Source: Gorillibacterium sp. sgz5001074 (lineage in GTDB: Bacteria; Bacillota; Bacilli; Paenibacillales; NBRC-103111). From it: 64,000 bases of DNA. The stretch spans positions 264,226-328,225 of the forward strand of contig NZ_JBPPGJ010000003.1 of NCBI RefSeq assembly GCF_051594765.1. The letters are read 5' to 3'. Positions within the stretch are counted from its first letter, which is position 1, and each line of letters begins with the position of its first letter. The position numbers and the translations under genes are program-made. The notes beneath the pieces were generated by a model. The model was not told the origin of the DNA and made no database searches. It worked only from the letters and a program-made list of their open reading frames with translations. Shown in pieces: positions 1 through 64,000 of this stretch.

Positions 1-986
1 ACTCTCATGGACAGCCTTCCGCATTCGATAGCGGCCTCCGAGGCAAAGATGCGGGCCGCCAGAATCTTGGCAAGGGCGTCCGCTTCTCCGTTAGCCCCGG
101 CTCGGGCCGCTTCCAGCGTGATGGCTTTCGCGGCGGAGGCCTGCTTGTAGATGTTCCCGATATGGACCTGAACGGTCTCAATATGGGACAGCGATCTGCC
201 ATCCGGGTACTTCCGGCCCGCAGCATGGCCGCTGGCCACCTCGAACATATGCAGGGCCGTCCCGCTGTATATCGCGCCAAGCCCCGTGATGAAGAAGGGA
301 GCGACGACTTGGAAGACCTGCTCCTCGCCCGTGCCTTCCGCTCCGATGCGGTAGGAGGAATCCAGCCTGACTTGGTCTACCCGCATGGGGCAGGACGAAT
401 TGCCCCGCATCCCCATCCCCTGCCAACCGGACATCTCGAAGGAAAGGCCTTCGGCTTCCAGAGGGAACACCCAGTTGTTGATCTTCCCTTCCTCCACGGA
501 AGGTGCCAGAACGAGATAGTAGGACGCGTAGGATGCGGACGTGACCATGCTCTTCTTCCCGTTGAACGTGGTGTGGTCGCCGCTCACCACCGCCGTCATT
601 TCCGGAAGATAGAAGTGGGTGCCGGTCCCGAACTCGCTGTAGGCCAACGCCAGGAACTTCCCGTGTTCTACAACATCGGTGAAGACTCTCTTCTTCAGCT
701 CTTCGCTGCCATGGGTGACCAGACACATGACGGCAACGTTATGCATCATATAGCATAGAGCCGTGGTGGAGCAGGTCTCCGCGAAGGCCAGACAAGCCTG
801 GGCGTGCTCCTCCAGTCCTTTGCCGAACCCGCCGTATGCCTCCGGAATCAGCAGCTTCAGGAGGCCCTGCTCCCCAAGCGCCTTGAAGGATTCCTCGGGG
901 AATCTCGACTCGCTGTCCGTCCGATCCGTATAAGGCGCTATGAAGGACGCTGCAAAATCTCTGCATCTCTGATAGATCGATTCCAT
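1..986 (-). CDS. acyl-CoA dehydrogenase family protein; partial, C-terminus runs off the left edge
   Basis: My own minus-strand translation from an ATG near 986 (RBS AAGGAAGG) reads MESIYQRCRDFAASFIAPYT..GLLKLLIPEAYGGFG..MMHNVAVMCL and stays open to position 1. The track ORFs 162..758(+) and 178..726(-) are other frames with Arg/Gly-rich junk. Not in the track because no stop lies within the window. Confidence 0.6.
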   Translation of the reverse strand, partial: MESIYQRCRDFAASFIAPYTDRTDSESRFPEESFKALGEQGLLKLLIPEAYGGFGKGLEEHAQACLAFAETCSTTALCYMMHNVAVMCLVTHGSEELKKRVFTDVVEHGKFLALAYSEFGTGTHFYLPEMTAVVSGDHTTFNGKKSMVTSASYASYYLVLAPSVEEGKINNWVFPLEAEGLSFEMSGWQGMGMRGNSSCPMRVDQVRLDSSYRIGAEGTGEEQVFQVVAPFFITGLGAIYSGTALHMFEVASGHAAGRKYPDGRSLSHIETVQVHIGNIYKQASAAKAITLEAARAGANGEADALAKILAARIFASEAAIECGRLSMR

Positions 987-1151
987 AATGAGACCTTCCT
1001 TTGCTTCTTAATATTGTTTGGTAGATTATCATTCCGAGTCGATAAGAATTCATCTAAATTAATATATCATATTTTCAAAGATAGGGTGATAATTTTTCAT
1101 ATAGTCCATAAGAAAATGGAATATAGGCCATCCTGCGTCGGATGGCCCTCA

Positions 1152-2069
1152 TCAAAGCTCGTACAGCTCCACCATATTCTGGATTTCACGGTTCACATTC
1201 ATGAATAAATCCGGGGGATCCAATACTTTCACCATACTGCCGAAGCTCAAGATCTTGGCGATGGCACGTTCCATGGATGAGAAATAGGTGGTGAGCGACA
1301 AGGTGCCGTCAGCATTCACTTGGACTTGGTCGAACCCGAATTCATCGCGCACCCGGGTTTTCATCACCGGTTGAAACCGTAATACTGCTTGCACCTTCTT
1401 ATAATCCGCTCTGCTCATGAATTGCTGTTCGACATCTTCCAGCGAATAATCCCGCCTCATGTAATGGTCCGGCAAAATCTTCAGTTCACCTATACGGGAC
1501 AGGCGAAATACGCGGATGTCCATTCGGGTCAGGCAGTACCCGTATACGTACCAGACATATCCTTTGAGAAAAAGACCCATCGGCTCCAGCTTCCGTTCGG
1601 TTTCCACCCCGTTGTTATCTAAGTAGGTGAAGGAAACAAGCTGAAGGTCTCTGACCGCCTGGTGCAGGGGGCCGATATGCACTTTATCATTGGGTGCCGG
1701 CTTGAAATCGAGATCCATATAGATCGGATCCCTCGCTGTGTTCTTAGGCATTAGCGCGCCGATTCGTTCGATCAATGGATCGATCTCAGAATGATCCGCC
1801 GCGGACCGTATTCCGCGCAAGGCGGAGCAGATGGAGGCGAAATCCTCCAGCGACAATACTTGCTTATCCAATCGGTAGCCCTGCATTATCTCATACCCTC
1901 CATCCGATCCGGCGAAGGACACTATGGGGATACCGGCTTGATTGATCGCTTCCATGTCGCGGTAGATCGTTCGCAGGGAAACCTCGAATCGCTTGGCAAG
2001 GTCCGTTGCGCTGACGCGGGGTTGATTTAATAAGGTCATCGTAATCGCGAGCAAGCGATCCAGCTTCAT
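1152..2069 (-). CDS. WYL-domain (YafY-like) HTH transcriptional regulator
   Basis: 305 aa with an N-terminal HTH (LAKRFEVSLRTIYRD), a WYL-like middle and a C-terminal WCX-like region. RBS GGAGG 7 nt upstream of the ATG. Confidence 0.8.
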   Translation of the reverse strand: MKLDRLLAITMTLLNQPRVSATDLAKRFEVSLRTIYRDMEAINQAGIPIVSFAGSDGGYEIMQGYRLDKQVLSLEDFASICSALRGIRSAADHSEIDPLIERIGALMPKNTARDPIYMDLDFKPAPNDKVHIGPLHQAVRDLQLVSFTYLDNNGVETERKLEPMGLFLKGYVWYVYGYCLTRMDIRVFRLSRIGELKILPDHYMRRDYSLEDVEQQFMSRADYKKVQAVLRFQPVMKTRVRDEFGFDQVQVNADGTLSLTTYFSSMERAIAKILSFGSMVKVLDPPDLFMNVNREIQNMVELYEL

Positions 2070-2158
2070 GGAACAGCCTCCAATCCGGAACCTGTAATGG
2101 GAATATCACCCATTCCTTATTCTACACCTTTATCCTCCGGCCCTCTGTCCCCGAACGG

Positions 2159-3304
2159 TCAGTGAAAAATAATCTCCGTTGCAGCTGCATGCGGAACTAC
2201 AAAATGAAGCAGCCGTGCCCCCTCTTCAGATAGAGCCTCTTGATCTTGTTGGGAAAGATCTCGAAAGGGCTCCAGATGCAGGACCGCACGGTCACGGCCG
2301 CTCGTCAGCTTCCAGCTGCCCACAACGAATCCATCGACGAGGATCGCTGCGCGGACGATCCCATTGGAAGTGAACAGACGTTTGCGGTACGCCTCATCCA
2401 TGATCCGGCTGCGGTCCGCATAGGACAGCAGCATATTATCGAACTCGCCAAGGAAGCGTGGTGCAGATGGCGTATCGGGATCAGGCCGAGGTGCATCCGG
2501 CAGATCGAACAGCTCCTCGCCCTGTTCGTTGCGGAATGGGATCAGACACGGACGGAGAGATTCTATATCTTCATGAATACGTGTAAGTCCTGACCATACT
2601 TGAATATCCTTGACGGTTGCCGGTCCGAATGCGGTCAAATACCTTCGAATGAGCCATTCCCGCTCGACCTCGTAGGATAAGGGCTGGCCTAGCCATGCCT
2701 CAACGGACGTATGCTTAGCCTGACCGCTCATCCCCCATACCCCCCGCGGCGGTACTTGCACAAGCGGGATCCTATTCCGAACCACACCCGCTGCAGCCTC
2801 CGGGTCGAGACCGGGCCAATGCTCGCCTAGACGCAGGCCCAATTCATGGAAGGTCATAGGTTCCTTCTCGACCCATTCCCTTGCGGCTGCAGCAAGTGCC
2901 TCGAGGTCTACTCCTTGAAGCTGCTTGCCGAAGGCTCCCTTCAGGCTGCGGTCCATGACGGGCTGCAGCAAGGGGCGAAGCCGCAAAGCATCACGAGACG
3001 TGACCAAGTGCAGGGTGGCCCTCATCAATGCCATCCGTATAACCCGCTTATCCCTTAAGAGCCCCGACAATTCTTCGTGCCGAAAATCCTCTACCCGCGA
3101 CCACAAAGCGAAATAAGGGGCAGCCGGGGATTGCGCCTGCATCCCGGCCAGACTCTCGATGGCCTCCAAGACGGGGAGCTTCGCACGGCTAAGCAGCCAT
3201 TGCCTTGCCAGCAAGGCGCGGTTCAACGCTCGGTTGCAGAGTACGGTACCGGGCTCTCTATCGTTTGCTGACATTTCGAACGGTGCTCTTTTTGCTGCAT
3301 CCAT
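2159..3304 (-). CDS. winged-helix AlkZ/YcaQ-like (HTH_42) protein, putative DNA-crosslink glycosylase family
   Basis: 381 aa with a motif pattern typical of the DUF1006/AlkZ-like family. True start may be the internal Met near 3274. Confidence 0.6.
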   Translation of the reverse strand: MDAAKRAPFEMSANDREPGTVLCNRALNRALLARQWLLSRAKLPVLEAIESLAGMQAQSPAAPYFALWSRVEDFRHEELSGLLRDKRVIRMALMRATLHLVTSRDALRLRPLLQPVMDRSLKGAFGKQLQGVDLEALAAAAREWVEKEPMTFHELGLRLGEHWPGLDPEAAAGVVRNRIPLVQVPPRGVWGMSGQAKHTSVEAWLGQPLSYEVEREWLIRRYLTAFGPATVKDIQVWSGLTRIHEDIESLRPCLIPFRNEQGEELFDLPDAPRPDPDTPSAPRFLGEFDNMLLSYADRSRIMDEAYRKRLFTSNGIVRAAILVDGFVVGSWKLTSGRDRAVLHLEPFRDLSQQDQEALSEEGARLLHFVVPHAAATEIIFH

Positions 3305-3347
3305 GCGTGTAGCTCCCCTCTTTTATAGCCAATCTTGTTCTCTAGCG

Positions 3348-4508
3348 TTAGCGGAATCGTTGAAAGAAATTCCGGATATCGGGAATGAGGAGATCCGGCG
3401 CATCCATCGCGGCAAAGTGGGTTCCCCGCTCATATTCCGACCACTGCACGATATTCGTATTGTCACGTTCGGCGAACCGCTTGATCGATTTAAAATCATG
3501 TCCGAATACCGCCACCCCTGTAGGAATCGTATTCGGTCCCTGCGGCTCCGGACCATGGTTGTGTGCATTCTCATAATACAAACGAGCGGACGATTCTGCC
3601 GTATTGGTCAGCCAATATAAGGTGACGTTCGACAGGAATGCATCACGGTCAATAAAATCCACATGATCGCCGAAACCGCAAAACAATTCGGCAATCCAAG
3701 CAAGCTGGCCGGACGGCGAGTCCGACAGTCCATAGGAGAGGGTCTGCGGCCGTGTGGATTGGATCGAGTTGAAACCCGCACGCTCTTGGAACTGGGCCAG
3801 GAATTGAAGCTTCCGCTGATCCTCCTCCGATAAGTCCGCCATCTCCGCCGGATCCCCGGAAGGAAAAGAAAAGAGCTGCAGCACATGGATGCCCCGAAGG
3901 CCCTCCGGCTTCTGGATACCAAGCTCCCTCGACACAAGTGCACCGCAATCGCTGCCGTGAGCACCATATTCCATATAGCCCAAGCGCTTCATAAGGATAT
4001 CCCAGGCTTGAGAGATGCGAGCGATATCCCATCCGGCTGTAAGCCCCGAGAATCCGAATCCAGGTACGGACGGGATGACCAGGTGGAAGGCTTGGGCCGG
4101 ATCGCCGCCATAACTGCGCGGATCACTGAGCGGACCGATTAGTTCCATAAACTCGACAATCGAACTGGGCCATGCGTGGGTGAGCAGCAGGGGGAACGCA
4201 TCCGGTTCAGGCGAGCGGACATGGATAAAGTGAATGTTGGCCCCATCAATATTCGTCATGAACTGGGGGTACGCATTCAAGCGGGCTTCGAATTTACGCC
4301 AATCGTATTCCTTCTCCCAATAGGCGGCTAACTCTTTCACATAGTCGAGGGATACCCCATATTTCCAGCCGGCTCCGTCTAGAGCGTCCGGCCAGCGAGT
4401 CCGGGACAATCGATTCCGGAGGTCATCCAGATCCTCTTGCGGGATGGAGATGTGGAACGGAACCATCTCGGTACTTGCCTCGGAAAGGGCTGGTCTTGAG
4501 TTTGTCAT
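3348..4508 (-). CDS. epoxide hydrolase (N-terminal EHN domain plus alpha/beta hydrolase fold)
   Basis: Start moved from the track's 4553 to the MTNSRP Met, which has a perfect AAGGAGG RBS 7 nt upstream. The N-terminal motif pattern is typical of microsomal-type epoxide hydrolases. Confidence 0.8.
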   Translation of the reverse strand: MTNSRPALSEASTEMVPFHISIPQEDLDDLRNRLSRTRWPDALDGAGWKYGVSLDYVKELAAYWEKEYDWRKFEARLNAYPQFMTNIDGANIHFIHVRSPEPDAFPLLLTHAWPSSIVEFMELIGPLSDPRSYGGDPAQAFHLVIPSVPGFGFSGLTAGWDIARISQAWDILMKRLGYMEYGAHGSDCGALVSRELGIQKPEGLRGIHVLQLFSFPSGDPAEMADLSEEDQRKLQFLAQFQERAGFNSIQSTRPQTLSYGLSDSPSGQLAWIAELFCGFGDHVDFIDRDAFLSNVTLYWLTNTAESSARLYYENAHNHGPEPQGPNTIPTGVAVFGHDFKSIKRFAERDNTNIVQWSEYERGTHFAAMDAPDLLIPDIRNFFQRFR

Positions 4509-4644
4509 GGGAATGGCCTCCTTGAATTGGATTATCTTGCTTACAATACCCATATTAAACCACGAACCCTGACAGCCTTATGTCAAGGTGCCTGCGTATA
4601 GTCAAAAAAAAAGGCCCCCACCTAACGATGGGGACCTGCAGCAC

Positions 4645-4992
4645 TCATAACGTTTGAGCCGCTTTGCTCAACAGAGCCGCAAGCTCGCCCCTATCGGCGG
4701 TTTGCCCTTTGCGGAGCTTCAGCGTCTTCCTCTCCGGCGGACCCTCATACAGATCCTCCGGAATCTCCAGTCCAGTCGTGTTGAACAGCGTGAAGCTGAC
4801 CGCGTCCTTCGAGGGCGAGATGACGGCAAGGTACTTGCCGTTCTTCAGAAAATGAGGCTTCTTGTACTGGATACGCTCCTGAACGTTCTCGACGGCCTCA
4901 TGGACAACTCCACGCAGGGCAATCACCAGCTCCACCTGCCACGGCTCCTTCAGAGCCTCAATAAAATTCGTCACTTCCGGGTTCATATTCAT
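4645..4992 (-). CDS. DUF1801 (YdhG-like) domain protein
   Basis: The track ORF is 197 aa, but GAAGGAGG sits directly upstream of the internal MNMNPEV Met, giving a 115-aa protein typical of DUF1801. Confidence 0.65.
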   Translation of the reverse strand: MNMNPEVTNFIEALKEPWQVELVIALRGVVHEAVENVQERIQYKKPHFLKNGKYLAVISPSKDAVSFTLFNTTGLEIPEDLYEGPPERKTLKLRKGQTADRGELAALLSKAAQTL

Positions 4993-5184
4993 CTCCTCCT
5001 TCGATATGGATGTGCTCCAGGCTGGTATTTCTCCAGTCCGTATAAGTGGATTCGATTGTAGACTCCAATTCCCTCCTTTTTTCCATAATTCTTCCGAAAA
5101 TTTAGGGTAAGGTTCATCGCGCTGTCTGTACGGGGGTGCATCGAGTATACTGGAGATATAACTTCTGCATAAGGTGTTGATGAC

Positions 5185-5838
5185 ATGTCTCCCCGTACGA
5201 AGAAACAGAACGAGGCCATTCGAGAGCAGCGGAAGCAAGAGATATTGCAGGCGGCCATTCGTGTCTATGTGGCAAAGGGCTATGCGGCCGCGAACTTAAG
5301 CGATGTGGCGGACCAGGCGGGTCTTGCACATGGGTTGGTCTACTACTACTTCAAGAATAAAAGGCAGCTCTTTCGTGAGCTTTACGAATCTACGATGACC
5401 CGGTCCCTTCAATATACGACGGCCTATTTCGAACAACATGCCCCTGTGCTGGAGCAATTCAAAAACTTCGCCCTGCTCAACTGTGAACGCGTCGTCCAAG
5501 ATCCGGAGACCCAGCGTTTCTATATGCGAATCAGTCTGGATCTGCATCATTTATATGAGCCTGGAGAGCTGTCGCCCTTTGAATGGATGAAGAGCTTCAT
5601 CAAACCGATGACACAAGCCATTGAACTGGGAATTCAACAAGGCGTTATCCGTCCGGGAGACGCGAATCTCATGTCCATGCAATTTTGGGGAGCCATTTCT
5701 CAAGGAGTGAATTACCTGGATCAGCTGCTTCAGGATTTCACCGCTCAAGGTATGGCAGATGCCGACATCAACCGCTTCGTTAGCGAGAAATTCGATCAAA
5801 TCGCGGAGTCGGCGGTTTCGTTCTTCAAACTGGGATAA
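5185..5838 (+). CDS. TetR/AcrR family transcriptional regulator
   Basis: 217 aa with an N-terminal TetR HTH (AAIRVYVAKGYAAANLSDVADQAGLAHGLVYYYF). Confidence 0.85.
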   Translation: MSPRTKKQNEAIREQRKQEILQAAIRVYVAKGYAAANLSDVADQAGLAHGLVYYYFKNKRQLFRELYESTMTRSLQYTTAYFEQHAPVLEQFKNFALLNCERVVQDPETQRFYMRISLDLHHLYEPGELSPFEWMKSFIKPMTQAIELGIQQGVIRPGDANLMSMQFWGAISQGVNYLDQLLQDFTAQGMADADINRFVSEKFDQIAESAVSFFKLG

Positions 5839-5856
5839 CCAGTTTACATTTTATGG

Positions 5857-5885
5857 TTGACTGACAACTCAATCAAAAATATAAT
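5857..5885 (+). promoter_or_regulatory. near-consensus sigma-A promoter (TTGACT, 17-nt spacer, TATAAT)
   Basis: TTGACT at 5857-5862, a 17-nt spacer, then TATAAT at 5880-5885, about 20 nt upstream of the TTG start at 5907. Confidence 0.6.
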
Positions 5886-5906
5886 GGTCTCAAGGAGCGT
5901 GATCCA

Positions 5907-6326
5907 TTGCCAACGATTCGCAAGGAAATTATGGTTGCTGCATCGCCCGAGCAGGTATGGGCTGCAGTCAGCGATGTAGGTGCCGTCCATTATCGTCTTG
6001 TCCCCGGTTATACCGAGAATACCCTGATCAACGGTCACGAAAGAACGCTCATTCTGCCCAATGGCGGTCAAGTTCGGGAGTTCATCATCTCCATCGATCA
6101 CAAGGAGCGCCGAATGGCGTACGCGGTAAAGGAAGGACGCATGCCATTGCTGCATCATCATGCAACCTTTCAAGTCTTTTCCCATGGCGATAACGGCGCC
6201 AAGCTCGTCTGGATCACGGATTTCCTCCCCGAGCATCTCGCCCCGGAGATTGAAGCCCATGTACATCGGGGAGCAGAGGTTATGCGAGCGACGATCGAGG
6301 CTGCAGCACATGGTGCCGCCCAATGA
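5907..6326 (+). CDS. SRPBCC (polyketide-cyclase/AHSA1-like) family protein
   Basis: 139 aa, TTG start with an AAGGAG RBS. Its stop overlaps the next gene's start (ATGA), so the two form an operon. Confidence 0.7.
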   Translation: MPTIRKEIMVAASPEQVWAAVSDVGAVHYRLVPGYTENTLINGHERTLILPNGGQVREFIISIDHKERRMAYAVKEGRMPLLHHHATFQVFSHGDNGAKLVWITDFLPEHLAPEIEAHVHRGAEVMRATIEAAAHGAAQ

Positions 6327-6916
6327 GAACCTTGGTCGTTGTGGCTCACCCCCATATCGAACGGTCTCGTGTCAATCAACGCTGGTTGGCGGAATTGCGT
6401 GGCACCCCCCATCCCATAACGGTTCATGAATTATACAAGGCATATCCGGACTTTTCCATCGACGCGGAGAAGGAGCAGAGCCTTCTGGCCCAGCATGATC
6501 GGTTCGGCTTGCAGTTCCCCATCCAATGGTACAGCATGCCGGCTTTGCTCAAGATGTGGCTGGACGATGTGTTTACCACGACTTGGCTCTTCGGGGACGG
6601 CGGCAGGGCTGTGGCGGGGAAAGAGCTCCTCCTGGCTATGTCGATCGGAGGCCATGAAGCATCCTACCAGTCCGGCGGCCTGATTGGCTACACGATCAGC
6701 GAACTGGTACGCCCGTTGCAAGTGTTTGCCAACCAGATCGGGATGACGTTCTTGCCGCATTATAAGTTCTATAACGCCAACAAGGCCAGCGAGGACGAGA
6801 TCGATCACAGTGCGGTTTCTTATGTGGAGCACCTCACCTCTCCCGACCTGAATCCCATCGTTGTTCGAAAACGTATACTAGACGAAATGAAGAGGAACGG
6901 TTCAGCATCCCTCTAG
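6323..6916 (+). CDS. NAD(P)H-dependent oxidoreductase, flavodoxin-like fold (NAD(P)H quinone dehydrogenase family)
   Basis: 197 aa starting MRTLVVVAHPHIERSRVN with an FPIQWYSMPALLKMWLD-type motif. Confidence 0.75.
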   Translation: MRTLVVVAHPHIERSRVNQRWLAELRGTPHPITVHELYKAYPDFSIDAEKEQSLLAQHDRFGLQFPIQWYSMPALLKMWLDDVFTTTWLFGDGGRAVAGKELLLAMSIGGHEASYQSGGLIGYTISELVRPLQVFANQIGMTFLPHYKFYNANKASEDEIDHSAVSYVEHLTSPDLNPIVVRKRILDEMKRNGSASL

Positions 6917-6988
6917 CTTGCGGTTCTTCAACCATGCCCGTTCCGTACCGGATCATCATCCTATCCCGCCGGCGCGGGCTTTCACTTT

Positions 6989-7873
6989 TTATGGATGTGC
7001 CTCCAGCTCCTGCTTTAGATATTGATAGAGCTTATGACTCGCCAGCTGGAATGGGTATGCCGACTCCTTGCACAGGATCCCGCAGGTCATATGGACCAGG
7101 CTTCCACCGATCGGTTTCGTTACGGTCCCCTTTTCGGGCTCCACCATAATTTGAGGAACAAGCGCGATTCCGATCCCCTTCTCCACATAAAATTTCAACG
7201 CCGTCATACTCCCGATCTCCATCGTGTCGAGAGACACATTCCCTTTTTCCTGCATCACCATCTCCAGCTTCCTGCGATAGGGGCAGGTCGATGATGTGAT
7301 GAGCAGCCTGCTGCCTCGAAGATCATCCGGTTCTATGACATCCTTCCGCGCAAGCGGATGATTCTCGGGCATTAAGGCCACGAACTCTTCTTGATATAAC
7401 GGTTCGAAATACAAGCCGGTGCCCATGTTAGGCGCCGTAGTAAGGGAGAAATCGATGTCCCCCTTGAGGATGCGCTCGCTAAGGGCCGGAGTGTTCGAGA
7501 TTTCCACGGAAATGCGGATATTCGGATAGGCGGACATGAATGTCGACAAGATGCCGGGCAAGCGGTAACTGGCTGTTGGCTCCGTGGCCCCTATGCGCAC
7601 ATGCCCGGTTTCGCCCGATTTCAGATCCGTTAAGCTTGACTGGAGGTGCTCCATATTTCTTACGATCTGCAGGCTCTGCTCATAGAACAGTCTTCCGGCT
7701 TCCGTCAGGCTAATCTCTCTTCCACGCTCTAGAAGCTGAACCCCCAGTTCGGATTCAAGCTTTTGCATTTGCATCGTGACGGTGGACTGCGCATAGTTCA
7801 TTTCTTGCGCCGCGCGTATAAAGCTCCCGTATTTCACGATGAGCTGAAAAGTTTTTAACGTCTTGAGCTCCAC
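6989..7873 (-). CDS. LysR family transcriptional regulator
   Basis: 294 aa with an N-terminal LysR HTH (LKTFQLIVKYGSFIRAAQEMNYAQSTVTMQMQKLE) and a substrate-binding domain. GTG start. Confidence 0.85.
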   Translation of the reverse strand: MELKTLKTFQLIVKYGSFIRAAQEMNYAQSTVTMQMQKLESELGVQLLERGREISLTEAGRLFYEQSLQIVRNMEHLQSSLTDLKSGETGHVRIGATEPTASYRLPGILSTFMSAYPNIRISVEISNTPALSERILKGDIDFSLTTAPNMGTGLYFEPLYQEEFVALMPENHPLARKDVIEPDDLRGSRLLITSSTCPYRRKLEMVMQEKGNVSLDTMEIGSMTALKFYVEKGIGIALVPQIMVEPEKGTVTKPIGGSLVHMTCGILCKESAYPFQLASHKLYQYLKQELEAHP

Positions 7874-7992
7874 GGTCCATCCCCCTACGACAATTCATTG
7901 AAATTGAATTAATGCTTCAATTCATTCAATTATACAAATAGTGTTGGGGCGATTACAATGAAAATCAAAGAACGTAAAGGAGTGGAGTTAGG

Positions 7993-8733
7993 ATGGAACT
8001 TAAGAATAAAGTGGCTCTTGTTACCGGGGGCGGTACGGGGATTGGCAGAGCGACCAGCTGCGCACTGGCTGAACGAGGCGCAACCGTTATCGTGAATTAC
8101 TCACGTTCTCAAACCGATGCAGAGGAAACCGTGCATTCGATTAACCTTAAGGGAGGGCGGGCTATAGCCCTGCAAGCAGACGTCTCCCAGGACAAGGAAG
8201 TCCGGGGCATGATTGAAACCATTGTTCAGCAATTCGGAACCGTGGATTTGCTCGTTAACAATGCCAGCATCACCAGACATATTCCAATGGATGATCTGGA
8301 GATGGCAACGGAGGAGGTATGGGACGACTTATTCGCGGTGAATGTGAAAGGGATGTTCTACTGCGCGCGGGCTGTAGCCCCCTACATGAAGAACAATCAT
8401 CAAGGGGCGATCGTCAATCTCGGCAGCATAGCGGGCCAAACAGGCCTAGGCTCCTCGCTGCCTTACGCCGTATCGAAGGCCGCCGTTCACGGACTCACAA
8501 AATCGTTGGCGCGGGCGCTGGCTCCCGATATTCGGGTCAACTGCATCGTACCGGGTGCCGTCTCCACAAGATGGTGGGCCGGAAGGGAAGACCAAATGAA
8601 CCGGCTGGCCCCGCATCTGTTGTTGCAGCGCATTTCGACACCCGAGGATATTGCGTCCATGGTCTGTTCCGCCTTGGAACAGGAAGCCATGACCGGTCAG
8701 ATCATCACCGTTGACAGCGGACAAACCTTGTAA
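7993..8733 (+). CDS. SDR family oxidoreductase (FabG-like)
   Basis: TGGGTGIG Rossmann motif and a YxxxK active site (YAVSKAA). RBS AAAGGAG. Confidence 0.85.
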   Translation: MELKNKVALVTGGGTGIGRATSCALAERGATVIVNYSRSQTDAEETVHSINLKGGRAIALQADVSQDKEVRGMIETIVQQFGTVDLLVNNASITRHIPMDDLEMATEEVWDDLFAVNVKGMFYCARAVAPYMKNNHQGAIVNLGSIAGQTGLGSSLPYAVSKAAVHGLTKSLARALAPDIRVNCIVPGAVSTRWWAGREDQMNRLAPHLLLQRISTPEDIASMVCSALEQEAMTGQIITVDSGQTL

Positions 8734-8746
8734 GGATTATTACGGG

Positions 8747-9241
8747 TTACCCCCCGGAAGCCGGCGGCTTGCGCCCCCCAGCCGATCCTGGGAAAAAGGC
8801 CATCTCTACAGGTGAGACGGGCTTGGGCTTCGCCTCTCCCGCCGTGGCTTCCGGACTGTCATCGGAGCAATCTCTTCGAATTTTTCCCTCCCCCAGCTTC
8901 ATATCGATGAAATCGACGACCTGCTGCAGAGAGGCGATTTGGGATATGATCGTTTCCCGATGGCTTCTTAAGTGTTCCACCAGCTCGGGATATTCCGCGG
9001 GATCGGCATCGGCGGAGACGGTCAGAAAGGGCCGCATTTCACCGAGCGGCATCCCCGTTTTCTTCAGGCAGGAGATCAGCCGGATCGTATCGATGTCCTC
9101 CTGCCGATAGATGCGGTGCCCGTTATCCTTCCGGTCAGCCCGGGGCAGCAGCGCGATCTTCTCATAGTACCGGATCGTATCCTCGGAAATTCCGGTTTGT
9201 GCGGCGGTTTGCTTTATCGTATAACTCCGCTCTTCCTTCAT
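8747..9241 (-). CDS. MerR family transcriptional regulator
   Basis: N-terminal MerR HTH (YTIKQTAAQTGISEDTIRYYEKIALL). AAGGAGGGG RBS. Confidence 0.8.
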   Translation of the reverse strand: MKEERSYTIKQTAAQTGISEDTIRYYEKIALLPRADRKDNGHRIYRQEDIDTIRLISCLKKTGMPLGEMRPFLTVSADADPAEYPELVEHLRSHRETIISQIASLQQVVDFIDMKLGEGKIRRDCSDDSPEATAGEAKPKPVSPVEMAFFPGSAGGRKPPASGG

Positions 9242-9347
9242 CCTGTCCCCTCCTTGTGTAGATGATGGTCTTCTTGACTTGGAGTCGACTCCAACTTATA
9301 CAATGTGCACTATCAAGGGGAATCCCGGTATCAGGAGGAGATGTGCG

Positions 9348-10202
9348 ATGAACAGGAGACCAAGTGAATCGATCGCATTGATTACAGGCGCAAGCGCAGG
9401 AATCGGATTGGAATTAACCCGGAAGCTGCTGTCGGAGGACTGGCAGGTGATTGCTCTGAATCGTTCGGACTTTCCGTCGGACGATGAGCGAATCCAAACC
9501 GCACTCCGTCTTGGACGGCTTCGAATTTACAAAACGGCTGATCTTGCCGATTACGCCAGCTTGCGGCAGGTCCTGGAAGAGATCAAGAGCAAGGAACAGC
9601 GGATTGATATCCTGTTTAACAACGCTGGCGGGTCCTTTCCCGAGCTGAGCTATTCGAAGCAAGGGCGTGAACGGCATTATGAGCTGCTAACGGTTGTTCC
9701 GTACATCATCCTGATGGAATTGAAGGAACCGATTATGCGGGGCCAGTTCAAAACGGTGATCAACACCTCCTCTTCTGCGCAGAAATGGACGAAGGAGTTT
9801 ACGGTCGATATATTGGAGCATCCCAAAACCTTCCGGAAGCTGCTTGGTCCTTACGCCACCTCCAAGCTAGCTCTTTCCCTATGGACGCAGGCCATTGCGC
9901 CGCAGCTAGCCAAGGACGGCATCAAGATCCGCAGTGTTGATCCGGGCGGCAACAATACGCTTCGTAAGGGGAAGAAATCCGGGTTGCCTCTCTTCGTAAC
10001 CGTGCTTATGAAGCTGTTCTTTGCCCCCCCTACCCGCGGAGCCAGCAAGCTGTACGAAGGTGCGCTCGGGGAACATCGCGATAAGACCGGGGTGTTTTTG
10101 GTGAAGGGTCAGGTTGCAGCGTTACAGTTTCAAGATCAAGCACAGAACGTACTGGAACGGGTCCAGGCGATTTACGAGCACGACTATATCCTGCATCGTT
10201 GA
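9348..10202 (+). CDS. SDR family oxidoreductase
   Basis: Start placed at MNRRPSESIALITGASAGIG, which has an AGGAGGA RBS. The track start at 9279 lacks an RBS. Confidence 0.75.
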   Translation: MNRRPSESIALITGASAGIGLELTRKLLSEDWQVIALNRSDFPSDDERIQTALRLGRLRIYKTADLADYASLRQVLEEIKSKEQRIDILFNNAGGSFPELSYSKQGRERHYELLTVVPYIILMELKEPIMRGQFKTVINTSSSAQKWTKEFTVDILEHPKTFRKLLGPYATSKLALSLWTQAIAPQLAKDGIKIRSVDPGGNNTLRKGKKSGLPLFVTVLMKLFFAPPTRGASKLYEGALGEHRDKTGVFLVKGQVAALQFQDQAQNVLERVQAIYEHDYILHR

Positions 10203-10214
10203 GATCGTAAGCTA

Positions 10215-10799
10215 TCATCGCTTCTTCACAAATCTCAACAGCCAATCCACTTGGGGAGTCGCATAGCCTTTGCCCAATACCATCACGCCGGATAGGATGG
10301 TGAGGTAATTAGCGATCAACTCCTCCGGATTGCCATCTGCGACTTCCCCACGTTGTTGCCCTTCCTCAAATAGGGGGAGCAGCCGTTTGACGTAAACATC
10401 CATCGGGTAGTTTTGAATCAGTTGGCTGACTTCTTCAGGAACCTCCTCGAAATTGCGGGCCCGATGGAGCAGCATAAAATAAGGAGCTCCGTTCTCATCG
10501 AGCATGCTTTGTGTGAGAGCTCTTATCTTATCAATCGGCGATCCCGCTAATTGGCCTAAGTTGTCGATTTCCTTCATTGATGTTTCAACCGCTTCCCGGA
10601 CCAAGGAGGTAAAGAGCTCCTCCTTGGTTTTGAAATAATGATAGAACAGTCCATGGCTTATGCCTGCTTCTGCGGTGATCATGCTGATTTTTGTGCCTGG
10701 GAGGCCTCGCTGGGCAAATATTTGGACTGCAGCCGACGTAATCTGTTGCTTGCGTTCCTCGTAGATTTTTTGAAGTTGGTCTTCTTTTAACCGCGGCAT
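10215..10799 (-). CDS. TetR/AcrR family transcriptional regulator
   Basis: TetR HTH (AAVQIFAQRGLPGTKISMITAEAGISHGLFYHYF). RBS AAAGGAG. Confidence 0.85.
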   Translation of the reverse strand: MPRLKEDQLQKIYEERKQQITSAAVQIFAQRGLPGTKISMITAEAGISHGLFYHYFKTKEELFTSLVREAVETSMKEIDNLGQLAGSPIDKIRALTQSMLDENGAPYFMLLHRARNFEEVPEEVSQLIQNYPMDVYVKRLLPLFEEGQQRGEVADGNPEELIANYLTILSGVMVLGKGYATPQVDWLLRFVKKR

Positions 10800-10819
10800 G
10801 GATTCAAACTCCTTTGGGA

Positions 10820-11671
10820 TTAAAGAAAAAAGGTGGTTAGCAGGCCCACGATCTGGTCAGGCCCGCCGTTATTCTCAGGTCCAAAATGGTCCAGCTTGTT
10901 GGCGGTTTCCACCGTCGATCGAGTGATCGTCCGGTTTAATATCTCGATCATTTCTTTGGTGGAATCTGAACTTTTGCCCCCTTGAATCAATAATACATCT
11001 GCTCTGGTATCGCTGTAATGTTGATAGGAAGAGGAAAGTCGCTGCACCTCACGGTGCTCCTTTAAATTTTGCTGAAGCAATCGGGCGGTTTTCCCCCAAT
11101 GGTCTCCTTGCACCATGATCCTTAAGATAAGCTTCGCATACCAATAGGGGAGCTGTGTTAAGGGGGTATAGCCCATTCCTCTCACGAAGTGAGTAAACGC
11201 GCCACGGTGATCCTTCTTATGCATCGCCTGCTCGTAAAGGTGCATCCAAGCTTCGTCCATCGGATGAATTAATACTCCAGGTTCATACAAAGCGACTTTG
11301 GTGATCGAATCGTCCATTCTGGCCAACTCCAGCGAGACTAGTCCTCCATAGCTGTGTCCAATCAAATAGTTGGCGCCTGTCGCTTCCCGGATGGCCTGAA
11401 CATCTTCGCATTCCTTATCCATAGCATACTCCGGACCCTGTGGACCACTCAAGCCTCGGCCTCTTCGATCCATGAGGTGAACGGTGAAAGAGTGAGAAAG
11501 TGCAATGGCTAAGCGGGTATAGTCTTCAGAATCCCTTAATGCAGCATGAACAAGGATAATCCCAGGCCCCTCGCCGATCGATCTGTATCCAATTCGTGTT
11601 CGGTCCTTCGACAGGACCTCGCATTGCTGAAACAAGCCTTGTTCAGCGGAAAACTCCTTTGAGTTTGGCAT
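10820..11671 (-). CDS. alpha/beta hydrolase
   Basis: GHSYGG nucleophile elbow. Start moved to MPNSKEF, which has an AAGGAGGG RBS. Confidence 0.75.
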   Translation of the reverse strand: MPNSKEFSAEQGLFQQCEVLSKDRTRIGYRSIGEGPGIILVHAALRDSEDYTRLAIALSHSFTVHLMDRRGRGLSGPQGPEYAMDKECEDVQAIREATGANYLIGHSYGGLVSLELARMDDSITKVALYEPGVLIHPMDEAWMHLYEQAMHKKDHRGAFTHFVRGMGYTPLTQLPYWYAKLILRIMVQGDHWGKTARLLQQNLKEHREVQRLSSSYQHYSDTRADVLLIQGGKSSDSTKEMIEILNRTITRSTVETANKLDHFGPENNGGPDQIVGLLTTFFL

Positions 11672-11688
11672 TTCCCCCGCCCTCCTTA

Positions 11689-11717
11689 TTTTGATTGACT
11701 GCATCAGTCAATCAAAA
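11689..11717. promoter_or_regulatory. perfect 13-bp inverted repeat with 3-nt spacer (TTTTGATTGACTG cat CAGTCAATCAAAA); putative TetR operator for the hydrolase-tetR operon
   Basis: Read directly from the sequence, 17 nt upstream of the hydrolase start. It contains TTGACT, so the operator probably overlaps the promoter. Confidence 0.55.
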
Positions 11718-11787
11718 TATACGGTAAAAACCATTGTCTGTCAATGGCCGAGGGCCACCCTTACCGGATGGCCCTTCTTCATCTATT

Positions 11788-12090
11788 TCAAACCTCAACC
11801 TGTTCCTCGGTCAAGACATGGGGTGCGCCGCTGTAGAAATTGGCGATATCTTGCTGAAGCTCTGGAATTCGGGGATCTGCAAGGAACTGTTCCATATTTG
11901 CCGCAGAACGGAAATATAAGGAGATGGTGAGTTGATAGGGGCCTTTGTCGGGAGCAATGTCTTTACGCACTACAGCCCGGGAGCCTTCGAATGAAGCCAA
12001 GACCGCCTTGACCTTTGGAACGTGGCTTGTCATGTAATACTCGGAGTCCAGTACTTCTCCATAAGGATAAGCAAATGACAAGACAACCAT
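11788..12090 (-). CDS. small Dabb/EthD-like stress-responsive protein
   Basis: Start at MVVLSFAYPYG with a GAAGGAGAGG RBS. About 100 aa with an alpha+beta barrel-like composition. The family assignment is tentative. Confidence 0.5.
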   Translation of the reverse strand: MVVLSFAYPYGEVLDSEYYMTSHVPKVKAVLASFEGSRAVVRKDIAPDKGPYQLTISLYFRSAANMEQFLADPRIPELQQDIANFYSGAPHVLTEEQVEV

Positions 12091-12128
12091 AATGAACCTC
12101 TCCTTCACATGTCGATCGTCCCAATCCT

Positions 12129-12497
12129 TCATGATCGTTCTCTAAGTAAGGACTCGTAGATCGATAGTTTTTTGTTTACAGCCTCATACGCTTTATCCAG
12201 CTCTACCTGCTTTCTTTGCAGTTCGAGCTTGTGTTTCTCTAATATTGCTATTCTCTCCGGTATCGTGGAATCACCCTGAACGGCAAGATCGACCATTTGC
12301 TTGATGAGAGCACCCGGCATCCCGGTTGCGCGCAAGCGCATCATGATATCCATCCAATCCAGATCCCTTTGTTCAAACACCCGGTTTCCATACCGGTCTC
12401 GTTGAATGGGGCGGAGCAATCCTTCTTTCTCATAGTAGCGGATGGTATGGGGAGGAATCCCCAGCTTTTCCGAGACTTCTTTGATTGAAATACTCAC
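12129..12497 (-). CDS. MerR family transcriptional regulator
   Basis: GTG start with an AGGAAGG RBS gives MSISIKEVSEKLGIPPHTIRYYEKEGLL, a canonical MerR HTH. Confidence 0.8.
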   Translation of the reverse strand: MSISIKEVSEKLGIPPHTIRYYEKEGLLRPIQRDRYGNRVFEQRDLDWMDIMMRLRATGMPGALIKQMVDLAVQGDSTIPERIAILEKHKLELQRKQVELDKAYEAVNKKLSIYESLLRERS

Positions 12498-12520
12498 ATG
12501 AACACCTTCCTGCAACCCTG

Positions 12521-13501
<981 letters not shown>

Positions 13502-13616
13502 GGTTTACCACACCTTCCCATCCAAGAATAGGGCCAAACCCACGCATATGTTTTTGGCTCCTATTCATCGTACAGCTTAAAGTACACTTTAAGGCAAGCG
13601 TTTTTTTATGGAGCCT

Positions 13617-14516
13617 TCAAGTAGCCGCCTTGCTGTTGCTGGAGTTAGGCCTTATCTGATGCATCCATTCCCCCCAATAGGTAGATCCCAGGATCATCAA
13701 GCCACCGATCAGCTGCGTCAGGGCAAAGGTCTCTCCCAGCAAGAGGACACTAAACACAATACCGAACACCGGCTCCAAATAGCCGTAGGAGGCAATCTCG
13801 ATGGACGACACTCGGTGGTAGGTTGAAAAGTAAAGACTGTAGGCCAGGCCTGTATGGACCACTCCAAGAATGCATGTCAATAGGATCGCCGTCCCGTCCG
13901 CAGCCAGAACCTGCCCCCACTCCCCCTCCGCCAGCACGAACGGCAATAAAACCAGACCGGCTGCACCCATTTGAAGCAATGTAGCGAGAGTATGATCCAC
14001 TTGATTGGCCGCTTTACGGTTGATGATGACGATAGCCGCATACAGCATGCCCGACACCCCACTGAGAATCATCCCCCACATCCCCTGAGACGATAACCCG
14101 GCAGCACCGAAGCCCCCCGTACCTACAACCAGGCATAATCCGATAAACGAGAATCCAACGATGCCCATCCGCAATCGGGTCAGTCGTTCCTTGAGAACGA
14201 AGGGTGCCACCAGCATGACATACACCGGACACATGTTATAGATGATGACTGCTGTAGAGACATTCGTGTTCTGGAACCCGTAGAAGAGGGCGGCCCAAGC
14301 TAATCCGATCAGTGCGCCGGATACCAGATAGGGCTTTGTTTGGCGGAAAGTAACCCGTTGGCCTGCAGGCCTCCTTATTCCTAATACCAACAACACCGGC
14401 AGGGCGATCACCGCCCTTAAGAAAGCCAGCACAAAAGGAGATAGCTCGATATGCCGCGTAAAAACCCCAATGCTTCCCCATACGACCATGACAAGCGTCA
14501 ATCTCAACCGATCCAT
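13617..14516 (-). CDS. DMT superfamily (EamA-like) transporter
   Basis: 299 aa with about 10 TM helices in two EamA-like halves. Confidence 0.7.
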   Translation of the reverse strand: MDRLRLTLVMVVWGSIGVFTRHIELSPFVLAFLRAVIALPVLLVLGIRRPAGQRVTFRQTKPYLVSGALIGLAWAALFYGFQNTNVSTAVIIYNMCPVYVMLVAPFVLKERLTRLRMGIVGFSFIGLCLVVGTGGFGAAGLSSQGMWGMILSGVSGMLYAAIVIINRKAANQVDHTLATLLQMGAAGLVLLPFVLAEGEWGQVLAADGTAILLTCILGVVHTGLAYSLYFSTYHRVSSIEIASYGYLEPVFGIVFSVLLLGETFALTQLIGGLMILGSTYWGEWMHQIRPNSSNSKAAT

Positions 14517-14601
14517 TCGAAGACCCCTTATTTCCAGAATACTCTCATCGTATCCGATCCCTAAGAGGCCGTATTGTACGAAATTGACGGGGCACGCCCA
14601 T

Positions 14602-15393
14602 CTATAAGCTCTGCAGATAACCCTTCGGTGTAACGCCGCTCATCTTCTTGAATTCCCTTATAAAATGCGCCTGGTCATAAAATCCGACCCGCTCCATGAT
14701 CTCGAATGGTTCAACCCCTTCAGCAAGCAGCTTTTTGGAGGCAGCGACCTTTACCTGCAATTGGAACGCTCTTGGTGTGGTGTGAAATCTGCGTTTAAAC
14801 TGGCGGATGATGGCAAAACGGCTGAGACCGAAGGTATTCTCCAGCGTCTCCAGCGTCCAGTTCTCTTGATACCGGTCCACCAGCCAATTGCGTATTTCCA
14901 TGACCCGCTCCGCCTGATGGTCTTCCTCACCTGGATGGGTCTCCCCCGCTATAGGCTCCCCCAGCTCCACCAACAGTTCAATCAATCGGCTTTCCAGCGT
15001 ACCTTTATCCTCTTCTGTTTCCAACAAGTGAACAAATGCGGTTACCTGCCGAAGGGAATCACCGGACAGCTTCATGACTTGATCGAATCTCACGCTGCCC
15101 TCGTAATAGCGGGGTTCAATATAGAGCATTACGAACTGCCACTGCCGAATGTCTGTCGGGGAGCAGCAGTGACTCGTAAGCGGTGGAATGACAATCCCGT
15201 CGCCCTTGACGAAGGATAGGGTATCTCCTCCAAATTCCACATGCGTGGAGCCTTCCTCAATATAGCCGATGGACAATTCGTTGTGCACGTGCGGCTTGTA
15301 GCTTTGGTAGGTCTGCCGGCACCGTTTGATTTCCACACCATCCACGATGCATTTAAGGTAGGTCAACTTGGAAGTGCTGCCGTTCGGTTTCAT
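14602..15393 (-). CDS. AraC family regulator with N-terminal cupin sensing domain
   Basis: C-terminal AraC HTH. Start moved to MKPNGSTS, which has a GGAAGGGGG RBS. Confidence 0.8.
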   Translation of the reverse strand: MKPNGSTSKLTYLKCIVDGVEIKRCRQTYQSYKPHVHNELSIGYIEEGSTHVEFGGDTLSFVKGDGIVIPPLTSHCCSPTDIRQWQFVMLYIEPRYYEGSVRFDQVMKLSGDSLRQVTAFVHLLETEEDKGTLESRLIELLVELGEPIAGETHPGEEDHQAERVMEIRNWLVDRYQENWTLETLENTFGLSRFAIIRQFKRRFHTTPRAFQLQVKVAASKKLLAEGVEPFEIMERVGFYDQAHFIREFKKMSGVTPKGYLQSL

Positions 15394-15548
15394 GGAATCC
15401 CCCCCTTCCACCATTTTCACCATGATACATCCGAACGAAGTTCTTAGCCAGATCCCCCCCCATAATTTTCCTAAAGGAAAGCCGCGGAGAATAAAAAAGC
15501 CAAGGAGCTAAACGGGGCAAAGCCGCTTAGCTCCTTGGTTAGTTATGG

Positions 15549-18500
15549 TTACAGTTGGAGACCGAGATCAAGCACGACGTTCAGCATCCGTATGATGATC
15601 GCCACCGACTGCTCGCGGGTAGCGGTATCGTTCAGTGCGAACCTGCCTTCGCTGACCCCGTTCACAATACCTGCTTGGCTGAGCTGATCGATGTAGTCTG
15701 CAGCCCAATGCCCGCTGATATCGGAGAACTTCGATGCCCCGCCAGCCGCGCTCATGCTCAGCACACGGGCAAGGATGGCCGCCATCTCGGCACGAGTGAT
15801 CTCTTGATCCGGATTGAAGGTGCCATTGCCCGTACCGTTCACAATACCTGCACGATGCAGGGCTCGGATATAAGCATCCGCCCAATGGCCATCGGTGTCG
15901 GAGAAGGAAGCGTCCGCTCCCTTCGTATCCATCCCTACCGCACGGACGATCATCGCAGCGAATTCAGCCCGTGTCACCTGATCCGAACCGTTGAACTCCC
16001 CGTTCATTCCGCCCTGAATCACACCAAGCTGAGAGGCATATTGGATTGCTTTCGCAGCCCAATGTGTCTCCGGTACGTCGGAGAAGTGAACCGGCGGATT
16101 CTTTTGCAGCGCTTGCTCCGCGTGAGATTTGGTCTGCTCTGCATTCGCGATGGCACGGTTCAGCACCGGCTTCTCCGGAGTTGGCTGTACCGGCTTTGGA
16201 GACGGAGTAACCGGAGTCGGTGCAGGAGTTACCGGACCCGGTGCCGTCGGGGCTGCTGGACCGCCGCCGGGGTTGCCGGATCCACCGTCGGAGCTTCCGG
16301 ACCCGTCGCCGGAGCCTCCGGATCCGCCAGAACTCCCTACCGTATAATAAATGTTCGGCACCGGAAGCTTCATCCCCTGAACTTCACCGCGGATGTCTTC
16401 ACCCAGATAGAAGCCCAGATGTGCCGGCTGGTTGTACATCGCGTTCTGCGAGTTCGCCGCCAACCGATACTGCGGATCATTCATCAGCGTGTAAATCACA
16501 TGCTCCGTCGGAATATCCGTCGTGTAGATTCGTAGAGACTTATTGTCGTTCGTGCGTACAAGAACCTCATCCCGCCAGTCTCCGAAGATATCGGCGATCA
16601 GGCTTGGATTCGCCTTCGTTCCGTTATTGGAATAGGTCCCCGTCAAGGTCTGAAGCGTAGTAAGCTCACTTTGCTTGGTTGCAACATCATAATTAAACTT
16701 CGTAATGGATGGCGCGCCTGTTGTCGTTGCATTATCCGGCCCGTCGAAGAACTCGTTAAGGAGGTCTCCGTCCCAATACAGGATGAAGTTAACGGGAGCC
16801 TTGTTGGCTGTGCCAATGCCGCCGACGTCAGTTGTAATCACTTCACCGCTCACAATATTGTACATCGGCGTCTGGATGCCCCATACCTCGAAGCCTGGCA
16901 GAGGAGTGACATTTGCCGCAACACCGCGTCCAACATCGCCTAGGTTTGCCGAATACGTCCACACCGGTTCCCCTGAGGAACCGCGAACCAAGGTCACATT
17001 GTTCGGAGGACTGGCTTCATGGGGCTGGAACACATAGATCTCGTTGCTGTCAGGCACCATGGCTCCTACATGCAAGGCATCGCCGTGACCCGCGGCTACC
17101 GTCCCTCTGGTTCCGTTGGTGCTCCATACGATCGTTCCGTCTTGGTCTATCGCGATGCCGCCGAGCACAACCTCGCTATACCCGTCATGATCCACATCCG
17201 CAACCTTAATATTGTGATTGCCCTGATTATTGCCGGCGTTCCATTCGGCCAGCGTGAACGACCAGACCTTCACAATCTTACCGTCAATATACTGATACGC
17301 CGCTATAAACTGCGGGCCATAGTGGGCACGCACCTCGATCACCGTAGGATAAGGCTCTGCGCCAAACACGCCGTTCTTCGGCATATAGGCCACTGCTCCG
17401 TTAAAGCGGTCGCTGCGGTTATTGTTGGCATCGCCCCAGTTGGAGGTGATGTTGTACGGTGCAAAATAATCGACCGTATCCACCGGCGTGCCTGTTGCCG
17501 CGTTGAATACCGTCCATCTCTCCGGACCGGATGCAACCCTTCCGAGCGCCGTATTGTTGACCTGGTTGCTATTGGCCGGGTTCTGCAGGCCGCCTACCCA
17601 TACTGCTTCGGGGTTGCCTAATACCCAGGCCGGAGTGTCCGTCAGGTCATTGATGGTACCATCCGCTTTAGGAAGATACCCTCTGGTTCCATCGGCTGTC
17701 TTGACCGAGAACTCCGCTTTCCCGTCCTGATCCAGATCATAGAAGTTGAACGCGCTGTGATGCGCGCTGGATACGATATTGATACCCAGGTTTATTCTCC
17801 ACAGCAGCTTGCCCTCGAGAGTATAGGCATCGAATATCGTCTCACCGGTGTGCCTGTTTGCAAGGCCCGGATCCTGAGCCTGAGACGGATACCATTTTAC
17901 AACAATCTCATACTGGCCATCACCATTCACATCCGCTACGGAGGCGTCGTTAGCCGTGTAGGTAATCGGATCCGCATTGGAGGTCGCTCCGTAAGCAAGC
18001 GCCGGGTTGGGACGATCCTCCGGCTTCTGAAGCGGAATGTCCATGTAGTTATGTTCCCATGCCTTTGCAGGCTTGCTTATGGTGCCGGTATTTACAGTCA
18101 CTACGGTGTAAGTATCTCCGGTTTTACCGCCCACATCGATGTAATCCAGCGTCGCTACCGGTGATGTATTAACTTTACTCCCGTTTCGGTACACGTTAAA
18201 GGTTAAGCCGTGGTCATATTCCGAAGCAAGCAGCCGCCAGGTGACAAGGATCCCGCCGCCGCTTTTTGCCGGAACGGCTACTACACCCCGATCCAGCCTT
18301 TCCATGGAGAACGGTTCGGTCGTAATCTTGTCTTTAATCCGGTTTTCGATGTAGAGCTTCGCTTTTATTCCCATTTTGTTGACTGCTACGCCGGGAAGAT
18401 CCGCAAGCGTTCCTTCATAGGAATACACGCCCTGCTTATTCGGATCGTAAGCCAATTGCGCGGCTGTGGTAGACCATGGGGCTTCTTTTAATGCCCAGGT

Positions 18501-20522
18501 TACGCCAAGCTCATAGGTACTGCCACCCGCCACCTTCACCTTAACGGTTGCCGGCAGATTAAGCCCTGCCTCGTCCGCCACATCCCCCATATATACGGTC
18601 TTAAACCAGCTCTGCAGGGTATTGCTGTCCGCCGTTGCGGGACGTTCCGGCAAGAAGTCATAGGGGAGTACATCGGTTATCGTGGTATCTGAAAGCGCTT
18701 TGGTAAAGAAATACAGGTTATCAATGCCATTATCGACAACGCCGATGTTATTCCCGCCCGCGCGCTCACCTGTAATCACAAAGGAGCTTATTTTGCTTCC
18801 CTCAAAAGGAACCGTAAGCACCGACGGCTGAGCCGCAGCATCGTCTCTCGGAACTAGGGAAACCGTAGCGAGCATCGTATCAAAATCAAACTCTATGCCA
18901 ACCTTATACCATTTATTAACCTCGTTATAGGTAAAGGCGTGGTAACGGTCATTGCTCCAGAAATACGGCGGGGTTGTGCCGGTCGGCCCCGGCAGCGACC
19001 CGGAAAATGCGCCTATGGTCCTTACGCCATTATTGGTGCCCGTTCTTAAACTGAGCAACACATTGGTTCCATCCTGGAAGCTAAGGTTAAACGTATTGGC
19101 CGCGGTGGTAACGGCCGGGACCTTCCAGTCCAGATTCACATAGACCTTGCTGCCGGAAACGGCGCTCGGCAAACTTCCCGTACTGCCGCGGTTTCCAGAA
19201 CCGGATGCGTCAAATCGGAAATAATTATTAATTTGAGGAACATCTTCTCTTTGAAGCTTATGATACGTGCCGCCGGCGAATATCCACAGCGGGGTTGCTG
19301 CGTTGAAGTCAAAATTGCTTCCGAAAGCCTGCGTGTACCCCTGTGCTAATATAGCGGAAAAGTCCGGCACGGGTTCAACAATCGGCGGGACATAGGTGAC
19401 ATGGATCGGCACGCTGCCTTTAATGGAGCCGTCCATATTGGACACCGCGTTAAGAGTAGCCTCGCCTGCGCCTCGTGCGGTAACCGTTACGCTCTTATCC
19501 GCATTTACCGCTATTGTGGCAATGTTCTCATCGCTGATCGTCCATGTAAACGTCCTGTCCGTTGCATTAACAGGCAGGACAACCGCGCTGTAGGTAGCCG
19601 AACGCTTGTCGGCAAGCGAGCCTTCCCCATATTCCAAATTAGCGGCTGTTGAGGGTGAGAGTGTTACTCCACTTGGGGGAATGATCGGCTTTACTTCGCC
19701 GGACGCAGCAGCTTTGAAGGTGATGTTATCCACGCGCATGCCATAGGTGCTTTCATCCCACGTAACGCCGGCAACCGGGTTAAACCTTGCCCAGCTCTGT
19801 CCGGTGGCCCGGCTTGCGCCTATGCTCATGCTGGTCAGCTTATCGGAGGCTATCGCTATGGGCTGTGGCGTGGTGTAGGCCAATGAACCGCCGTCGGTCA
19901 CACTGAGTGACACCACTTGTGCCAGAAGATCCACATTCAGGGTTGCCGCAAGCTTAGTCAGACGCGGCACACCCGTTAGCGCGGTCGTAGCCGTCCCTAT
20001 TGCCGGAACGTTATTGGCGGTCATATTGCCGGAGTAATACGATACGGTCGCCGGTGAGTTCGCATCCGTTCCGCCTCCGGCTGTTCGCAGCGTTATGACC
20101 TGATCCGCACCATTGTTCAGGCGGACGTCAAGCGAGTTTGCGCTAGGGCGGGTAATATCCACCCACCAGTCAAAGGTTACTTCAACCTGATCCTTGCCGG
20201 TCAGGTCATATTCCCCGCTATCAAGGGGAAGCGTCCACCAAAAGCTCGCTTGTTGGGCCACAGTCGAATCGGTATTGGATGGAGGTTGAATACGAAGTAC
20301 CTTGTTGGAGTCATATACCGCCACCGTGACTGACCCCGAGCCAGTGGTTGCCGGGGCGCCGGTTATGGTCCCTGCCAGCCCGCCATCCTCGAAATCCAAT
20401 ACATCGCCCACTTGTGTCAAAGGGACAGCTGCGGTATTGCCCATTACCACCGAGGGCGTAACCATAAACGCCATGGAGACGGTGAGAAGTACGGACATGA
20501 TCTTCTTAAGCTTTTTCTTCAT
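15549..20522 (-). CDS. SLH-domain cell-surface rhamnogalacturonan lyase (PL11, YesW/YesX-like catalytic core) with Ig-like/carbohydrate-binding modules
   Basis: 1657 aa with a signal peptide, a PL11-like beta-propeller region (FDAYTLEGKLLWRINLG..FYDLDQDGKAEF), a Gly/Ser then Pro/Thr linker and three C-terminal SLH repeats (FSDVPETHWAA.., FSDTDGHWADAYI.., FSDISGHWAADYI..). RBS GAGGAG. Confidence 0.85.
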   Translation of the reverse strand: MKKKLKKIMSVLLTVSMAFMVTPSVVMGNTAAVPLTQVGDVLDFEDGGLAGTITGAPATTGSGSVTVAVYDSNKVLRIQPPSNTDSTVAQQASFWWTLPLDSGEYDLTGKDQVEVTFDWWVDITRPSANSLDVRLNNGADQVITLRTAGGGTDANSPATVSYYSGNMTANNVPAIGTATTALTGVPRLTKLAATLNVDLLAQVVSLSVTDGGSLAYTTPQPIAIASDKLTSMSIGASRATGQSWARFNPVAGVTWDESTYGMRVDNITFKAAASGEVKPIIPPSGVTLSPSTAANLEYGEGSLADKRSATYSAVVLPVNATDRTFTWTISDENIATIAVNADKSVTVTARGAGEATLNAVSNMDGSIKGSVPIHVTYVPPIVEPVPDFSAILAQGYTQAFGSNFDFNAATPLWIFAGGTYHKLQREDVPQINNYFRFDASGSGNRGSTGSLPSAVSGSKVYVNLDWKVPAVTTAANTFNLSFQDGTNVLLSLRTGTNNGVRTIGAFSGSLPGPTGTTPPYFWSNDRYHAFTYNEVNKWYKVGIEFDFDTMLATVSLVPRDDAAAQPSVLTVPFEGSKISSFVITGERAGGNNIGVVDNGIDNLYFFTKALSDTTITDVLPYDFLPERPATADSNTLQSWFKTVYMGDVADEAGLNLPATVKVKVAGGSTYELGVTWALKEAPWSTTAAQLAYDPNKQGVYSYEGTLADLPGVAVNKMGIKAKLYIENRIKDKITTEPFSMERLDRGVVAVPAKSGGGILVTWRLLASEYDHGLTFNVYRNGSKVNTSPVATLDYIDVGGKTGDTYTVVTVNTGTISKPAKAWEHNYMDIPLQKPEDRPNPALAYGATSNADPITYTANDASVADVNGDGQYEIVVKWYPSQAQDPGLANRHTGETIFDAYTLEGKLLWRINLGINIVSSAHHSAFNFYDLDQDGKAEFSVKTADGTRGYLPKADGTINDLTDTPAWVLGNPEAVWVGGLQNPANSNQVNNTALGRVASGPERWTVFNAATGTPVDTVDYFAPYNITSNWGDANNNRSDRFNGAVAYMPKNGVFGAEPYPTVIEVRAHYGPQFIAAYQYIDGKIVKVWSFTLAEWNAGNNQGNHNIKVADVDHDGYSEVVLGGIAIDQDGTIVWSTNGTRGTVAAGHGDALHVGAMVPDSNEIYVFQPHEASPPNNVTLVRGSSGEPVWTYSANLGDVGRGVAANVTPLPGFEVWGIQTPMYNIVSGEVITTDVGGIGTANKAPVNFILYWDGDLLNEFFDGPDNATTTGAPSITKFNYDVATKQSELTTLQTLTGTYSNNGTKANPSLIADIFGDWRDEVLVRTNDNKSLRIYTTDIPTEHVIYTLMNDPQYRLAANSQNAMYNQPAHLGFYLGEDIRGEVQGMKLPVPNIYYTVGSSGGSGGSGDGSGSSDGGSGNPGGGPAAPTAPGPVTPAPTPVTPSPKPVQPTPEKPVLNRAIANAEQTKSHAEQALQKNPPVHFSDVPETHWAAKAIQYASQLGVIQGGMNGEFNGSDQVTRAEFAAMIVRAVGMDTKGADASFSDTDGHWADAYIRALHRAGIVNGTGNGTFNPDQEITRAEMAAILARVLSMSAAGGASKFSDISGHWAADYIDQLSQAGIVNGVSEGRFALNDTATREQSVAIIIRMLNVVLDLGLQL

Positions 20523-20742
20523 TCACTTCACTCCTCGTAGCAACGCGTTGAGTTGTCAGTCCCGCCGCAGAAAACGTATGATCCGGTTTCCTACAATAAA
20601 GCGCTGTCAAAATGAAGTGAAGCGCTTTCGTTTTTACTCTCACCTCGCTTATGTAGGGATATGCAACCGAATACGCTCTTACAGTGACAAGGATGTGTCC
20701 GCATTGTAAGTCATCCCCGACTTCTCTGTAAATCATGGCTAT

Positions 20743-20768
20743 TGATCACCGTTATCATTTTTGATCAA
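20743..20768. promoter_or_regulatory. TGATCA-(13)-TGATCA inverted repeat, a cre-like (CcpA-box-like) element in the lyase leader
   Basis: TTGATCACCGTTATCATTTTTGATCAA matches 12 of 14 positions of the TGWNANCGNTNWCA consensus. An imperfect match. Confidence 0.3.
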
Positions 20769-21035
20769 GAATCAAAAATGACGGGCCAAAGCAATAATAA
20801 CGAAATTCGGAAAAAAAGTACTATTGACTTGAAGATCATACCCATGTACCTCTGAAAGACACTTACTATGGATCCATTCAAGAGGGGGATTGAGATGGAA
20901 TTGGAGGGAGGGACCTTGTTTGATACTGCGATGATCGTTGGAGGACTTACGGGGTTGAATGGAATAAAGAAAATAGGGCAGATCTGGTCGTGCCGTTCCG
21001 GAAGTCCGGCTATTGGACTGGATCTGCCCGGAGGG

Positions 21036-21746
21036 TCATGGAGTAAAATATAGGACGCCCAAGGCATAATCAACCGCGGCCTCGGCATGAAGTCTTGTTG
21101 TGTCATAAAGCGGTATGCTGCAATTCTCTTGTGAGATAAGGATGGTGATCTCGGTGCATCCAAGAATAACGGCTTCGGCACCCTGCCGGCTAAGCTTATC
21201 GATGATCCTTAGATAGGCCTGCCTGGATTCATCGCGAATGATCCCCAGGCACAGCTCTTGATAGATGATGTCGTGAATGACCCTTCGATCTTCTTCATTG
21301 GGGACCATAACATCGAGTCCGAACTTTTCAGTAAGCCTGCCCTTATAGAAATCCTGCTCCATCGTGAAATTAGTCCCCAATAGAGCAACTTTCTTCATTC
21401 CGTCCCGAACCATTTTCGTTGCGGTTGCATCTGCGATATGCAGCAGCGGAATGGAGACGGACTCCTCCACTTCCTTAGCCATCTTGTGCATCGTATTGGT
21501 GCATATGATGATGAAATCGGCCCCGCCGGACTCCAGCTTTTGGGCAGCATCCATCATGATTGTAGTGGCTTCCGCCCATTTCCCTTGATATTGGAGAGCC
21601 TTGATCTCCTCGAAGTCTACCGAATACAGGAGACTAATGGCGGAATGAAGTCCCCCAAGCTTCTTATTAACCGTTTGGTTGATGATCTGGTAATACAACA
21701 ACGATGACTCCCAACTCATCCCACCGATCAAACCTATTGTTTTCAT
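21036..21746 (-). CDS. Asp/Glu/hydantoin racemase family protein
   Basis: Starts MKTIGLIGGMSWESSLLYYQ, with the two halves typical of aspartate racemase. Confidence 0.75.
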   Translation of the reverse strand: MKTIGLIGGMSWESSLLYYQIINQTVNKKLGGLHSAISLLYSVDFEEIKALQYQGKWAEATTIMMDAAQKLESGGADFIIICTNTMHKMAKEVEESVSIPLLHIADATATKMVRDGMKKVALLGTNFTMEQDFYKGRLTEKFGLDVMVPNEEDRRVIHDIIYQELCLGIIRDESRQAYLRIIDKLSRQGAEAVILGCTEITILISQENCSIPLYDTTRLHAEAAVDYALGVLYFTP

Positions 21747-21776
21747 GAAACACACCTCCAAGAACGTATTAGAGCA

Positions 21777-22172
21777 TTAGAGCACCTGTGCTATCTCCCA
21801 TATATGCCCGTCCGGATCGGCAAAACAAGCCGTCCGCCGACCCCAAGGGCGCGTTATCGGTCCATTTAGCAGCTTAACGCCTAGAACCCCCAGCTCATCG
21901 CATATCCGGTCAACCTCTGGTACCTGGATGGTGAACTGAACCCGCGCCCCATCCCCAACCCGACCAACCTTCGCCGGCTCAATCAACTCGCGGGCATCCC
22001 CTTGGTTCAAGAGATTGATGCTTGTATTTCCATAGTCCAACACCACGCAGCTTTCATCTTCATAGAGGATTGAAAGGTGAAACGTCTCTTGGTAAAATGC
22101 CTTCGAACGCTGCAATTCTTCAACAAACAGGGTAATTTCAGTTATTTTATTCGCCCATCCAGCTTTCTCCAT
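21777..22172 (-). CDS. VOC (glyoxalase/bleomycin-resistance) family protein
   Basis: Start moved to MEKAGWANKITEITLF, which has an AGGGAG RBS. The upstream track extension is Arg-rich junk. Confidence 0.65.
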   Translation of the reverse strand: MEKAGWANKITEITLFVEELQRSKAFYQETFHLSILYEDESCVVLDYGNTSINLLNQGDARELIEPAKVGRVGDGARVQFTIQVPEVDRICDELGVLGVKLLNGPITRPWGRRTACFADPDGHIWEIAQVL

Positions 22173-22278
22173 CCGCTTCAGCTCCCTATTCCTTCTTTTT
22201 CGGCACCTGAGTCTTAACAGAATCTTCCAAACTATTACACCGCTATGAACGTCAATAGTCAAGTCCCGATTTACTTTC

Positions 22279-24102
22279 TCAACCCACCTCTTCTAGTCTT
22301 AGCCTCTGAATGGGCATTCGAACCAGAACGGTCGTCCCAGCCCCCGGGGTACTGACAATCGTAAGGCCATATGGCGACCCGTAATACAGCTGAATCCGCT
22401 TGTTGACATTGTAGAGGCCAATGCCCGCCATCTTGGAATTGACGTCACGGAATGCTGCGTTCATCCCGTCGACTTTCTCAGGATCCATCCCGCAGCCATT
22501 ATCGGACACCTCAAAAAGCAGGGACCGGTTATCATCGGAATAGCCGCGCACTTGGATCAGTCCTTCCGATCGTCTCATGGAGAGCCCATGGTAAATCGCA
22601 TTCTCCACAATCGGCTGCAGGATTAATTTCAGCATATAATGATCCAATATCGCTTCATCGATTTCAAGCTGGATCTCGAACAGTTCGTCAAAACGCACCT
22701 TCTGCAGCATCACATACTGCTCCAAGTGTTCTACCTCTTCGCGCACCTTCACCACATCACGGTTTAAACTGATGCCATACCGCAGTATTTTCCCCAGTGA
22801 ATAGGCCATCTCTGCGATATCCTCCGCTTTCCGCGCCTCTGCTACCATTCGGATTGACTCCAACGTATTGTACAAGAAGTGAGGATTGATTTGATTCTTC
22901 AGCATTTGAAGCTCAAGCTCTTTTTGGACAACCTTCTCCACATAAATGTCATTGATCAGTGTTCGGATGCGTGCCGACATTTTGTTGAACGACCGGGCCA
23001 ATTGACCAATTTCATCCTCCCGTTCGATTACGAACTGCTTCTCGAAAACCCCCGTTTCCCCGATCCGCATCAGCTTCACGAGATTCTGTACCGGCCGTAC
23101 AATACTTCGGGAGAATACGAACGCAAAGATGAAACTGACCCCTACGAGGGAAAGGGTGATCACCGTAGTGGTCATTGTCAATCTAGTAATATTTTTGTAC
23201 AATTCTTCCAAAGGCAGCATGCTGACGATTTTCCATCCGGTTTGCGCCGAAGTATCCATCCGCAGCAGGTAGCGGACTCCATTGATCTCTATCTTCTTAG
23301 ACAACTCCTTATTGCCGGCAACCAGTTCATTCCCGAGCTGTAAATCAAGCCGTTCTCCAATTCTCCCCAAATCATGATCGGCCAAGATACGGTTGTCATG
23401 GTCAAGCAGCAGCACTTGTTCGTTCTCCACGATTTTCATGTTATCCAGCATCTTCAACAAGCGATCGAAGGATCCGTTAATTAGAATGACGCCGATCGTC
23501 TCCCCCGTCTCCAGCTTATAGATGCCCCTTGCCACGCCGAATACATAATAGGGCCGATCCGGATGATTCGCATTCGGTATCTTATAGGTGCCGATCAATA
23601 TAGGACGCTTGTAATCCTCAAGAGCTTGTTGAAACCAGGGCTGCTGATACGCGGGAAAATCTGAAGGATGGAGCGAACGGCCCGGTATATAGAAATCACC
23701 TCGGCCCATCCTGTTGTATAGAAAGATGGAGTCGACCATAGGGTTAAACATCATATACTTATAGCCTTCCGTCGATATGACAAACGGAAAGCCCACACTG
23801 AAGGTACCGGTGGTATTGGAGGTGTCGATCTCCTGAAACAAGGTGTTATAGGTGCCGTTCTCCCTTAGCAGCGGTAATTTGGTTATATTGGTCAGCCCCG
23901 TGACCGCCTCATCAAGCTTATCCAAGGTTTGCAGATTCAACTGTTTGACTGCGTCAAGCGTATTGTTTTGCTTATCGGCCTTGTAGTAATAGTAGGTGAT
24001 GATCGATAGGACGGCCATAATGGTAAAAAGAAATGAAAAGCCGAGATGAAGCTTTGTACGAATCGGCAAATGACGAAACTGAACCCGCTTCGGGATGAAC
24101 AT
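22279..24102 (-). CDS. sensor histidine kinase, YesM-like (2 TM, HAMP, His-kinase, HATPase)
   Basis: Start at MFIPKRVQF with an AAGGGGGG RBS. The H-box (NPHFLYNTLESI) and N/G boxes (DNGCGMD, GIGLYNV) are present. Confidence 0.85.
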   Translation of the reverse strand: MFIPKRVQFRHLPIRTKLHLGFSFLFTIMAVLSIITYYYYKADKQNNTLDAVKQLNLQTLDKLDEAVTGLTNITKLPLLRENGTYNTLFQEIDTSNTTGTFSVGFPFVISTEGYKYMMFNPMVDSIFLYNRMGRGDFYIPGRSLHPSDFPAYQQPWFQQALEDYKRPILIGTYKIPNANHPDRPYYVFGVARGIYKLETGETIGVILINGSFDRLLKMLDNMKIVENEQVLLLDHDNRILADHDLGRIGERLDLQLGNELVAGNKELSKKIEINGVRYLLRMDTSAQTGWKIVSMLPLEELYKNITRLTMTTTVITLSLVGVSFIFAFVFSRSIVRPVQNLVKLMRIGETGVFEKQFVIEREDEIGQLARSFNKMSARIRTLINDIYVEKVVQKELELQMLKNQINPHFLYNTLESIRMVAEARKAEDIAEMAYSLGKILRYGISLNRDVVKVREEVEHLEQYVMLQKVRFDELFEIQLEIDEAILDHYMLKLILQPIVENAIYHGLSMRRSEGLIQVRGYSDDNRSLLFEVSDNGCGMDPEKVDGMNAAFRDVNSKMAGIGLYNVNKRIQLYYGSPYGLTIVSTPGAGTTVLVRMPIQRLRLEEVG

Positions 24103-24196
24103 GGCAACGCCCCCCTTGCCATCTAAATGGGATACCGATTCCATCCTACCATTTTTATCCACGTTCTAGAAACCGATATTTCGGAGGAGGTATAGC

Positions 24197-25810
24197 ATGC
24201 TGCATATTGTTGTTGCGGATGACGACCGAACGATTCGGGAAGGATTGCGGGCCATCATTGAAAGTCTTGATCGGGGGTATACGCTCGATACCGCTTCAGG
24301 AGACGGGCAAACGGCACTGGAGAAGGTATTAGAGCAAAATCCGGATGTCCTGATTACCGATATCAAGATGCCTGCCATGAACGGGATCGAGCTGCTGGCA
24401 GAGCTGAACCGTAGGGGCATTAAGGTTAAAACTATCGTACTTAGCGGATATGACGACTTTGTTTATGTCAAGGATAGCTTAAAGGCGGGAGCGATGGATT
24501 ACCTGCTGAAGCCGATTCATAAGCGCGAGCTCTTGAAGCAGCTTGAGACCATCGAGCGTTTGAAGGAGGAAGAGCGGAACCGGGCGGATCAACTCCTCAA
24601 GCAGCTGACGCAAGCTGAAGAGAACACATGCCTCGTAAAGGAGAAGCTTCTCTGGGATCTGGTCGTTCGGCGCAATGCCTATGATACCGGTTGCCTGGAG
24701 CGGCGGGCGGGCGCCTGGAATTTGCTAGAGGTAGGGGCCTTCATCTTTGCCATTGTGGAGAAGGATGCCCAACTGAAGCCCCCTCATTCGGAACCGGTGC
24801 CTATAGCTGCCCCCATTAGGATCGGCCACTGGGATACCCTAACCCTACGTCGGGAAGTGAAGGATCTCCTGGGCGAACACGTGTTGTTCAGCATCCAGAA
24901 CAATCAATTGATCGTTCTCTGCCCGCTTTCCGATGCAGGCGCCGATCAGGTCCGGGAAACGGAACGAAGGTTGCGGGACTTGACCCGCCTGCTTAAGTCC
25001 TATGACGAGAGCTCTTACACCGTCGGCATCAGTGAGCCCTATTCATCCTGCCTCGAAACCGAGGGGGCGTACTTGAATGCGAATCTGACGGTACAGCGAA
25101 AGTTTTACGAAGGAGAAGGGGCGTTCTATTACAGCTGGGAAGGGGAACCGTTTGCGGCATTCGAGCCGCGGCTTATCCAGGCTGAGGTCGAGAAGCTTCA
25201 CGCAGCTGTAGAAGTGCTGAATCCCTCTAAGGCGAAGGACGAACTATCCACTATCCTTAAGCGGATGATACAGATTCGGATTAAGCCGGAGGACATTCGT
25301 GAAGTGCTGGTTGGGCTTGTCCGTACCCTCCTCACACGATACGAATGGCTGAGCCAGGCGGCGGAGATGCCTCCTAAGCTCGGCCTGCAGCAGATTATCG
25401 AGAAAGCGGGCACGGCGGACGAATTGAAGGTAACACTGCCGGACGGTATATACGAGTTGGTTACACAGGCTGCCGCCCTTCGGATGAAGAAGGAGGACAA
25501 ACTGGTCACGCTTGTCAAAACGTATATTGAGACGAACTACCACCAACCCATTACACTGAAGCAAGTAGCGGAGGTTGTGAATTTGACTCCAAGCTATTTA
25601 TCCCAATATTTCAAAACCGAAACCGGCTTCGGCTTCATGGACTATTTGCTGGAGACGAGAATTAAAGCAGCGAAGAAGCTCCTGGCCGAGCAGGACGTGA
25701 AGGTCTATGATGCCGGTTATTTGGTCGGCTACGACAACCCCAGCTCCTTCAACCGGGCCTTCAAAGCAGTAACCGGGCTGACTCCGGCCGAATTCCGAAA
25801 ACATGTATAG
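24197..25810 (+). CDS. response regulator with C-terminal AraC HTH, YesN-like
   Basis: 537 aa with a REC domain (VVADDDRTIREG..DIKMP..K) and an AraC-type HTH at the C-terminus. Confidence 0.85.
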   Translation: MLHIVVADDDRTIREGLRAIIESLDRGYTLDTASGDGQTALEKVLEQNPDVLITDIKMPAMNGIELLAELNRRGIKVKTIVLSGYDDFVYVKDSLKAGAMDYLLKPIHKRELLKQLETIERLKEEERNRADQLLKQLTQAEENTCLVKEKLLWDLVVRRNAYDTGCLERRAGAWNLLEVGAFIFAIVEKDAQLKPPHSEPVPIAAPIRIGHWDTLTLRREVKDLLGEHVLFSIQNNQLIVLCPLSDAGADQVRETERRLRDLTRLLKSYDESSYTVGISEPYSSCLETEGAYLNANLTVQRKFYEGEGAFYYSWEGEPFAAFEPRLIQAEVEKLHAAVEVLNPSKAKDELSTILKRMIQIRIKPEDIREVLVGLVRTLLTRYEWLSQAAEMPPKLGLQQIIEKAGTADELKVTLPDGIYELVTQAAALRMKKEDKLVTLVKTYIETNYHQPITLKQVAEVVNLTPSYLSQYFKTETGFGFMDYLLETRIKAAKKLLAEQDVKVYDAGYLVGYDNPSSFNRAFKAVTGLTPAEFRKHV

Positions 25811-25900
25811 AAATCGTAATTCGTGTTATGTGCAGAATCCTCACCATCCGATATATTCAATTTAGGAAGTCCAAGGATGAGGATTAAGGGGGAATTCGGG

Positions 25901-27208
25901 ATGAAACGTTTGGGATTATCGGTAACGTCAATTGCAATTGCTGCACTGCTGGCGGCAGGGTGCTCTAGTACCAGCTCCGGCCCAAGTCCCAGCACAGGCG
26001 GCTCGGCTGGTGGCTCGGCAAGTTCATCACCTTCGAATCCTGCAAAAAAGGAACTGAAAGGGGATATCACCTTCCTCACACACCGGACGGATGTCGCGGA
26101 TACCATCCTCACCGACATCGCCAAAGACTTCATGAAGCAGAACCCGGGTGTGAAAATTACCGTGGAGCCAAGCAAGGGTGACGATGTACTCAAAACCCGG
26201 ATTGCCGCCAATGAAATGCCGGATATTATGTTTATCCCGAATGGCTTAAGCCTAACCAAAAAGGACTATCCGAATTATTTCGTACCGATTGAGGATCTGG
26301 GCTACACCCGCGACAATCTATGGTATTACGATAACGGCGTCGGCACAGACGGAAAATTGTATACGCTTTCTATCGGTGTTAACTACCAGGGGATTGTGTA
26401 TTCCAAGACAGCATTTAAGAACGCAGGGTTAACATCCACGCCGAAGACACTGGATGAATTCTATGCAGCGGCGGAGCTGTTGAAGCAGAAGGGCATTGTC
26501 CCGGTTGCTTCCAACTATAAAGACGGCTGGCCACTCGGCAATTACTCCAACGGGGCTTATTCCAATGACATTACCGGTTCCAAAAACTACATGAACACGC
26601 TGGTCACGAAGGATCTGTTAAACGATGACAAAGGCGGCTTGATCGAGTCGGCCAAGTTCCTGAGGACCTTAGCGGATAAAGGCTACTTGGAAAAGGATCT
26701 AATGTCCACGAACTGGGATGGATCGAAACGCGACCTGGCACAAGGGAAGATCGGCATGATGTTCCTCGGAACCTGGCTGCCGGCTCAGATCGTCCAAAAC
26801 GGTGCGAAGCCTGAGGACGTAGGCATGTTTCCGATCCCAGGCGCCAAGGCCCTTGTCGGAAGCGCCGATGTTCTATACGGGGTGACCAAGAACTCTAAAT
26901 ATCCGGAGGCCGCCAAAGCCTTCATGAAGTTCATGTGGGATCGTGGCAATATGGCGAAGAAGGTGGGCATGATTCCGCCGAATAAGGACTATGTGCCGGA
27001 TGAGCCGTTCGTGAAGGAACTAATGTCGTCCAACCTGCCGATCGTGGAATGGGAAGCGACCTCCCCGGCATATCAGGATCTGGTATCCAAGAGCCAAATT
27101 GACGTGAATAAAGTATTCCAGGAGTATGTCATCAGCAAAAACCCGCAGGAGATCATCGAGAAATACAACAAAAAATGGGCAGATGCCAAAAAAGCCCTTG
27201 GAAAATAG
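25901..27208 (+). CDS. ABC transporter extracellular solute-binding lipoprotein (sugar, family 1)
   Basis: Lipoprotein signal (LLAAGCSS). Start at MKRLGLS with an AAGGGGGA RBS. Confidence 0.8.
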   Translation: MKRLGLSVTSIAIAALLAAGCSSTSSGPSPSTGGSAGGSASSSPSNPAKKELKGDITFLTHRTDVADTILTDIAKDFMKQNPGVKITVEPSKGDDVLKTRIAANEMPDIMFIPNGLSLTKKDYPNYFVPIEDLGYTRDNLWYYDNGVGTDGKLYTLSIGVNYQGIVYSKTAFKNAGLTSTPKTLDEFYAAAELLKQKGIVPVASNYKDGWPLGNYSNGAYSNDITGSKNYMNTLVTKDLLNDDKGGLIESAKFLRTLADKGYLEKDLMSTNWDGSKRDLAQGKIGMMFLGTWLPAQIVQNGAKPEDVGMFPIPGAKALVGSADVLYGVTKNSKYPEAAKAFMKFMWDRGNMAKKVGMIPPNKDYVPDEPFVKELMSSNLPIVEWEATSPAYQDLVSKSQIDVNKVFQEYVISKNPQEIIEKYNKKWADAKKALGK

Positions 27209-27300
27209 GAGTTCAATAGCGTGGGGTACAGCAGCAAAAAAGCCGGTTGTGATCCTTCATAACCGGCTTTCGCTTATCCTTCCGAAGGAGAGGTTACACG

Positions 27301-28194
27301 ATGATCAGAACAATGAGCAATCGGCGGGAGCAATTCGTCACGATAGCTGCCTTTTTAACCGTGCCGCTAATCTTACTGCTTGCGTTCTCCTACTTCCCGG
27401 CCTTCAAATTGATTCAGCTCAGCTTCACCGACTGGGATGGCATGCGGCCCCATTACAATTATGTGGGCTGGCAGAATTATATAGATGTGATTTCGGAGAA
27501 GACTGCGCTGCATACGCTGGTCAACAATCTGGCTTATGTCATCATCTCGATCATTCAGACACTGCTAGGGCTCTATTTTGCTATCATTTTGGACTCCAAT
27601 ATCCGGGGGAAAAGGTGGTTCCGCTCCTTCATCTTTATGCCCTATGTCTTAAATGGCGTGGCGGTTGCCTATATGTTCAGTTATATGTACAACTACGAAG
27701 AAGGCCCCCTGAATCTTCTTCTCAACGCCATCGGACTGGAGCAGCTTGCTATTCGTTGGTTGGGCAACTTCTGGTACAGCAACATATCTCTCGCATTTAT
27801 GGGCTTGTGGCAGAACACCGGGCTGGCTATGGTCATCTTCCTCGGCGCTCTGCAATCGATTCCGAAGGACTTATATGAATCAGCCAGCATCGATGGAGCG
27901 AATTTCTACCACAAGGTACGCTATATTACACTGCCCAGCATCATGCTCGTTATCGAGATTAACTTGTTCCTGAGCGTGAACGGCGCTCTGCAGGCATTTT
28001 TCCAGCCGTTCATCATGACGCAAGGAGGGCCGGGAGACCGTACACAGACGTTCGCATCCATGGCCTATTACACGGCATTCCGATTCCATAACTTCGGTCT
28101 TGCCTCCGCGCTGGGAGTCTTGTTGCTCGTCCTCATCCTGATTGTTCTCACTTTACAAAAGGCTGTGGTGAAGACCGGAGGTGAGCACTCTTGA
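27301..28194 (+). CDS. sugar ABC transporter permease (MalF/UgpA-like)
   Basis: 297 aa, 6 TM, with an EAA-like loop. Confidence 0.8.
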   Translation: MIRTMSNRREQFVTIAAFLTVPLILLLAFSYFPAFKLIQLSFTDWDGMRPHYNYVGWQNYIDVISEKTALHTLVNNLAYVIISIIQTLLGLYFAIILDSNIRGKRWFRSFIFMPYVLNGVAVAYMFSYMYNYEEGPLNLLLNAIGLEQLAIRWLGNFWYSNISLAFMGLWQNTGLAMVIFLGALQSIPKDLYESASIDGANFYHKVRYITLPSIMLVIEINLFLSVNGALQAFFQPFIMTQGGPGDRTQTFASMAYYTAFRFHNFGLASALGVLLLVLILIVLTLQKAVVKTGGEHS

Positions 28195-29045
28195 CGCGCT
28201 TCGATTCAGGACTCGTCGTAAAGCAGCCCGTTCTGCGGTGGTTCAACTATCTGCTCATGTCGCTGTTTGTCCTTATGGTGATTGTGCCGTTGGTCATTGT
28301 CATCATGGTGTCGTTTAAGACGAACGAGGAATATATCCACTCGAGCGTATGGGATCTGCCCCTTAACTGGTTCAATTGGGAGAATTACTGGACTTATTTT
28401 AAGCGGGGCAAAATGCTGATCGGCTTCAAAAATGTAGCGATCCTAATCATCGTAGCTCTTACCTCGAGCATATTCATGGGCACGATGGTGTCCTATGTCA
28501 TATCACGCTTTCAATTCCGCGGCAAAAAGCTGCTGCTCGGCGCTTATGTGCTCGCGGCAATCTTCCCAGCCACTACAACGGCGATTGCCACCTTCACCAT
28601 AATCAAGTCGCTTCACCTGTACAACACCATATGGTCTGGATGTTTACTCTATTCGGCGACCGGGGTACTGGATATCTATTTATTCCTGCAGTTTATGTAC
28701 AAGATTCCGTTAGAGCTCGACCAAAGCGCACGAATGGATGGCGCTTCGCACTTTCGCGTCTACAGCTCCATCTTATTGCCGCTGATGCGGCCGGCCATCG
28801 CAACCATATCCATCTTGAAGATCGTCGGCATTTATAACGACTTCTTCATACCGACCGTATATATGCCGGCTCTCAAATTGTCCACGATCACCAGTGGGCT
28901 AATGGTTTTTACAACGGACCGCGTTTCACAATGGAATGTGCTTTCAGCCGGAATCGTTGCCGTCATGCTGCCGACCATGGTTATTTATGTGCTCATGCAG
29001 CGCCATATAATTGCAGGCGTTACCGACGGCTCGGTTAAGTCTTAG
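28191..29045 (+). CDS. sugar ABC transporter permease (MalG/UgpE-like)
   Basis: Overlaps the previous stop (operon) and carries an EAA motif (DQSARMDGAS). Confidence 0.8.
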   Translation: MTRFDSGLVVKQPVLRWFNYLLMSLFVLMVIVPLVIVIMVSFKTNEEYIHSSVWDLPLNWFNWENYWTYFKRGKMLIGFKNVAILIIVALTSSIFMGTMVSYVISRFQFRGKKLLLGAYVLAAIFPATTTAIATFTIIKSLHLYNTIWSGCLLYSATGVLDIYLFLQFMYKIPLELDQSARMDGASHFRVYSSILLPLMRPAIATISILKIVGIYNDFFIPTVYMPALKLSTITSGLMVFTTDRVSQWNVLSAGIVAVMLPTMVIYVLMQRHIIAGVTDGSVKS

Positions 29046-29064
29046 AGGTATGAGCCGCTCCACT

Positions 29065-30429
29065 CTAGGCCGATACCGGGGTCGTTCTCTCCTTCTTCCT
29101 TCGATTGGAGTACAAAACGAACAGGAAGATGAACCACAGCGGCGTCAGCAGCAAGGCCGGGCGGGTCTCATCCGAGAACAGCATGACCACGAGAATGAAG
29201 CCGAAGAGCACCAGAACGACATAGTTGATAAAAGGGGTAAACGGCGCTTTAAAGGTGGATTTCGCCTGCAGCTGAGGCTGGGTCTTCTTATAGATCAGGT
29301 GGCTGATCAAGATGACGCCCCAAACCCATATGAAGCATATCGCGCTGATGGTGGTCACGATTCCGAAGGCCTGCTCCGGTATGAGCTTGCTGAGAAGCGC
29401 CCCGGCGGACAAGACAACGGTGGATACCAGCAACGAGTTGCCAGGGACATGATTCTGGTTCAGCTTCGCGAACTGGGCCGGGGCTTGCTCCTTCAAGCCC
29501 AAGGTATAGAGGATCCTGCTGGTGGAGAACATCCCGCTATTGCATGCGGATGCGGCGGAGGTCAGCACCACGAAGTTGATGATTCCCGCGGCGACCGGTA
29601 CCCCAACCAAGCTGAAGGTCTTCACAAAAGGGCTTTCTGCCGGTGTCAGCTGCGTCCAGGGGTTCACGCACAACAAGACGATCAGGGCACCGACATAGAA
29701 GAATAGAATCCGCATCGGGATTTTATTAATAGCGGAGGGGATATTTTGAGCCGGATTCGAGGTTTCCGCTGCGGACACCCCGACTAACTCCACGCCGACA
29801 TATGCGAACACGACCATCTGGAAGGAAAGCAGGAAGCCGGAGAACCCGTTCGGGAACAGCCCGCCATGGTCCCAGAGGTTCCGGACCGTAACCGGTCCCG
29901 CCGACGTCTTGTACCCGATTACCAGTAACACCACCCCAACTCCGATCAGAGCGAGAATGGTGACGACCTTCACTAGGGCAAACCAGAATTCCAGCTCTCC
30001 GAAGAGCTTGACCGTCAATAAATTCAGCCCCAACAGGATGATCAAGCACACCAGTGCCGGCACCCATTGCGGGATATCGAACCAATACTGCACATATAAG
30101 CCTACCGCAATTACATCGGCCATCGCCGTCATGATCCAGCAGAACCAATAGGTCCATCCCGTAACAAAGGCCGCCCGAGGCCCCAGATAATCCTCCGCAA
30201 TGTCCGTAAAGGATTGATAGCCGGCTTTGGACAGCAGCAGCTCACCCAAGGCCCTCATAACGAAAAACACTGCAATGCCCACGATAAGATAAGCCAGGAT
30301 GATGGATGGCCCCGCCTGTTGAATCGCCTTGCCTGACCCCAGGAACAGCCCCGTCCCTATGGTACCTCCTATGGCAATGAGCTGCACATGCCGATTGGCT
30401 AAATCCCTCTTCAATCCCGATTGTGTCAC
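29065..30429 (-). CDS. APC-family amino-acid permease, CycA-like (D-Ser/D-Ala/Gly type)
   Basis: GTG start with an AGGAG RBS. The N-terminus (LKRDLANRHVQLIAIGGTIGTGLF) closely parallels E. coli CycA. Confidence 0.8.
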   Translation of the reverse strand: MTQSGLKRDLANRHVQLIAIGGTIGTGLFLGSGKAIQQAGPSIILAYLIVGIAVFFVMRALGELLLSKAGYQSFTDIAEDYLGPRAAFVTGWTYWFCWIMTAMADVIAVGLYVQYWFDIPQWVPALVCLIILLGLNLLTVKLFGELEFWFALVKVVTILALIGVGVVLLVIGYKTSAGPVTVRNLWDHGGLFPNGFSGFLLSFQMVVFAYVGVELVGVSAAETSNPAQNIPSAINKIPMRILFFYVGALIVLLCVNPWTQLTPAESPFVKTFSLVGVPVAAGIINFVVLTSAASACNSGMFSTSRILYTLGLKEQAPAQFAKLNQNHVPGNSLLVSTVVLSAGALLSKLIPEQAFGIVTTISAICFIWVWGVILISHLIYKKTQPQLQAKSTFKAPFTPFINYVVLVLFGFILVVMLFSDETRPALLLTPLWFIFLFVLYSNRRKKERTTPVSA

Positions 30430-30439
30430 AATAAACTCC

Positions 30440-30640
30440 TCCTTAGGGGTTGGATTGCACAAAAAAAAGAGATTGGATGTCTCCAATCTCAAGTCATAAG
30501 AATAACGAATAATAGTTGCCGCCCAGACGGAATACGACTGTACGACAAATACCATTCCATACTCTTCTGTCCTTTTGCCTGAGATAGTGAACCCTTCGGC
30601 GCCGTGGAAGTCCCACGGTCTCTCCAGAAGCTGCTCCTGC
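30440..30640 (-). ncRNA. glycine riboswitch (single aptamer) with intrinsic terminator/attenuator
   Basis: The minus-strand leader contains CUGGAGAG..GCGCCGAAGGG..CUCAGGCAAAAGGACAG, the signature of a glycine aptamer. A GAGAUUGGAG/CUCCAAUCUC hairpin plus U8 sits just before the RBS. Confidence 0.55.
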
Positions 30641-30759
30641 TATAGTGTGATCCATAGCAATCATAGCTTGTGAAATATTCAGTTGTACCTAATTATAATC
30701 CTATAGGAGTGAACCTCCATGGTCATATCGTAATATTTTGTGACGGAATGTGGCCAGTA

Positions 30760-31443
30760 CTAAAGCATGTTGCTAATCTTTCTATTTCTTTCCAGCAGCT
30801 GCATACTGATCGTATCTATCAATTCAGCACTTTCAGCTTTTTCATTTTTCGTGACAAAGCCTTTGAGCAGTTGAATATTTTGGGCTATGACCTCCTCTAG
30901 TCCATACAGGGTTGGATGTGATTTCACCTGACTGCTTCTACATGTGTCATATAGTTTCTCGAGATTTTTCTTAAGCATGGCATCCGTTGTTTGTTCCATT
31001 AGCAGTCTCAACTCAGCGGAAGCATCCTTTATATAATTGGAATAGTACTTGCTTTCTTGTTCTTTATGAATTGCTTTTTCAGTAAAAATCAAGCTGGTCA
31101 TGTAAGCTAGGGCATATAGACCTGCGATTATCAATTGTGGTATGAACGAAGCGTTAAAAGATGCATTCTTAAAATAAATAAAAACAAGACCTATGAAGAA
31201 CGCACCAATAAAATATAAGAACGACAAATAAATAAGGGGATATCCGAACACCAAGGAACTTTTCACTTTAGGCATGGTTATCGTTGATAGAACAAACATG
31301 AGATAGGCAAAATGAATAAAACCGTAGGATACCCAAAACGCGGTAGTAAACTCCTTCATAATCAGAAAAATAACGGCATTGAAAACGATAACAAAAATTG
31401 AACTTAATAAAATCCAAAGAATGTTAATTTTTTTATTCATCAT
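30760..31443 (-). CDS. membrane protein, about 4 TM N-terminal plus C-terminal coiled-coil domain (low GC)
   Basis: Last gene of a low-GC (~35%) four-gene cluster. Start MMNKKINILW abuts the upstream gene. No family recognised. Confidence 0.55.
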   Translation of the reverse strand: MMNKKINILWILLSSIFVIVFNAVIFLIMKEFTTAFWVSYGFIHFAYLMFVLSTITMPKVKSSLVFGYPLIYLSFLYFIGAFFIGLVFIYFKNASFNASFIPQLIIAGLYALAYMTSLIFTEKAIHKEQESKYYSNYIKDASAELRLLMEQTTDAMLKKNLEKLYDTCRSSQVKSHPTLYGLEEVIAQNIQLLKGFVTKNEKAESAELIDTISMQLLERNRKISNML

Positions 31444-31451
31444 TAGCCGCC

Positions 31452-32609
31452 TCACATTCTTCTTGTTCCACATTCATTGCAGAACTTTGCCGTTTCGGGC
31501 ATTTCGGCTCCACAGTTTCCGCAGTATTTTTTTTCTTTAAGGAGTTTTGTGCCGCATTCATTGCAAAATTTGGCCCCCTGGACATTCTGAACCCCGCATG
31601 AAGGACACTCCGTTTGTTTAGCACCAGACTCTGCTTGTTCCGGTCGAGGCTGCTCGGGTTGGATCTGTTGATTCATCATGGGGGCAAACATTTGTGTTGC
31701 TACGTCCCCAAATATACCTCCCGCGGCTATTCCCATACCCAAGGCAGCTCCAGCTGCCGCGACTCCACCAGCCTCAGGATTATGTGCTAAATCCTTCAGA
31801 ATATCGACGGATTGTTGTCTACCCCAATCCTGTCCGAGCACACCCATAACAGCTTTATTGGCATATGCTTGTTCCAATCTTTCACGACTAGGGTCATTCT
31901 CGGGAATATCAATAGCACTGATATAAAAGTTAACCAGACGAACTCCATATTCGTCTAATATGCCATTCAATAGCGGCGTGAGAGATTCCGCTATCTTGGT
32001 CTTTTCCGTACAAACATCCAGAATTTCCCTTCCGGATTCCTTTATTACTCTAGGTATCTCATCCTTAATATATTGCATAAATGCATTGCGGAAGTACCCG
32101 TTAAGCTCCTCCTGGGTAAAATACTGAATATTATTGCCGATTAACTTAAGCAAAAACTTCTTGGAATCCGCAATCTGGATGGAGTACGAGCCTCTTGCTT
32201 GAATACTGGTTTGCAGCATGAATACAGGGTCTCTCATTTGAATCGGTGTATCTGTGCCCCAGAAGAGCTCTAGCTTATGTACTTTATTAATAAAATAAAC
32301 TTTACAGTTAAACGCACTAACTCCACCCGAAAAAGAGCTTATGAATTTACTGATAAAAGGGTAGTTATTCGTACCAAGGGTATACTTTCCGCCTTCGAAT
32401 GTTTGCTCGATTATGCCATCCTTAAAAAATAATGCTTCCTCTGATTCTGCAACAATAAGTTGGGAGCCCGTATTGAAGTCCTCACCAAGGAATTTCCAGG
32501 CGAGAACCTCACCTGGACCATCATTTTTTATAACACTGTATAATTGCACAGGTATACCTCCACTTTTTCCCAATATAGAATACAACAAAAAGAGCAGTTC
32601 ATGGGACAT
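31452..32609 (-). CDS. SPFH/Band-7-like protein with Gly-rich linker and double C-terminal zinc ribbon (COG4260, YdjI-like)
   Basis: N-terminal SPFH-like domain. C-terminus reads CPSCGVQN..CNECGTKL..CGNCGAEM..CNECGTRRM. An alternative GTG start near 32549 has the better RBS (GTGGAGGT). Confidence 0.65.
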   Translation of the reverse strand: MSHELLFLLYSILGKSGGIPVQLYSVIKNDGPGEVLAWKFLGEDFNTGSQLIVAESEEALFFKDGIIEQTFEGGKYTLGTNNYPFISKFISSFSGGVSAFNCKVYFINKVHKLELFWGTDTPIQMRDPVFMLQTSIQARGSYSIQIADSKKFLLKLIGNNIQYFTQEELNGYFRNAFMQYIKDEIPRVIKESGREILDVCTEKTKIAESLTPLLNGILDEYGVRLVNFYISAIDIPENDPSRERLEQAYANKAVMGVLGQDWGRQQSVDILKDLAHNPEAGGVAAAGAALGMGIAAGGIFGDVATQMFAPMMNQQIQPEQPRPEQAESGAKQTECPSCGVQNVQGAKFCNECGTKLLKEKKYCGNCGAEMPETAKFCNECGTRRM

Positions 32610-32663
32610 TCACTCGCCACAATGAATATTCTTTGAACTGCCCTTACTGCTATGTACTTTTAA

Positions 32664-33341
32664 CTAAGCACCTTTTTTCTCCCTAAGCAATTGCTTCATA
32701 CCTTGTATCGAGCGTTCAATCCCACCGATATCCGATACCGAACAAGAAATGGAGGTTCCGGCTACAGTCGTAAGCATGAAATGCTCAAGGTTAATGAATT
32801 CATCTTTTCCTTTCGTGTTTTTCATGGTTATTTTATCAGAGGAAGTGGATACAGCGACAACATCCTTATAGAAGTACTCATCTGTATTTTCATTTCTTTC
32901 ATTATCGACTAGTGAAAATCTATAGGTATAACAATATACTTGGCTTTCGCTAAAGAATAAAACGGCAACCTCGTAGTTAGAACTTCTAAACAGGCCATCC
33001 TTACCCTGTTTCCACAAGTACTCTCTAGCAATATTATCAAAGTATGGTCCATCAATAATAATGGGCTCAATTAATTGAACTTGCTCTTCGTCAATGCCAA
33101 TCTTGCTTAACCCATTCTTCACTGCATCATTAATTTCATTCTTGCAAATGGCATCTATTTCTGCATCAGTAGGCTTCCCTCTTACTTGAAAATAAATGTG
33201 GGCTATACCAGCAACTACTATTAATAACCCTGCTACTCTAAAGCCCACAAAAGTAAATAAACCAAAAAGAATTAAGATGATTCCTGGTTTTAATCTAGTT
33301 GTTTTAAAGTACCTTTTATTTCTTTTGTAATTCATTCCCAT
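32664..33341 (-). CDS. membrane-anchored protein (N-terminal TM hairpin), YdjH-like by position
   Basis: 225 aa with two hydrophobic helices at residues about 20-55 and a soluble C-terminal domain. Low GC. Confidence 0.5.
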   Translation of the reverse strand: MGMNYKRNKRYFKTTRLKPGIILILFGLFTFVGFRVAGLLIVVAGIAHIYFQVRGKPTDAEIDAICKNEINDAVKNGLSKIGIDEEQVQLIEPIIIDGPYFDNIAREYLWKQGKDGLFRSSNYEVAVLFFSESQVYCYTYRFSLVDNERNENTDEYFYKDVVAVSTSSDKITMKNTKGKDEFINLEHFMLTTVAGTSISCSVSDIGGIERSIQGMKQLLREKKGA

Positions 33342-33394
33342 TACCTCCGAGTTCGTTATATCCTATTATGGCAAAAACCGCGTGGCGGGCAGTT

Positions 33395-34036
33395 TTAGTT
33401 AACAATCAGATCAGCAGGTATCTCCACATTTAATAATTCGAATAAAATTCGAATATCCTCGTTCGTTACATGGTTCGTATATGCCGTACTAAGCTCATCC
33501 TTATAGCTTGGAGAAATTCGCAAGTACTTTCTTTCATAAAAGTCATACTTTAAATAGGCTGAGAAATAATTGTAGATGCCTCTATTCTCTATCATTAAAG
33601 CGGCATTTAAGTATTCCAACGCCTTATCAATCATAGCCTTAGGGGTCATAAAGGCCTTCTTGCCCTTTAATAAACCAACTGCTGCATAAAAATAGGTTTC
33701 GGAGTTATCGAAGTTATCCTGTATCGCCTTCTCAAAGCTTTCTACTGCCTTGTCATATAACTTTAATTTTAAATAACACATGCCCAAGGAGGATTGAATG
33801 GACGACTCCTCCGGGTGCTCCTTAAGAGCTTCATTATAGGATTGGACATACTTATTGGCATCCTGCTGCGACATATTATATACACTATTAAAACTCATAA
33901 TAATCACTTGTCTACCACAGTATTTACAAGTTTGTTCACTTGTTGAAGACGGTTCTCCACATCCAGGGCACCTTAGGTCAACAACTTTGTAAGCACACAT
34001 TAGGTAATCGATCCCCCACACCACATTTATAATCAC
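33395..34036 (-). CDS. zinc-ribbon (CPGCG..CKYCG) plus TPR-like repeat protein, YdjG-like by position
   Basis: Start is uncertain. A strong RBS (GAGGAGG) drives a 28-codon ORF in another frame (MEILVELSPSDYKCGVGDRLPNVCLQSC) that overlaps the start of this ORF. Confidence 0.5.
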   Translation of the reverse strand: MIINVVWGIDYLMCAYKVVDLRCPGCGEPSSTSEQTCKYCGRQVIIMSFNSVYNMSQQDANKYVQSYNEALKEHPEESSIQSSLGMCYLKLKLYDKAVESFEKAIQDNFDNSETYFYAAVGLLKGKKAFMTPKAMIDKALEYLNAALMIENRGIYNYFSAYLKYDFYERKYLRISPSYKDELSTAYTNHVTNEDIRILFELLNVEIPADLIVN

Positions 34037-34427
34037 TAGGGGATAATTCGACTAAAATTTCCATTTTCCTCCTCATAACGTTACATTTTTTACACTTTTT
34101 TAGTAATTGTAGTTGTAAAGACCTATATGACCCAGCAAGGGGATCATACGTAATGAATATTTCGAATCCGCCAAAAGCTCGAATCGTTTGGGAACCGGAA
34201 GCAATCGCTGCTTTCCCCGGCGCGGAGCGGCTCGTCACCTTTATCCCGGAGGAGCTGATCGAGACGGAGTTTGCCCCTACCCTATCGTGGAACTTCGCAA
34301 GCTATTCCCCGCACAACCCAGAGTAACCACTTAAAATGGACTTTACAGGTTATACAAAAGATGGTACTCTTCCCTTATAACCAGTAATACCGATTTAATC
34401 CGGTTATAATGTGGGAGGGTGATTGTG

Positions 34428-35168
34428 ATGCTCATTCAAAAAATGCCATGGGCAGGTATCCGAATCGAGACAGGTGACACAACGATTCTCATCGATCCGA
34501 TTACTCGCATTCTCGACGAGTTTGGGGGCGCTCGTGAGCCCATGTATCCGCTCGGCTCTTTCGGCAAAGCCGATGCCGTATTGATTACGCATCTGCATGA
34601 GGATCATTTCGATCCCGTTGCGATTATAGAGGCTTACGGGGCTGCGATCCCGGTCTACTTGCCGGCTGGAATGGAACATGCGGCTCGGGCTGTTGGGTTG
34701 ACGAACGCAACCGGCGTTACAGTAGGCTCATCTATTGAGGTTGGCAGGGATGTGAAGGTGACGGCGTTGCCATCCGTAGATGGTCTCGGTAACATCCAAG
34801 TGGCATGGGCGGTAGAAGGAGCTGGACGTAGGGTTATTCATTGCGGGGATACACTCTGGCACGGTTACTGGTGGAATATTGCTCATAACTACGGGCCGTT
34901 CGATGCGGCATTCTTGCCAGTCAACGGTGCAGTGCTTGAATTGCCGGGGATGATACCAAGCGGGCAACCCATCTGCCTCACACCTGAGCAGGCCGTCGCG
35001 GCAGCCACAGTTCTTGATGCCGCAACACTTATACCCATCCACTATGGGACGATGAATGACCCGCCTGTCTATAACGAAACACCCGATATTGCCACCCGTT
35101 TGACTGTGGCTTCGGGAGGTAAAGTGAATGTCCGTATGATCAGAACGAAGGAAACCATAACACTGTAA
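34428..35168 (+). CDS. MBL-fold metallo-hydrolase
   Basis: Contains the HxHxDH motif (ITHLHEDHFD). Start MLIQKMPWAG with a GGGAGGGTG RBS. Confidence 0.75.
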   Translation: MLIQKMPWAGIRIETGDTTILIDPITRILDEFGGAREPMYPLGSFGKADAVLITHLHEDHFDPVAIIEAYGAAIPVYLPAGMEHAARAVGLTNATGVTVGSSIEVGRDVKVTALPSVDGLGNIQVAWAVEGAGRRVIHCGDTLWHGYWWNIAHNYGPFDAAFLPVNGAVLELPGMIPSGQPICLTPEQAVAAATVLDAATLIPIHYGTMNDPPVYNETPDIATRLTVASGGKVNVRMIRTKETITL

Positions 35169-35214
35169 CTCGTTGACGGAAGCCTATCATACCCGATACA
35201 AGGGAGAGTCCAGG

Positions 35215-35790
35215 ATGGAACAGAAGATATATACACTTGGTGGTTCAGTATGGATCAATTTGGCGAATACAATCGTGATGCAAGAAAATCAAAAAGTGGA
35301 TGTTCTCAAAGAACCGAGTCTCCTCCTGCAGTGGCTTAGGGAGAATGGCTTCCTCCAAGATGAGCTTCCGGACGATCCGGAAATCGCCACGATTCACGAT
35401 ACTCTGCTCCCCCTCCGGAACATTTGCATGGAAACGATCTCCGATCTGCACCGAACAGGGTGTATGTCTGACCACACCTATGCCAGTTTCGAGAGGGAGT
35501 TCCACGACTTGACCGTAGATGTTAGGATGGAGCGCCAGAACGGTAGGGTTCACCTGATCCATGAAGGACGAAGCCTAAAGGACCAGGTTAGGTATGAGGT
35601 ACTGCATGCTTTGGTCGAAACGCTTGCTAACTATCCACCGGAGCGGATACGCAAGTGCGAGCACGAGTCCTGCATCCTTCATTTCGTGGACACGTCCAAA
35701 GGCGGCAAACGCCGCTGGTGCAGCATGGACCTCTGCGGTAACCGTCAGAAGGCAGCCGATTTTTATGCCAGAAGAAAGACTTATGTTTAA
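35215..35790 (+). CDS. CGNR zinc-finger domain protein (ABATE plus CGNR)
   Basis: C-terminal RWCSMDLCGNRQKAADFYARRK motif. Confidence 0.7.
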   Translation: MEQKIYTLGGSVWINLANTIVMQENQKVDVLKEPSLLLQWLRENGFLQDELPDDPEIATIHDTLLPLRNICMETISDLHRTGCMSDHTYASFEREFHDLTVDVRMERQNGRVHLIHEGRSLKDQVRYEVLHALVETLANYPPERIRKCEHESCILHFVDTSKGGKRRWCSMDLCGNRQKAADFYARRKTYV

Positions 35791-35862
35791 CATTGACAAT
35801 TCCGATACATCAGTATATATTGTTACTCAGGTAACACATTATACATGTTACGGAGTGATCTT

Positions 35863-36462
35863 ATGACCCTTTTTACCAAAGTTGCAGGTGCCATTGCTGC
35901 CAGAGCTACTTGGAAGAGAGCACTAATTTTGTTCGCCGTAACGTACAGCGTTTACTTTTGCATGCTGCTATTCACGATTCCCTCCGTTGGGGCGTATACG
36001 AATGGAATGAAAATCTTCGACCTTCAGCAACTAGGCTATTCCTTTCCGTATGCGCAAACCCTTCTCCATACCCTTGGTGACGAAGGGGCCCGAGTCTATC
36101 TCACCCGACAGCTTCCCTTGGACTTTCTTTACCCCGGTGGTATGGGTTTGACGGGGGCCGTTTTTCTTTCTTTACTTATTCCCAGACAGACCAAAGGGTC
36201 TTCCCTTCTCATCTGCTTGCCGCTGGCTGCCGCTCTTATGGATTACATGGAAAATGTCATGGTTATCACCATGCTAAACCGGCATGCCAATCTGCCCCAC
36301 TGGCCGGTCGTCGCGGCCAATTGGTTTACGATTTCCAAAAGCATGCTTTCCACGATATACTATGGAGTGCTGATCCTCTATTCGATCCTGCGGTTCGTCT
36401 CCTACATCAAACAAAAGCCAGGTGTTCACGGTGGACAAAAAGATCCCTCTTCGGGAGCGTAA
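35863..36462 (+). CDS. membrane protein (about 5 TM), function unknown
   Basis: Hydrophobic segments throughout. Start at the second Met, which has a GGAG RBS. Confidence 0.45.
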   Translation: MTLFTKVAGAIAARATWKRALILFAVTYSVYFCMLLFTIPSVGAYTNGMKIFDLQQLGYSFPYAQTLLHTLGDEGARVYLTRQLPLDFLYPGGMGLTGAVFLSLLIPRQTKGSSLLICLPLAAALMDYMENVMVITMLNRHANLPHWPVVAANWFTISKSMLSTIYYGVLILYSILRFVSYIKQKPGVHGGQKDPSSGA

Positions 36463-37072
36463 AAAAATTCAAACTCGTGTTTCCATACTGGATGCGTTTC
36501 TCTCCGCTCTGGAATCGCGGCCATTTCACGAAATCGGAATAGAAGATGTATGTGAGGCGGCCCATATCTCCAAGATGACCTTTTTCCGATACTTTACTTC
36601 CAAGGAAGAGGTTCTGGACTACTTTGTCCTTCGCTGGTGCCGCCAGCGCAGCTTGGAGATTCAGGAAGCTACCTATCAGGGGATGGCGGGAATTCGCCAT
36701 GTTTTTCAATCGGCATCGGAGATTCCGAGTGCAACGAAGATTCTGGTTGCTCTCCTTCAATACTATTCCAAGCTCAAGGAACCGCCGTCCAACAAGAACT
36801 TGTCCATCTACGAACATTCTCTCGTCGCGGAGCGCGCCGATGATGCCTTGCCTCTGCAAGTTCTTCCCCTGCGCGCCATATTTATCTATTACATCGACCA
36901 AACGGCTCTGCCCGACGAACGGAAGACCCTTATCGTCGACCACCTGCTGACGATGTTTTACGGCATTCCGTTTCAAGTGTATACGGGGATGATCGGGGCA
37001 ACATCCCTATCCGACGCCTATCGGGATCATCTGAATTTGCTGCTTGCTTCTCTAGCGGTGTCAGGACGGTAA
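36422..37072 (+). CDS. TetR/AcrR family transcriptional regulator
   Basis: TetR HTH (ILDAFLSALESRPFHEIGIEDVCEAAHISKMTFFRYF). Followed by a terminator at 37083-37115. Confidence 0.75.
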   Translation: MFTVDKKIPLRERKKIQTRVSILDAFLSALESRPFHEIGIEDVCEAAHISKMTFFRYFTSKEEVLDYFVLRWCRQRSLEIQEATYQGMAGIRHVFQSASEIPSATKILVALLQYYSKLKEPPSNKNLSIYEHSLVAERADDALPLQVLPLRAIFIYYIDQTALPDERKTLIVDHLLTMFYGIPFQVYTGMIGATSLSDAYRDHLNLLLASLAVSGR

Positions 37073-37082
37073 CCTATATATA

Positions 37083-37115
37083 AAAAGCACCTACCCCATT
37101 GGGCAGGTGCTTTTT
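37083..37115. terminator. bidirectional rho-independent terminator (AAAAAGCACCTACCCCATTGGGCAGGTGCTTTTT)
   Basis: A GC-rich hairpin with an A-tract before it and a T-tract after it. Confidence 0.6.
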
Positions 37116-37323
37116 ATATTGGTTATGACTTCCGAATGGGCCTGATATACTTCCAAAACCTTTCCGGATTAAAGTAAAAGTAAATGATTCTACCGGGGGA
37201 AGTATCCCAGCAGTAACCAGCAGTGCCTGAAAAGTCAAAGGCTGCCATTGCCCTCTCCACCTTTTCCTCCACACTACGATTTTCCTGCTCATAATCGAAG
37301 GGCCCATGTTCAAAAACGAGATA

Positions 37324-38106
37324 CTAGGCTTCGGGAACATCTATCATAAGCATTTGTGGCGGTACTTCGCCTGTATAATCAATAGGAAGACGTACACCAT
37401 AACATTCTGTACGTGGAATCCCCCAATCGCACAGTCTGCCGTCCGGGTCATTCATGTACGCCATAATCTGACCGCTGCCGCTGTTAGATTCGCTCCCGCC
37501 ATCGTCATCCAATTTGCCCTTGATACTATCGAGTAAGCCGCAAATAGTTTCGCAATCCTGTCCCGGAATAATGCTTTGCTTTTGCCAGAAATCCCAATAC
37601 CCATTACTCTCATAGTTTTTAATGTGCAAAAATTTATGTGCGGGAACGGTTATAACGTAAATTTTAACTTCCTCTGTGGATTTCATCATACCAATCTCTC
37701 CAAATCCGAAAAAGTAGCGGTCGAACGGGTTTATTTTTGTACGAAGGGCGATGGGCATAGGCTTATTTCGGTATTCACCTGGAGTTACGCCATATGTTCC
37801 CTTAAAAGCCCTGGTAAAAGCTTCATGGGATGAAAAGCCATAATCAAAAGCAATATCCAGCATGCTTTTTTCACTATCCCGAACCTCTTTCAGTGCAAAG
37901 GCTAATTTTCTTAGCCGCAAATATTCCCTAAACTGCATACCCGATATTTCCTTGAACTTTCTCGTTGTATGAAATTCGGAATAACCCAACTTGCGAGATA
38001 GAAATCGTAGCGTTATTGCTTCACCATTACGATTTTTAATGCATTCGTCAATTTCATCGACGATGATTTGGATTTGCCTGTGCCATTCGTACATTCGTCC
38101 GTTCAC
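37324..38106 (-). CDS. AraC-type HTH regulator with C-terminal GyrI-like effector-binding domain
   Basis: N-terminal AraC HTH (ITLRFLSRKLGYSEFHTTRKFKE). The C-terminal half is GyrI-like. Confidence 0.75.
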   Translation of the reverse strand: MNGRMYEWHRQIQIIVDEIDECIKNRNGEAITLRFLSRKLGYSEFHTTRKFKEISGMQFREYLRLRKLAFALKEVRDSEKSMLDIAFDYGFSSHEAFTRAFKGTYGVTPGEYRNKPMPIALRTKINPFDRYFFGFGEIGMMKSTEEVKIYVITVPAHKFLHIKNYESNGYWDFWQKQSIIPGQDCETICGLLDSIKGKLDDDGGSESNSGSGQIMAYMNDPDGRLCDWGIPRTECYGVRLPIDYTGEVPPQMLMIDVPEA

Positions 38107-38321
38107 CTCGTTTCAACCACTCTATAGTCATTGTAGAGTAATGGATAATACCTTGCTTGATTCTACTTGCGGAAAACTTCAGAATATGGGCTTCACTACC
38201 ATTAGTACGGTCTTGGAAGTCATGTGCAAGTGGGGCGAGACTCATCATGCGTCGAGTTTGAGGACGGCTGCTCAGATAACGGCGCAGTCGATATAGCATA
38301 TGTCTACGGATCCAACCCAGC

Positions 38322-39092
38322 TTACAAATGCGATCCTCCCGTCGCATCGATCATCTGCCCCGTTATCCATCTGCTGTCCGGGGATACCGCGAAGGCAACG
38401 ATATCCGCGATATCCGAGGGCTCTCCGATGCGTCCGAGAGCTGACATATCTGCGGCATACTTACGTCCCTCAGGCGTGTGCAGCCAAGATGCGTTTATGT
38501 CCGTATCGACAATGCCAGGCATAACGGAGTTCACGGTGATCCCGCGCGGACCCAGAAGCTGAGCCAGATGCAAGGTAAACGTATTGATTGCGCCTTTGGT
38601 TAAGTTGTACGCCATGATATGCGGATAAGCAATCCGTGTCACTCCGGATGAAATATTAACGATGCGCCCCCCGTCCCGTATACGTTCGAGAGATTTCTGA
38701 ACGATGAAAAACGGCGCTTTAACGTTGATCGCAAATAACAGATCAAACTCATCCTCGCTCGTCGCTTCAAAGGAAGGGGATGTGCCGATCCCCGCATTGT
38801 TGACCAATATATCGAATTGATTCATGCCGGTCCTGCGGTTGAGTTCTTTATCTAAACCCTGAAGAAACCGTTCGACCCCGTCCAGGGATTCGAACTCAGC
38901 ACCTACGGTGAATGCCTGTCCTCCTGATGCGTGAATCGCAGCTACCGTCTCCTCCGCCGCGTCATTCCGTGTCCCATAATGTACGGCAACGAGTGCACCT
39001 TCAGCTGCGAGACGCAGTGCGATTGCTCTCCCAATTCCACGGCTAGCCCCCGTGACAACAGCGACTCGGCCCTTCAAACGTTTCATATTCAT
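38322..39092 (-). CDS. SDR family oxidoreductase
   Basis: Start MNMKRLKGRVAVVTGASRGIG with an AAGGAG RBS. YxxxK (YNLTKGA) present. Confidence 0.8.
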   Translation of the reverse strand: MNMKRLKGRVAVVTGASRGIGRAIALRLAAEGALVAVHYGTRNDAAEETVAAIHASGGQAFTVGAEFESLDGVERFLQGLDKELNRRTGMNQFDILVNNAGIGTSPSFEATSEDEFDLLFAINVKAPFFIVQKSLERIRDGGRIVNISSGVTRIAYPHIMAYNLTKGAINTFTLHLAQLLGPRGITVNSVMPGIVDTDINASWLHTPEGRKYAADMSALGRIGEPSDIADIVAFAVSPDSRWITGQMIDATGGSHL

Positions 39093-39173
39093 ATTGAACC
39101 ACTCCTTATCATCCGTTGATATGATGATAAACTCTCCCCATGAGGGGAGAGTCAAGAGAGGCTCCACATTTTT

Positions 39174-40007
39174 TTAGACCTGTATCACCGGTACAATCAT
39201 TTCCGCCATTCGAGACGGACCATACATATTTTGATCGGACGTCAGATAAATCTCCCGGACCGGAGTCGCTTCTAGCCGTCTGTAGCCTTGGTCAGCGATC
39301 CATGCCATCATCATCTCGCCTGCATGGCATTGGTTTGCATATGGGTCACATTGATGGATATAAGAAGCGGCCTTCTTCATACCGGGTAATTCATGAATCT
39401 TCACCCTTCGGCTGCCAAGAATAGGCTTGGTGATGGGCATTGCAACCTCCAAATCGGAATTCTCTTCATTGCAATCGGCCTTTCTGTGCCAGATGATGAT
39501 CATCTCACGGTCCGTTTCTTCTCCCTGTGTGCGGACATACTGCTTCAGTTCGTCCAGCACCAGGCATAATCGGTTATTCGGCAAGGACTCGCAAACGGAT
39601 GCAACGAGAATAGGCTTTACCTCCCGAAAAGAGAGCCTCCCCTCCTCCGTTATCTTCGCATCCCATTCAATCCATTGAAGTCGCTTATCGACTTCCTCAA
39701 GCTGCTGTTGAGCCTCCCGTATTTGTTGTTTCAGAATCTCCCTCTTCTCCAGCAAAGTGCTTTTAACCTGTGTCTGAGTGAGCGGTCCATTTAGTAATGG
39801 ACGCATCATCTCCAGTGTCAGGCCCTGATCCTTGAAGCCCGCAATGCGTCGGATAGTCAGCAGCTGCTCCGCCGAATAATAACGATAGCCCGATTCATCA
39901 TCCACTAGAGCAGGCTTCAACAAGCCGATTTCATCATAATGACGCAGTGTCTTCACTGTCACCCCGCTCAATTTGGCGAAAGCTCCAATCTTGAACAATG
40001 CGGACAC
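39174..40007 (-). CDS. MerR family regulator with GyrI-like effector domain (BmrR/Mta-like)
   Basis: MerR HTH (FKIGAFAKLSGVTVKTLRHYDEIGLL), a coiled coil and a C-terminal effector-binding domain. Confidence 0.75.
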   Translation of the reverse strand: MSALFKIGAFAKLSGVTVKTLRHYDEIGLLKPALVDDESGYRYYSAEQLLTIRRIAGFKDQGLTLEMMRPLLNGPLTQTQVKSTLLEKREILKQQIREAQQQLEEVDKRLQWIEWDAKITEEGRLSFREVKPILVASVCESLPNNRLCLVLDELKQYVRTQGEETDREMIIIWHRKADCNEENSDLEVAMPITKPILGSRRVKIHELPGMKKAASYIHQCDPYANQCHAGEMMMAWIADQGYRRLEATPVREIYLTSDQNMYGPSRMAEMIVPVIQV

Positions 40008-40041
40008 CCCTTTTTATTAACGTTACTTGTGGTAAATGATT

Positions 40042-41022
40042 TTATATTCCTTCTTTTAGCTTAATGGGAAAATACCGTTGCATTTGTTTATAGCCAAGTC
40101 CCTTTTCGATGTCTCTATAGGCACTATCTCTTCCAGCTTCATATAAATAAGGCATATTGAACAAAATGCTGCGGGCTTGATCTAGCTCAAAATTTGTGCT
40201 TTCAATCCATCGGCGAACTTTATCTTCTACTTTATGTATGCTCTCGTTGTCTTCGTCAATACTGACTGCCATAGCGTAGATGCCCCCCGGAAAATCGAGC
40301 AATTGAAGAGGACTTACATCCGCATTTGTAACGCCATCTTTTACGGCACATATCCATTCCGCCTTATCATCTTTAGCCAACAAAAAATCAAAACAATCGA
40401 AAATCACACTCTCGTACAAGTGGCAATACTGCCACAATTGATGCATATATCCCCCTTCTTTGAACATATCCCCCCAGGGATGGGTGCCGCTTGTTACCGC
40501 TCTGAATCCCGGTATCCGGACGACCATGATATCGGGAACTTTTTTGTCCAATTTATCCGTAATTTCAATCAAGCGGTTAATGTTGGAGGGCTTGCCGATG
40601 TAGTCAATGCTTATCAATTGGGTTTCAATCTCTTTGGCCTTGTTATACAGCAGTTTTATGTCAGAGTTGTCTGCAAAGTTCACTTGCTCGATGTCACGTA
40701 TAAAATCCAACACGATTTCTTTCAACTCATGCAAAATCGCAATATCGTCGTCTATGTTCTGTACTTTCTTCCCTAGCACTTCCAAAACGACATCAGAGCC
40801 GGAGGTGCTGAAAACACGTTGAATGTCTCTTATGCTGATATTCAGCTTACGTAAAATGAGGATTTGTTCAAGCCGCCTAACCGCGTTCTCGTCATACATT
40901 CTATAGGTATAGTCATCGCTTCGGGTGCTGGACAGCAACCCCATGTCCTCATAATAACGCAGTGTACGAGCTGTAATGTCATATTTGCTTGACATATCTT
41001 TGATTTTGATCAGGTTGTTCAT
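40042..41022 (-). CDS. MerR family regulator with large C-terminal effector domain (low GC)
   Basis: MerR HTH (IKDMSSKYDITARTLRYYEDMGLL). AT-rich composition. Confidence 0.7.
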   Translation of the reverse strand: MNNLIKIKDMSSKYDITARTLRYYEDMGLLSSTRSDDYTYRMYDENAVRRLEQILILRKLNISIRDIQRVFSTSGSDVVLEVLGKKVQNIDDDIAILHELKEIVLDFIRDIEQVNFADNSDIKLLYNKAKEIETQLISIDYIGKPSNINRLIEITDKLDKKVPDIMVVRIPGFRAVTSGTHPWGDMFKEGGYMHQLWQYCHLYESVIFDCFDFLLAKDDKAEWICAVKDGVTNADVSPLQLLDFPGGIYAMAVSIDEDNESIHKVEDKVRRWIESTNFELDQARSILFNMPYLYEAGRDSAYRDIEKGLGYKQMQRYFPIKLKEGI

Positions 41023-41168
41023 TAGGTTTGACCTCTTTTCTCAATGATCAAGGATAAACCTAGAATAATGGATTCCCCAAAGGAAGAGTCAAGGCTTATC
41101 TTAAGTCAATGCATACACACCACTCACACAGTAAAATGAGATTAACTTTTTCCAAGGAGGCTACCGTT

Positions 41169-41882
41169 ATGGGGAGTACACTCAATCCAAGTATGTCGCA
41201 ACGAACAGCCGCACGGACGGCCGGAATATCATTGATTGTTATGGCGTTAGCCGCTTTTTTCTCTTATGGCTATGCGCATGGAACGCTTGTCAACTTCGAA
41301 GATGCGGACGCCACGATGAATCGTCTTATCTCATCTAGCATGCTGTTCAAGGCAGAAATCGTAGGATGGCTGATTGTATTGATTTGCGACATCCTTGTAG
41401 CTTGGGCATTTTACGTTTTTCTGAAGCCCTATCACCATTATCTATCCTTGCTCGGTGCGTGGTTCCGCTTGATCTATACGGCGATTCTAGGTGCGGCAAT
41501 ACTGAATTTGCTCAACGCCCTGATTCTCACGGGTCAAGCGAACATTCCATTCCTATTGGAGGCTCCTCAACAACAAGCGCAGGTCATGACAGCATTAGCC
41601 GCCTTTGAATCCACATGGTCGTTCGGATTGATCATCTTTGGCGGGCATCTGCTGATTACCGGCTTGGTAGCTTACAAAGCCGATCCGATCCCGCGGTGGA
41701 TTAGCATCTTCTTGCTGATTGCGGCATTCGGCTATATGTTCACTCATCTAATTTCAATTGTATATGCACAGGAGAATAAGGCCCTTGAAATGTTTACCAT
41801 GATTCTTACTATGCCGATGACGGTTGGTGAATTGGGATTTGGGTTATGGTTGTTATTTAGAGGCGGGAAACCCGTTTCTTAA
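41169..41882 (+). CDS. DUF4386-like membrane protein
   Basis: Start MGSTLNPSM with an AAGGAGG RBS. Multi-TM. Confidence 0.55.
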   Translation: MGSTLNPSMSQRTAARTAGISLIVMALAAFFSYGYAHGTLVNFEDADATMNRLISSSMLFKAEIVGWLIVLICDILVAWAFYVFLKPYHHYLSLLGAWFRLIYTAILGAAILNLLNALILTGQANIPFLLEAPQQQAQVMTALAAFESTWSFGLIIFGGHLLITGLVAYKADPIPRWISIFLLIAAFGYMFTHLISIVYAQENKALEMFTMILTMPMTVGELGFGLWLLFRGGKPVS

Positions 41883-42435
41883 TTCTGCTAAGGGACTCCG
41901 GCGTAACCCCGAGATAGCTTGCCAACTGATTCTGGGGAACACGTTCGATAAGGCCAGGTCTTTTGTGCAGCAGAGATTTGAACCGTTCTTCGGGCGAAGA
42001 AGCAACGAAATCGGCGAAGTCCTCTTGTACACTCCCGAAGATCTCCACGGTCATTCGATTCGTCATCGTTTCTAATTGCGGGTATTTATGGAAGGTGTCG
42101 TTAATCGTTGCTAGGTCGCCGACAACCAATACACAATCCTCGAGACATGTCAGTGTATACCTAGATCCCTTGCTCTCCGAGTGCTCGTTATAGATGACGA
42201 CTGCTTGCTCTTCCGTGTAGAAATTGCTGGTGACCTCTCTTCCTAACGCATCTACAGCATACTGCCGAATACAGCCTTTCAGTATGAAATAACACATCGT
42301 GGGGACGTCCCCTTGCCATAGAAGAATCGTTCCCTTCTTATACTCATCCACTCGAATCTCACTTGCAATCATCCGTTGCTCTTCATCGCTAAACGAAGTG
42401 TATTTCGTCAAATATTTAAACAAAATGTCCTTCAC
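41857..42435 (-). CDS. Crp/Fnr family transcriptional regulator
   Basis: cNMP-binding domain plus a C-terminal HTH (QNQLASYLGVTPESLSRIKKRV). Confidence 0.8.
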   Translation of the reverse strand: MKDILFKYLTKYTSFSDEEQRMIASEIRVDEYKKGTILLWQGDVPTMCYFILKGCIRQYAVDALGREVTSNFYTEEQAVVIYNEHSESKGSRYTLTCLEDCVLVVGDLATINDTFHKYPQLETMTNRMTVEIFGSVQEDFADFVASSPEERFKSLLHKRPGLIERVPQNQLASYLGVTPESLSRIKKRVSRL

Positions 42436-42558
42436 CTTGCTTCCCTCCCTTCGAGTTGTGCACCGCGCCCTAAGATTATGGAAACCCTGCGCTTTTATGT
42501 AATACCGTATTCGTTTTTATTGGTATAGTAAGACTACGAAAGCGACTAAAGGGGATAT

Positions 42559-43017
42559 GTGGGGAGGGTCCACGACATGACATCGTCTGAAAATTTCACA
42601 TTCATCGATTTTGTTGACGCCGCTGAATGGGAAGCATGGTTGTCCACCCGCTTCGACCAACAAGGAGAAGCATGGCTCAGGATTGCCAAGAAGGGCTCCG
42701 GCGTAAAATCCATCACCATCGAAGAAGCCTTGGATGTTGCCTTATGTTATGGCTGGATCGATAGTCATCGTAAATCTTATGACCAATCGTATTACTTGCA
42801 ACGGTATTCCCCGCGAAGAAGGAAGAGCCCCTGGTCCTTGATCAATCTGAAGAAGGCGGAGAGCTTACTGGCAGCCGGACGCATGCAGGCTCCCGGTCTT
42901 GCCGAGATCCATGCCGCGCAGGCAGATGGAAGATGGAGCTTCGCGCTTAAGAAAGGGGACCCAAGTCTTTCTTATATTGAACTGGCGTCTTGCCAAGCAC
43001 ACGTCGAAAGTCCGTAA
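42559..43017 (+). pseudogene. YdeI/OmdA-family gene, apparently truncated at its 3-prime end
   Basis: Family-like sequence for about 125 aa, then the frame runs 70 nt into the convergent AraC gene with unrelated sequence. Confidence 0.4.
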
Positions 43018-43786
43018 TAAAGTGTTGTTGACTGCTGTACCCGAGATCATACGCTATATCCGCCCAATGGGGTTTGTCCCATTCCCGAATGGACTTCGCC
43101 GCTCTCAACAGTTTATATCGTTGGAGCTGCCACTTGATGCCGACGCCGACATACTCCTGAAAGAGCTGCTGCAGCCATCGCTCGCTCTTGCCAACCCAAC
43201 GTGCAACGTCCTTCACGGTCTGCATGTCCTCGGTCTCGATAGCGTCGATAATTTGATTGATTACCGCGATGTTCGGGTCGTATTGCGGGTTGTGGGACTG
43301 AATGAGTTCAGCAAGCGCACCGACCGCTTCGCCGTCAGGCAGGGACAGCGTATCCTCCATGAATGGAAGATCGGCACTTGAGAACACTTGTTGTAACGGG
43401 ATGGTCTCATTATATAATCCCGCCAGCGACCCGCGCCAAAAAACACGAAACGCGCCCGGCAGGAGTCGCGCACCGATAATTCTCCCGTTATCGACCGCTT
43501 GATAGTCCCGTTTCTCCCGAAAGGTACATTGGATCCCCGCTTCGTCCCTCGAGAGGTAGAAGTCGACATAGGGGCGGTGCATGACCTGCTCCGAAATATA
43601 AGGTTGTTGGCTCGCCCTATTCCAGCTTATGGTCCAGAAGTGGTCAATAAACGGCACCAAAGATTCGGGTGGCAAATAGGTATGAAAGTCAATGTGTCGG
43701 CCAAAACCCACCGGGTCCAAATGCCCGTTGGGCTGATAAATCGCATCTGCTCTTTGCAGAACAAGCTTCACTCCGATCACCTGCAT
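42947..43786 (-). CDS. AraC family transcriptional regulator
   Basis: C-terminal AraC HTH (VKDVARWVGKSERWLQQLFQEYVGVGIKWQ..). Confidence 0.75.
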   Translation of the reverse strand: MQVIGVKLVLQRADAIYQPNGHLDPVGFGRHIDFHTYLPPESLVPFIDHFWTISWNRASQQPYISEQVMHRPYVDFYLSRDEAGIQCTFREKRDYQAVDNGRIIGARLLPGAFRVFWRGSLAGLYNETIPLQQVFSSADLPFMEDTLSLPDGEAVGALAELIQSHNPQYDPNIAVINQIIDAIETEDMQTVKDVARWVGKSERWLQQLFQEYVGVGIKWQLQRYKLLRAAKSIREWDKPHWADIAYDLGYSSQQHFITDFRRVLGKTPVQYKKDLGPLS

Positions 43787-43821
43787 GTCTATGAATAAAT
43801 TAGAAAAGCGAGGGATTCGAT

Positions 43822-44256
43822 ATGACAGGTCAACAAAAATTACGCGGAATGGCTAACGTTAGTTTTTGGGCGGAAGATGTTAAGGCAGCTAAGGAATGGT
43901 ATACCCGTTTATTCGGTGAGGAGCCTTACTTTCAACGTCCCGATGCTGAGCATCCTGCCTACATTGAATTTCGAATCGGCGATTACCAGCATGAGCTTGG
44001 CATCATCGATAGAAAGTATGCGCCAGAGGTAGCCAACATGTCAGGTGCAGGAGGGGCCACCCTTTATTGGCATGTGGATGATGTAGCCGGCATGTTGGAA
44101 ACGCTAAAGGAAATGGGTGCCACCGAGTATGAGCCTCTGACGGAACGCGGCGTTGACTGGATTACTGCATCGGTAGTGGACCCCTTCGGGAACATCCTTG
44201 GCTTAATTCACAGCCCGCATTACAAGGAAGTTTGGGCCTCTATTTCTAAGGCATAA
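43822..44256 (+). CDS. VOC/glyoxalase family protein
   Basis: 144 aa with a paired beta-alpha-beta-beta-beta module signature. Confidence 0.7.
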   Translation: MTGQQKLRGMANVSFWAEDVKAAKEWYTRLFGEEPYFQRPDAEHPAYIEFRIGDYQHELGIIDRKYAPEVANMSGAGGATLYWHVDDVAGMLETLKEMGATEYEPLTERGVDWITASVVDPFGNILGLIHSPHYKEVWASISKA

Positions 44257-44430
44257 ATCTTCTTTGGCCGCCAAGTTCAATACACTCCGTTATTTTCCAC
44301 AACAACCAATCCTTTTCCTCCTGACAACCATGACATAGGTCCCCGCGCAACAAATAAAGATAAATAAGCGACTGCAGTCATGGCTTGGAGCCATCAGCGG
44401 CAGCCGCTTTATGATGGGATAATAATTAAC

Positions 44431-44733
44431 TTATTTTCCCGGTTCCGGCATGATCCAGACAACCTCGCATATGCGAACGAAGAAGGTAGATTCCCTATCT
44501 TGAAGCACGACATGATCCGGTTTTGCGTCAACTACCATACCGCTCACGGATCCCCGAACCGTATCGAGAACCGCTCTTTTTCCGATTAGACTGCGTACGG
44601 CTGCGTACACGTAAGGCTCGACGACAACGACCTGAATCGGCTGGTTCATGGTCGGCATGGGCATGGGGTGCATTTGCTGGTTCATTCCCATTGTCATTTG
44701 AGGCATTACAGAAGATGGAACCATATTATTCAA
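44431..44733 (-). CDS. DUF2642-family small spore-associated protein
   Basis: Gln/Met/Pro-rich N-terminus and a conserved VVVVEPYVYAAVRSLIGK..VVLQD core. Probable TTG start after GGAGGG. Confidence 0.5.
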   Translation of the reverse strand: MNNMVPSSVMPQMTMGMNQQMHPMPMPTMNQPIQVVVVEPYVYAAVRSLIGKRAVLDTVRGSVSGMVVDAKPDHVVLQDRESTFFVRICEVVWIMPEPGK

Positions 44734-44911
44734 TTGAATCCCTCCATTTGGGTTCATAATAAACCAATGTATGAATCCGCCCACAAATTGGTTCTTCATT
44801 TAACAAGTGACCCCGTCCATCCCATGCCAGCCAACATGCTAAAAAAAGACACTGAGATTCATCAGTGTCTTTTTCTTGATCCTTTTCCGCCGTCTTCATA
44901 AGAGTTAACAT

Positions 44912-46651
44912 TTAAAGCAGCTTAATGATTTCTTCCAGCTCATCGACTAATACTTTCGCAAGTTCAAAGTTCTTATCCTTTAAAGCCGATTCTATTTTCA
45001 TTTCAACCGACTTTTTCTTTTGTTCCGTTTCTAAATAGTCTTTATTAAAATGACTCTCATAAATCATCTGTCTAAATTTTCGCATGCTCATTTTTCTAAT
45101 CGTCTTATCATCAATGATTAACACATAATCCATGCCGTTTACGACCGAATAGAAATCATGAGAAACCATCAGAATCGCACCTTTATAGTCTTCGATGGCT
45201 TTCTCCAGTGCGATCTGTGTATAGATGTCCAAATGGCTTGTCGGTTCGTCAAGAAGCAGTACGTTTGCTTTGCTGGCAGATACTTTGGCCAATTGAAGCA
45301 TGTTTTTTTCTCCACCAGACAAAGATTCGATCTTTTGATCCAGGATTTCTCCTTCAAAACCATAGTGTAGAAGATACGATCTGACCTCGTCATACGTTTT
45401 AAACCCAGCATCAATGAATTCGTCCATTATGGTATTGGAATCTTTTAGCGTCTCGCCTTGAAGCTGAGATAAATAAGCCATTTTAACATCAGCATTTATT
45501 TTGATCGACTCATGGTTGTTTTTGAAGATTTCGCGGAGCAAAGTCGTTTTCCCGGTACCGTTTGGACCGATAATGGCTACCTTATCCGTAGATTGGATCT
45601 CAAAGTTAACATGTTCTAGAAGCAGTTCATCGAAGGCAAGGCTATAATCATGGACATTTACGACAGTGGTGTCTTCTATTTCATGATCCAACCCAAAAGT
45701 AATATCCGGCTGCTTAATATTCACGAACGGCGCTTTGATTCTACGCGCTTCCAATCTTTCTTGAACCTTGACTCTGGCTTTTAACGCTCTGCCTCTGGAT
45801 GCTTCTGAATTATAAGTCGCGATTGCTCTAAGATGATCGATGATGTTCTCGTTTCGCTCGATTTCTTCTTCCTCAGCGATTGCGAGTTCTTGCAGCTCTA
45901 TTTTGGTCTGAAGCAAGGAGAAGTTATACTCGATATATCGCCCTTCGAACTCTTGGAGCTCCATGTTTTCAAGATGAATGATTTTGTTGAAGCAATGATT
46001 CAAAAGATATCGGTTATGCGTAACAACCAGCAGCATTCCCTTATGAGCATTTATCAATTTTTTAAGCGCATTTAGGTTTTCGAAGTCTAGGAACACATCC
46101 GGTTCATCCATAATCAACAAGTCCGGACTGTTAAGCATTTCCTTCATTACTTGGATAAGTTTGAATTCTCCGCCGCTCAGATCGGATACTTTAACATCCC
46201 TTAGCTTCATAAGGTTTGCCAGGTTTAGCTTCCGATTAATGCTGCTTTCAAAATCGTCCCCGCCTATTGAATCGAATGCATCCAAAGCGAACTGAAGCTT
46301 TTCCAACACCGAATCCATGTCCGATGTGGTTTCCATTTCAGCATAAATCGAAGTGATTTCATCTTGTATTTTGATAAATGCTTCCCCAATATATTCAAAA
46401 ACGGTTGTTTCTTTGGGCTTGTCTACTTGCGAGAACTGACTGACATACCCGATTTTGCAAGTCGGGTCTATCTCTAGCTTGCCCTCGAACAAATACCTTT
46501 CCGGATCTATCAGTATATCGATCAGTGTACTTTTTCCGCTGCCATTTGTTCCGATAAAAGCGCAATGTTGCCCCTCTTCAAGCGTAAACGAAATGTCCTT
46601 ATATAGTTCTTTTTGCGGAAACGAGAAGGATAGGTTTTCAACCTTTATCAT
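44912..46651 (-). CDS. ABC-F family ATPase (two NBDs with about 85-aa interdomain linker and C-terminal extension); possible ARE-type ribosomal-protection protein
   Basis: Two Walker A motifs (GTNGSGKST, GPNGTGKTT), two ABC signatures (LSGGEF, LSGGEK) and no TM segments. Low GC. Confidence 0.75.
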   Translation of the reverse strand: MIKVENLSFSFPQKELYKDISFTLEEGQHCAFIGTNGSGKSTLIDILIDPERYLFEGKLEIDPTCKIGYVSQFSQVDKPKETTVFEYIGEAFIKIQDEITSIYAEMETTSDMDSVLEKLQFALDAFDSIGGDDFESSINRKLNLANLMKLRDVKVSDLSGGEFKLIQVMKEMLNSPDLLIMDEPDVFLDFENLNALKKLINAHKGMLLVVTHNRYLLNHCFNKIIHLENMELQEFEGRYIEYNFSLLQTKIELQELAIAEEEEIERNENIIDHLRAIATYNSEASRGRALKARVKVQERLEARRIKAPFVNIKQPDITFGLDHEIEDTTVVNVHDYSLAFDELLLEHVNFEIQSTDKVAIIGPNGTGKTTLLREIFKNNHESIKINADVKMAYLSQLQGETLKDSNTIMDEFIDAGFKTYDEVRSYLLHYGFEGEILDQKIESLSGGEKNMLQLAKVSASKANVLLLDEPTSHLDIYTQIALEKAIEDYKGAILMVSHDFYSVVNGMDYVLIIDDKTIRKMSMRKFRQMIYESHFNKDYLETEQKKKSVEMKIESALKDKNFELAKVLVDELEEIIKLL

Positions 46652-46817
46652 AGGGTTACCTTTCTTGGCAGCTAAAGTGATGACGATTATGGAGTGTATT
46701 GTAGAACATGAATGGCGAGTTTACCGTTTCTCAGCGTAACATCTTTATAGCGAAATTGAAAGGGATTCGATCGGATGCCTTTTGCAGAAACTTGTCTCTA
46801 TGCAATAGAAGGCTTAC

Positions 46818-47708
46818 TCACTCTTCCAGGACCATTTGCTTCAACTGAATGACGGGACTTCTCAGCTCCTGTTCTTGTTCCAAGTAGGCGCATAGCGCCT
46901 GAATGAGCGATCTCTTGGGCGGAGTCTGAGAGATCTCCGTCCCCAGCACTTGAGCAATCTCTTGCAGCTCCCTCCGCCGCGCGAGCCCGCCGGGCCAAGC
47001 CTCAAGCAGCGCAGTCACTCTGCCGAACAATTCTTCGATCATTCTTTCTTTTTCATTATTCCAGTCCTTTGGATCGGAATGTATAAATGTTGTGAATGCG
47101 CTTTGTCCAAGCAGCCCCTTCGAACCTGACCTAGACATATGTTCGACTAGCGCATCCATTTTATCGACGATGAACCAAGCTGTATCCTCTATCGACAGCA
47201 GCTTCGCCTCGAAGATGATGCGCTGCAGATAGTCCTTCAGGATCGCGCGGTATATAAAAATGAGATCCCAGAGAAACGGTTCGATTCTCTCCCCATAAAC
47301 TTCAAGCAGCCAGTATCTATGCCACTCCATCATACGGGCGCGAACATGATTCCTTAGTGAACGGAAGGTTGCATACTGCGTAATAGGAAGATCTATGAAG
47401 TCAACCATAATGTGATGGTATTCAATAAAATACTGAAAGCGAAATACGATTTGATGGATGAGCCGCTCCTTGGGAGTGCCCGTCTCGGTTTGTTTCAGGT
47501 GTTCAGCCCGATCAAAATAAACCGTCTGGCACTCGTCGAAAACCGCGCACAATAAGTCCTCTTTGGATGGGAAATATTTGTATACCGAGCCCTTTGCAAT
47601 AGAACAGTCCTGAGCAATTTCCTGAATGGAGGTCGCCAGAAACCCTGTTTCCTTAAACATCTTAGAAGCCGAACGGATGATATCCTGTTTGGTTACACTC
47701 ATCCTCAT
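46818..47708 (-). CDS. TetR family transcriptional regulator, long C-terminal domain
   Basis: TetR HTH (IRSASKMFKETGFLATSIQEIAQDCSIAKGSVYKYF). Start placed at MRMSVTKQ. Confidence 0.75.
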   Translation of the reverse strand: MRMSVTKQDIIRSASKMFKETGFLATSIQEIAQDCSIAKGSVYKYFPSKEDLLCAVFDECQTVYFDRAEHLKQTETGTPKERLIHQIVFRFQYFIEYHHIMVDFIDLPITQYATFRSLRNHVRARMMEWHRYWLLEVYGERIEPFLWDLIFIYRAILKDYLQRIIFEAKLLSIEDTAWFIVDKMDALVEHMSRSGSKGLLGQSAFTTFIHSDPKDWNNEKERMIEELFGRVTALLEAWPGGLARRRELQEIAQVLGTEISQTPPKRSLIQALCAYLEQEQELRSPVIQLKQMVLEE

Positions 47709-47836
47709 GTATCCCCCACTTGACAACTTTAAACCCATAGTACAAAATTATGAACATAGAGTCAATTGACCCCTTTTTCAAAATATTGAACCATAGGTCA
47801 CGATGGGGCAAACTCGATTTCTAAATTGGAGTGTGA

Positions 47837-48421
47837 TTGATCTTGGAAGAACTTTTGTTTCCATTTCCTAAGACGGCACTAATCGTCATCGACTTGCAAA
47901 AGTGGCTTGGATCCCAGTATGCCCCATATTCGTCGGAGCAAGTCGTCACCCGCGCCGCCTCTATGGTTCAAGCATTCCGTGAGGCAGGCGCATTCGTTGG
48001 ACTAGTTCGTGTATCCACGAAAGACTTCCAAGATATGCCTCGTCCGCTGCTGGATCAGCCCCCCCCAACCTTGAATCTGGTGCCTGGGTGGGATGAAATT
48101 GTACCCGAGATCGGAGTCACGGACACCGATCATGTCATTACCAAGCGCCAATGGGGAGCCTTTTACGGAACGGACTTGGATCTGCAGCTGCGCCGGCGGG
48201 GCATCACGACGATCGTGCTTTGCGGCATTGCTTCTGGTATCGGCGTAGATACCACTGCGCGTGAAGCCTTCGCCCATGGGTATCAGGTCATTTTTGCGAA
48301 AGATGCCATGACCGGCTTCAGCGAAGAGGAACATGAACACGTCATGAAGGTCATCTTCCCGCGTATTGGCAGAATCCGCTCGACCGAGGACATTCTTGCT
48401 TGCGCCGCGCTTCAATCTTAA
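47837..48421 (+). CDS. isochorismatase-family cysteine hydrolase
   Basis: Matches the family throughout, including the catalytic Cys in [12 protein letters not shown]. Confidence 0.75.
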
Positions 48422-48523
48422 ACGGCGAATACAAATTTTCAGGGCACCTTTAAAAGGTGCCCTGAATCACATATACTAAAATTAAAGCGCTTTATTGACA
48501 GGACTGCGTAAAGGAGGATTTTT

Positions 48524-50548
48524 GTGGAATATCATGTATCCATACAAGGGAATGATCAGGGGCAAGGAACCGCTGATCAGCCCTTTCGTACAATATCACG
48601 CGCTGCGGCTCTTGCCATGGCTGGTGATACGGTTATGGTTCATGCTGGAGTATACAGGGAATGGGTCAACCCGGCGAATGGGGGAACCGCGGAGCATAGA
48701 ATCGTATATCGATCTGCGGGAGACGGGGAAGTCGTCATTACAGGAGCGGAACGGATTGCCGACTGGAAGTCTGAAGGAAACAACGTTTGGAGCACAGAAG
48801 TATCCAATTCCATCTTTTCCGTTCGCAATCCCTTTGAAGTGGAGCTCAGTGGAGACTGGGTATTTGGCGGGCCCTTCCCGGTTCATCTCGGTGATGTCTA
48901 TTTGGATAACAAATCTCTGTATGAATGCGAGAGTGTCGAAAAGGTTCAGAAGCCCGAAGTTTGGCCCGAAGCCAAATATCCCGAGGACTCTCTGCTAAAA
49001 TGGTATGCCGAAGTTGGTGCCGCAACGACCAAAATCTGGGCCAATTTTGGTGGTAAAGATCCCCGTAAAGAAAATGTGGAAATTAATGTCCGCCCTTATT
49101 GCTTTTGGCCTGAGAAGCCGGGACTTAATTATATCACTGTAAGCGGCTTCACTCTTCGTCAAGCTTCTCCTCAGTGGGCACCGCCTACGGACTACCAGGA
49201 AGGATTGATCGGACCTCACTGGAGCAAGGGTTGGATTATTGAAAACAATGTGATTAGTGAATCCAGATGCGTTGGGATCAGCCTGGGTACCGAAATAGGT
49301 ACAGGTCACACCAAGTCCTCGGGCAAGCATATGAAAGGCGGTACTCAACGGGAGCAGGAGGTTATTTTACGAGCAATACGCTCCGGCTGGCATAAGGATA
49401 CCATCGGCAGTCACATCGTTCGAGGCAATGTGATTCATGACTGCGAACAGGCAGGGATTGTGGGTCATATGGGAGGGGCCTTCAGCCGCATTTATCAGAA
49501 CCGCATATATAATATTCACCACAAACGCTTGAGACACGGTGCTGAAGTAGCAGGAATCAAACTTCATGCTTCCCTGGATACTCAAATTAGCGAAAATAGA
49601 ATCTATAATTGTTATCGTGCTGTTTGGCTTGATTGGCAGGCGCAGGGCACCCGCATCAGCCGCAATGTATTTTTTGACAACCTTTCAGAAGACTTCTTCG
49701 TTGAGGTTTGCCATGGTCCGTATATGGTGGATCATAATTTGTTCCTCTCTCCGATGAACTTCAGAAATATGGCGCAGGGTGGAGCTTTTGCTCATAATTT
49801 GTTTGCCGGTAGATTTGTCGTTCGTTCGGAGATTACCCGTACTACGCCGTATCACTTCCCTCACGAGACGGCAATGGCCGGATACTCCAATATCACCGGA
49901 GGCGATGACCGGTACTACAACAATATCTTTTTGGGGGATCATGATGCTCATAAGGAACCTGTTCCCATAACCTTTTTTGAGCATCTTCCACTTAAACCAA
50001 GGGATGAAATTGGTGAGGACGGAAAGACCGTCATGGATGGGGTTCCGGACAATTCCATTTGCTATCTGCATGCTGTGGGACTGGGAGGCTACAACAAACA
50101 CCCTGATGCAAAAGATAAGAAATGGTGGGAATACACCCCTCAGGAGCTTGCTGAGCTTGGCGAGGCCGCAAAGGATTTCTTTATTGGAAATGCCGTTCTT
50201 CCGGTGGCTATGGGCGGAAACCTATATCTTAACCATGCGGTTCCAAGCAGTCATGAGCCCCATGCGAAGAGTTATGCGCAGAAGGGCATAGAAGTGGATA
50301 TTGATCCTGCACAAGGCAGGGTGCACATTCAGGTCCATGAGCCCGAACTGCTTCGGGGAGCCTCTGCCATGCTGGTTACCACCGATCTGCTTGGCAAGAC
50401 CTATCACGCCGAGATGAAATATGAGGAGCCGGACAGCAGTCCATATCGTTTTGACTCCGACTTTTTCGAAAAAAAGAGACCTGATGCAGATGTCACACCC
50501 GGTCCGTTTGAATGGGCCGAAAAGGGAACCATTGATTTCGATTTTTAG
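48524..50548 (+). CDS. right-handed parallel beta-helix repeat protein (pectate-lyase-superfamily fold), cytoplasmic
   Basis: GTG start after AAAGGAGG. Repeated NxIxxN/asparagine-ladder segments (ISENRIYNCY..ISRNVFFDN). No signal peptide. Confidence 0.7.
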   Translation: MEYHVSIQGNDQGQGTADQPFRTISRAAALAMAGDTVMVHAGVYREWVNPANGGTAEHRIVYRSAGDGEVVITGAERIADWKSEGNNVWSTEVSNSIFSVRNPFEVELSGDWVFGGPFPVHLGDVYLDNKSLYECESVEKVQKPEVWPEAKYPEDSLLKWYAEVGAATTKIWANFGGKDPRKENVEINVRPYCFWPEKPGLNYITVSGFTLRQASPQWAPPTDYQEGLIGPHWSKGWIIENNVISESRCVGISLGTEIGTGHTKSSGKHMKGGTQREQEVILRAIRSGWHKDTIGSHIVRGNVIHDCEQAGIVGHMGGAFSRIYQNRIYNIHHKRLRHGAEVAGIKLHASLDTQISENRIYNCYRAVWLDWQAQGTRISRNVFFDNLSEDFFVEVCHGPYMVDHNLFLSPMNFRNMAQGGAFAHNLFAGRFVVRSEITRTTPYHFPHETAMAGYSNITGGDDRYYNNIFLGDHDAHKEPVPITFFEHLPLKPRDEIGEDGKTVMDGVPDNSICYLHAVGLGGYNKHPDAKDKKWWEYTPQELAELGEAAKDFFIGNAVLPVAMGGNLYLNHAVPSSHEPHAKSYAQKGIEVDIDPAQGRVHIQVHEPELLRGASAMLVTTDLLGKTYHAEMKYEEPDSSPYRFDSDFFEKKRPDADVTPGPFEWAEKGTIDFDF

Positions 50549-50558
50549 TTTATTGTTG

Positions 50559-50595
50559 AGGATCCAGTCCTTTAAGGTGATTGGATCTTTTTTCG
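50559..50595 (+). terminator. rho-independent terminator
   Basis: GATCCAG..TTGGATC hairpin followed by TTTTTTCG, immediately after the stop at 50548. Confidence 0.55.
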
Positions 50596-50939
50596 TGTGT
50601 ACTGTTAGCGAAGTTTAGAAATGCTTGTCGAATGTTTTGCGCTGTACGAGTCCGGAATGGTCGAGGAGGCAGGCGAGGCCGATGTTCGCGCTCAATTTGA
50701 CGCCAACTTATTGTTCCTCCAAATGGGCGTTTATTTTGATGAACTCAGTATAAACATAGAGGCATCATGGCCCATAAATAGTTTTCTTCCAGTAAAAAAG
50801 ATCTTGGATTTTATGCGTCAATAGGTTGAATAAGAGCACTTGGGGCATGAAATATTTGACAAATGGGTGTCATCATATATAATTTTCTCAGCCAAATAAA
50901 TAGCATTGCATTTTAATCGAGAGAAATGAGGATAGTGAA

Positions 50940-51311
50940 ATGATGATCGTTCGTGACCTTTTAACGGCACTTGTTGCCATCGAGCATGTATATATCTTGA
51001 TTTTGGAAATGTTCATGTGGACAACTCCGAGAGCGAGGAAGGCTTTCGGAACCGAAATGAAATTCGCGGAAGCGACTAAGGCGCTTGCCGCTAACCAGGG
51101 TCTGTATAACGGCTTCTTGGCGGCGGGGCTGTTCTGGGGGCTCATTCATCCCGATGCCGCAATGGGGTACCAGCTGCAATTGTTCTTCCTAGGCTGCGTC
51201 CTCGTAGCCGCCGTCTACGGAGGCGTGACGGCGAAACGGTCGATTCTGCTCGTCCAAGGGCTGCCGGCATTAACTGCAATGGTCGCCGTGCTCGTATCGC
51301 GCTTTCTTTAA
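50940..51311 (+). CDS. DUF1304-family membrane protein
   Basis: 123 aa, 4 TM. Followed by a terminator at 51334-51356. Confidence 0.6.
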   Translation: MMIVRDLLTALVAIEHVYILILEMFMWTTPRARKAFGTEMKFAEATKALAANQGLYNGFLAAGLFWGLIHPDAAMGYQLQLFFLGCVLVAAVYGGVTAKRSILLVQGLPALTAMVAVLVSRFL

Positions 51312-51514
51312 CATCAAGCTTCTCAAGGAAAGAGGGCCGTACGGATGGCCGTTTTTACATACAAAGGACCGTTTTAGCATGGGGCGCAACTTTTCCAGCC
51401 ATATACCTTCTAAAGGGGAGTTATCCGATTCTCACTTTTATTTGGTATACACGAAATCCCCATAAGAGCAATGCCGATAAACGATTTCATGAAGTATCCG
51501 ATTATGAATTTATT

Positions 51515-51943
51515 GTGTTGAAGGAACGTTTTGGAGACCTCGTTCTTCCCATGGCGCTCGACTTAACGGATGCTGAGCAGGTACGCCAGGTCGTTCAGCA
51601 GGCTCATGCCCATTTCGGCAAGCTGGACGTTGTCCTCAACAATGCCGAACCCGGTGCTTATGTGACCGAGTTTGGCGCTTCAGGTAAGCGAGTACCGGAA
51701 ATGGACGTCTATACCGCTGTACGGAAGCAGGTATTCACACGTCTATCAAACGAAAAATGCGGCAACGCTCAAGCGACTGCAGAAGCCGTTCTCAAGATCG
51801 TGGACGCAGCGGAACCCCCACTACGATTTGCGCTCGGCTCGGAAATCTTGCCTATGGCACGCGGCACCTATGCTGACCGTCTCGCCACCTGGGAAGCCTG
51901 GGAGTCTGTCTCGAATGCAGCGCAAGGCAGTCCTATGCAATAA
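51515..51943 (+). pseudogene. SDR-family oxidoreductase fragment (N-terminal Rossmann segment missing)
   Basis: Starts in mid-domain (..LPMALDLTDAEQVRQVVQQAHAHFGKLDVVLNNA..) with no TGxxxGIG upstream. Confidence 0.55.
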
Positions 51944-52011
51944 GCCATTGCAATTGGACTGGAGCAGATAACCAGCAAGGAACCTCTTCGACTTTTTCGA
52001 AGAGGTTCCTT

Positions 52012-52830
52012 TCAAAACCTTCTCAACCATTCCAGCATTCGATCTACAACTTCCTTATATCGTTGTCCGACAAGCAGGCCGGTGTGGGTGGTGTGCCTAA
52101 GTCCAGCATATTCCGCATGGAGCTGTTCCGCTGTCAACCTGCCTCGACGGTCATCATCATCGTCATTAACAGCTTTGACAACCAAGCTTGGGCAAGTGAC
52201 CAAGCTGCCATTTATGGAGATTCCCTCTCCATCCTCAAATGCCAAAAACGCATTGAATGCCTTCGCCGACTCCATGGCTAGATACTTTTTTTGAAATGCG
52301 ATGTCTTCCGCCGATTCGTCTAAGCTTGTGTGTTCTTCTCTTACTGGGGCGGGAATGATAGGCCCCGATGTGAACAGGACAATATTTTCGTACGGTACTG
52401 CTTCATGCACTTCCTTGCTTATGCTGGAATCAATCACAACCAGACCTGCCAGGGAGACGGTTTCGGCCAGCTTCTGACACAGGATTCCGCCCATGCTGAA
52501 TCCGATCAGGATCGGCGGAACGCCGCATTCAACGATTACCTCCCGAATGTCCTCCAAGTAATCCTCGAAAGAAATCGTTGTCATATCCAACATCCTGCTT
52601 CTGTAGTGACTTCTCATGTTCATGACATAGCATTTCCATCCTTCATTCACAAAGTGGGGGATGTATTTGCTCCACATCCAACTTCCTGTGTAGGCACCGT
52701 GTACAAACAACAGCGGCGTTCTAGCCGCTGCACTCGAGAAGTTATCGTCACCATATACTTCTAAGAATAAATCGTGTTCTCCAACGTACTTCTCTGTATG
52801 AGGGGGCAACCATTTCGTGTAATCCTTCAT
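52012..52830 (-). CDS. alpha/beta hydrolase
   Basis: GFSMGG nucleophile elbow. Confidence 0.75.
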   Translation of the reverse strand: MKDYTKWLPPHTEKYVGEHDLFLEVYGDDNFSSAAARTPLLFVHGAYTGSWMWSKYIPHFVNEGWKCYVMNMRSHYRSRMLDMTTISFEDYLEDIREVIVECGVPPILIGFSMGGILCQKLAETVSLAGLVVIDSSISKEVHEAVPYENIVLFTSGPIIPAPVREEHTSLDESAEDIAFQKKYLAMESAKAFNAFLAFEDGEGISINGSLVTCPSLVVKAVNDDDDDRRGRLTAEQLHAEYAGLRHTTHTGLLVGQRYKEVVDRMLEWLRRF

Positions 52831-52887
52831 CTTTCATTCCTCCTGTAGGCATTATAGTTTGACATCAAACCTTCTAACCAAAAAAAA

Positions 52888-53361
52888 TTAAAAGTTGCGA
52901 TAGATTTTCAATAAAATTCTCAGTAGTTCTTCTTTCTCTTGGTCTGTGATTCCTGAGTAAAACGCGTTCAACATGTCGTTCGATATGGATTCAAATACAG
53001 GTCTCAATTCCAGTCCCTTCTGCGTTAAGGAAACGAAGACAACTCTTGAATCATCCGTGTGCCTTTCCTTGGTTACATACCCGAGCCGGACTAATTTGTC
53101 GACAAGCGCCGTAACCGTGGATTTATCCTTGCCGATCTTCCTGGCGATCTCCGCCATGGTCAGCCTGGTCTTCCCCAATAGTGCATAGATGATATCCCCA
53201 TGCGAGGTTGCAATACCATCCATGCTATGCTTCGCCATCTCGGCAATTATAAACCTGTTGGCCTTCTCTCTGATCTTAGCAATAAGTGAAACAGCGTCTC
53301 TGATCTCCATATTCGTATTATAGTTTTGCATCAAACTATTGTCAATGAATGGATGTAGCAA
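52888..53361 (-). CDS. MarR family transcriptional regulator
   Basis: Winged HTH (LTMAEIARKIGKDKSTVTALVDKLVRLGYV). The real start may be an internal Met. Confidence 0.75.
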   Translation of the reverse strand: MLHPFIDNSLMQNYNTNMEIRDAVSLIAKIREKANRFIIAEMAKHSMDGIATSHGDIIYALLGKTRLTMAEIARKIGKDKSTVTALVDKLVRLGYVTKERHTDDSRVVFVSLTQKGLELRPVFESISNDMLNAFYSGITDQEKEELLRILLKIYRNF

Positions 53362-53385
53362 TCAATAGCACACTCTGTCTTCTAA

Positions 53386-53471
53386 GGAACTTGCCGTTAC
53401 TTGTGATACGGATCGCCGCGCTGTCTATAACGGCAAGTTTTAGAGCCATCCTTCCGGGACGGCTCTTTTTT
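53386..53471. repeat. rlmH 3-prime-end copy 3 (GATCCGTATCACAAGTAA, minus strand) within a 12-bp inverted repeat (AACTTGCCGTTA..TAACGGCAAGTT), followed by a terminator-like hairpin
   Basis: Direct repeat of the C-terminal codons and stop of rlmH at 63080-63103. A region of about 45 nt is about 85% identical to the copy at 60751-60800. Confidence 0.7.
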
Positions 53472-53492
53472 GTCTCTCTTATCTAAACTCTG

Positions 53493-54038
53493 TCAGTGCT
53501 TACAGAGTTTTTCATACACCTCATAAACTGCGAGCACCTGCTCCACAAAGCCTTTCTCGGCACTTTCAATCCATTTGATAAAAGCCATGTAAAAAATTTC
53601 AACCGCAAATCGTGCGGCAAGCTCTGACAGCTCGCGATCAAATTTGACAGACAATGCGTTTGTGACAGACCCCATTAGCGCCTGGCTTTTCAGCAGCTCA
53701 CGCTCCTGCAAATCAGGGTTGCTTTGAATAATTTGATTCCGCGCCAGCACCCTCTCCCGCTCGCCATCAAAAAAACTAAAAACCGAGGCAAAGCCATCAA
53801 CGGCAAGCTTCAGCGGATTTTGCTCGACGTCGATATGGTCCGTGATAAAAGCCGCGACTCGATGCCCCATCTCATTTCTCGTGTCAAAAAGCACGTCAGA
53901 TTTGTCCTTGAATTGCCGGAAAAAGGTTCTCTCCGTCACACCTACAAGGCTTGCAATCTCTTGCACCGTCGTATTTTCATAGCCTTTTTCCATAAATAAT
54001 TTCGTGGCCGCCGCCTGCAGTTTCTCTTTACTATTCAT
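53493..54038 (-). CDS. TetR/AcrR family transcriptional regulator
   Basis: TetR HTH (AATKLFMEKGYENTTVQEIASLVGVTERTFFRQF). Confidence 0.8.
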   Translation of the reverse strand: MNSKEKLQAAATKLFMEKGYENTTVQEIASLVGVTERTFFRQFKDKSDVLFDTRNEMGHRVAAFITDHIDVEQNPLKLAVDGFASVFSFFDGERERVLARNQIIQSNPDLQERELLKSQALMGSVTNALSVKFDRELSELAARFAVEIFYMAFIKWIESAEKGFVEQVLAVYEVYEKLCKH

Positions 54039-54186
54039 TTTACCATTCCTATTTTTATAATTTTTTACATTTTTACGAAAAGGTCAGTAACTGACATTTT
54101 ATCTTGACAACAGTATCCAGCAAGCGCATAATGATCTCAAATGTCAGTCACTGACATAACTTTATCAAAAAGAAGGAGAGAACACA

Positions 54187-55074
54187 ATGAAAATCACCGT
54201 TCTCGGCTCACTCGGCAATATCAATCGTAACTACCTTCCACGCCTCATCGCAGACGGTCACGATGTCACCGTCATCACAAGCTCCAAAGATCGGGTCTCC
54301 GACATCGAAGCTCTCGGCGCCAAGGCTGCTGTCGGCTCAAATCGTGATGTCGACTTCCTCACCAAGGCTTTCACAGGCAGCGACGTCGTTTACCTCATGA
54401 TTTCTGGCATCCATTTTGCCACTGGCACGGATATGTGGCAGACCGCCATCGAGCTTTCTGAAAATTACAAGACCGCCGTTCTAAACTCAGGCGTGAAAAA
54501 CGTCATCAACCTCAGCTCAGTGGGCGCTGACAACCCCAACGCCGGCATCCTTTACAGCTATCATTTTGCAGAAGACGCGCTCAACTCGCTCGAAGGCGTG
54601 AACGTTGTTCATATCCGCCCTGTCGGCTTTTACAGTAATCTTTTTGCCGACATGCAAAGCCTTAAAGCCCAGCGAATCCTCTTCAGTCCCATTTCAGCCG
54701 ACATCCCGCAAGGGTGGGTCAGCCCCGTTGATATCGCGGACGTCGCTTACGCTCTGATTTCTCACACCCCAGCGGGAAAAAGCACGAAATTCGTAGTAAG
54801 CGATTGGGCCACATGCAACGACTGGCTAAATGCTCTTGCTGAAAATGATATCGAAGCCAAGTTCCAAAAAATCCCCGTCGAAGCTCTCGCTGAAAATATG
54901 AAGAAAATCGGCTTCCATGAAAACACCGCCAACGGCTTCGCCCAATTGTACCGCGCGGGTGAAAACGCCGACGAATTCTACGCCAGCCTCCGTGCCACCG
55001 ACTACTACCTCGGCAAAGTCAAGATTGGAGACTTTGCAAAGGTTTTTGCGGATGTATATAAAAAATCAGTTTAA
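54187..55074 (+). CDS. NmrA-like NAD(P)-binding protein
   Basis: MKITVLGSLGNINRNYLPRLIADGHDVTVI Rossmann motif. Confidence 0.7.
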   Translation: MKITVLGSLGNINRNYLPRLIADGHDVTVITSSKDRVSDIEALGAKAAVGSNRDVDFLTKAFTGSDVVYLMISGIHFATGTDMWQTAIELSENYKTAVLNSGVKNVINLSSVGADNPNAGILYSYHFAEDALNSLEGVNVVHIRPVGFYSNLFADMQSLKAQRILFSPISADIPQGWVSPVDIADVAYALISHTPAGKSTKFVVSDWATCNDWLNALAENDIEAKFQKIPVEALAENMKKIGFHENTANGFAQLYRAGENADEFYASLRATDYYLGKVKIGDFAKVFADVYKKSV

Positions 55075-55154
55075 ACCATTTTGGATTACAAACCGTTCTT
55101 ATTACCTCCACAAAAACTAACAGAGCACCCGAATAGGTGCCCTTCCACGATTCA

Positions 55155-55730
55155 TTAGCTATGCGATTCGATTAATATCCTAGCAGCCTGTTCGATGTCA
55201 GCCGGCGGGGCATCGGGGCCGACCAACCGCGCGATCATACAGAATCCTTCCATCAAGACGAAGAGCTGTCGCGACAGTCCTTCGGGGGATCGCAAATTCG
55301 CTTGCCTGCATATGTCTTCCAAACGACGGATGACAGATTGCTTGTGTCGGCTTACTTCCTGATTCACCATATGGTCGGGGAACGGATACTCCACGGCGAC
55401 CGCTTGATACAGACAGAAGCTCGATTGCGGCGACTTCGAATGTTGGCCTGCAATCGCTTTAAACAATGCAAGAATCTGCTCCCGCGATTCGGCCTTACCT
55501 ACCGTCTTATCAAACCATTCCCAATACATCTCGCTGGAACGTTCCAGAATGGCAACAATTAAATGATCCTTGGACGGAAAGTGTTTGTATAAGGTCATCT
55601 TCGTAACACCAGCTTCGGCAGCGATGCGGTCGACACCGATTGCATGGAAGCCGTTAGTGAAAAACAACTGACTCCCGGTCAACAGCAATTGCTCCCTAGT
55701 GGCTGATTTCCGGTCATTCATAACACTCAT
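55155..55730 (-). CDS. TetR/AcrR family transcriptional regulator
   Basis: Start MSVMNDRKSATREQLL with an AGAGGTGA RBS. The upstream track extension is non-coding. Confidence 0.75.
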   Translation of the reverse strand: MSVMNDRKSATREQLLLTGSQLFFTNGFHAIGVDRIAAEAGVTKMTLYKHFPSKDHLIVAILERSSEMYWEWFDKTVGKAESREQILALFKAIAGQHSKSPQSSFCLYQAVAVEYPFPDHMVNQEVSRHKQSVIRRLEDICRQANLRSPEGLSRQLFVLMEGFCMIARLVGPDAPPADIEQAARILIESHS

Positions 55731-55747
55731 TTTAAAATCACCTCTAT

Positions 55748-55819
55748 ACTTGACAGTATACAGATCGGTATGTATACTGTCAATTAAAACCAGCGGTATA
55801 CAGACTTGTATGTATACTC
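55748..55819. promoter_or_regulatory. divergent TetR-controlled promoter: perfect 12-bp inverted repeat TTGACAGTATAC-(10)-GTATACTGTCAA overlapping a consensus sigma-A promoter, plus a second GTATAC-containing half-palindrome
   Basis: TTGACA at 55750-55755, a 17-nt spacer, then TATACT at 55773-55778. The inverted-repeat arms are 55750-55761 and 55772-55783. Confidence 0.6.
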
Positions 55820-55836
55820 TAAAAGGAGGAGAAGAA

Positions 55837-56484
55837 ATGAAGATCGGATTCATCGGTTCGGGCAACGTCGGGCAATCGTTGGGGCGCGTATTGGTTCAAC
55901 AGGGGTATGATGTGAAGCTTGGCGCGAGGGACTTGAGTAAGTTGAGGATCTGGCAAGAATCGTTCGGGGCTAATGAAAGGGCGAGCGTTGGCACCTACCG
56001 GGAAGCAGCCGAACATGGCGAGATTATCTTCAACGTTACGCCTGGCGCCGTATCGCTCGAAGCCTTGCAGTCGGTAGGTCGGGTAGCGCTTGCCGGCAAA
56101 ATTCTTATCGATGTTGCGCTTCCACTCGTATTCGCGAATGGCGAGCTGGGATTGTCAGTCCCCCACAACGACTCGCTCGGAGAACAGATCCAACGCGCCT
56201 TCCCAGATACGAAAGTCGTCAAAACGCTTAATACCGTAACGTCTGCCCTTATGATCCATCCGTACCAGCTTGCAGAGGGCCAGCACGATATGTTTATCGG
56301 GGGTAATGATGTAGACGCAAAAAAACAGGTCTCAGAGTACCTGCGCAAATGGTTCGGTTGGAAGAACATTCTGGATCTAGGCGACATCTCATCTGCACGC
56401 GCAACAGAGGGCCTTCTCCTGCTTACCTCCAGAATATATGGCGCCCTCGGTCATGCGAACTTTAATCTGAAAATCATTCACTAA
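55837..56484 (+). CDS. NADP-binding oxidoreductase (F420-dependent NADP reductase / ProC-like Rossmann family)
   Basis: MKIGFIGSGNVGQSLG start after an AAAAGGAGGAG RBS. Confidence 0.65.
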   Translation: MKIGFIGSGNVGQSLGRVLVQQGYDVKLGARDLSKLRIWQESFGANERASVGTYREAAEHGEIIFNVTPGAVSLEALQSVGRVALAGKILIDVALPLVFANGELGLSVPHNDSLGEQIQRAFPDTKVVKTLNTVTSALMIHPYQLAEGQHDMFIGGNDVDAKKQVSEYLRKWFGWKNILDLGDISSARATEGLLLLTSRIYGALGHANFNLKIIH

Positions 56485-56491
56485 AACAGAC

Positions 56492-57952
56492 ATGACTAAC
56501 AGGAAGGACTCACCCTCCTCATCGGTCCGCCATCTCGCCGTGCCGATGGCCGCGATCATTGTCGGGATGTTTATCGTCTATTTGGATCAGACGGTTTTGA
56601 ATGTGATTTTGCCAAATATAATTACATCACTTCATAGCACATACCCTGCAGCGCAATGGACGATTACCGGATACTCGCTCGCTATGGCGTCCCTCATACC
56701 CATTGCGGGCTGGCTCTCCGACCGGTTCGGCGCCAAGCCGGTCCTGCTCATGGCGATTGCTTGGTTTGGGGCGGCTTCTGCTCTTTGCGCGCTGTCTTCC
56801 ACGATGGAACAACTGATCTTGTTCCGCTCCGTTCAGGGCATTAGCGGAGGTCTGGTGACGCCAGTAGGGCTTGCGATGATCTATCGTCTGAGCCCCTCAG
56901 GGCAGACCGGCAAGGTCATGGCGATGATCAGCATTCCGGTTCTGCTAGCCCCCGCTTTCGGTCCAATTCTAGCCGGTTACCTTGCCGACCATTTATCCTG
57001 GCACTGGGTGTTCCTGATCAACGTTCCGCTCTGTCTCATCGGCCTCCTTCACGGTATTCGCTATCTTCCGCGGATTACCAGCGGGCCCACAGCAAGATTG
57101 GACCCTTATGGATTATTCCTCGCCCCCGTTGCAGTTGTTGGGCTTTGTTACGGGCTTAGCGCAGGCACCAGTAGTTGGCATTCCACACAGACAATCGGCA
57201 GTTTTTTGACGGGATTCATCAGTCTCATTCTATTGATCGTCGCTGAATTACGGCAACCGGAACCGTTGTTGGAACTTCGCGTCTACCGTTCCCGTGGTTT
57301 TGCCAAAGGCAGCTTTATACTGGCAGCGGGGCAAATCGCTGTTTTCGGAAGCCTTTATTTGTTGCCGCAATGGCTGCAGAACGTAAGAGGTAGCGGCGCA
57401 TTCGAGTCCGGACTGCTCATGCTACCGTATGCGGTATCGTCGGGTATTGTCTTACAATGGTCGGGCAAATGGTTCGACAGATTCGGAGTTCGGAGATTAG
57501 CGATAGCCGGAATGTGCGGCCTGGGGATTGACGGATTTTTGCTGGCTCGCCTCGAACCGAATAGCAGTACGCTTTGGATCGTTCTGCCGATCGTCTTGCT
57601 TGGCGCGAGCTCGGGTCTATGCATGATGCCACTGAGTACACATCTCATGCTAATGGCCCCACGGGAGCTGGTCAGCCGAGTATCCTCGCTAGCCGGCGCC
57701 TCCCAACAGGTCATTGTGTCTTTAACCATCGCCGGGCTGACAACCTTATTGACTGGATATATGGGGTCGCCTGTGAGTAGACCTCCCCCTCTCGTTCAAG
57801 ACTGGCTGCCAGCGTTTCGTATAACTTTTGCAACAACTTCAATTACTGCCCTTCTCGGCGCAACGATCGTAATATTCATAAAAAACGATTATAGTTTACG
57901 AAATAGGAATGGTGATTTGATTTCTAAAGAAAAAAAGAGAAGCCCGGATTAA
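56492..57952 (+). CDS. MFS transporter, DHA2 (EmrB/QacA-like, 14 TM) drug:H+ antiporter family
   Basis: 486 aa with motif A-like regions (LDQTVLNVILPNI.., GWLSDRFGAKPVLL). Confidence 0.75.
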   Translation: MTNRKDSPSSSVRHLAVPMAAIIVGMFIVYLDQTVLNVILPNIITSLHSTYPAAQWTITGYSLAMASLIPIAGWLSDRFGAKPVLLMAIAWFGAASALCALSSTMEQLILFRSVQGISGGLVTPVGLAMIYRLSPSGQTGKVMAMISIPVLLAPAFGPILAGYLADHLSWHWVFLINVPLCLIGLLHGIRYLPRITSGPTARLDPYGLFLAPVAVVGLCYGLSAGTSSWHSTQTIGSFLTGFISLILLIVAELRQPEPLLELRVYRSRGFAKGSFILAAGQIAVFGSLYLLPQWLQNVRGSGAFESGLLMLPYAVSSGIVLQWSGKWFDRFGVRRLAIAGMCGLGIDGFLLARLEPNSSTLWIVLPIVLLGASSGLCMMPLSTHLMLMAPRELVSRVSSLAGASQQVIVSLTIAGLTTLLTGYMGSPVSRPPPLVQDWLPAFRITFATTSITALLGATIVIFIKNDYSLRNRNGDLISKEKKRSPD

Positions 57953-58213
57953 TCAAGGACCGGCCGTTCTTCGCACAGAAGTCCGCCCTAACCACATGGG
58001 ATGGGTGGCCGACATTGATCGCTTGCGGGTTATGTGAATACAAAAAGAGAGGACCTTCCCGGTACGGTTCTCCGTATCACTCTAACGGCGAAAAATAAGC
58101 CATTGGATTTCGGTTCTCCTAGCTATCGGTAATGAAAGTTTTAAGGCCATCCTTAATCTCCCGCATCTATGAAGAAAAGACAGGGCGGTCGCCCCTGTCT
58201 TTCTTTACGTTAA

Positions 58214-59002
58214 CTAAATTTTCCCATTATATATTTTAACTGTAATTGGAGCGACAATCAGAACAAGGAGTATGCCGATAAAGATGGTCATTGATGCGCT
58301 TGAAGTGAACTCTCCATGATTGGCTAAATCTTTAAAAGCCGTGACCAAATAAGTAATAGGATTATGTTCAGCTACGCTCCGCAAAAAATGGGGCAACGTA
58401 TCAATAGGCACGAAGGCGTTGGATAGGAACGACATCATCATGGTGACCATTGTCGAAATACTAGAGATCGTTGCTGCGGATTTGGATACCAGACCAATCA
58501 ATGCAAACACCCAACTGATGGCGCATGCGCCGAATATGGCCAAAAGCGAAGCGACGATCAACCACCCAAACCCGGCTTCCGGACGCCATCCAAGAATGTA
58601 GCCCGTACCGATCGAGAAAAAAGCCGCCGCGACATATCGTAAAATATCTGATGTCACTAAACCAGCCAGTGGAGCAATCCGGACAATGGGTAATGATTTA
58701 AACCGATCAAAAACGCCAGTATCCAAATCCTCCCGTAACTGCGTGCCCGTTGCCGCTGACGACATGACCAGTGTTTGAATGAGAATTCCCGGCACGATGA
58801 TTGGCAAGTATCCTTGTACACCTCCAGCAATCGCACCTCCGAATAGATATGAAAAGACGATCATGAAGAAAATAGGGATTACGGTTACATCGATCAATTT
58901 ATCGGGATTATGTTTGATTTTCAGGATATTTCTTTTTGCCATTACAACAATATCATACAGAGCGCTCTTTAAGTTGTTTTGTTTGCTTATCACAGATTCC
59001 AT
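58214..59002 (-). CDS. ABC-2 type transporter permease (DrrB-like)
   Basis: 262 aa, 6 TM. Confidence 0.7.
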   Translation of the reverse strand: MESVISKQNNLKSALYDIVVMAKRNILKIKHNPDKLIDVTVIPIFFMIVFSYLFGGAIAGGVQGYLPIIVPGILIQTLVMSSAATGTQLREDLDTGVFDRFKSLPIVRIAPLAGLVTSDILRYVAAAFFSIGTGYILGWRPEAGFGWLIVASLLAIFGACAISWVFALIGLVSKSAATISSISTMVTMMMSFLSNAFVPIDTLPHFLRSVAEHNPITYLVTAFKDLANHGEFTSSASMTIFIGILLVLIVAPITVKIYNGKI

Positions 59003-59017
59003 GTTTATCTCCCCTAA

Positions 59018-59947
59018 TTATTTAGTTAGTTCCAAAAACACCTCATCAAGCGTTGGTTTTCTAACTGAAAACTCTTTGATTTCTATATCATGCTGAGTTA
59101 AATCTACTAGTAATCTGGTCATCACTTTCGTGTCTGCCAGCTTAACGGTCAATTTGGTTCCTTCGGGTGAAATCATGGCCTCCTGAGCGATTTCCGCCTT
59201 GATTAGTCCTTTGGCTCTTTCGGCATCCCTCATATGCTCCAGAGTAATTTCAAAATGGGTATCGCTTAACAAAGACTTCAATTCATTCGGCGTTCCCTGA
59301 GAAATGATTCTTCCATGATTAATTATCGCTAGTCGATCTGCTAGTTGATCCGCTTCCTCCAAATACTGAGTTGTCAGCAAGATCGTTGCCCCGTCGCTTG
59401 CCAAGTTGCGGATCACTTCCCACATCTCTCCTCGTGTGCGTGGATCTAAGCCCGTTGTCGGTTCATCAAGAAAAATGAGTGGGGGCTTCACGATTAAACT
59501 CACCGATAAATCCAATCGTCTACGCATCCCGCCCGAAAATTCACGAATCGGTCGATCCTTTGCCTCGGTTAATGAAAACTGATTGAGAAGTTCAAGAGCC
59601 CTCGCTTTGGATTGACTCGCTGATAAACCATTCAATTGCCCAAAGAGCTTCAAGTTTTCCATCGCGGTCAATTCCTCATCAACGGTTGCATATTGGCCCG
59701 TCAAGCCAATCAAGCTTCGAACCTTTCGAGCGTCTTTGGTGACGTCTTTGCCAAAAATCATGGCTTTGCCTTTTGACACTTTAGTAATCGTTGCAAGCAT
59801 TCGCAAGAAAGTTGTCTTTCCTGCACCATTCGGACCCAGAATACCGAAAATCTCTCCTTTCTTAATATCCAAAGAAATACCATCGACTGCTCGCTTGTTA
59901 GGAAATTCTTTAACGAGCTCTTTAGTTGAAACGGCTAGCTCTGTCAT
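59018..59947 (-). CDS. ABC transporter ATP-binding protein (DrrA-like)
   Basis: Walker A (GPNGAGKTT) and signature (FSGGMRRRL). Start at MTELAVS. Confidence 0.8.
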   Translation of the reverse strand: MTELAVSTKELVKEFPNKRAVDGISLDIKKGEIFGILGPNGAGKTTFLRMLATITKVSKGKAMIFGKDVTKDARKVRSLIGLTGQYATVDEELTAMENLKLFGQLNGLSASQSKARALELLNQFSLTEAKDRPIREFSGGMRRRLDLSVSLIVKPPLIFLDEPTTGLDPRTRGEMWEVIRNLASDGATILLTTQYLEEADQLADRLAIINHGRIISQGTPNELKSLLSDTHFEITLEHMRDAERAKGLIKAEIAQEAMISPEGTKLTVKLADTKVMTRLLVDLTQHDIEIKEFSVRKPTLDEVFLELTK

Positions 59948-59971
59948 TCTGTTTTCTCCTTTGCGCATTTA

Positions 59972-60012
59972 ATAAGGATACCTTACTAATAAAATAAGGT
60001 ACCCTTACTAAA
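59972..60012. promoter_or_regulatory. two direct copies of a palindromic box (TAAGGATACCTTACTA / TAAGGTACCCTTACTA); putative MarR operator
   Basis: Each copy contains TAAGG..CCTTA inverted half-sites. Located 25 nt upstream of the ABC ATPase start and 80 nt upstream of marR. Confidence 0.5.
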
Positions 60013-60091
60013 ATGTCAACCACATAATTTGAATTACTTCGGTGACCTGATAAAATAGAGAGGTACGGAGAACAAATAAGGGGAAATTATT

Positions 60092-60553
60092 GTGGATGAA
60101 AAACAATTAAACGTCGATATAACGACTAACTTCATGAAATATAATGATTTACTTACGGCGTTCTTAAAAGAAAACATACTTAAAGGCAGCAGCGTGTTTA
60201 CCTCTCTAAATCGAGGGCAAGGGAAAATATTGAGCATCCTTCATCAGACACCAAGTATTTCCCAAAAGGAATTAGTCAATCAATTGGATATGCGCCCGCA
60301 ATCTGCTTCTGAAATGATTAAAAAGCTAGAAAAAAAGGGATTCATCGAGCGGTATAAATCTGAAGAGGATCAACGCGTGATGATGATTACGCTAACTAAA
60401 GCCGGCAAAGTCGTTTTAAATCAAGCCGGAGACTTTCAGCCTGTATTTTTAAATGTTCTAACGATGGATGAAAAACAACAATTTAATCGAATACTCGAAA
60501 AACTTGTAGCCGAAATTGAACCCGAAGTCGCCAAATCTCGAAACAAGCAATAG
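60092..60553 (+). CDS. MarR family transcriptional regulator (low GC)
   Basis: Winged HTH (SISQKELVNQLDMRPQSASEMIKKLEKKGFI). Confidence 0.8.
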   Translation: MDEKQLNVDITTNFMKYNDLLTAFLKENILKGSSVFTSLNRGQGKILSILHQTPSISQKELVNQLDMRPQSASEMIKKLEKKGFIERYKSEEDQRVMMITLTKAGKVVLNQAGDFQPVFLNVLTMDEKQQFNRILEKLVAEIEPEVAKSRNKQ

Positions 60554-60750
60554 GGGCGTTATATCTAGATGCCGAAGGGGCGGGTTACCAGCTTCACGCC
60601 TGAATTTCCGGAGAAGGTCGGTTGCAAAAATCAAAGGGAGCCGTCCCAAATTCGATGATTTGGGAACGGCTCCCTTTACGGTTTGCCTCACTTTTCGCTT
60701 GCTATTCATTTTTTTGGGACATTCCAACGTATTGCAGCGAGCAAATTCGC

Positions 60751-60800
60751 CCTACTTATGATACGGTTCTCCGCGTTATCTGTAACGGCAAGTTTTAGGG
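60751..60800. repeat. rlmH 3-prime-end copy 2 (GAACCGTATCATAAGTAG identical to the native gene end; encodes RGEPYHK-stop) plus flanking element-end homology (..GTAACGGCAAGTTTTAGGGCC)
   Basis: 20 of 20 nt identical to 63081-63100. The flank is about 85% identical to 53415-53447. Confidence 0.7.
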
Positions 60801-60961
60801 CCAGTTTTGCAGGATGGAGAATTTCCGGTGTAAATCAATTAGTTTTTTTCCGAAGCTCTTCTCCCAAACAGCTCGATGCTTCTTCATCAACTCCATAAGA
60901 TATAAATCATGGACGTTTACTTCTGTAACCCTCCCTTGGAGTTAAATACTATCGCAGATAA

Positions 60962-61012
60962 AAAAAAGAATGCCGTGCATTTCCTGCACAACATTACGGC
61001 ATTCTCCCCAAT
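60962..61012 (-). terminator. rho-independent terminator of the helicase gene
   Basis: 10-bp stem (AGAATGCCGT/ACGGCATTCT) followed by T8 on the minus strand. Confidence 0.65.
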
Positions 61013-61075
61013 CGGTATGTTTACAGCTCGGCCAACGGCGAAGGTTTACTGCGCCAATGGTATGCAGCTAGCATT

Positions 61076-62524
61076 CTATCTCTTGTTCGCCGGCTGTACC
61101 TTCAGTAATTTACCCTTAACTGTGGTCTCCCGCATGGTGTTAAGCACCAGCCGGCCTTTGCCGTTCAGAATATCGACGTACGAAGCATTGTCCTCTATGG
61201 TGATGATGCCAATGTCATCTGCCGTTACACCTTCGATCTTCGCAATCGTTCCCACAAAGTCAACGGCCCTGATCTTCTTCTTCTTGCCCCCGTTAAAATA
61301 CAGCTTCATAATCTCATTACCCATGACGCTGTTCTTATCGGTCTTGGGAGTGGGCCGAGCCTTCATCTTCTTCTCGAAAGCATACTGGGCCTGCTCCGCC
61401 TCTTCCTTCGAAGGAGCACTCTTCCTTGGAATTTCATGCCCTATATAGCCCTCAATACTGATAACAAACTTCTCCTCATTCGGAGTGGCGAAGGAGATTG
61501 CCTTCCCCGTCTTCCCCGCGCGGCCGGTTCGGCCGGTTCGATGCACATAGCTCTCATTCTCTAACGGAAGATCATAATTGAAGACATGAGTGATATTATC
61601 GATGTCAATGCCCCTCGCGGCTACATCCGTTGCGATCAGATAACGGAACTCGCCCCTCTTGAAGGCATTCATCACCTCGTTCCGGTTGTCCTGCTCCATC
61701 CCGCCGTGGATGCCGTCACAGCTGTACCCATGCTTGTTCAACTCCTTGAACACCACCTCTACCCGGACTTGCGTACGGCAGAAGATGATGCAGCTGTCCG
61801 GGTTCTCAACCGTCGTTACATCCCGGAGCAGCTTGAGCTTATGCTCGTCCTTCACGGTATACAAGGCATGTTCAATTTGACTCTTCGTTCTTCCCGCGGT
61901 CTCGATCTCAATATCCATTGGCTGCTTCATATACCGGTGGCATAAGCTTTCTACATCCTTGGGCAAGGTTGCAGAGAACAGCAGGGTCATCCGGTGCTTG
62001 GGCAGCTCCCGAATAATCTTCTCCACCTGCTCAATAAAGCCCATGCTGAGCATCTCATCCGCTTCATCAATAACCAGGATCTTCACTTGCTCCAAGTCGA
62101 TCGTTTGCTTCTCGATGTGGTCCATCACCCGTCCCGGCGTACCGACGACAACATGATTTTTATACGTCAACTGATCTTTCTGCCTCTCGAAAGGCTGCTT
62201 CCCATAAATCGCGATTGCCTTGATCCGCTTGTACTTCCCAATATTCATGATATCCTGCTTGACTTGGTCCGCCAGCTCCCGGGTCGGGGTTAAGATCAAG
62301 GCCTGAGGCCGGTTCTCTTCCCAGTCCACCATTTCACAGACCGGAATCCCGTAAGCAGCCGTCTTGCCGCTACCCGTATGGGATTTGACCGCCATATCCC
62401 TATTCTCCAGCGCGTGAGGGATGACTTTACTTTGAACCTCTGTCGGTTGCTCGTAGCCCAAGCTCTCCAACGCCCGGATTATGGGGTCACTTAATTTATA
62501 GCTCGTAAAGCCTCGTTCACTCAT
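61076..62524 (-). CDS. DEAD-box ATP-dependent RNA helicase with C-terminal DbpA-type RNA-binding domain
   Basis: Q motif, Walker A ([12 protein letters not shown]), DEAD (VIDEADEM), SAT, and [20 protein letters not shown]. Confidence 0.85.
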
Positions 62525-62654
62525 ATAAGAACTCCTTCGTAATATCCTAGGTTATGTCGTCCACCCCTGCACTGCGTTTGTTTGCAATCATTTAGAATCA
62601 GGAAGATGACTCCTCATGATACGATAATTCCGATCGATAATCTAGCTTACTCTA

Positions 62655-63108
62655 ATGATCATCATCCCAGCTAATGAACACGCAGCAGATCAAGAGCATC
62701 ACGGTTGGTTGGACAGCTCTCACGGATTTTTCCGCCGTTTGGTCATCGTTCCGTTTCGTCGGGTGTTCAAGGGAGTGGAGGCCACAAAATGCTGCTGGAG
62801 AAGCTTTTGGAAGAACTGCCGGGCATCTTCAACTTTGCGATTGAAGGGCTTCGCCGCTTGAGAGAGCGAGACTACATCTTCTCCGAGTCCAAGGCAATCG
62901 AACAAGCGATCAACAGCTACAAGTCAGAGCAAAACCCGGTCATTTCATTCGTTGCCGACTTCGTCGAGAAGGAAATGAAAGCGACAGGGTTTGGACAAAC
63001 GAACTGTTCGACCACTTTCAAACTTGGTACAGACAGCAAGGCGAAACGGACTGCTGCGCGTTTTCACAAAAACATGCCCCTACTTATGATACGGTTCCCC
63101 CCGGTTGA
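62655..63108 (+). pseudogene. remnant of a phage/plasmid P4-family primase-helicase (C-terminal D5/primase-C region), N-terminally truncated, at least 2 frameshifts
   Basis: Frame a reads ..FRRLVIVPFRRVF. Frame b reads LLEKLLEELPGIFNFAIEGLRRLRERDYIFSESKAIEQAINSYKSEQNPVISFVADFVE. Frame c reads ELFDHFQTWYRQQGE. Together these match the conserved C-terminal pattern of P4-type primases. It ends exactly at the rlmH att core. Confidence 0.55.
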
Positions 63109-63559
63109 TCTTAAACGCCCGGTACACCTGCTCCACCAGGATCAGCCGCATGAGCTGATGCGGGAAGGTCATGCGCCCGAAGCAGAGCTTGGCGTCGGCG
63201 CGCTTGAGCACGGACGGGGCCAGGCCATTGGAGCCGCCGATGACGAAGGCCACGCTGGAGCGGCCGTACGTGCCGAGGCGGTCCAGCTGGGACGCCAGCT
63301 CCTCGGACGTCCACATGGCCCCGTCCAGCGCCAGCGCGATGACGTAAGCGTCCGGCTTCAGCTGGGCCAGGATCCGCTCGCCCTCCTTGGCCTTCACCTG
63401 CTCCTCCTCCGCCGCGCTCATGGTCTCGGGAGCCTTCTCATCCGGGACTTCGTTCAGCTGCACCTTCGCATAAGGCCCCAGCCGCTTCACATATTCGGCA
63501 ATGCCGTCCAACAGGTACTTCTCCTTCAGCTTACCGACCGCTACGATCTGGATATGCAT
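63080..63559 (-). CDS. rlmH: 23S rRNA (pseudouridine1915-N3)-methyltransferase RlmH
   Basis: The 159-aa SPOUT-family protein [82 protein letters not shown]. The track ORF start at 63691 is an upstream junk extension. Confidence 0.85.
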
Positions 63560-63626
63560 CGATTGCCGCTCCCTTGTCTTCTCCTTATCGTCTATCCTAT
63601 CATCATCGGCCCCCTCCGGCGGAGGA

Positions 63627-64000
63627 TTAGGCCGACAGCTTCTTGCCTTCAACCGGCGTCCTGCTGCCCCGGAACAAGGAGCGAACGGCACTCCACACCG
63701 CCTGATACAGCACAGACAGATATAGCGACGCCAACAGGCTGAAGAAGAAGGCCAGCCCGGTGAACAGGATGTAATTCTTCGGGCCGCCCATGGGCTTCAT
63801 GGAGTACTTGTACAGCGTCAGGAATGCCGGATGCAGCAGGTAGACGCCGAAGGAATGGCGGCTCACCTTTTGGACCCGGGCATAGAAGGGGCTTGTCCGC
63901 GCGGAGAGCGCCTGTCCCCACCGGAGCAGGAACAGACTCAGGAAGAACACATTCCCCAGCGTAGCCACCTCGAACCACGTATTCTCGAAGAAGACATGGC
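63627..64000 (-). CDS. membrane acyltransferase-family protein, C-terminal part (start beyond right edge)
   Basis: The reading frame stays open to position 64000. Hydrophobic C-terminal helices ([23 protein letters not shown]). The family call is tentative. Confidence 0.4.

Follow-up and report, generated by a model that had tools for sequence, protein, structure and literature searches.

A low-GC SPFH gene cassette in Gorillibacterium as the candidate frame of a widespread membrane system

Introduction

Bacterial SPFH genes are found paired with NfeD genes, as in QmcA/YbbJ, YqiK/YqiJ and FloT/YuaF, and this adjacency extends across phyla. In Staphylococcus aureus, the type VII secretion system (T7SS) depends on the flotillin FloA. 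For the Band_7_1/YdjI branch, we know of only one member that has been studied, YdjI of Bacillus subtilis, and only in the context of PspA.

YdjI is a Band_7_1 SPFH protein that lacks a transmembrane (TM) segment and has, besides a low-complexity linker, a Zn ribbon at its C-terminus (PMC8581546, PMC11237479). Its operon partners provide a precedent for the tethering of a TM-less Band_7_1 protein to the membrane (PMC8581546): YdjG has a TM segment and a YpeB-like NTF2 domain in addition to its two Zn ribbons, and YdjH is a TPM-domain membrane protein (PMC11237479). YqiJ and YuaF have been described as SPFH-paired partners (PMC11237479), and type VIIb secretion acts on polymorphic toxins of the LXG/WXG type (PMC3482391).

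Here, a four-gene SPFH cassette of Gorillibacterium sp. sgz5001074 is compared with these systems. The cassette lies within a 64-kb stretch of DNA, the whole of which was analysed and is referred to below as the window. No description of this gene system was found in the open-access literature.

Composition and boundaries of the cassette

The initial annotation had proposed a co-directional, tightly spaced operon of four genes. The sequence does contain these four ORFs, which lie on the minus strand at positions 30760–34000 of the window, with gaps of 59 (g1/g2), 114 (g2/g3) and 11 nt (g3/g4) between them (Table 1). The GC contrast that had been noted was real, although its figures (35–38 % against 55 %) were slightly exaggerated, the measured values being 38.8 % inside the cassette and 50.1 % in the remainder of the window. 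Among 3.2-kb stretches of the window, the cassette has the lowest GC (z=−3.5), and GC3 was 0.34–0.41 for its genes versus 0.54–0.71 for the flanking genes.

Table 1. Features of the cassette and its edges, in window coordinates
Feature	Position	Strand	Description
g1	33395..34000	-	Soluble Zn-ribbon and TPR protein, 201 aa; ORF call and Pfam
g2	32664..33335	-	2-TM hairpin, helical linker, predicted cytoplasmic PH-like beta-sandwich and C-terminal helix, 223 aa
g2-g3 spacer hairpin followed by U-run	32579..32645	-	RNA fold; terminator- or attenuator-like
g3	31452..32549	-	Soluble SPFH protein of Band_7_1/YdjI type, Gly/Ala-rich linker, two C-terminal Zn ribbons, 365 aa
g4	30760..31440	-	4 TM, TM4 running on into a four-helix bundle in the cytoplasm, 226 aa
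Right-hand edge of low-GC island	33978..34150	-	AT-rich region upstream of g1; sequence inspection
Left-hand edge of island	30638..30759	-	Spacer from g4 stop codon to glycine riboswitch of neighbouring permease gene
Glycine riboswitch RF00504	30557-30637	-	Belongs to neighbouring permease gene

Homology to other cassettes does not extend beyond the g4 stop codon, and the non-coding flanks, compared across cassettes, differ without conservation. Neither direct or inverted repeats flanking the island nor an integrase were found. Upstream of g1 there is a mini-ORF of 28 codons (33978–34064, minus strand) preceded by AGGAGG, together with a AGGAGGAAnnTG...GAATT stretch, a similar one being present upstream of g1 in loci L001 and L095. 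Scans for consensus promoters and terminators gave scores no better than those of shuffles. The spacer between g2 and g3 folds strongly (32545–32668, minus strand; −42 kcal/mol, z=−4.75 against shuffles), and analogous elements of a hairpin and T-run follow g2 in loci L072 and L082; from this pattern we infer a terminator- or attenuator-like role.

Protein architectures and comparison with the ydj operon

The HMMER check suggested in the initial annotation returned Band_7_1, Zn-ribbon and TPR matches. The product of g3, annotated there as 385 aa, was correctly recognized as a Band_7_1 SPFH protein with a Gly-rich linker and two Zn ribbons: it matched Band_7_1 (PF13421) at E=3.6e-35 (121.9 bits, cut-off 24; profile positions 8–198 of 211), with two Zn_Ribbon_1 matches (7e-14), a DZR match (2.5e-10) and four CxxC pairs. 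Translation begins at a GTG at position 32549, with GGAGG 7 nt upstream, and the protein is 100 % identical to NCBI model P0037. No TM segment is present, the sole hydrophobic stretch being the Gly/Ala linker at residues 262–281. Comparison with solved structures gave just a chance Zn-ribbon match. There are at least 1800 homologues, that number being exceeded among the matches listed, and the SPFH domain also occurs fused to TIR.

Compared on the basis of published domain architectures, g3 shares both Pfam family and architecture with YdjI. As with YdjI, the genes beside it encode a Zn-ribbon protein and small proteins of the membrane, which by analogy would recruit it there. The proposed likeness to ydjG-ydjH-ydjI held for this gene only. 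The g1 product does have the TPR-like region that had been assigned to it (TPR_1, 3e-8; TPR_2, 4.8e-8; both above the Pfam cut-offs) and an N-terminal Zn ribbon (CxxC...CxxC; Zn_ribbon_3, 4e-4, below cut-off). However, it is soluble, with one Zn ribbon, no NTF2 domain and no predicted TM segment, and has only the N-terminal Zn ribbon in common with YdjG. An alternative GTG start at 34036 would give a protein of 213 aa; the homologues begin at the equivalent Met (MSTYKIVDLKCPGCG).

For g2, the TM hairpin of the initial annotation was reproduced in the AlphaFold2 (AF2) model as helices 16–29 and 33–51. A PH-like fold is predicted beyond the hairpin, in a domain placed in the cytoplasm by the positive-inside rule, whereas YdjH of the ydj operon has a TPM domain; TPM_phosphatase gave no match at E≤1 in g2 or in 45 family members. 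The family has no Pfam model, and a Pfam scan of all alignment members yielded no recurrent family. In particular, it has no listed Pfam bacterial-PH match and differs from bacterial PH (bPH) proteins (YdbS/YdbT, PDB 3b77) in an extra helical linker and in conserved motifs of its own, TDEYFYKD and an R/KEKK tail.

The product of g4 (100 % identical to P0001) was modelled with a pLDDT of 89 as an all-helical protein. The four TM helices of the initial annotation were confirmed, but its long coiled coil was replaced in the AF2 model by a C-terminal four-helix bundle. Five polar residues within the TM helices are invariant or near-invariant (N21, S38, H43, Q102 and N120). No Pfam family was found in g4 itself or recurrently among the alignment members, all of which were scanned. 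The similarity of the bundle to known structures is generic, designed helical proteins scoring equally well; Foldseek returned nothing and no structural relative indicated a pore or transporter. The family comprises 3393 cluster representatives at 50 % identity, and g4 also occurs fused to a Ser/Thr kinase.

Of the 62 metagenome loci that could be evaluated, 59 have g3 immediately before g4. g4 is a near-obligate downstream partner of the SPFH gene, and the suggestion that it is an extra member standing in for PspA was not supported; the ydj operon contains no counterpart of this 4-TM and helical-bundle protein. The arrangement resembles the SPFH-NfeD pairs, in which an SPFH gene is coupled to a small multi-TM protein with a cytoplasmic C-terminal domain. 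Unlike in those pairs, the SPFH protein g3 does not itself carry a membrane anchor and the g4 domain is an all-alpha four-helix bundle rather than the NfeD OB-fold, and no Pfam match to NfeD was obtained for g4 or 35 family members.

Distribution, mobility and selection

The same four-gene order was found at unrelated genomic sites in Paenibacillus allorhizosphaerae and a Clostridiaceae MAG, between fliT and hpf in Bacillus timonensis, and also in Gorillibacterium CAU 1737, Lederbergia citrea and two further contigs. The insertion site was different in every genome examined (Bacillaceae, Paenibacillaceae and Clostridia), and these short-form cassettes are flanked by ordinary housekeeping or metabolic genes. 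Three Gorillibacterium species carry cassette genes at different loci, with only g1-g2 in G. massiliense. The cassette is of low GC in P. allorhizosphaerae too, and below host GC even in the nearest relatives. Judged from this low GC, the different loci among Gorillibacterium species and the GC of relatives, the cassette is a horizontally acquired, conserved mobile module, in line with the acquisition proposed earlier.

In Bacteroides finegoldii, g1, g2 and g3 are linked in permuted order. The lone match in the plasmid collection, a B. finegoldii 'plasmid', carries the housekeeping genes rny, obgE and adk and was treated as chromosomal context rather than as a sign of carriage on plasmids.

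Between the window and Paenibacillus, pN was 0.10–0.21 and pS 0.75–0.80 (saturated) across all four genes, giving pN/pS of about 0.13–0.28 with synonymous sites saturated. These estimates place all four genes under purifying selection.

Long forms with ATPase and toxin genes in relatives

In the long form of the cassette the order is g1-g2-ATPase-cargo/immunity-g3-g4. Of the 28 metagenome loci offering 2.5 kb or more of upstream sequence, 21 bracket a HerA-type ATPase in this way. g1 and g2 occur together in every form of the system; the long form is also present in Modestobacter and, without g2, in a Planctomycetales MAG. The ATPase is a TM-less single module of ~890 aa that matches DUF87 (6e-11), with HerA and CedD models matching below cut-off. 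HerA-type motors are related to DNA translocases.

The cargo includes pairs of GH-E (1e-23) with Imm33 (1e-17) and of GH-E with SUFU (1.6e-27), as well as WHH/Colicin-DNase, HD and HExxH proteins. All cargo proteins have an Asp+Glu content of 20–34 %, the toxins have poly-acidic N-terminal regions, and signal peptides are absent from the cargo proteins of the long-form loci. The SPFH proteins of short and long forms can be nearly identical (94 % for the short L072 against the long L037, 87 % for L027 against L022), and the window protein is 78 % identical to that of the long form L015. A toxin with its cognate immunity gene, the mark of polymorphic toxin systems, was found in relatives sharing the frame but not in the window, where no ATPase, toxin-like or acidic ORF or N-terminal cargo motif occurs within the 64 kb. 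The link of the window cassette to export therefore comes entirely from relatives.

The enclosure of ATPase and toxin genes in relatives is not knowable from the window sequence alone.

The long-form relatives, and only these, resemble the T7SS in combining signal-peptide-less nuclease toxins and immunity genes with an ATPase of the FtsK-HerA group and small membrane proteins. Both neighbourhoods also include a PH-like protein (EsaC in the T7SS), and in S. aureus an SPFH scaffold assists assembly. In contrast to the multi-module, membrane-anchored EssC, however, the long-form ATPase is a single TM-less HerA-type protein, and in place of LXG the toxins have N-terminal regions that are poly-acidic. 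No matches to WXG100, LXG, EssB or EsaA were obtained in the scanned long-form cargo and neighbour proteins, and no T7SS components (EssC/EccC ATPase, WXG100/LXG) were found in the window cassette or its flanking genes.

Discussion

The best explanation overall, which we put forward tentatively, is that the locus is an acquired operon encoding the four-protein frame of a widespread membrane system. On gene content, the window copy is most likely a motor-less, cargo-less version of this frame, and the system to which it belongs, itself undescribed, is probably linked to toxin export.

Much as YdjG and YdjH tether YdjI, and as SPFH proteins generally cap a membrane patch holding client proteins, g4 and probably also g2 would hold a ring or cage of SPFH protein against the inner face of the membrane. 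The conserved polar residues inside its TM helices suggest that g4 is more than an anchor and may itself be the client, forming a conduit or gated element, and the TPR repeats of g1 could act as an adaptor. In the long forms, this platform would cooperate with the HerA-type motor in exporting or releasing the acidic toxins. The window copy would perform the platform's basal job of organizing or protecting a membrane domain, or would work with partners whose genes lie outside the 64 kb. That short forms are kept by purifying selection in at least eight genomes implies, however, a function that needs neither motor nor cargo.

A more specific version is possible but doubtful. The soluble HerA-type motor would thread the poly-acidic, DNA-like N-terminal tails of the toxins through a conduit of g4/g2, with the SPFH cage as its cap and gate and g1 as substrate adaptor, along an export route independent of type VII; the window would then be an apparatus-only locus with unlinked cargo or a second function. 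Against the frame reading itself stand the lack of signal peptides in the cargo and of a pore- or transporter-like structural relative of g4, and the SPFH-TIR and g4-Ser/Thr kinase fusions are suggestive of signalling or conflict more than of transport. Likewise, the terminator-like hairpin between g1-g2 and g3-g4 and the presence of only g1-g2 in G. massiliense suggest that the four genes may represent two modules rather than one complex.

The cassette could instead be a PspA-type envelope-stress module like ydjGHI, in which the SPFH protein and its anchors sense or repair membrane damage, alone or with PspA or LiaH encoded elsewhere. This would accommodate the exact YdjI architecture of g3 (PMC8581546, PMC11237479), its shared lack of a TM segment between membrane-protein genes on either side, the selection that keeps short forms without toxin genes, and their ordinary genomic flanks. 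However, phmmer with E. coli PspA alone as query (E≤1) found no homologue in six-frame ORFs of the window, in agreement with the initial annotation, or of 96 related loci with 7–10 kb flanks, and PspA_IM30 was absent from the Pfam lists of the related genomes and contigs examined. No sigma-W-type promoter was found for the operon, and g1 and g2 lack the NTF2 and TM architecture of YdjG and the TPM architecture of YdjH (PMC11237479). The contrast with pspA-ydjGHI is one of mobility, of frequent enclosure of ATPase and toxin genes, of promoter type and of the absence of PspA at about 100 loci, and an envelope-stress role, which leaves the enclosed HerA-type ATPase and toxin/immunity cassettes unexplained, appears unlikely.

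Slightly less likely again is an anti-phage or abortive infection function, in which the SPFH protein would restrain a membrane effector (g4, possibly g2) that infection frees to depolarize the cell. Scanning the four proteins against PADLOC, PHROGs and NCBIfam brought up no specific match; in PADLOC-DB 2.0, g1 and g4 had only chance-level matches (E≥0.012), and g2 and g3 had none. The neighbouring genes are not defence islands, viral contigs contained no g4 relatives, and the generic bundle similarity and empty Foldseek search do not point to an effector. The pairing of cargo with the classical immunity proteins Imm33 and SUFU fits interbacterial toxins and not self-killing effectors.

That the cassette is a decaying, functionless remnant of a long-form toxin system that has lost its ATPase and toxins is very improbable: the extra segment in close relatives such as L015, the reduction to g1-g2 in G. 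massiliense and the IS insertions and truncated ATPase remnants in loci L039, L018 and L033 would fit such decay, but eight or more independent genomes or contigs have all four ORFs intact, the pN/pS values are low even with synonymous sites saturated, and the tree and the SPFH identities indicate that short forms arose repeatedly and persist.

The existence of nearly identical short and long forms allows the function of the frame to be dissected apart from that of motor and cargo. The locus provides a second, PspA-free context for the Band_7_1/YdjI branch, with an obligate 4-TM partner, and defines two families without a Pfam model, that of g4 (about 3400 clusters at 50 % identity) and the 2TM-PH family of g2. 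Should the frame prove to be the membrane component of a machine for toxin delivery, this would represent a new antagonism system present in several phyla and would give the bacterial SPFH cage a concrete biochemical role.

Composition and borders of the cassette

The low-GC cassette of the window comprises four co-directional genes, g1 to g4, separated by intergenic gaps of 59, 114 and 11 nt, which bears out the four-gene cluster described in the initial annotation. The g2, g3 and g4 products were 100 % identical to NCBI proteins of Gorillibacterium sp. sgz5001074, the source of the window. The GC content of the cassette was 38.8 % against 50.1 % for the remaining window, GC3 was 0.34–0.41 for its genes against 0.54–0.71 for the neighbours, and no other 3.2-kb segment within the 64 kb had a lower GC content (z = −3.5). 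The left limit of this island lies between the g4 stop codon and the glycine riboswitch of the neighbouring amino-acid permease gene, and the right limit lies in an AT-rich region ahead of a metallo-beta-lactamase-fold gene. A terminator-like hairpin near the riboswitch is probably its expression platform. The surrounding genes were ordinary (ABC permeases, a zf-CGNR protein, TetR, AraC, SDR and MerR genes), with no mobility genes, defence genes or flanking repeats found around the window cassette.

Two further low-GC patches (about 0.39–0.41) were observed in the window. In one, a 579-aa ORF that lacks a transmembrane (TM) segment contains two sets of ABC-type ATPase motifs and was judged by eye to be ABC-F-like; the other encodes a MarR-like regulator alongside a pair of ABC-2-type transporter proteins. 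These patches are possibly acquired resistance modules.

Coordinates of features in the window and in related loci (L-numbers)
Feature	Location	Coordinates	Strand	Remark
g1	Window	33395–34000	minus	
g2	Window	32664–33335	minus	
g3	Window	31452–32549	minus	GTG start at 32549
g4	Window	30760–31440	minus	
Hairpin with U-run	Window, g2–g3 spacer	32579–32645	minus	Fold −42 kcal/mol, z = −4.75
Mini-ORF (MEILVELSP...)	Window	33978–34064	minus	28 codons; AGGAGG ahead
Glycine riboswitch	Window	30557–30637	minus	RF00504, 51.9 bits; precedes permease gene
Terminator-like hairpin	Window	30469–30490		
Amino-acid permease gene	Window	29065–30420	minus	Adjoins low-GC island
Low-GC patch	Window	44912–46651	minus	
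Low-GC patch	Window	58214–60553		
SPFH–TIR protein P0055	L006	5920–7863		
HExxH protein and partner	L089	2903–3876		
HSP90-like HATPase protein	L012	3491–6324		591 aa; range includes the 353-aa protein
RelE/ParE-like pair	L062	331–988	minus	By eye
Transposase-like ORF	L039	435–2144		By eye
Transposase-like ORF	L033	2366–3976	minus	By eye

The mini-ORF lies just upstream of g1 and overlaps its start. It may be a leader peptide, since a stretch resembling AGGAGGAAnnTG...GAATT was also present upstream of g1 in two related loci (L001 and L095). No sigma-W-type promoter was found for the window cassette. The g3 GTG start was favoured because the in-frame ATG at 32609 sits within the hairpin of the g2–g3 spacer. 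Comparable hairpins also follow g2 in other loci.

Distribution of the short form

The same four genes in the same order, without further genes between them (the short form), were found in Paenibacillus allorhizosphaerae, a Clostridiaceae MAG, Lederbergia citrea, Gorillibacterium CAU 1737, Bacillus timonensis, where the cassette is inserted between fliT and hpf/secA, and two further contigs, one of them with the cassette directly after the walRK–rlmH region. The neighbours differed for every copy. In Gorillibacterium CAU 1737 (L012), the HSP90-like HATPase protein and a 353-aa protein without family are directly upstream of the cassette.

Cassette GC was far below that of the host in Gorillibacterium sgz5001074 and Paenibacillus and near the host value in low-GC Bacillus and Clostridia, which would fit transfer from low-GC Firmicutes. 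The close relative Gorillibacterium CAU 1737 likewise did not carry the cassette at native GC, its copy being 8 points below the host. The horizontal acquisition proposed earlier is upheld by this low GC and by the different neighbours of every copy. Between the window and Paenibacillus copies, pN was 0.10–0.21 across the four genes while pS was 0.75–0.80, with synonymous sites saturated, indicating purifying selection on all four.

Gorillibacterium massiliense carried g1–g2 only. This locus, the loci having g3–g4 only and the spacer hairpin suggest that the cassette divides into the sub-modules g1g2 and g3g4, with read-through from one to the other being attenuated.

Domain composition of the four proteins

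The g1 product has an N-terminal CxxC...CxxC zinc ribbon followed by TPR repeats (TPR_1, 3e-8), and g3 is a Band_7_1 SPFH protein (3.6e-35) with a Gly/Ala-rich linker and two zinc ribbons; no TM segment was found in either. The g2 product has a predicted PH-like fold. For g4, the structure model (pLDDT 89) contained four TM helices, the last extending into a cytoplasmic four-helix bundle, and structure searches returned generic helical bundles only. The TM-helix polar residues N21, S38, H43, Q102 and N120 and the motifs SSxVKS and ERN were invariant or near-invariant in g4. The positive-inside rule predicts a cytoplasmic location for every soluble domain of g2 and g4. Neither protein matched a known family; they are two unnamed partner families in an operon on the SPFH-scaffold theme.

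The SPFH proteins of the family have interchangeable C-terminal tails, made up of one to three zinc ribbons, SHOCT-like or GYF-like modules, or a TIR domain. In P0055, the SPFH domain (66 % identical to g3) is followed by one zinc ribbon, a beta-rich region of no assigned type and a C-terminal TIR_2 domain; it is encoded beside RyR-domain genes and two serine recombinases, and g4 is missing from this neighbourhood. The 662-aa protein P0348 combines a zinc ribbon, a Ser/Thr protein kinase motif region (motifs assigned by eye) and a complete g4 module (residues 438–660), a fusion suggesting that signalling proteins can use the unit of four TM helices and helical bundle as their membrane part.

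Linkage of g3 and g4

Pattern scanning of metagenomes, based on the g4 alignment, gave 80 loci. Of these, 62 had any room upstream, and in 59 of the 62 g4 immediately follows a co-directional SPFH gene, the three exceptions being an IS insertion, a small inserted gene and a locus (L019) with a second g4-like match upstream. The pair was also found in Treponema, Lachnospiraceae and Prevotella contigs, with other zinc-ribbon proteins nearby. A profile search recovered 3393 g4 cluster representatives against 36 matches in the first word-seeded search, indicating that g4 diverges fast rather than being rare.

In Bacteroides finegoldii the order was HTH, g2, YidD, SPFH, 4TM and helical protein, g1, so that g1, g2 and g3 are still linked despite rearrangement. 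This locus (L096), L028 and L058 represent a third form, in which g2 and the SPFH gene are separated by a YidD-like membrane-insertion factor, accompanied in L028 and L058 by a small zinc-ribbon–TM–zinc-ribbon protein. In the Bacteroides SPFH protein, a GYF-like module takes the place of the terminal zinc ribbons. Mobile or selfish genes appear to interrupt or abut some metagenomic copies, with a toxin–antitoxin pair (L062) or transposase-like ORF (L033) upstream of g3, or a transposase-like ORF in its place (L039).

ATPase, toxin and immunity genes in the long form

Modestobacter lapidis has a DUF87 protein of 886–900 aa and a 300-aa acidic protein between g2 and g3, and in 25 loci the same ATPase precedes g3. 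In 28 metagenome loci the sequence extended at least 2.5 kb upstream of g3; of these, 21 contained the ATPase (the long form), two were short, two had the g2–YidD–small zinc-ribbon protein–g3 arrangement and three were disrupted. Wherever contigs extended far enough, g1 and g2 preceded the ATPase; the order in a Planctomycetales MAG was g1–ATPase–cargo–g3–g4. The ATPase is soluble and matched HerA-clade models, all below cut-offs (DUF87, 6e-11; CedD, 5e-23; HerA; mad8).

The genes between the ATPase and g3 include one for a conserved, acidic protein (about 220 aa) with an HExxH motif and weak DUF6782/SprT-like matches, and one for a 98–99-aa partner without family. The two directly follow the ATPase in L089 and 13 other long-form loci; they could represent a toxin and immunity protein in fixed combination, or a processing peptidase and an inhibitor of it. 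The variable cargo proteins are extremely acidic (20–34 % Asp+Glu), end in GH-E, WHH/Colicin-DNase, HD or HExxH domains and in about a third of cases share an N-terminal GGDLxxxxG(V/I)DL motif. Imm33 and SUFU-type immunity proteins are among the small genes that follow. These features are the hallmark of polymorphic toxin systems as PMC3482391 defines them. No paper describing the g1–g4, ATPase and toxin arrangement was found in open-access text. The 64-kb window contained no ATPase homologue, acidic ORF or cargo motif.

SPFH-domain identity, computed over the first 290 aa, was 78 % between the window and the long-form L015, compared with 71–74 % between the window and the short forms L012, L009 and L002. 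Short and long forms shared 94 % (L072 and L037) and 87 % (L027 and L022) identity, and were interleaved in a neighbour-joining tree without support values. This points to frequent and recent gain or loss of the ATPase–toxin segment inside a conserved frame.

Comparison with ydjGHI and proposed function

YdjI is a soluble band-7 protein with a C-terminal zinc ribbon, YdjG has two zinc ribbons, a YpeB-like NTF2 domain and a TM segment, and YdjH is membrane-associated with a TPM domain and a low-complexity or coiled-coil region (PMC11237479; PMC8581546). Likened by these published domain descriptions, g3 fits the YdjI architecture, whereas g1 has a single zinc ribbon as its sole feature in common with YdjG and g2 is PH-like where YdjH is TPM, with no TPM signal among 45 g2-family members. 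A search of the window and of 96 related loci yielded no PspA homologue. The initial reading of a horizontally acquired ydjGHI module without pspA therefore holds for the SPFH type, the absence of PspA and the acquisition, but not for the ydjG-like and ydjH-like partners.

The components, their linkage, the selection on them and their association with ATPase and toxins are established. SPFH proteins in general oligomerise into a cap that covers a membrane patch and the client within it. By analogy, g3 oligomers would cap a membrane patch containing a client; g4 is a candidate for this client, or for a conduit, on account of the conserved polar residues within its TM helices. As YdjG/H recruit YdjI to the membrane (PMC8581546), g4 and probably also g2 would recruit the TM-less g3, with the g1 TPR repeats as a putative adaptor. 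In long forms, the platform and HerA-type motor would export or release the acidic toxins, aimed, given the immunity genes, at other cells rather than the producer; the window copy would retain the platform only. We hold this reading as a whole tentatively, as possible but a little short of probable.

A PspA-style stress module would explain the short form but leaves the toxin linkage unexplained, and is unlikely. Rather improbable is an abortive-infection system, which would accord with the mobility of the cassette and the SPFH–TIR fusion; there were no PADLOC matches and no defence-island context. A dead remnant is very doubtful, being contradicted by the purifying selection on all four genes. 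Under the preferred reading of an SPFH-capped platform with motor-driven toxin export or release in long forms, the relatives of the window cassette probably reveal a new polymorphic-toxin machine.

Follow-up and report, generated by a model that had tools for sequence, protein, structure and literature searches.

A probable array of accreted SCC-like islands at the rlmH 3' end of Gorillibacterium sp. sgz5001074

In Gorillibacterium sp. sgz5001074, rlmH lies on the minus strand (63080..63559) of the 64-kb stretch of DNA analyzed here (the window) and encodes an intact 23S rRNA methyltransferase of 159 aa, which matched PF02590 SPOUT_MTase over the entire profile in a Pfam scan (positions 1-154/154; E 1.9e-59). 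The closest other RlmH was 91% identical. Upstream of rlmH, the gene order walR-walK-yycH-yycI-walJ-htrA-yyzF-rlmH is highly conserved among relatives, and homology of 85-97% between closely related species ends at the rlmH stop codon. GC content fell from 0.63 over rlmH (500-nt window) to 0.36-0.56 in the islands described below. The 3' end of the gene reads GAACCGTATCATAAGTAG (63097..63080, minus strand), and an earlier note on this DNA had described three copies of this end on the same strand. Sequence matching placed them at 63080-63097, 60752-60769, and 53397-53414, all on the rlmH strand (minus). Copy 2 is an exact 18-mer of the rlmH end, with identity spanning ∼21 nt, while copy 3 reads GATCCGTATCACAAGTAA. 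Allowing ≤1 mismatch, CCNTAYCAYAARTRR occurred at only three sites in 64 kb, namely these copies, compared with 0.37 expected. The likeness previously noted between the flanks of copies 2 and 3 amounted to 76% identity over 78 nt (family D1). Copy 3 is indeed enclosed by a 12-bp inverted repeat, which is perfect (AACTTGCCGTTA at 53388-53399 and TAACGGCAAGTT at 53428-53439) and has its midpoint exactly at the TC/GA dinucleotide at 53413-53414.

Each distal copy forms part of a ∼56-bp site composed of two inverted half-sites about a GA dinucleotide, which lies 6 bp ahead of a TATCAYAA core. This equals the published geometry of staphylococcal cassette chromosome (SCC) att sites, in which a GA center precedes TATCAYAA by 6 bp and the half-sites are degenerate and inverted, three being alike and the fourth lying in the rlmH frame (bioRxiv 10.64898/2026.03.31.715619; PMC10581047). 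The 18-nt direct repeat is real; it is not an overlap region, however, but a right half-site that re-encodes the RlmH C terminus, and crossover is predicted from the sequence to occur at GA, at its 5' edge.

All sites were found on the minus strand. In the rlmH-proximal att site (63069..63124; nhmmer E 6.6e-7), the left half-site (63098-63124) lies within the rlmH coding frame, followed by the central GA (63096-63097) and a right half-site from island 1 (63069-63095; ACCGTATCATAAGTAG gggcatgtttt) that encodes (E)PYHK-stop. Dyad symmetry was absent from this site (5/27), as expected because its left half-site lies in the rlmH frame. Att site 2, at the junction of islands 1 and 2a (60741..60796; nhmmer E 1.7e-13; dyad 14/27), consists of a class-A P arm (aaaacttgccgttacagataacgcgga, 60770-60796; class-A motif with 2 mismatches/29), GA at 60768-60769, and the right half-site ACCGTATCATAAGTAG ggcgaatttgc (60741-60767). 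Computed by hand, 10/13 positions of its outer arm pair with the rlmH-proximal site's right arm. In att site 3 (53386..53441; nhmmer E 3.8e-10; class-A motif with 2 mismatches; dyad 15/27), a class-A P arm (53415-53441) and GA (53413-53414) are followed by a right half-site that is also of class A (TCCGTATCACAAGTAA cggcaagtt, 53386-53412). With class-A sequence in both arms, the site amounts to a P-GA-P' junction, and this accounts for the 12-bp inverted repeat. The base that follows its GA is T, not A.

Further sites are truncated. Two stacked att remnants were recognized at 58061..58143 by nhmmer and direct sequence reading: the first has a degenerate class-A-like P arm (58117-58143) and GA (58115-58116), then ACCG; the second has the P arm tatttttcgccgttagagtgatacgga (58071-58097) and GA (58069-58070), then ACCGTACC, with unrelated sequence beyond. 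The full nhmmer model matched 58098-58061 with E 1.9e-5 and 58141-58111 with E 1.2. A half att site at 46731..46757 comprises a class-C P arm (aatttcgctataaagatgttacgct; 4 mismatches/27 against the class-C consensus; nhmmer left-arm model E 0.003) and GA, and the leader of an ABC-F gene stands in place of the right half. Two statistically weak matches of the full model are possible sites as well: a candidate right half-site at 40017-40034 on the rlmH strand (minus; E 0.53) and a possibly decayed, very distal site at 5100..5134 (gtacagacagcgcgat GA ACCTTACCCTAAAT; E 0.013). Altogether, the window holds three sites that are full and at least two more that are truncated, exclusively on the rlmH strand. 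The T beside GA in copy 3 and the truncation of the sites at 58.1, 46.7, 40.0, and 5.1 kb were counted against the main reading developed below.

These sites delimit a series of small islands. Island 1 carries a minus-strand gene for a DbpA-type DEAD-box RNA helicase of 482 aa (61076..62524; DEAD, Helicase_C, and DbpA domains), homologues of which are located just downstream of rlmH in three related loci (L043, L059, and L060). Next to rlmH it also retains a plus-strand remnant of a D5_N/DUF5906/P4-primase-C-terminal (COG3378-type) helicase gene, truncated at both ends (62768..63000; TIGR01613 positions 212-276, E 1.8e-8). Copies 2 and 3 do act as boundaries, as suggested previously, but there are more than the two segments then recognized, because the truncated att sites at 58061-58097 and 58111-58143 split the interval between them. 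By Pfam, island 2a (58214..60553, mixed strands) encodes a MarR regulator (60092-60553, plus), a DrrA-like ABC ATPase (59018-59968, minus), and an ABC-2 permease (58214-59002, minus). The five genes of island 2b (53493..57952, mixed strands) encode an MFS efflux pump (56492-57952, plus), an F420/NADP oxidoreductase-like protein (within 55699-56484, plus), a TetR protein (within 55155-55865, minus), an NmrA-like protein (54187-55074, plus), and a second TetR protein (53493-54038, minus). The half-site at 46731-46757 makes the array longer than the earlier note had drawn it; between this half-site and att site 3 lies a probable island 3 (46758..53385, mixed strands; Pfam) with genes for MarR, an alpha/beta hydrolase, a truncated SDR, DUF1304, a GH120-like protein, an isochorismatase, and TetR. 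The isochorismatase gene is 93% identical (nt) to positions 19879-20473 of locus L001, where it comes after the last att site. Beyond island 3, a single-gene cassette on the minus strand (44912..46651) encodes an ABC-F protein with two ABC_tran domains (Pfam). It shares 81-84% nt identity with genes in the rlmH-downstream arrays of L014, L036, L005, L046, and L044; in L036, the homologue is flanked by the rlmH end and by the next att site (12774).

No Resolvase, Recombinase, Phage_integrase, or transposase domains were detected by Pfam in the ∼60 major ORFs of the 64-kb window, and a tblastn search using as queries 10 serine recombinases encoded at related loci revealed no remnants in it, in agreement with the earlier statement that the window lacks a recombinase gene. 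Among relatives, where such enzymes had been suggested as worth seeking, large serine recombinases with Resolvase, Recombinase, and Zn_ribbon_recom domains abut rlmH singly in eight loci (L003, L007, L010, L053, L056, L062, L066, and L080) and as adjacent pairs in two (L033 and L070). For the six that were scored (L003, L007, and both members of the L033 and L070 pairs), the best NCBIfam match was CcrB, full length, at 281-447 bits. Since these scores are far below the equivalog cutoff for CcrB of 900 bits, we refer to the enzymes as Ccr-like rather than Ccr. In intact elements the recombinase gene is accompanied by a D5/P4-type helicase gene, as in L003 (Paenibacillus sp. YN15), which contains an apparently intact 9-kb class-A element with both genes, its class-A P arm lying at 19437. 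The helicase remnant of the window is a fragment of this L003 type (53% aa identity to residues 399-505; 74% nt identity of the region to L003 13299-13644).

We compared 80 related Paenibacillaceae rlmH loci, with or without the window added. Extra copies of the rlmH end, 1-4 within 10 kb, were present in 52 of the 80 (≥2 copies in total). In the 80 loci plus the window, GARCCNTAYCAYAARTRR with ≤1 mismatch matched 160 times on the rlmH strand and 0 times on the opposite strand (0.4 expected), and no copies were found upstream of rlmH. Copy number varied from 1 to 5 by species, with a median spacing of 3.07 kb in the related loci, and the cargo between copies was unrelated (151 Pfam families in 150 cassette ORFs). 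The same cassettes, at 93-98% nt identity, occupied different array positions in different species, and cassette order was shuffled. Most cassettes of relatives lack a recombinase (the Resolvase domain occurred in only 2 of the 150 ORFs), yet differ between close species. In 85 extra sites, dyad symmetry reached its maximum only with GA as the center (13.2/27 versus 5-8 at other offsets); the rlmH-end sites lacked it. A codon-blind search placed 190 of 229 mismatches at third-codon or stop-codon positions, with EPYHK-stop kept in 59 of 82 copies. P arms paired with the right arm at the opposite end of the same cassette at 7.04/13 positions, compared with 5.97/13 by chance.

Taken together, the region very probably represents cassette-chromosome (SCC-like) islands that accreted into an array at the 3' terminus of rlmH in a member of the Paenibacillaceae; the earlier proposal of SCC-type islands bounded by att sites is supported by the site geometry and by the relatives' recombinases. 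Because they lack a recombinase, the islands are of the pseudo-SCC or no-ccr kind, again as proposed. In the mechanism we envisage, circular elements would carry an att site of two inverted ∼27-nt half-sites around GA, and a Ccr-like large serine recombinase would join it with the equivalent site at the rlmH end, where GA forms part of the Glu codon in ...G-E-P-Y-H-K-stop. The right half-site of the element would become the new rlmH end, and therefore must encode PYHK-stop, while the old end, now displaced, would be left at the distal junction. Through successive rounds of insertion, deletion, and exchange, the junctions would come to form a chain with a single orientation. All islands of the window would have lost a recombinase or never had one; island 1 is probably a class-A element from which the recombinase has disappeared along with the greater part of the neighboring helicase gene. 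The islands would be able to move again only with a recombinase in trans. Against this reading stand the lack of a recombinase in the 64-kb window, the scores of the relatives' enzymes far below the CcrB cutoff, and the mismatched end classes of islands 2 and 3 (a class C-like right arm with a class-A P arm, and the reverse), which imply that promiscuous recombination or rearrangement took place instead of plain insertion.

The islands may have become inert scars, that is, old site-specific insertions eroded by deletion, fixed, and immobile even if a recombinase were supplied. This would be a subcase of the main explanation, with a shared origin and a different present state, and we rate its chances at somewhat below even. 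The absence of a recombinase, the helicase remnant cut at both ends, the truncated sites at 58.07 and 46.73 kb, the altered base next to GA in copy 3, and the mismatched arms of islands 2 and 3 all point this way. However, sites 2 and 3 retain GA and both half-sites (family-model E values of 1e-13 and 4e-10), the ends of island 1 still pair, and the mostly recombinase-less cassettes of relatives vary between close species. Homologous recombination after DNA uptake, with the walRK...rlmH block and rlmH-end copies as anchors and the repeats passive, is unlikely to be the main driver. It would fit the conserved upstream synteny, the homology break right at the rlmH end, and the shuffled cassette order, and it is documented for the transfer of the Enterococcus cassette chromosome (ECC) (PMC6222049). 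Nevertheless, it does not account for where the sites came from, why they have dyad symmetry centered on GA, why a cassette's two ends pair, or why recombinase genes abut rlmH, and the shared core of 18-20 nt is short for RecA-dependent exchange. It probably contributes, though not as the primary mechanism. That another enzyme class targeting the rlmH end (a tyrosine integrase of a prophage or ICE, or a transposase) made the insertions is highly improbable: we found no point in its favor, Phage_integrase and transposase families were absent from the major ORFs of the window and from the 25 most frequent families of the relatives' 150 cassette ORFs, large serine recombinases were the sole recombinases seen at the site, and serine integrases show this pattern of a nonpalindromic central dinucleotide between long inverted half-sites (PMC3783163). 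Least probable of all, and effectively refuted by the locus-set counts, the homology break, and the coding constraint, is a reading of the repeats as regulatory or terminator signals associated with rlmH, as coincidental matches, or as local duplications with no link to mobile DNA; P arms are often preceded by hairpins and T-runs and the copy 3 inverted repeat could fold, but copies were far in excess of expectation (3 in the window and 160 in the locus set), varied in number by species around unrelated cargo, and were confined to the rlmH strand, with none upstream of the gene.

Staphylococcal SCC elements carry methicillin resistance. The view of rlmH insertion as all but restricted to Staphylococcaceae, and hence notable here, was not supported. 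SCC-like rlmH islands, including tandem composites, have been described in Enterococcus, Bacillus, Geobacillus, and Paenibacillus pinistramenti; the ECC sits at rlmH (PMC6222049), and B. cereus and Geobacillus vulcani are also listed (PMC10581047). The array type is thus already known outside staphylococci and the claim of novelty fails; only the prevalence of small cassettes across the family is modestly new. As in staphylococcal no-ccr elements (pseudo-SCC or "SCI") and composite SCC arrays, insertion is at the last rlmH codons with the frame restored, att sites are chained in one orientation, GA precedes the TATCAYAA core by 6 bp, three half-sites resemble one another with a further one lying within rlmH, islands lack a recombinase and carry efflux, regulator, and defense-type cargo, and the wal operon lies upstream, near oriC. 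In contrast to staphylococcal SCC, the host belongs to the Paenibacillaceae, the outer half-sites are cggcaagtttt, cggcgaaaaatt, or ggcgaaattt (tgatgcggttt in staphylococci), RlmH ends in EPYHK rather than EAYHK, cassettes are small (∼3 kb median spacing in relatives), and the relatives' recombinases are merely CcrB-like (281-447 bits against the cutoff of 900).

The ECC likewise sits at the rlmH 3' end and has ∼50-nt att repeats, highly variable cargo, and ccr-less remnants, but averages 42 ORFs, carries ccrAB_Ent, and has experimentally shown transfer, whereas the islands here span 2-7 kb and are predicted from sequence (PMC6222049). The Rice laboratory has reported SCC-like islands beyond the rlmH end of other Bacillota, among them Paenibacillus pinistramenti, a member of the same bacterial family as the present host (PMC10061031). 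Points of similarity are one or two large serine recombinases, a COG3378-type helicase, and repeats of the rlmH terminus (last ∼12 bp), with tandem composites explicitly noted. In the window, by comparison, the recombinase(s) and the PolA-SSB pair are missing, and of the helicase only a fragment is left. The att half-site classes and family-wide prevalence given here were not found in the portions of that paper considered. As a functional analogy only, integron cassette arrays also hold small cassettes in one direction, mostly promoter-poor or single-operon, each closing with an imperfect palindromic recombination site on one fixed chromosomal platform. Unlike integrons, the rlmH arrays have no IntI tyrosine integrase, attI, or attC sites; their sites are duplex sites of the serine-recombinase type, and their platform is the end of a housekeeping gene.

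The rlmH gene of the window (63080-63559, minus strand) was full length (Pfam PF02590, profile positions 1-154 of 154) and had an intact reading frame, the last 16 nt of which belong to the rlmH-proximal att site. An earlier note on this DNA had claimed that the end of the gene (GAACCGTATCATAAGTAG) is present in three copies of one orientation, and this was borne out: the 18-mer at the rlmH end (copy 1, 63080-63097) recurred exactly at 60752-60769 (copy 2) and with two changes at 53397-53414 (copy 3, GATCCGTATCACAAGTAA). Only 3 sites in 64 kb matched a codon-degenerate pattern, with 0.37 expected. The claimed likeness of the sequences beside copies 2 and 3 amounted to 76% identity across 78 nt, and the 12-bp inverted repeat enclosing copy 3 (53388-53399 and 53428-53439) proved to be perfect. 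All three sites kept the order GA-ACCG-TATCATAA, except for T instead of A right after the GA in copy 3, and were recovered by a family profile model with E values of 1.7e-13 (copy 2), 3.8e-10 (copy 3), and 6.6e-7 (copy 1). GC content was 0.63 over rlmH but only 0.36-0.56 in the downstream segments. The neighbor of rlmH on its upstream side, close to the window end, was a membrane-protein ORF present by its 3' part (63627-63968, minus strand), unlike the yyzF/htrA found upstream of rlmH in two related loci (L081 and L082); it would be an extra gene in the otherwise conserved synteny from the wal operon to rlmH. The strand opposite rlmH was open for >200 codons in the window (62705-63742, plus strand) and in several relatives, so that ORF finders report long spurious ORFs across the att site.

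Scanning one genome per species with the window RlmH yielded 80 Paenibacillaceae loci, taken with 10-kb flanks; the source species is absent from this set, in which the best match was 86%. Across the window and these 80 loci, GARCCNTAYCAYAARTRR with at most one mismatch had 160 matches on the rlmH strand, compared with 0.4 in shuffled controls, and none on the other strand or upstream of rlmH. Extra copies, for which the earlier note had looked to related genomes, were present in 52 of the 80 loci (2 to 5 copies within 10 kb), and the median spacing between copies was 3.07 kb (84 spacings). The densest chain of the set comprised five rlmH-end sites in 7.6 kb, spaced by 1.5 to 2.3 kb (L072, 10463-18070); another locus (L015) had five sites too, two of them only 128 nt apart. 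In close species pairs, 85 to 97% nucleotide homology extended through the wal operon and ended at the rlmH stop codon, beyond which the DNA differed or homology resumed after different insertions. Cassettes, i.e., segments between successive rlmH-end copies, were common to different species at 93 to 98% identity and occupied different array positions (e.g., L009/L065/L074 and L012/L069). The window RlmH was 100% identical to that of Gorillibacterium sp. sgz5001074. The nearest relative found (L081, RlmH 91% identical) had an array including a class-A site (classes are described below), and L081, L082, and L083 showed different fillings at rlmH. Among 150 cassette ORFs sampled from relatives, 151 different Pfam families were represented and only 2 ORFs had a Resolvase domain; a typical cassette thus has no recombinase, and cargo is diverse. 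The 80 loci suggest that in Paenibacillaceae a cassette array at the rlmH end is normal rather than exceptional.

Each site consisted of two 27-nt arms, inverted relative to each other. Over 85 extra sites, the arms were complementary at 13.2 of 27 positions when centered on the GA of the Glu codon, but at only 5 to 8 at any other offset. The rlmH-end sites themselves were asymmetric (7.1), since rlmH coding sequence forms their left arm. Of the 229 differences between a copy and its own genome's rlmH end seen in a codon-blind search, 190 fell at third-codon or stop-codon positions, and EPYHK-stop was still encoded by 59 of 82 copies, indicating that the right half-site is kept fit to end rlmH. 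Within a cassette, the P arm (the half-site 5' of the central GA) paired at 7.04/13 positions with the right arm of the opposite end, compared with 6.01/13 for the arm across the P arm's own junction and 5.97/13 for random arms, as expected if cassettes come from circles with a palindromic site. The ends of island 1, between copies 1 and 2, paired at 10/13. From the sequences 5' of the extra copies, three att classes were recognized: class A (aaaacttgccgttacagacagcgcgga-GA-ACCGTATCAYAAGTRR-cggcaagtttt), class B (attttcgccgatagccccgttaagct-GA-...-cggcgaaaaatt), and class C (aatttcgctctatagatgatacggt-GA-...-ggcgaaattt). Copies 2 and 3 of the window were assigned to class A, and copy 3 had class-A arms on both sides, i.e., a P-GA-P' junction, which accounts for its inverted repeat. 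In seven related loci (L007, 10388-12157; L010, L053, L056, L062, L066, and L080), rlmH ended in ...CATCGCTAA (EPYHR-stop) followed by aggtaaaat, a fourth att class.

Island 1 (60.77-63.07 kb) contained a gene for a DbpA-type DEAD-box RNA helicase (61076-62524, minus strand) and, adjoining rlmH, a helicase-gene fragment of ∼230 nt (about 75-100 codons; 62768-63000, plus strand). The fragment matched the P4-family primase C-terminal model (TIGR01613, E 1.8e-8) and also aligned with residues 399-505 of a D5_N/DUF5906 helicase (664 aa) encoded in a related locus (L003), with 74% nucleotide identity to the corresponding part of that gene. Given this likeness, island 1 would best be read as a class-A element minus its recombinase and most of its helicase gene. 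Between copies 2 and 3, the segment at 58.2-60.6 kb encoded MarR, a DrrA-like ABC ATPase, and an ABC-2 permease, and that at 53.5-58.0 kb an MFS pump, an F420/NADP oxidoreductase-like protein, two TetR regulators, and an NmrA-like protein. In the divergent promoter region that separates a TetR gene from the F420-oxidoreductase/MFS operon, a pair of 28-nt direct repeats lay 40 nt apart (GTATACAG...GTATGTATAC; 55756-55823), each with palindromic GTATAC motifs; these are probable TetR operators. When 53386-63108 was compared with plasmids by megablast, the sole match was one of 716 nt, covering the TetR region, in a 2.7-Mb Paenibacillus replicon. Consistent with the earlier statement that the window lacks a recombinase, Pfam searches of ∼60 major ORFs across the whole window revealed no serine or tyrosine recombinase or transposase domains, and tblastn of the window with ten serine recombinases of relatives gave no remnants, its matches being confined to antisense read-through of rlmH. 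Accordingly, the islands of the window can be classed only as ccr-less (pseudo-SCC) elements.

Large serine recombinases, for which the earlier note had proposed a search, were found at the rlmH end of relatives. With Resolvase, Recombinase, and Zn_ribbon_recom domains, they abutted rlmH singly in eight loci (L003, L007, L010, L053, L056, L062, L066, and L080) and occurred as adjacent pairs in two (L033 and L070). Six of them (those of L003 and L007 and both of each pair) were scored with NCBIfam models. For all six, SCCmet_CcrB ranked first and CcrC next; the CcrB alignments were full length and scored 281-447 bits, which falls far short of the equivalog cut-off (900 bits). Within both pairs, the upstream gene was more divergent and the downstream gene more CcrB-like, which is the ccrA-ccrB order. 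Beside their recombinases, L003 and L033 encoded intact D5/P4-type helicases (D5_N/DUF5906/primase_Cterm), and L033 a Prim-Pol domain as well. L003 appears to hold a complete 9-kb class-A element, in which the recombinase and helicase genes are accompanied by a class-A P arm (at 19437). At the seven EPYHR-stop loci, the convergent recombinase ORF had no stop before the junction and read on antisense to rlmH, so that its C terminus would differ between the integrated and the circular form.

Searching the window with profile models built from the relatives' sites revealed further matches, all on the rlmH strand. A truncated site at 58061-58097 (E 1.9e-5) comprised a P arm, GA, and ACCGTACC, followed by unrelated DNA; a second, more decayed one (58111-58143, E 1.2) consisted of P arm, GA, and ACCG. 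At 46731-46757, a half site with a class-C P arm and GA (E 0.003-0.004) was joined to the leader of an ABC-F gene, and weak candidates lay at 5100-5134 (E 0.013) and 40017-40034 (E 0.5). The mixed arm classes of islands 2 and 3 (upstream and downstream of copy 3 on the rlmH strand) indicate that deletions or exchanges between sites happened. The ABC-F gene (44912-46651, minus strand; 579 aa, two ABC_tran domains) was 81-84% identical at the nucleotide level to genes in the rlmH arrays of five other species; these counterparts in Paenibacillus always lay within the rlmH-downstream array, in L036 as a single-gene cassette, and the species otherwise share much less. With its leader region, it may be a candidate antibiotic resistance gene of the ribosome-protection type. 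Moreover, 41.1-42.5 kb was 90% identical to an att-bounded island of L001, and 38.3-40.0 kb resembled genes right after rlmH in L021. By these likenesses, the accreted region exceeds the extent given in the earlier note and reaches at least about 45 kb, and probably further. Elsewhere in the window, a glycine riboswitch aptamer (30557-30637, minus strand; RF00504, 51.9 bits) directly preceded an amino-acid permease gene (29065-30555, minus strand), and at 1152-3304 (minus strand) a WYL/HTH_11/WCX regulator adjoined an AlkZ-like DNA glycosylase, in surroundings rich in small regulator and enzyme pairs (TetR, MerR, LysR, and AraC). Pairing of such a regulator with such a glycosylase is often tied to self-protection against DNA-alkylating compounds.

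We observed directly how the sites are built, their coding constraint, the variability across the family, the remnant of the helicase gene, and, in relatives, recombinases at the equivalent site; where strands cross over, which enzyme acts, and whether the islands still move are matters of inference. The array very probably arose by accretion of cassette-chromosome elements: Ccr-like large serine recombinases would have inserted them at the rlmH end by strand exchange at the GA, and the inserted islands would later have decayed. Homologous recombination probably adds to the shuffling of cassettes that turn up at different array positions, but it leaves the sites unexplained. That the ccr-less islands are by now inert scars, not movable even in trans, is a serious possibility, to which we give slightly less credence than to its opposite. 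An integron is not indicated, as there was no Phage_integrase domain in the window and the sites are rlmH-end mimics with a GA center, not attC. A prophage or serine-integrase ICE does not fit cargo consisting of regulators, efflux pumps, oxidoreductases, and an RNA helicase rather than phage structural or conjugation genes, and viral contigs had no match to the class-A att pattern. We also rejected a terminator or regulatory motif, chance repeats (160 matches versus 0.4), and a tyrosine-integrase island (no such domain in the window).

Beyond accretion by Ccr-like enzymes, we tentatively consider, a little short of even confidence for the reading as a whole, that the rlmH end of Paenibacillaceae is an integron-like general gene-capture platform. 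Most species would carry chains of small, mostly recombinase-less cassettes, each ending in an SCC-type half-site kept able to re-encode the RlmH C terminus; the att classes, of which there are three (A, B, and C) or more, would presumably be serviced in trans by matching CcrB-like recombinases, with identical cassettes circulating between species, and the accreted region in this genome would measure no less than 18 kb, perhaps as much as some 58 kb. The array opens no new kind of system. It provides a well-resolved case outside staphylococci, in a soil and gut genus of Paenibacillaceae, of an SCC insertion logic conserved to the base (putative GA crossover, TATCAYAA core, and a half-site re-encoding the RlmH end). 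It bears on the pooling and exchange of resistance, efflux, and defense genes in environmental Bacillota, which are possible reservoirs of SCC-type cargo, and the att/recombinase sets (A, B, and C) are natural candidates for orthogonal serine-integrase tools.

The view in the earlier note that insertion at rlmH is essentially confined to Staphylococcaceae is outdated. The Enterococcus cassette chromosome sits at rlmH (PMC6222049), and B. cereus and Geobacillus vulcani are also listed (PMC10581047). According to PMC10061031, several Bacillota have SCC-like islands on the downstream side of rlmH; among them is Paenibacillus pinistramenti, for which two large serine recombinases, a COG3378 helicase, and tandem composites containing multiple repeats of the rlmH end are reported. 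In SCC, as described in bioRxiv 10.64898/2026.03.31.715619 and PMC10581047, an att site is built from two degenerate half-sites that are inverted about a central GA, the place of strand exchange. This GA precedes the core TATCATAA by 6 bp; three of the half-sites resemble one another, and the fourth lies in the rlmH frame. The window shares with SCC the integration at the rlmH 3' end with the frame kept, as well as the geometry of same-orientation repeats, TATCAYAA core, GA 6 bp upstream, and degenerate inverted half-sites. In contrast to SCC, which carries ccr gene(s) (CcrAB or CcrC), the window islands have none. Of the companion genes of the ccr complex (Cch-type/COG3378 helicase and primase/polymerase), the window holds only the helicase fragment; the helicases beside the recombinases of L003 and L033 are arranged as in the ccr gene complex. 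We know of no systematic description of pervasive small-cassette arrays in the literature. The window is a further case of the known SCC-like islands, specifically of the ccr-less category. Three points may be modestly new, namely how prevalent the arrays seem to be (65% of the species sampled, with just 10 kb covered), how small the cassettes are, and that the att sites fall into discrete classes.

Follow-up and report, generated by a model that had tools for sequence, protein, structure and literature searches.

In staphylococci, Ccr recombinases excise and circularise tandem cassettes that have no ccr genes of their own and are flanked by att sites (PMC11470126), and recombinase islands inserted at rlmH, with several repeats of the rlmH end, have been noted in Bacillota, including Paenibacillus pinistramenti (PMC10061031). 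We analysed a 64-kb stretch of DNA from Gorillibacterium sp. sgz5001074 (the window), in which 7.3 kb of accessory genes lie between two copies of the rlmH end. The locus shares with SCC elements the insertion at the integration site in the 3' end of rlmH (orfX), as well as direct repeats containing the integration site and terminal inverted repeats, but no ccr (large serine recombinase) gene complex is present in the 64-kb window. The combination found here, a position at rlmH with integration-site repeats and without ccr, is that of pseudo-SCC elements, with the inner sites decayed. We consider it probable that the segment represents the fused remains of recombinase-less cassettes stacked in an array of rlmH-end attachment sites.

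The array starts within rlmH, a 23S rRNA methyltransferase gene (63080..63559, minus strand; NCBIfam NF000985, 246 bits against a cutoff of 172). Its last 18 nucleotides, GAACCGTATCATAAGTAG (63080-63097), form the first copy of the attachment-site core and score 25 bits with our att profile, the control maximum of which was 8.9 bits in about 750 kb. The second copy (60752-60769; 44-57 bits) is GAACCGTATCATAAGTAG again, with 0 mismatches, and has GGCGAATTTG as its distal flank (60742-60751); the third, GATCCGTATCACAAGTAA (53397-53414; 34-54 bits), codes for D-P-Y-H-K-stop despite 3 mismatches. All three copies share the orientation of rlmH on the minus strand. The chance expectation for a core match was 0.03, and three copies were obtained in 0 of 100 shuffles. 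Copies 3 and 2, with 7355 bp from start to start, both carry an alpha-type end motif and bound the 7.3 kb just as the preliminary description of this DNA had proposed. The distal boundary of the segment (53386..53470, minus strand; fold z-score -6.6) consists of a hairpin (about 53445-53467), the alpha-type end AAAACTTGCCGTTATAGACAGCGCGGC (53415-53441) adjoining core copy 3, and a right arm, CGGCAAGTTCC (53386-53396), that repeats the left arm in inverted form; the arms AAAACTTGCCGTTA and TAACGGCAAGTT enclose copy 3.

Similar arrays are common in the family. Of 80 related Paenibacillaceae species, 47 have extra rlmH-end copies downstream of the gene, and a codon-degenerate core pattern recovered 70 extra copies in the 666 kb downstream of rlmH (chance, 0.004) and none in the 735 kb upstream or on the opposite strand in these 80 species. 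The copies in relatives carry conserved element-end motifs of three types, with an inverted repeat to the right of the core (AAAACTTGCCG...CGGCAAGTTTT, or TTTCGCC...GGCGAAA), and the median cassette size in the family is 3.3 kb. The exact alpha motif also occurs in 28 metagenome stretches. Within the window, relics lie at 46.7 kb and 5.1 kb, and orthologs of genes at 41-48 kb of the window are found, reordered, between attachment sites in a close relative.

The eight genes of the segment belong to the families assigned in the preliminary description, as judged by Pfam and NCBIfam at family level, and form three modules. Nearest to rlmH, a MarR-family repressor gene (60092..60553, plus strand; Pfam MarR, 68 bits) is divergent from drrAB. 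The ABC ATPase (59018-59968, minus strand; true start likely 59947) passes the DrrA model (TIGR01188, 351.1 bits against 312.45) and has the DrrA C-terminal domain (PF13732, 43 bits), whereas the ABC-2 permease (58214-59002, minus strand) passes only the general Pfam model ABC2_membrane (94.5 bits) and stays under the DrrB cutoffs (TIGR00025 and TIGR01247; 88.3 vs 146.9 and 53.6 vs 223 bits). In the middle module, a second TetR-family repressor gene (55155..55730, minus strand; Pfam TetR_N, 52.8 bits) is divergent from an operon (55834..57952, plus strand) of an F420_oxidored-family NADP oxidoreductase (55834-56484) and an MFS exporter (56492-57952). The latter belongs to the DHA2 (EmrB/QacA) family (TIGR00711, 309.6 bits against 230.2), and its 12 clear hydropathy peaks in a crude scan, not a rigorous count, are compatible with 14 spans. 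The oxidoreductase matches the broad PF03807 only; with the model for true NADPH-dependent F420 reductase (NpdG, TIGR01915), it scores 52.2 bits against a cutoff of 149.8. The most distal module pairs a TetR repressor gene (53493-54038, minus strand) with a divergent gene for an NmrA-like NAD(P)-binding protein (54187-55074, plus strand), both assigned by Pfam.

Each module has predicted operators over its promoters, found by a palindrome search. Two predicted MarR boxes of the form TAAGG-N3-CCTTA, TAAGGATACCTTA (59973-59985) and TAAGGTACCCTTA (59995-60007), overlap the drrAB promoter TTGACA-17-TATTTT (minus strand; -35 at 60014-60019, -10 at 59991-59996). Between the second TetR gene and the oxidoreductase–MFS operon (55747..55819) lie two predicted TetR operators, GTATACA-N8-TGTATAC: one within a palindrome at 55747-55786 that has 16-nt arms, 94% complementary, and TTGACA-17-TATACT on both strands, and the other at about 55797-55818. 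The mirrored promoters face the two divergent transcription units. In the distal module, a pair of palindromes absent from the earlier account, GTCAGTNACTGAC (54083-54095 and 54143-54155), flanks the NmrA promoter TTGACA-17-CATAAT. Promoter-like sites in the region numbered 13, with 10.2 expected by chance, and since their number is not in excess, the argument for regulation rests on their position and conservation. The MarR boxes and the drrAB -35 are invariant or nearly so across five homologous modules, and the TetR palindromes are essentially invariant in the homologous loci L081 and L090, even though overall identity to the L081 module is just 77%. Because the operators are conserved in diverged homologs, these predicted elements argue for regulation in working order. 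The palindromes over promoters noted earlier are confirmed, and the intact regulation suggested with them is supported.

Judged from sequence, each module may be a self-contained sensor–effector unit, in which a ligand-responsive repressor would bind palindromes that cover the promoter of an exporter or reductase gene. The modules probably serve to export or reduce small molecules that are hydrophobic or toxic. In the original suggestion of resistance or detoxification cargo, the label "resistance" is a guess at family level: every NCBIfam model for a specific resistance pump (LmrB, Tet, QacA/B, FexA, Otr(C) and others) scored far under its cutoff, the best being LmrB with 160 vs 800 and Otr(C) with 200 vs 750.

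The GC mosaic reported earlier was confirmed: the MarR–DrrAB part has 42.6% GC (GC3 0.38-0.46), the MFS part 51.6% (GC3 0.57-0.59) and the TetR–NmrA part 47.5%. The view of the 7.3 kb as a single cargo segment did not survive, as an attachment-site scar (58061..58152, minus strand) falls exactly between the 42.6% and 51.6% parts. By sequence reading, the scar contains a decayed core (58099-58116), the beta/gamma-type end TTTTTCGCCGTTAGAGTGATACGGA (58071-58095) and a core shortened to GAACCGTACC (58061-58070), preceded by a degenerate alpha-like end (58111-58152) of marginal score (8 bits). The truncated attachment site at 58061-58098 scored 20.4 bits (E 1.6e-5), against the control maximum of 8.9. 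A weaker relic lies 3' of the second TetR gene, where the hairpin GGGCACCTATTCGGGTGCTC (55122..55143, minus strand) resembles the conserved hairpin of gamma-type ends. It aligns with six such ends and with a better kept counterpart in L081; it is followed by a decayed motif and core, and the relic is below significance with the att profile. On the likeness of this hairpin, 55122-55143 is a probable former boundary between the MFS and NmrA cassettes. The 7.3 kb thus unites two and probably three former cassettes (MarR–DrrAB, TetR–oxidoreductase–MFS and TetR–NmrA), and its GC mosaic would result from their having been joined via decayed attachment sites.

The comparison for presence and absence showed that none of the 80 related species examined has the eight-gene block downstream of rlmH; the sole one of its genes found there is the TetR of the NmrA pair, in L074. 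Other genomes carry the three modules one by one, never together, and at identities exceeding that of rlmH itself; they were not found on plasmids in PLSDB. The MarR–DrrAB module (58215-60552, 2.34 kb) has counterparts with 87-89.5% nucleotide identity in Paenibacillus azoreducens, in Paenibacillus sp. CP150303 and on several metagenome contigs. The marR stop in L087-L089 is about 280 bp away from an rlmH-end copy, which is oriented as in the window. For the TetR–oxidoreductase–MFS module, nucleotide identity is 91% to L090 and 77% to L081. In L081 the module comes immediately after the last of the rlmH-end copies, at a distance of 4.6 kb from rlmH, which itself has only 70% nucleotide identity; the second TetR has 84% amino acid identity with its L081 ortholog. 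The TetR of the NmrA pair has homologs in L091 (82% nucleotide identity, 35 bp from an attachment site) and L074 (75% amino acid identity, adjoining an attachment site).

The 2.3 kb between copy 2 and rlmH form a decayed element of recombinase type, cassette A (60770..63079, minus strand), recognised by tblastn, Pfam and its end motif. It contains a DbpA-type DEAD-box helicase (61076-62524, minus strand; Pfam) and a frameshifted D5_N/DUF5906 primase–helicase fragment (62674-63093, plus strand) corresponding to residues 345-516 of 673, and is closed by an alpha-type end motif (60770-60796). The close relative L003 has an intact element with an identical alpha end type, in which rlmH and the core are followed by a 565-aa Resolvase/Recombinase/Zn-ribbon protein, a D5_N helicase and, 9 kb away, the alpha end. 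The window's helicase fragment is 53-78% identical to the L003 helicase (tblastn), and part of this gene is all that the window retains of such an element beside rlmH. No Resolvase-type ORF was found in any frame of the 64 kb, the recombinases of L003, L033 and L070 gave no tblastn match in the window, and the best 120 relatives of the L003 recombinase included no Gorillibacterium protein. Present-day mobility of the cassettes is therefore unsupported, and scans for an empty site or an excised circle of the 7.3-kb block found none, with 0 metagenome matches to the junction. The analogy with SCC drawn in the preliminary description stands for the rlmH-end array and its accessory DNA; as the window lacks any Ccr-like recombinase, the fitting counterpart is the ccr-less pseudo-SCC cassette, not SCC proper.

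These patterns suggest a history in which Ccr-type large serine recombinases insert circular elements at the last rlmH codons in Paenibacillaceae. Each element would bring a mimic of these codons, so that the target is restored at every insertion and cassettes accumulate head to tail with rlmH-end copies between them. From the rlmH side, the order would be marR and drrAB; TetR, NADP oxidoreductase and DHA2 MFS; and TetR and NmrA-like reductase, the sites between these three having been truncated or decayed. Given the intact sites at 63080, 60752 and 53397, the 7.3 kb would now have to leave in one piece, either by itself or joined to the adjacent 2.3-kb cassette, and a compatible serine recombinase would have to be supplied in trans, as no cassette encodes one. 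What the sequences themselves show are the repeats, the scar, the gene families, the conserved operators, the absence of the block from relatives and the presence of each module beside attachment sites in other genomes; how recombination took place, in which order events followed, whether cassettes were mobilised in trans and which substrates the modules handle in the cell are what we infer from these comparisons.

Just two intact attachment sites bound the 7.3 kb, and excision is now possible only as one unit, as would be expected had it come as a single cassette whose GC mosaic arose by cargo assembly in an earlier host. The truncated site with a complete end motif inside the segment, at the GC break, and the separate occurrence of the modules elsewhere speak against this; assembly in a previous host is nevertheless compatible with both, and we regard the single arrival as unlikely. 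That the block is vertically inherited chromosome, its repeats being coincidental or structural (terminators, for instance), agrees with the lack of a recombinase nearby and with genes that are common, housekeeping-like regulators and transporters. It is very improbable given the repeat statistics, the absence of the block from 80 relatives and a GC content departing from the surroundings; moreover, the permease shares 90-97% identity with proteins from other Paenibacillus species, across genera, whereas rlmH reaches at most 86%.

A different explanation takes the region downstream of rlmH as a recombination-tolerant hotspot, filled by homologous recombination, IS elements or other routes, with the rlmH-end copies as scars of unrelated elements. 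In its favour, the homology of the MarR–DrrAB module to relatives stops at gene ends, not at attachment sites; the module adjoins an IS4-type transposase in L087 and has no attachment site nearby in L084-L086 (one genome). There are thus further routes by which this module moves or is kept. TetR–NmrA likewise differs in its orientation relative to the attachment site, being opposite in the window to that in L074 and L091. However, all three modules lie beside rlmH-end copies in independent genomes, and in both the window and L081 the MFS stop of the middle module is about 85-110 bp away from an attachment site, with an end relic beyond the TetR gene. We hold the hotspot to be an unlikely explanation and prefer the stacking of recombinase-less cassettes.

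More tentatively, Paenibacillaceae may keep an integron-like cassette platform downstream of rlmH, where short cassettes of 0.4-9 kb, most of them without a recombinase, would number in the dozens. If so, the cassettes would be terminated by a small set of conserved modules, about 70 nt long and made up of a hairpin of conserved sequence, a 25-nt motif and an rlmH-end mimic. The few elements with a recombinase would act in trans to pick up cassettes, rearrange them and pass them between species. Cassettes that had grown old would decay where they lie, and much of the 63 kb behind rlmH could be a fossil array, as the further relics in the window and the reordered orthologs between attachment sites in a relative hint.

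Cassettes without ccr at rlmH are an already-known kind of system, of which the Gorillibacterium segment is a further case. Like the pseudo-SCC elements and composite islands of Staphylococcus (rlmH/orfX; tandem cassettes mobilised by CcrAB/CcrC, PMC11470126), it occupies the final codons of rlmH, has direct repeats by which the end of that gene is imitated and restored, and consists of head-to-tail stacks of cassettes without a recombinase of their own, with accessory cargo that brings its regulators. It differs in its host, a soil Paenibacillaceae, in a core (GAACCGTATCATAAGTAG) that is not staphylococcal sequence, in the small size of the family's cassettes, in end motifs that are unlike the staphylococcal ones and fall into three types, in the absence of mec or any other known resistance gene and of a recombinase from the 64 kb, and in its decayed inner sites. 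The rlmH islands of Bacillota (PMC10061031) and the Enterococcus cassette chromosome (PMC6222049) use the same target gene and recombinase class, have a COG3378/D5-type helicase beside the recombinase, as in L003, and include composite islands in which tandem elements leave several repeats of the rlmH end; published accounts of them concentrate on elements with recombinase and replication genes, whereas the window has a helicase fragment only and the segment is pure cargo. The cargo follows the classical divergent repressor–operator–pump layout of DrrAB-type ABC-2 and EmrB/QacA (DHA2) pumps under MarR or TetR, with models for the ATPase and MFS passing their cutoffs; it departs from these operons in the permease, in the failure of all specific resistance models and in the extra co-transcribed F420_oxidored-family reductase. 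To integron arrays there is a resemblance only, in that short cassettes, promoter-poor or self-contained, pile up at a single site, with conserved imperfect-palindrome ends and older cassettes further from the insertion point; the chemistry of rlmH arrays would be that of a serine rather than a tyrosine recombinase, and the rlmH site has neither a resident integrase nor a Pc promoter, its cassettes bringing their own promoters and regulators.

The window is chromosomal DNA of a member of the Paenibacillaceae, and its MFS transporter is 100% identical to one of Gorillibacterium sp. sgz5001074. The rlmH gene (63080-63559, minus strand) ends in the 18 nucleotides GAACCGTATCATAAGTAG, and this core is repeated at 60752-60769 in the orientation of rlmH with 0 mismatches. 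A copy at 53397-53414 has the same orientation and three mismatches, each preserving the D/E-P-Y-H-K-stop reading. By chance, 0.03 such repeats would be expected in the window, and a search allowing up to 5 mismatches found no full core copy in it beyond these three. For the 80 closest species of the genome collection, we extracted rlmH together with its 10-kb flanks (the highest rlmH identity among them was 86%) and searched these loci with a codon-degenerate core pattern. Downstream of rlmH the pattern gave 70 extra cores in 666 kb, distributed over 47 of the 80 loci, with a median distance between copies of 3.3 kb; none were found in 735 kb upstream or on the opposite strand, the chance expectation being 0.004.

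The core copies are preceded by three conserved types of element end, alpha (AAAACTTGCCGTTACAGACAGCGCGGA), beta (TTTTCGCCGATAGACCCGTTAAGCT) and gamma (ATTTCGCTCTATAGATGATACGGT), often with a hairpin in front, and on their 3' side stands the inverted repeat of the end motif, CGGCAAGTTTT or GGCGAAAAATT. Judged from the sequences, this succession of end motif, core and inverted repeat is the anatomy expected of large serine recombinase attachment sites. In the window, the two downstream copies each have an alpha end, and around the one at 53397-53414 the sequence forms a strong dyad (fold z-score -6.6). The exact alpha motif was present in 28 metagenome stretches, followed by an intact core in 15 and by a decayed or truncated one in the remainder. 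In most of these stretches (L092-L119), a hairpin GGGCCATCCC-loop-GGATGGCCC lies directly 5' of AAAACTTGCCG; its sequence itself is conserved, beyond mere pairing, and its counterparts in the window lie at 53445-53467 and 58136-58152. It may act as a terminator or belong to the recombination site. Rfam had no match within the segment between the two downstream copies.

The preliminary description had read this segment as a single piece of cargo with eight genes and a mosaic GC content. All eight genes were confirmed at the family level, namely a TetR regulator, an NmrA-like protein, a second TetR, an NADP oxidoreductase of the F420_oxidored family, a DHA2 MFS transporter, an ABC-2 permease, a DrrA-subfamily ATPase and a MarR regulator, and the mosaic is real, with 42.6% GC in the marR-drrAB part and 51.6% in the MFS part. 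Instead of being a single segment, however, the block is composite and contains a truncated attachment site at the GC break. An attachment-site profile built on 72 extra copies of other genomes recovered the three known sites in the window and a fourth at 58061-58098 (20.4 bits, E 1.6e-5); the best score in a control of ~750 kb of sequence upstream of rlmH was 8.9 bits. Read directly, the fourth site has a complete beta/gamma end and a core cut after ten bases, where GAACCGTACC gives way to GGGAAGG; before it comes a degenerate alpha-like end whose core has decayed. This scar lies within the 260-bp gap separating the drrB and MFS stops and coincides exactly with the GC break. We considered that the truncated core might be merely the 3' arm of the MFS terminator, and the homologous stretch L090 does have a terminator there, but the 25-nt end motif upstream of it lies outside any terminator and fits the cassette-end profile, and that reading was rejected. 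In addition to the truncated attachment site, a former cassette boundary is probable at the hairpin 55122-55143 downstream of the second TetR gene. This hairpin aligns with the conserved gamma-end hairpin, and in L081 the counterpart of this module retains a recognisable gamma motif after it; the boundary is only probable because the motif beyond the hairpin has decayed in the window.

The marR-drrAB part (58215-60552) has counterparts with 87-89.5% nucleotide identity in Paenibacillus azoreducens, Paenibacillus sp. CP150303 and several metagenome contigs, and its permease is 90-97% identical elsewhere, whereas rlmH is at most 86% identical to that of any relative. Three of the homologous stretches (L087-L089) carry an rlmH-end copy ~280 bp from the marR stop, oriented as in the window, and another (L082) has two copies 8 kb away; in L084-L086 no rlmH-end copy was found. 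For the TetR-oxidoreductase-MFS module, identity is 91% with L090 and 77% with L081; in the latter the module comes immediately after the last rlmH-end copy, at 4.6 kb from an rlmH that shares 70% nucleotide identity with that of the window. For the TetR paired with NmrA, a homolog in Paenibacillus cellulosilyticus (82% nucleotide identity) is separated by 35 bp from an attachment site and another in P. ihumii (75% amino acid identity) adjoins one, both in an orientation relative to the site opposite to that in the window. A 284-aa protein encoded beside the P. ihumii homolog (L074) was considered as an NmrA homolog and rejected, as it is not NmrA. Because the eight segment genes were absent downstream of rlmH in the 80 relatives, one TetR in P. 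ihumii excepted, the block is not universally conserved at this position, as far as different species show. Exact-protein look-ups with rlmH, the permease and the MFS transporter, the last also in its annotated form, retrieved nothing, so the comparison is one between species. Among the PLSDB plasmids, neither part of the segment had a match covering most of it and no whole module was matched, and no empty site or alternative junction turned up at the distal flank in a metagenome scan (0 matches).

An intact element was found in a close relative, Paenibacillus sp. YN15 (L003), where rlmH and its core are followed by a 565-aa Resolvase/Recombinase/Zn-ribbon protein, a 673-aa D5_N/DUF5906 helicase, cargo and, 9 kb away, an alpha end. 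Two other loci (L033 and L070) carry pairs of recombinases of this type. None is present within the 64-kb window, and there was no Gorillibacterium among the best 120 matches of the recombinase search, a weak negative. In the 2.3-kb cassette beside rlmH, all that is left of the YN15-type helicase is a frameshifted fragment, equivalent to residues 345-516 and with 53-78% identity. This fragment, together with the missing recombinase, indicates that a recombinase-bearing element was once present at the window's rlmH and has since been gutted. The same cassette encodes a DbpA-type DEAD-box RNA helicase (61076-62524, minus strand), homologs of which (67% and 41%) are also found just downstream of rlmH in L043, L059 and L060. 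In 7 of the 80 species (L007, L010, L053, L056, L062, L066 and L080), rlmH ends in CATCGCTAA, not in the usual core, and a convergent gene for a large serine recombinase of 589-747 aa overlaps its 3' end (around 9900-12160 of these loci); these loci represent a different kind of element with the same target.

Further from rlmH, the window contains cassette-end relics, picked up by the profile search alone, at 5087-5134 and 46731-46759 (both minus strand), one an alpha-type end whose core has decayed (TACAGACAGCGCGAT GAACCTTACCCTAAATTT, 21 bits) and the other a gamma-type end without core (13 bits), against a control maximum of 6-9 bits. They suggest that the array once extended >58 kb from rlmH. 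The locus of a close relative with an 86% identical rlmH (L001, 17115-20463) has orthologs (86-93% amino acid identity) of window genes at 41169-42441 and 47837-48418, in reversed order and between rlmH-end copies <10 kb from rlmH; at the corresponding window junctions, 42.5 kb and 48.4 kb, no attachment site was found. This arrangement suggests that cassettes were reshuffled or that the window received large insertions. On a metagenome contig that has four rlmH-end cores (L111), the gene for the window's 674-aa beta-helix protein lies 3.4 kb after the last core (10294-12318; window 48525-50549, 84% nucleotide identity). The contig does not share the window genes at 50549-53396 (a second MarR, an alpha/beta hydrolase and an SDR fragment), which may form an additional cassette whose distal site is not detectable. 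Four minus-strand genes, including one for an SPFH/Band-7 protein with zinc ribbons, make up a low-GC block (0.35-0.43) at 30760-34036 that looks like a separate foreign insertion, and a glycine riboswitch (30557-30637, minus strand; Rfam RF00504, 51.9 bits) is found immediately upstream of an amino-acid permease gene (29065-30555). The GC3 of rlmH is 0.89 and that of all other sizeable ORFs 0.34-0.71, so either rlmH is an outlier or the window is mostly accessory DNA.

The operator palindromes noted earlier in the segment are real, and the NmrA gene is preceded by a third operator pair that is absent from the earlier list. Although the L081 module is only 77% identical overall, the TetR palindrome, its mirrored TTGACA-17-TATACT promoters and the second operator are practically unchanged in L081 and in L090. 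Five homologs conserve the MarR boxes and the -35 of drrAB; of the two boxes, one is located within the promoter spacer and the other immediately 3' of the -10, a classical geometry of repression. This conservation of operators supports working repressor-controlled units, in agreement with the intact regulation proposed before. The proposal of resistance cargo fared differently: the segment proteins fail all specific-resistance-pump models by a wide margin and the ABC-2 permease scores below the DrrB cutoffs, and the segment provides no evidence for a new resistance gene. The oxidoreductase was also considered as a true F420 reductase, which the model scores reject.

In outline the preliminary description is right, with three corrections: the segment is a composite and not one cassette, a recombinase is missing from it, and a role in resistance has not been demonstrated. 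With three compact repressor/operator/effector units and conserved operators, it is of modest practical value in itself, and serves as a worked example of how the decay of attachment sites welds separate cassettes into one apparent island. Among 150 ORFs between rlmH-end copies in other species, 137 Pfam families were matched, the commonest cargo being ABC ATPases (5), TetR (5), MFS (4) and two-component systems (4). Regulator-plus-transporter modules are among the commonest cargo in the sample, and that of the segment is typical of rlmH arrays.

The kind of structure is already known, and the wider array phenomenon is a more interesting lead than the segment. In staphylococci, SCC and pseudo-SCC composite islands are found at rlmH, and Ccr recombinases excise ccr-less tandem cassettes (PMC11470126). 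The Enterococcus cassette chromosome is another example (PMC6222049), and among the recombinase islands inserted at rlmH in other Bacillota, a composite with several rlmH-end repeats was noted in Paenibacillus (PMC10061031). In the literature searched, we found no systematic account of how common and how small such cassettes are in Paenibacillaceae, an absence that is weak evidence. Soil Paenibacillaceae would acquire genes in the SCC manner too, at a self-regenerating serine-recombinase target in rlmH where cassettes accumulate, and the pattern is common among them (47 of the 80 species sampled). The earlier analogy with SCC holds for the setting of cassettes bounded by rlmH ends and does not extend to SCC proper: lacking a recombinase, the segment fails the ccr criterion of the SCC definition and fits the category of ccr-less cassettes.

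Follow-up and report, generated by a model that had tools for sequence, protein, structure and literature searches.

A frameshifted replication-helicase fragment beside rlmH in Gorillibacterium sp. sgz5001074, very probably the remains of a decayed SCC-like integrative element

Next to the 3' end of rlmH in Gorillibacterium sp. sgz5001074 lies a short piece of DNA whose translation, broken over several reading frames, recalls the replication helicases of mobile elements. From which gene it came, what kind of element carried that gene, and how both were lost are the questions raised by this locus. They were addressed in the window, that is, the whole stretch of 64,000 nucleotides analyzed here (positions counted from its first letter), and in related loci of other genomes. 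Taken together, the comparisons make it very probable that the piece descends from the replication-helicase gene of an SCC-like integrative element and persists as a dead internal fragment with deletion decay.

Profile searches and alignments confirmed 62675-63052 (plus strand) as a pseudogene fragment that derives from an SF3 helicase gene of the D5_N/'primase_Cterm' group (P4/D5, Cch2/PriRep5-type). The original prediction had recognized a frameshifted P4/D5-family remnant by three motifs, and translation of the window recovered them (RRLVIVPF, MLLEKLLEELPGIFNFAIEGLRRLRERDY, and ELFDHFQTWYRQQGE), each in a different forward frame. The joined, frame-corrected peptide matched PHROG 864 (phrog_864, 'DNA primase') at E=2.6e-25 and the NCBIfam model TIGR01613 ('phage/plasmid primase, P4 family') at E=1.7e-21, covering positions 187-297 of its 304; the score of 76 bits lies under the full-protein cutoff of that model (108.7 bits) because the remnant is a fragment. 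The prediction depended on a significant profile match in at least one frame segment, and the middle segment, searched alone against NCBIfam and PHROGs, provided it (9.4e-9 and 4.1e-11). The first segment alone reached 0.007, and the third alone had no match among the profile models. Pfam returned nothing significant for single segments and only a sub-threshold Pox_D5 match (0.0057) for the joined peptide. At the DNA level, the intact gene of Paenibacillus sp. SYP-B3998 (locus L002) aligns with 62710-63052 over 345 nt at 83.8% identity and with 62677-62702 at 96%.

Once the frameshifts had been corrected in silico, alignment with the intact 664-aa protein of Paenibacillus sp. YN15 (locus L005) showed which parts survive, namely, residues 336-346 and 379-496 (Table 1). 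The remnant had been taken for a C-terminal region lacking some 500 residues; it is instead an internal piece, with about 335 residues missing at the N terminus and about 168 at the C terminus. Its presumed start at 62655 is a spurious ATG, and homology begins at 62675-62677 in a fourth frame segment (NTQQIKSITVG), which at the nucleotide level is 96-100% identical over 26-30 nt to L001, L002, L003, and L005. This segment is parted from the next by a clean 94-nt deletion at 62708/62709 that takes out residues 347-378, including the SF3 motif C (LLFAMNALP). Walker A (GSNGKS, residues ~281-286) and the Walker B region precede residue 336 and hence fall outside the remnant, which in terms of the alignment with PriRep5 corresponds to the distal part of the helicase module. 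Four frame segments are needed to read it, no ATPase core (Walker A, Walker B, and motif C) is present in any one frame, and the start codon is absent. With these motifs and the start codon gone, the remnant is incapable of encoding an active protein.

Table 1. Features of the rlmH-proximal region of the window and layout of the reference intact element in locus L005
Feature	Position	Strand	Description
Outermost att junction in the window	53385..53442	+	Right arm, core, and left arm in series
Cargo genes	within 53401-60756		Two TetR regulators, NmrA-like protein, F420-type oxidoreductase, MFS pump, ABC-2 transporter pair, MarR regulator
Second att core copy	60752..60772	+	CTACTTATGATACGGTTCTCC; left boundary of the innermost 2.3-kb segment
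Left terminal arm, innermost element	60770..60817	+	TCCGCGTTATCTGTAACGGCAAGTTTTA plus degenerate hairpin
dbpA-type DEAD-box RNA helicase gene	61076..62524	-	Intact, 482 aa; DEAD, Helicase_C, and DbpA domains
Helicase remnant, segment A	62675..62708	+	NTQQIKSITVG; residues 336-346 of the L005 protein; 5' truncation point just upstream
Helicase remnant, segment B	62709..62783	+	LDSSHGFFRRLVIVPFRRVFKGVEA; residues 379-403
Helicase remnant, segment C	62784..62966	+	KMLLEKLLEELPGIFNFAIEGLRRLRERDY...NPVISFVADFVE; residues ~405-465; entered via a 1-nt deletion near 62783
Helicase remnant, segment D	62967..63052	+	...SDRVWTNELFDHFQTWYRQQGETD; residues ~467-496; entered via a 1-nt deletion near 62967; ends at the large-deletion junction
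Retained right terminal arm	63053..63083	+	GCTGCGCGTTTTCACAAAAACATGCCCCTAC; homologous to the right ends of intact elements
Third att core	63080..63100	+	rlmH stop codon and last six codons; CTACTTATGATACGGTTC on the plus strand
rlmH, chromosomal target	63080-63559	-	Intact, 159 aa; SPOUT_MTase 1.9e-59, full length
L005 (Paenibacillus sp. YN15), left part			Core, Fic-domain gene, several hypothetical ORFs without a family, EcsC-like gene
L005, right part			664-aa helicase, 116-aa ORF, 565-aa large serine recombinase, right arm, core/rlmH

The two 1-nt frameshifts could be sequencing errors, single-base indels being a common error of assemblies. It might be argued from this that they, or programmed shifts, conceal a working small protein, for instance, a regulatory arginine-finger/WH fragment or the product of a 345-aa ORF with a TTG start (62705-63742), the more so as a long mechanical ORF spans the region and dN/dS is still low. 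Such a protein is hardly credible. Even with both 1-nt shifts repaired, the product lacks Walker A/B, motif C, a start with upstream context, and the C-terminal 168 residues, and neither the 94-nt deletion nor one of several kilobases is explicable as a base-calling error. The 345-aa ORF itself runs antisense through rlmH and has no family match beyond the helicase piece. As for dN/dS, values of 0.09-0.17 between the remnant and intact genes, against 0.07-0.08 among intact genes (110 codons), are those to be expected from a comparison of a recent pseudogene with distant relatives; the slight elevation, not decisive at 110 codons, suggests that inactivation was fairly recent relative to the divergence of the elements. 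For annotation, 62675-63052 should be marked as a pseudogene and the long ORF across the region as spurious.

The nature of the parent element was sought through its intact relatives. A word-indexed protein search with the reconstructed peptide produced a single match, itself a fragment (P0001 in L001, a Logan assembly), and a scan of genome contigs with two-sequence alignment yielded 24 loci. The best seven of these, L002-L008, share 50-64% amino acid identity and belong to Paenibacillus, Brevibacillus, and one unclassified Bacilli MAG. The closest intact homologues reach 62-64% amino acid identity overall, 82-84% over indel-free blocks, and up to 84% at the nucleotide level. In L002, L003, L005, and L006, the core TTRTGRTACGGTTC occurs on either side of the helicase gene, with about 9 kb from one copy to the other, and in L005 and L004, the right-hand core is the end of rlmH itself. 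The module running from the helicase to the recombinase is conserved across L002-L008 and recurs at lower identity in loci from Caryophanon and Peribacillus. The 565-aa recombinase of L005 has Resolvase, Recombinase, and Zn_ribbon_recom domains. The best NCBIfam models for the recombinase of these relatives are CcrB (3.9e-111) and CcrC (6e-97); both scores are far under the equivalog cutoffs (372 bits, with 900 required for CcrB), which makes the enzyme Ccr-like and not a Ccr orthologue. The view that a once-autonomous SCC-like element sat at the rlmH attachment site thus gained support, the closest intact homologues residing in recombinase-bearing elements of ~9 kb bounded by the rlmH core.

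The original name, primase-helicase, held for its second half only. In Pfam, the L005 protein contains D5_N (2.1e-13) and DUF5906 (1.6e-20) and nothing else; it scores 244 bits (1.3e-72) against TIGR01613, and its residues 200-496 align to residues 438-735 of PriRep5 of SaPI5 (PDB 7OLA; E=1.5e-21). Only ~185 residues stand ahead of the aligned D5_N/helicase region, and the first 200 gave no Pfam or PHROG match of any kind; a primase domain is not detectable in the intact relatives. Consequently, 'helicase' is the safer name for the gene, and 'primase' is nominal.

Phage-inducible islands had also been named as carriers of such genes. The protein family is indeed common to phages and SaPIs, as phrog_864 and the PriRep5 structure illustrate, so the remnant might derive from the primase-helicase of a prophage or a PICI/SaPI-type island instead of an SCC-like element. 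We regard this origin as very unlikely. The best phage and plasmid matches stay at 30-39% amino acid identity, far from the values quoted above for the rlmH-flanked elements with serine recombinases, and it is the latter that the arms flanking the remnant match. Moreover, no phage, packaging-interference, or tyrosine-integrase genes occur nearby. Of the features that define PICIs and SaPIs (a tyrosine integrase, a phage-responsive repressor, and packaging or interference genes), none was found near the remnant or in the intact relatives, whose recombinase is of the serine type.

Other parts of the element family are conserved as well. Near the left end of the L005 element (5130-6199), two adjacent ORFs of 197 and 168 aa have homologues in L002, L003, L007, and L008, and the 116-aa ORF between helicase and recombinase is conserved across the family. 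None of the three matched Pfam, NCBIfam, or PHROG models; they are candidates for accessory factors of replication or excision. The family, with a single Ccr-like recombinase, an SF3 helicase without a recognizable primase partner, and these conserved ORFs, could be a previously undescribed variant of the SCC-like replication module. An independently decayed copy was observed in L001 (6242-6699 and 9956-10465), where recombinase fragments and a 177-aa helicase fragment lie beside a Transposase_20 (IS110-type) gene, with a left-end att copy about 5 kb away.

How the remnant relates to such an element in the window depends on the attachment sites. The rlmH gene, the chromosomal target, shares 85.5% identity with its counterpart in Paenibacillus sp. 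YN15, and the reverse complement of the core at 63080-63100 is GAACCGTATCATAAGTAG, which encodes ..EPYHK followed by the stop codon. Copies of this 21-nt core start at 53397 (with three mismatches), 60752, and 63080, three where 0.01 would be expected by chance, and all are in direct orientation; the 14-nt universal core within them starts at 53401, 60756, and 63084. In the related elements, the conserved right end reads ...CTGCTGCGnGAT-TTTCC-AAAAAACTTGCCGTTAC before the core, and the conserved left end reads TCCGCGCTGTCTGTAACGGCAAGTTTT after the core, followed by a GGCCATCC...GGATGGCC hairpin. The motifs CTTGCCGTTAC and GTAACGGCAAG are mutual inverted copies. Terminal inverted repeats around the crossover region are what is expected of an attP used by a serine recombinase. 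With up to three mismatches allowed, the window contains four copies of the 16-nt arm motif AAAAACTTGCCGTTAC (0.56 by chance), each at an att site, and the copies at left and right ends are inverted relative to each other, as expected. The search for further att copies or arms in the window found none beyond the three sites; a gapped long-arm pattern had no match, the spacing being variable.

The outermost junction combines a right-arm motif (AGGAACTTGCCGTTAC), the 14-nt core at 53401-53414 (TTGTGATACGGATC), and an inverted left-arm copy (ATAACGGCAAGTTTTA), and is an attP-like joint between two further tandem units. This complete joint implies a further element to the left of 53401, although upstream of that position the window contains no more core or arm. 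Between 53401 and 60756, the unit of ~7.4 kb holds cargo only. At the innermost element, a left arm like that at 60770-60817 is conserved at the left ends in L001-L008, and the right arm at 63053-63083 bears the inverted-repeat motif CATGCCCCTAC against the consensus CTTGCCGTTAC; with 3 mismatches in 16 positions, its competence for recombination is uncertain. Judged by its ends, 60756-63083 is a 2.3-kb unit with both termini and both cores retained; dbpA and the helicase fragment are all that it contains. Of the three or more att-bounded segments that make up the tandem array, it stands nearest to rlmH.

The dbpA gene deserves separate consideration, as the original prediction had expected the 5' region of the helicase gene directly upstream of the remnant. 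The gene found there is a DbpA-type DEAD-box RNA helicase on the opposite strand, unrelated to the remnant and located inside the att-bounded segment. A protein of Gorillibacterium sp. sgz5001074 matches the window protein at 100% identity (an exact-sequence lookup gave no record), and orthologues at 95, 86, and 82% identity are encoded elsewhere in their genomes, none of them at rlmH. In locus L026, where the protein is 95% identical and the gene 92% identical in nucleotides, the neighbors of dbpA match window positions 1-1123, 7008-8733, and 12151-13607, distant parts of the window, which indicates that the region has been scrambled. The gene looks like an ordinary chromosomal one, widely conserved in Paenibacillaceae with orthologues of 70-95% identity, and it was either captured by the element or placed between the arms by rearrangement. 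Both its wide conservation and the local scrambling seen from L026 would also suit a reading of the 2.3-kb segment as native chromosome, the dbpA region with scattered element debris, in which case the core at 60756 would belong only to the neighboring 7.4-kb cargo element. That reading is nevertheless improbable, for the 60756 core is followed on its right by the complete left-arm signature and a hairpin remnant, as is typical of left ends, and a matching right arm lies at 63053-63083, with the result that two termini in the correct orientation bracket dbpA and the remnant.

The position of the breaks indicates how the element would have been reduced. Protein homology ends at 63052, 27 nt short of the 21-nt repeat and 31 nt short of the 14-nt core, in good agreement with the predicted stop about 35 nt before the core. 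At 63051/63052, the alignment with L002 breaks off within the helicase gene and picks up again at the far right end of that element (63051-63110 against L002 14575-14636; 80.6% over 62 nt), and the microhomology at the junction is the dinucleotide CT, 2 nt only. The piece missing at this point spans 10473 to ~13262 in L005 (2.8 kb) and comprises the last 168 helicase codons, the 116-aa ORF, and the recombinase; the equivalent gap in L002 is 4.1 kb. These deletion sizes are estimates from relatives, the nearest intact element found being 84% identical in nucleotides. On the other side, the 150 nt between the remnant and the start codon of the divergent dbpA gave no match in the related elements, and the 5' break could be due to a chromosomal rearrangement on a larger scale instead of a simple deletion within the element.

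The original prediction had attributed the erosion to recombination between att copies, and the window does offer three directly oriented cores. Tandem arrays are substrates for att recombination in staphylococcal SCC composites (PMC10061031). Recombinase-mediated exchange of this kind, however, removes whole att-to-att units and leaves no partial genes, whereas the breakpoints observed here (~62675, 62708/9, and 63052) all lie outside the cores, the 3' one joined to its partner with the 2-nt CT microhomology alone. The element's own right arm fills the 31 nt from the 3' break to the core; loss by illegitimate internal deletion is therefore indicated, and we consider att-by-att exchange a highly improbable cause.

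A sequence of events of the following kind would account for the decayed SCC-like element. In the intact relatives, a Ccr-like large serine recombinase would integrate the circular element within the last codons of rlmH; once it is excised, its replication would fall to the helicase, loading at the element's origin. We infer both steps from gene content and from the published biology of SCC and SaPI elements (Mir-Sanchis 2016 and Bebel 2020, as cited in PMC9371898 and PMC10061031). For the window copy, the alignments show the damage: everything upstream of codon 336 has been lost, where the dbpA region now stands; 94 nt with helicase motif C have gone as well, in addition to the two 1-nt frameshifts; and an internal deletion of about 2.8-4 kb has brought codon 496 directly against the final ~31 nt of the right end, taking with it the C-terminal domain of the helicase, the small ORF, and the recombinase.

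Searches for the lost genes were negative: tblastn with the L005 recombinase had no match in the whole 64-kb window, no Resolvase or Recombinase domain was present in ORFs between 42 and 63 kb, and, the remnant apart, the other genes of the intact element left no trace anywhere in the 64 kb. Since the window has no recombinase and the gene of the relatives scores below the equivalog cutoff, the 2.3-kb segment is best classed as a pseudo-SCC-like recombinase-less remnant and not as SCC. Unit 60756-63083 is non-autonomous and could perhaps, at most, be moved by a cognate recombinase acting in trans. A bolder combination, in which this unit is a still-mobilizable mini-cassette, with the housekeeping-type dbpA as its sole intact gene, and the ~9-kb family is an undescribed replication-module variant, is tentative and, in our estimate, rather unlikely. 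If it is true, the SCC-like elements of Paenibacillaceae would capture core genes and pass them between genomes by means of a recombinase supplied in trans.

Several observations concern the regulatory signals and cargo of the region. A sigma-70-like match (TTCACA, 16 nt, TATGAT; 10/12 positions, a consensus match only) at 63063-63090 on the plus strand spans the right arm and core and is directed antisense into rlmH. The promoter scan of the region gave 5 matches against a shuffle mean of 2.3 (sd 1.6), within about two standard deviations. Promoter and terminator counts were near chance, with a terminator-like hairpin of dbpA (60969-60995) as the only one that looked meaningful, and a scan of 60000-64000 with Rfam at E up to 0.1 found no RNA family.

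Regarding cargo, L005 has a second att-bounded segment outside its intact element (20-4321) with a different DEAD-box helicase, 39% identical to the window DbpA; RNA helicase genes may be recurrent cargo of rlmH arrays. Additionally, window positions 50605-52012, with a DUF1304 gene and a truncated short-chain dehydrogenase, are ~93% identical to L008 2133-3799, whose counterpart is a 1.9-kb segment between two att cores in the 'Bacilli bacterium' MAG. The similarity suggests that cargo of rlmH arrays may be exchanged between distant genomes; a search for att remnants, including degenerate ones, around the block in the window found none. Farther upstream, the GC content falls to 0.37-0.41 at 30700-34100, against about 0.5 in the surrounding sequence. 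This block, which may be a separately acquired module, has genes for an SPFH/Band-7 protein with double zinc ribbons and for a TPR/zinc-ribbon protein, as well as two ORFs without a Pfam match.

Compared with known systems, the island resembles SCC and SCCmec. It occupies the same target, the last codons of rlmH/orfX, and its repeat GAACCGTATCATAAGTAG, which comes from the same part of rlmH as the staphylococcal DR_L (GAAGCGTATCATAAGTGA; PMC7029136, Table 3), agrees with the latter at 15 of 18 bases. Further likenesses are termini with imperfect inverted repeats, a tandem arrangement in which the repeat recurs several times, and, in the intact relatives, a large serine recombinase nearest to CcrB/CcrC together with a Cch2/PriRep5-type helicase, and the absence of any recombinase from the window copy recalls pseudo-SCC. 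In contrast, the host is a member of the Paenibacillaceae (Gorillibacterium) and not Staphylococcus or a macrococcal relative, the intact relatives have a single recombinase gene that is only Ccr-like, their accessory genes encode Fic, EcsC-like, and hypothetical proteins, and no mec, CcPol, or MP genes were detected. SCC elements are recognized by ccr genes, insertion at the att/ISS site in orfX-rlmH, and flanking direct repeats (PMC7029136). The window has the insertion at the 3' end of rlmH and the flanking direct repeats and lacks a ccr gene. With no ccr in the window, only a Ccr-like recombinase in the relatives, and a host among the Paenibacillaceae, the element matches the SCC/pseudo-SCC design and is not SCC in the strict sense.

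PriRep5 of SaPI5 (PMC9371898) has a long N-terminal primase domain, whereas the Paenibacillus proteins have no detectable one, and, unlike the self-loading SF3 helicases PriRep5 and Cch2, the window fragment has lost all of its catalytic motifs.

The closest published description is that of Bebel et al. 2023 (PMC10061031), who reported elements downstream of rlmH in Bacillus, Paenibacillus pinistramenti, Listeria, and others. Repeats of the final ~12 bp of rlmH delimit these elements, and some, those of Paenibacillus pinistramenti included, form tandem composites. They carry large serine recombinases and COG3378 (D5_N/'primase C_term') helicases, which, as the authors stress, are often mislabelled as primases. 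The family found here has the same design, with the difference that their elements were chosen for an A-family polymerase-SSB primase pair beside the helicase, of which none was detected in L005, and that the window copy is a deletion derivative and not an intact element. Consequently, SCC-like rlmH islands with such helicases were already published for Bacillota, and the present case adds another, extending the known spread of rlmH elements by loci from Gorillibacterium, Paenibacillus, and Brevibacillus. It provides a base-resolved example of the decay of an rlmH-targeting SCC-like element outside staphylococci, in which internal illegitimate deletions appear to have stripped the recombinase and replication genes and spared the recombination ends. 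Furthermore, the compact ~9-kb family could serve as a system for studying Ccr-like recombinases and their att sites in spore-formers. The outcome at this locus, a recombinase-less cassette in a tandem array, parallels the pseudo-SCC elements and composite islands of staphylococci.
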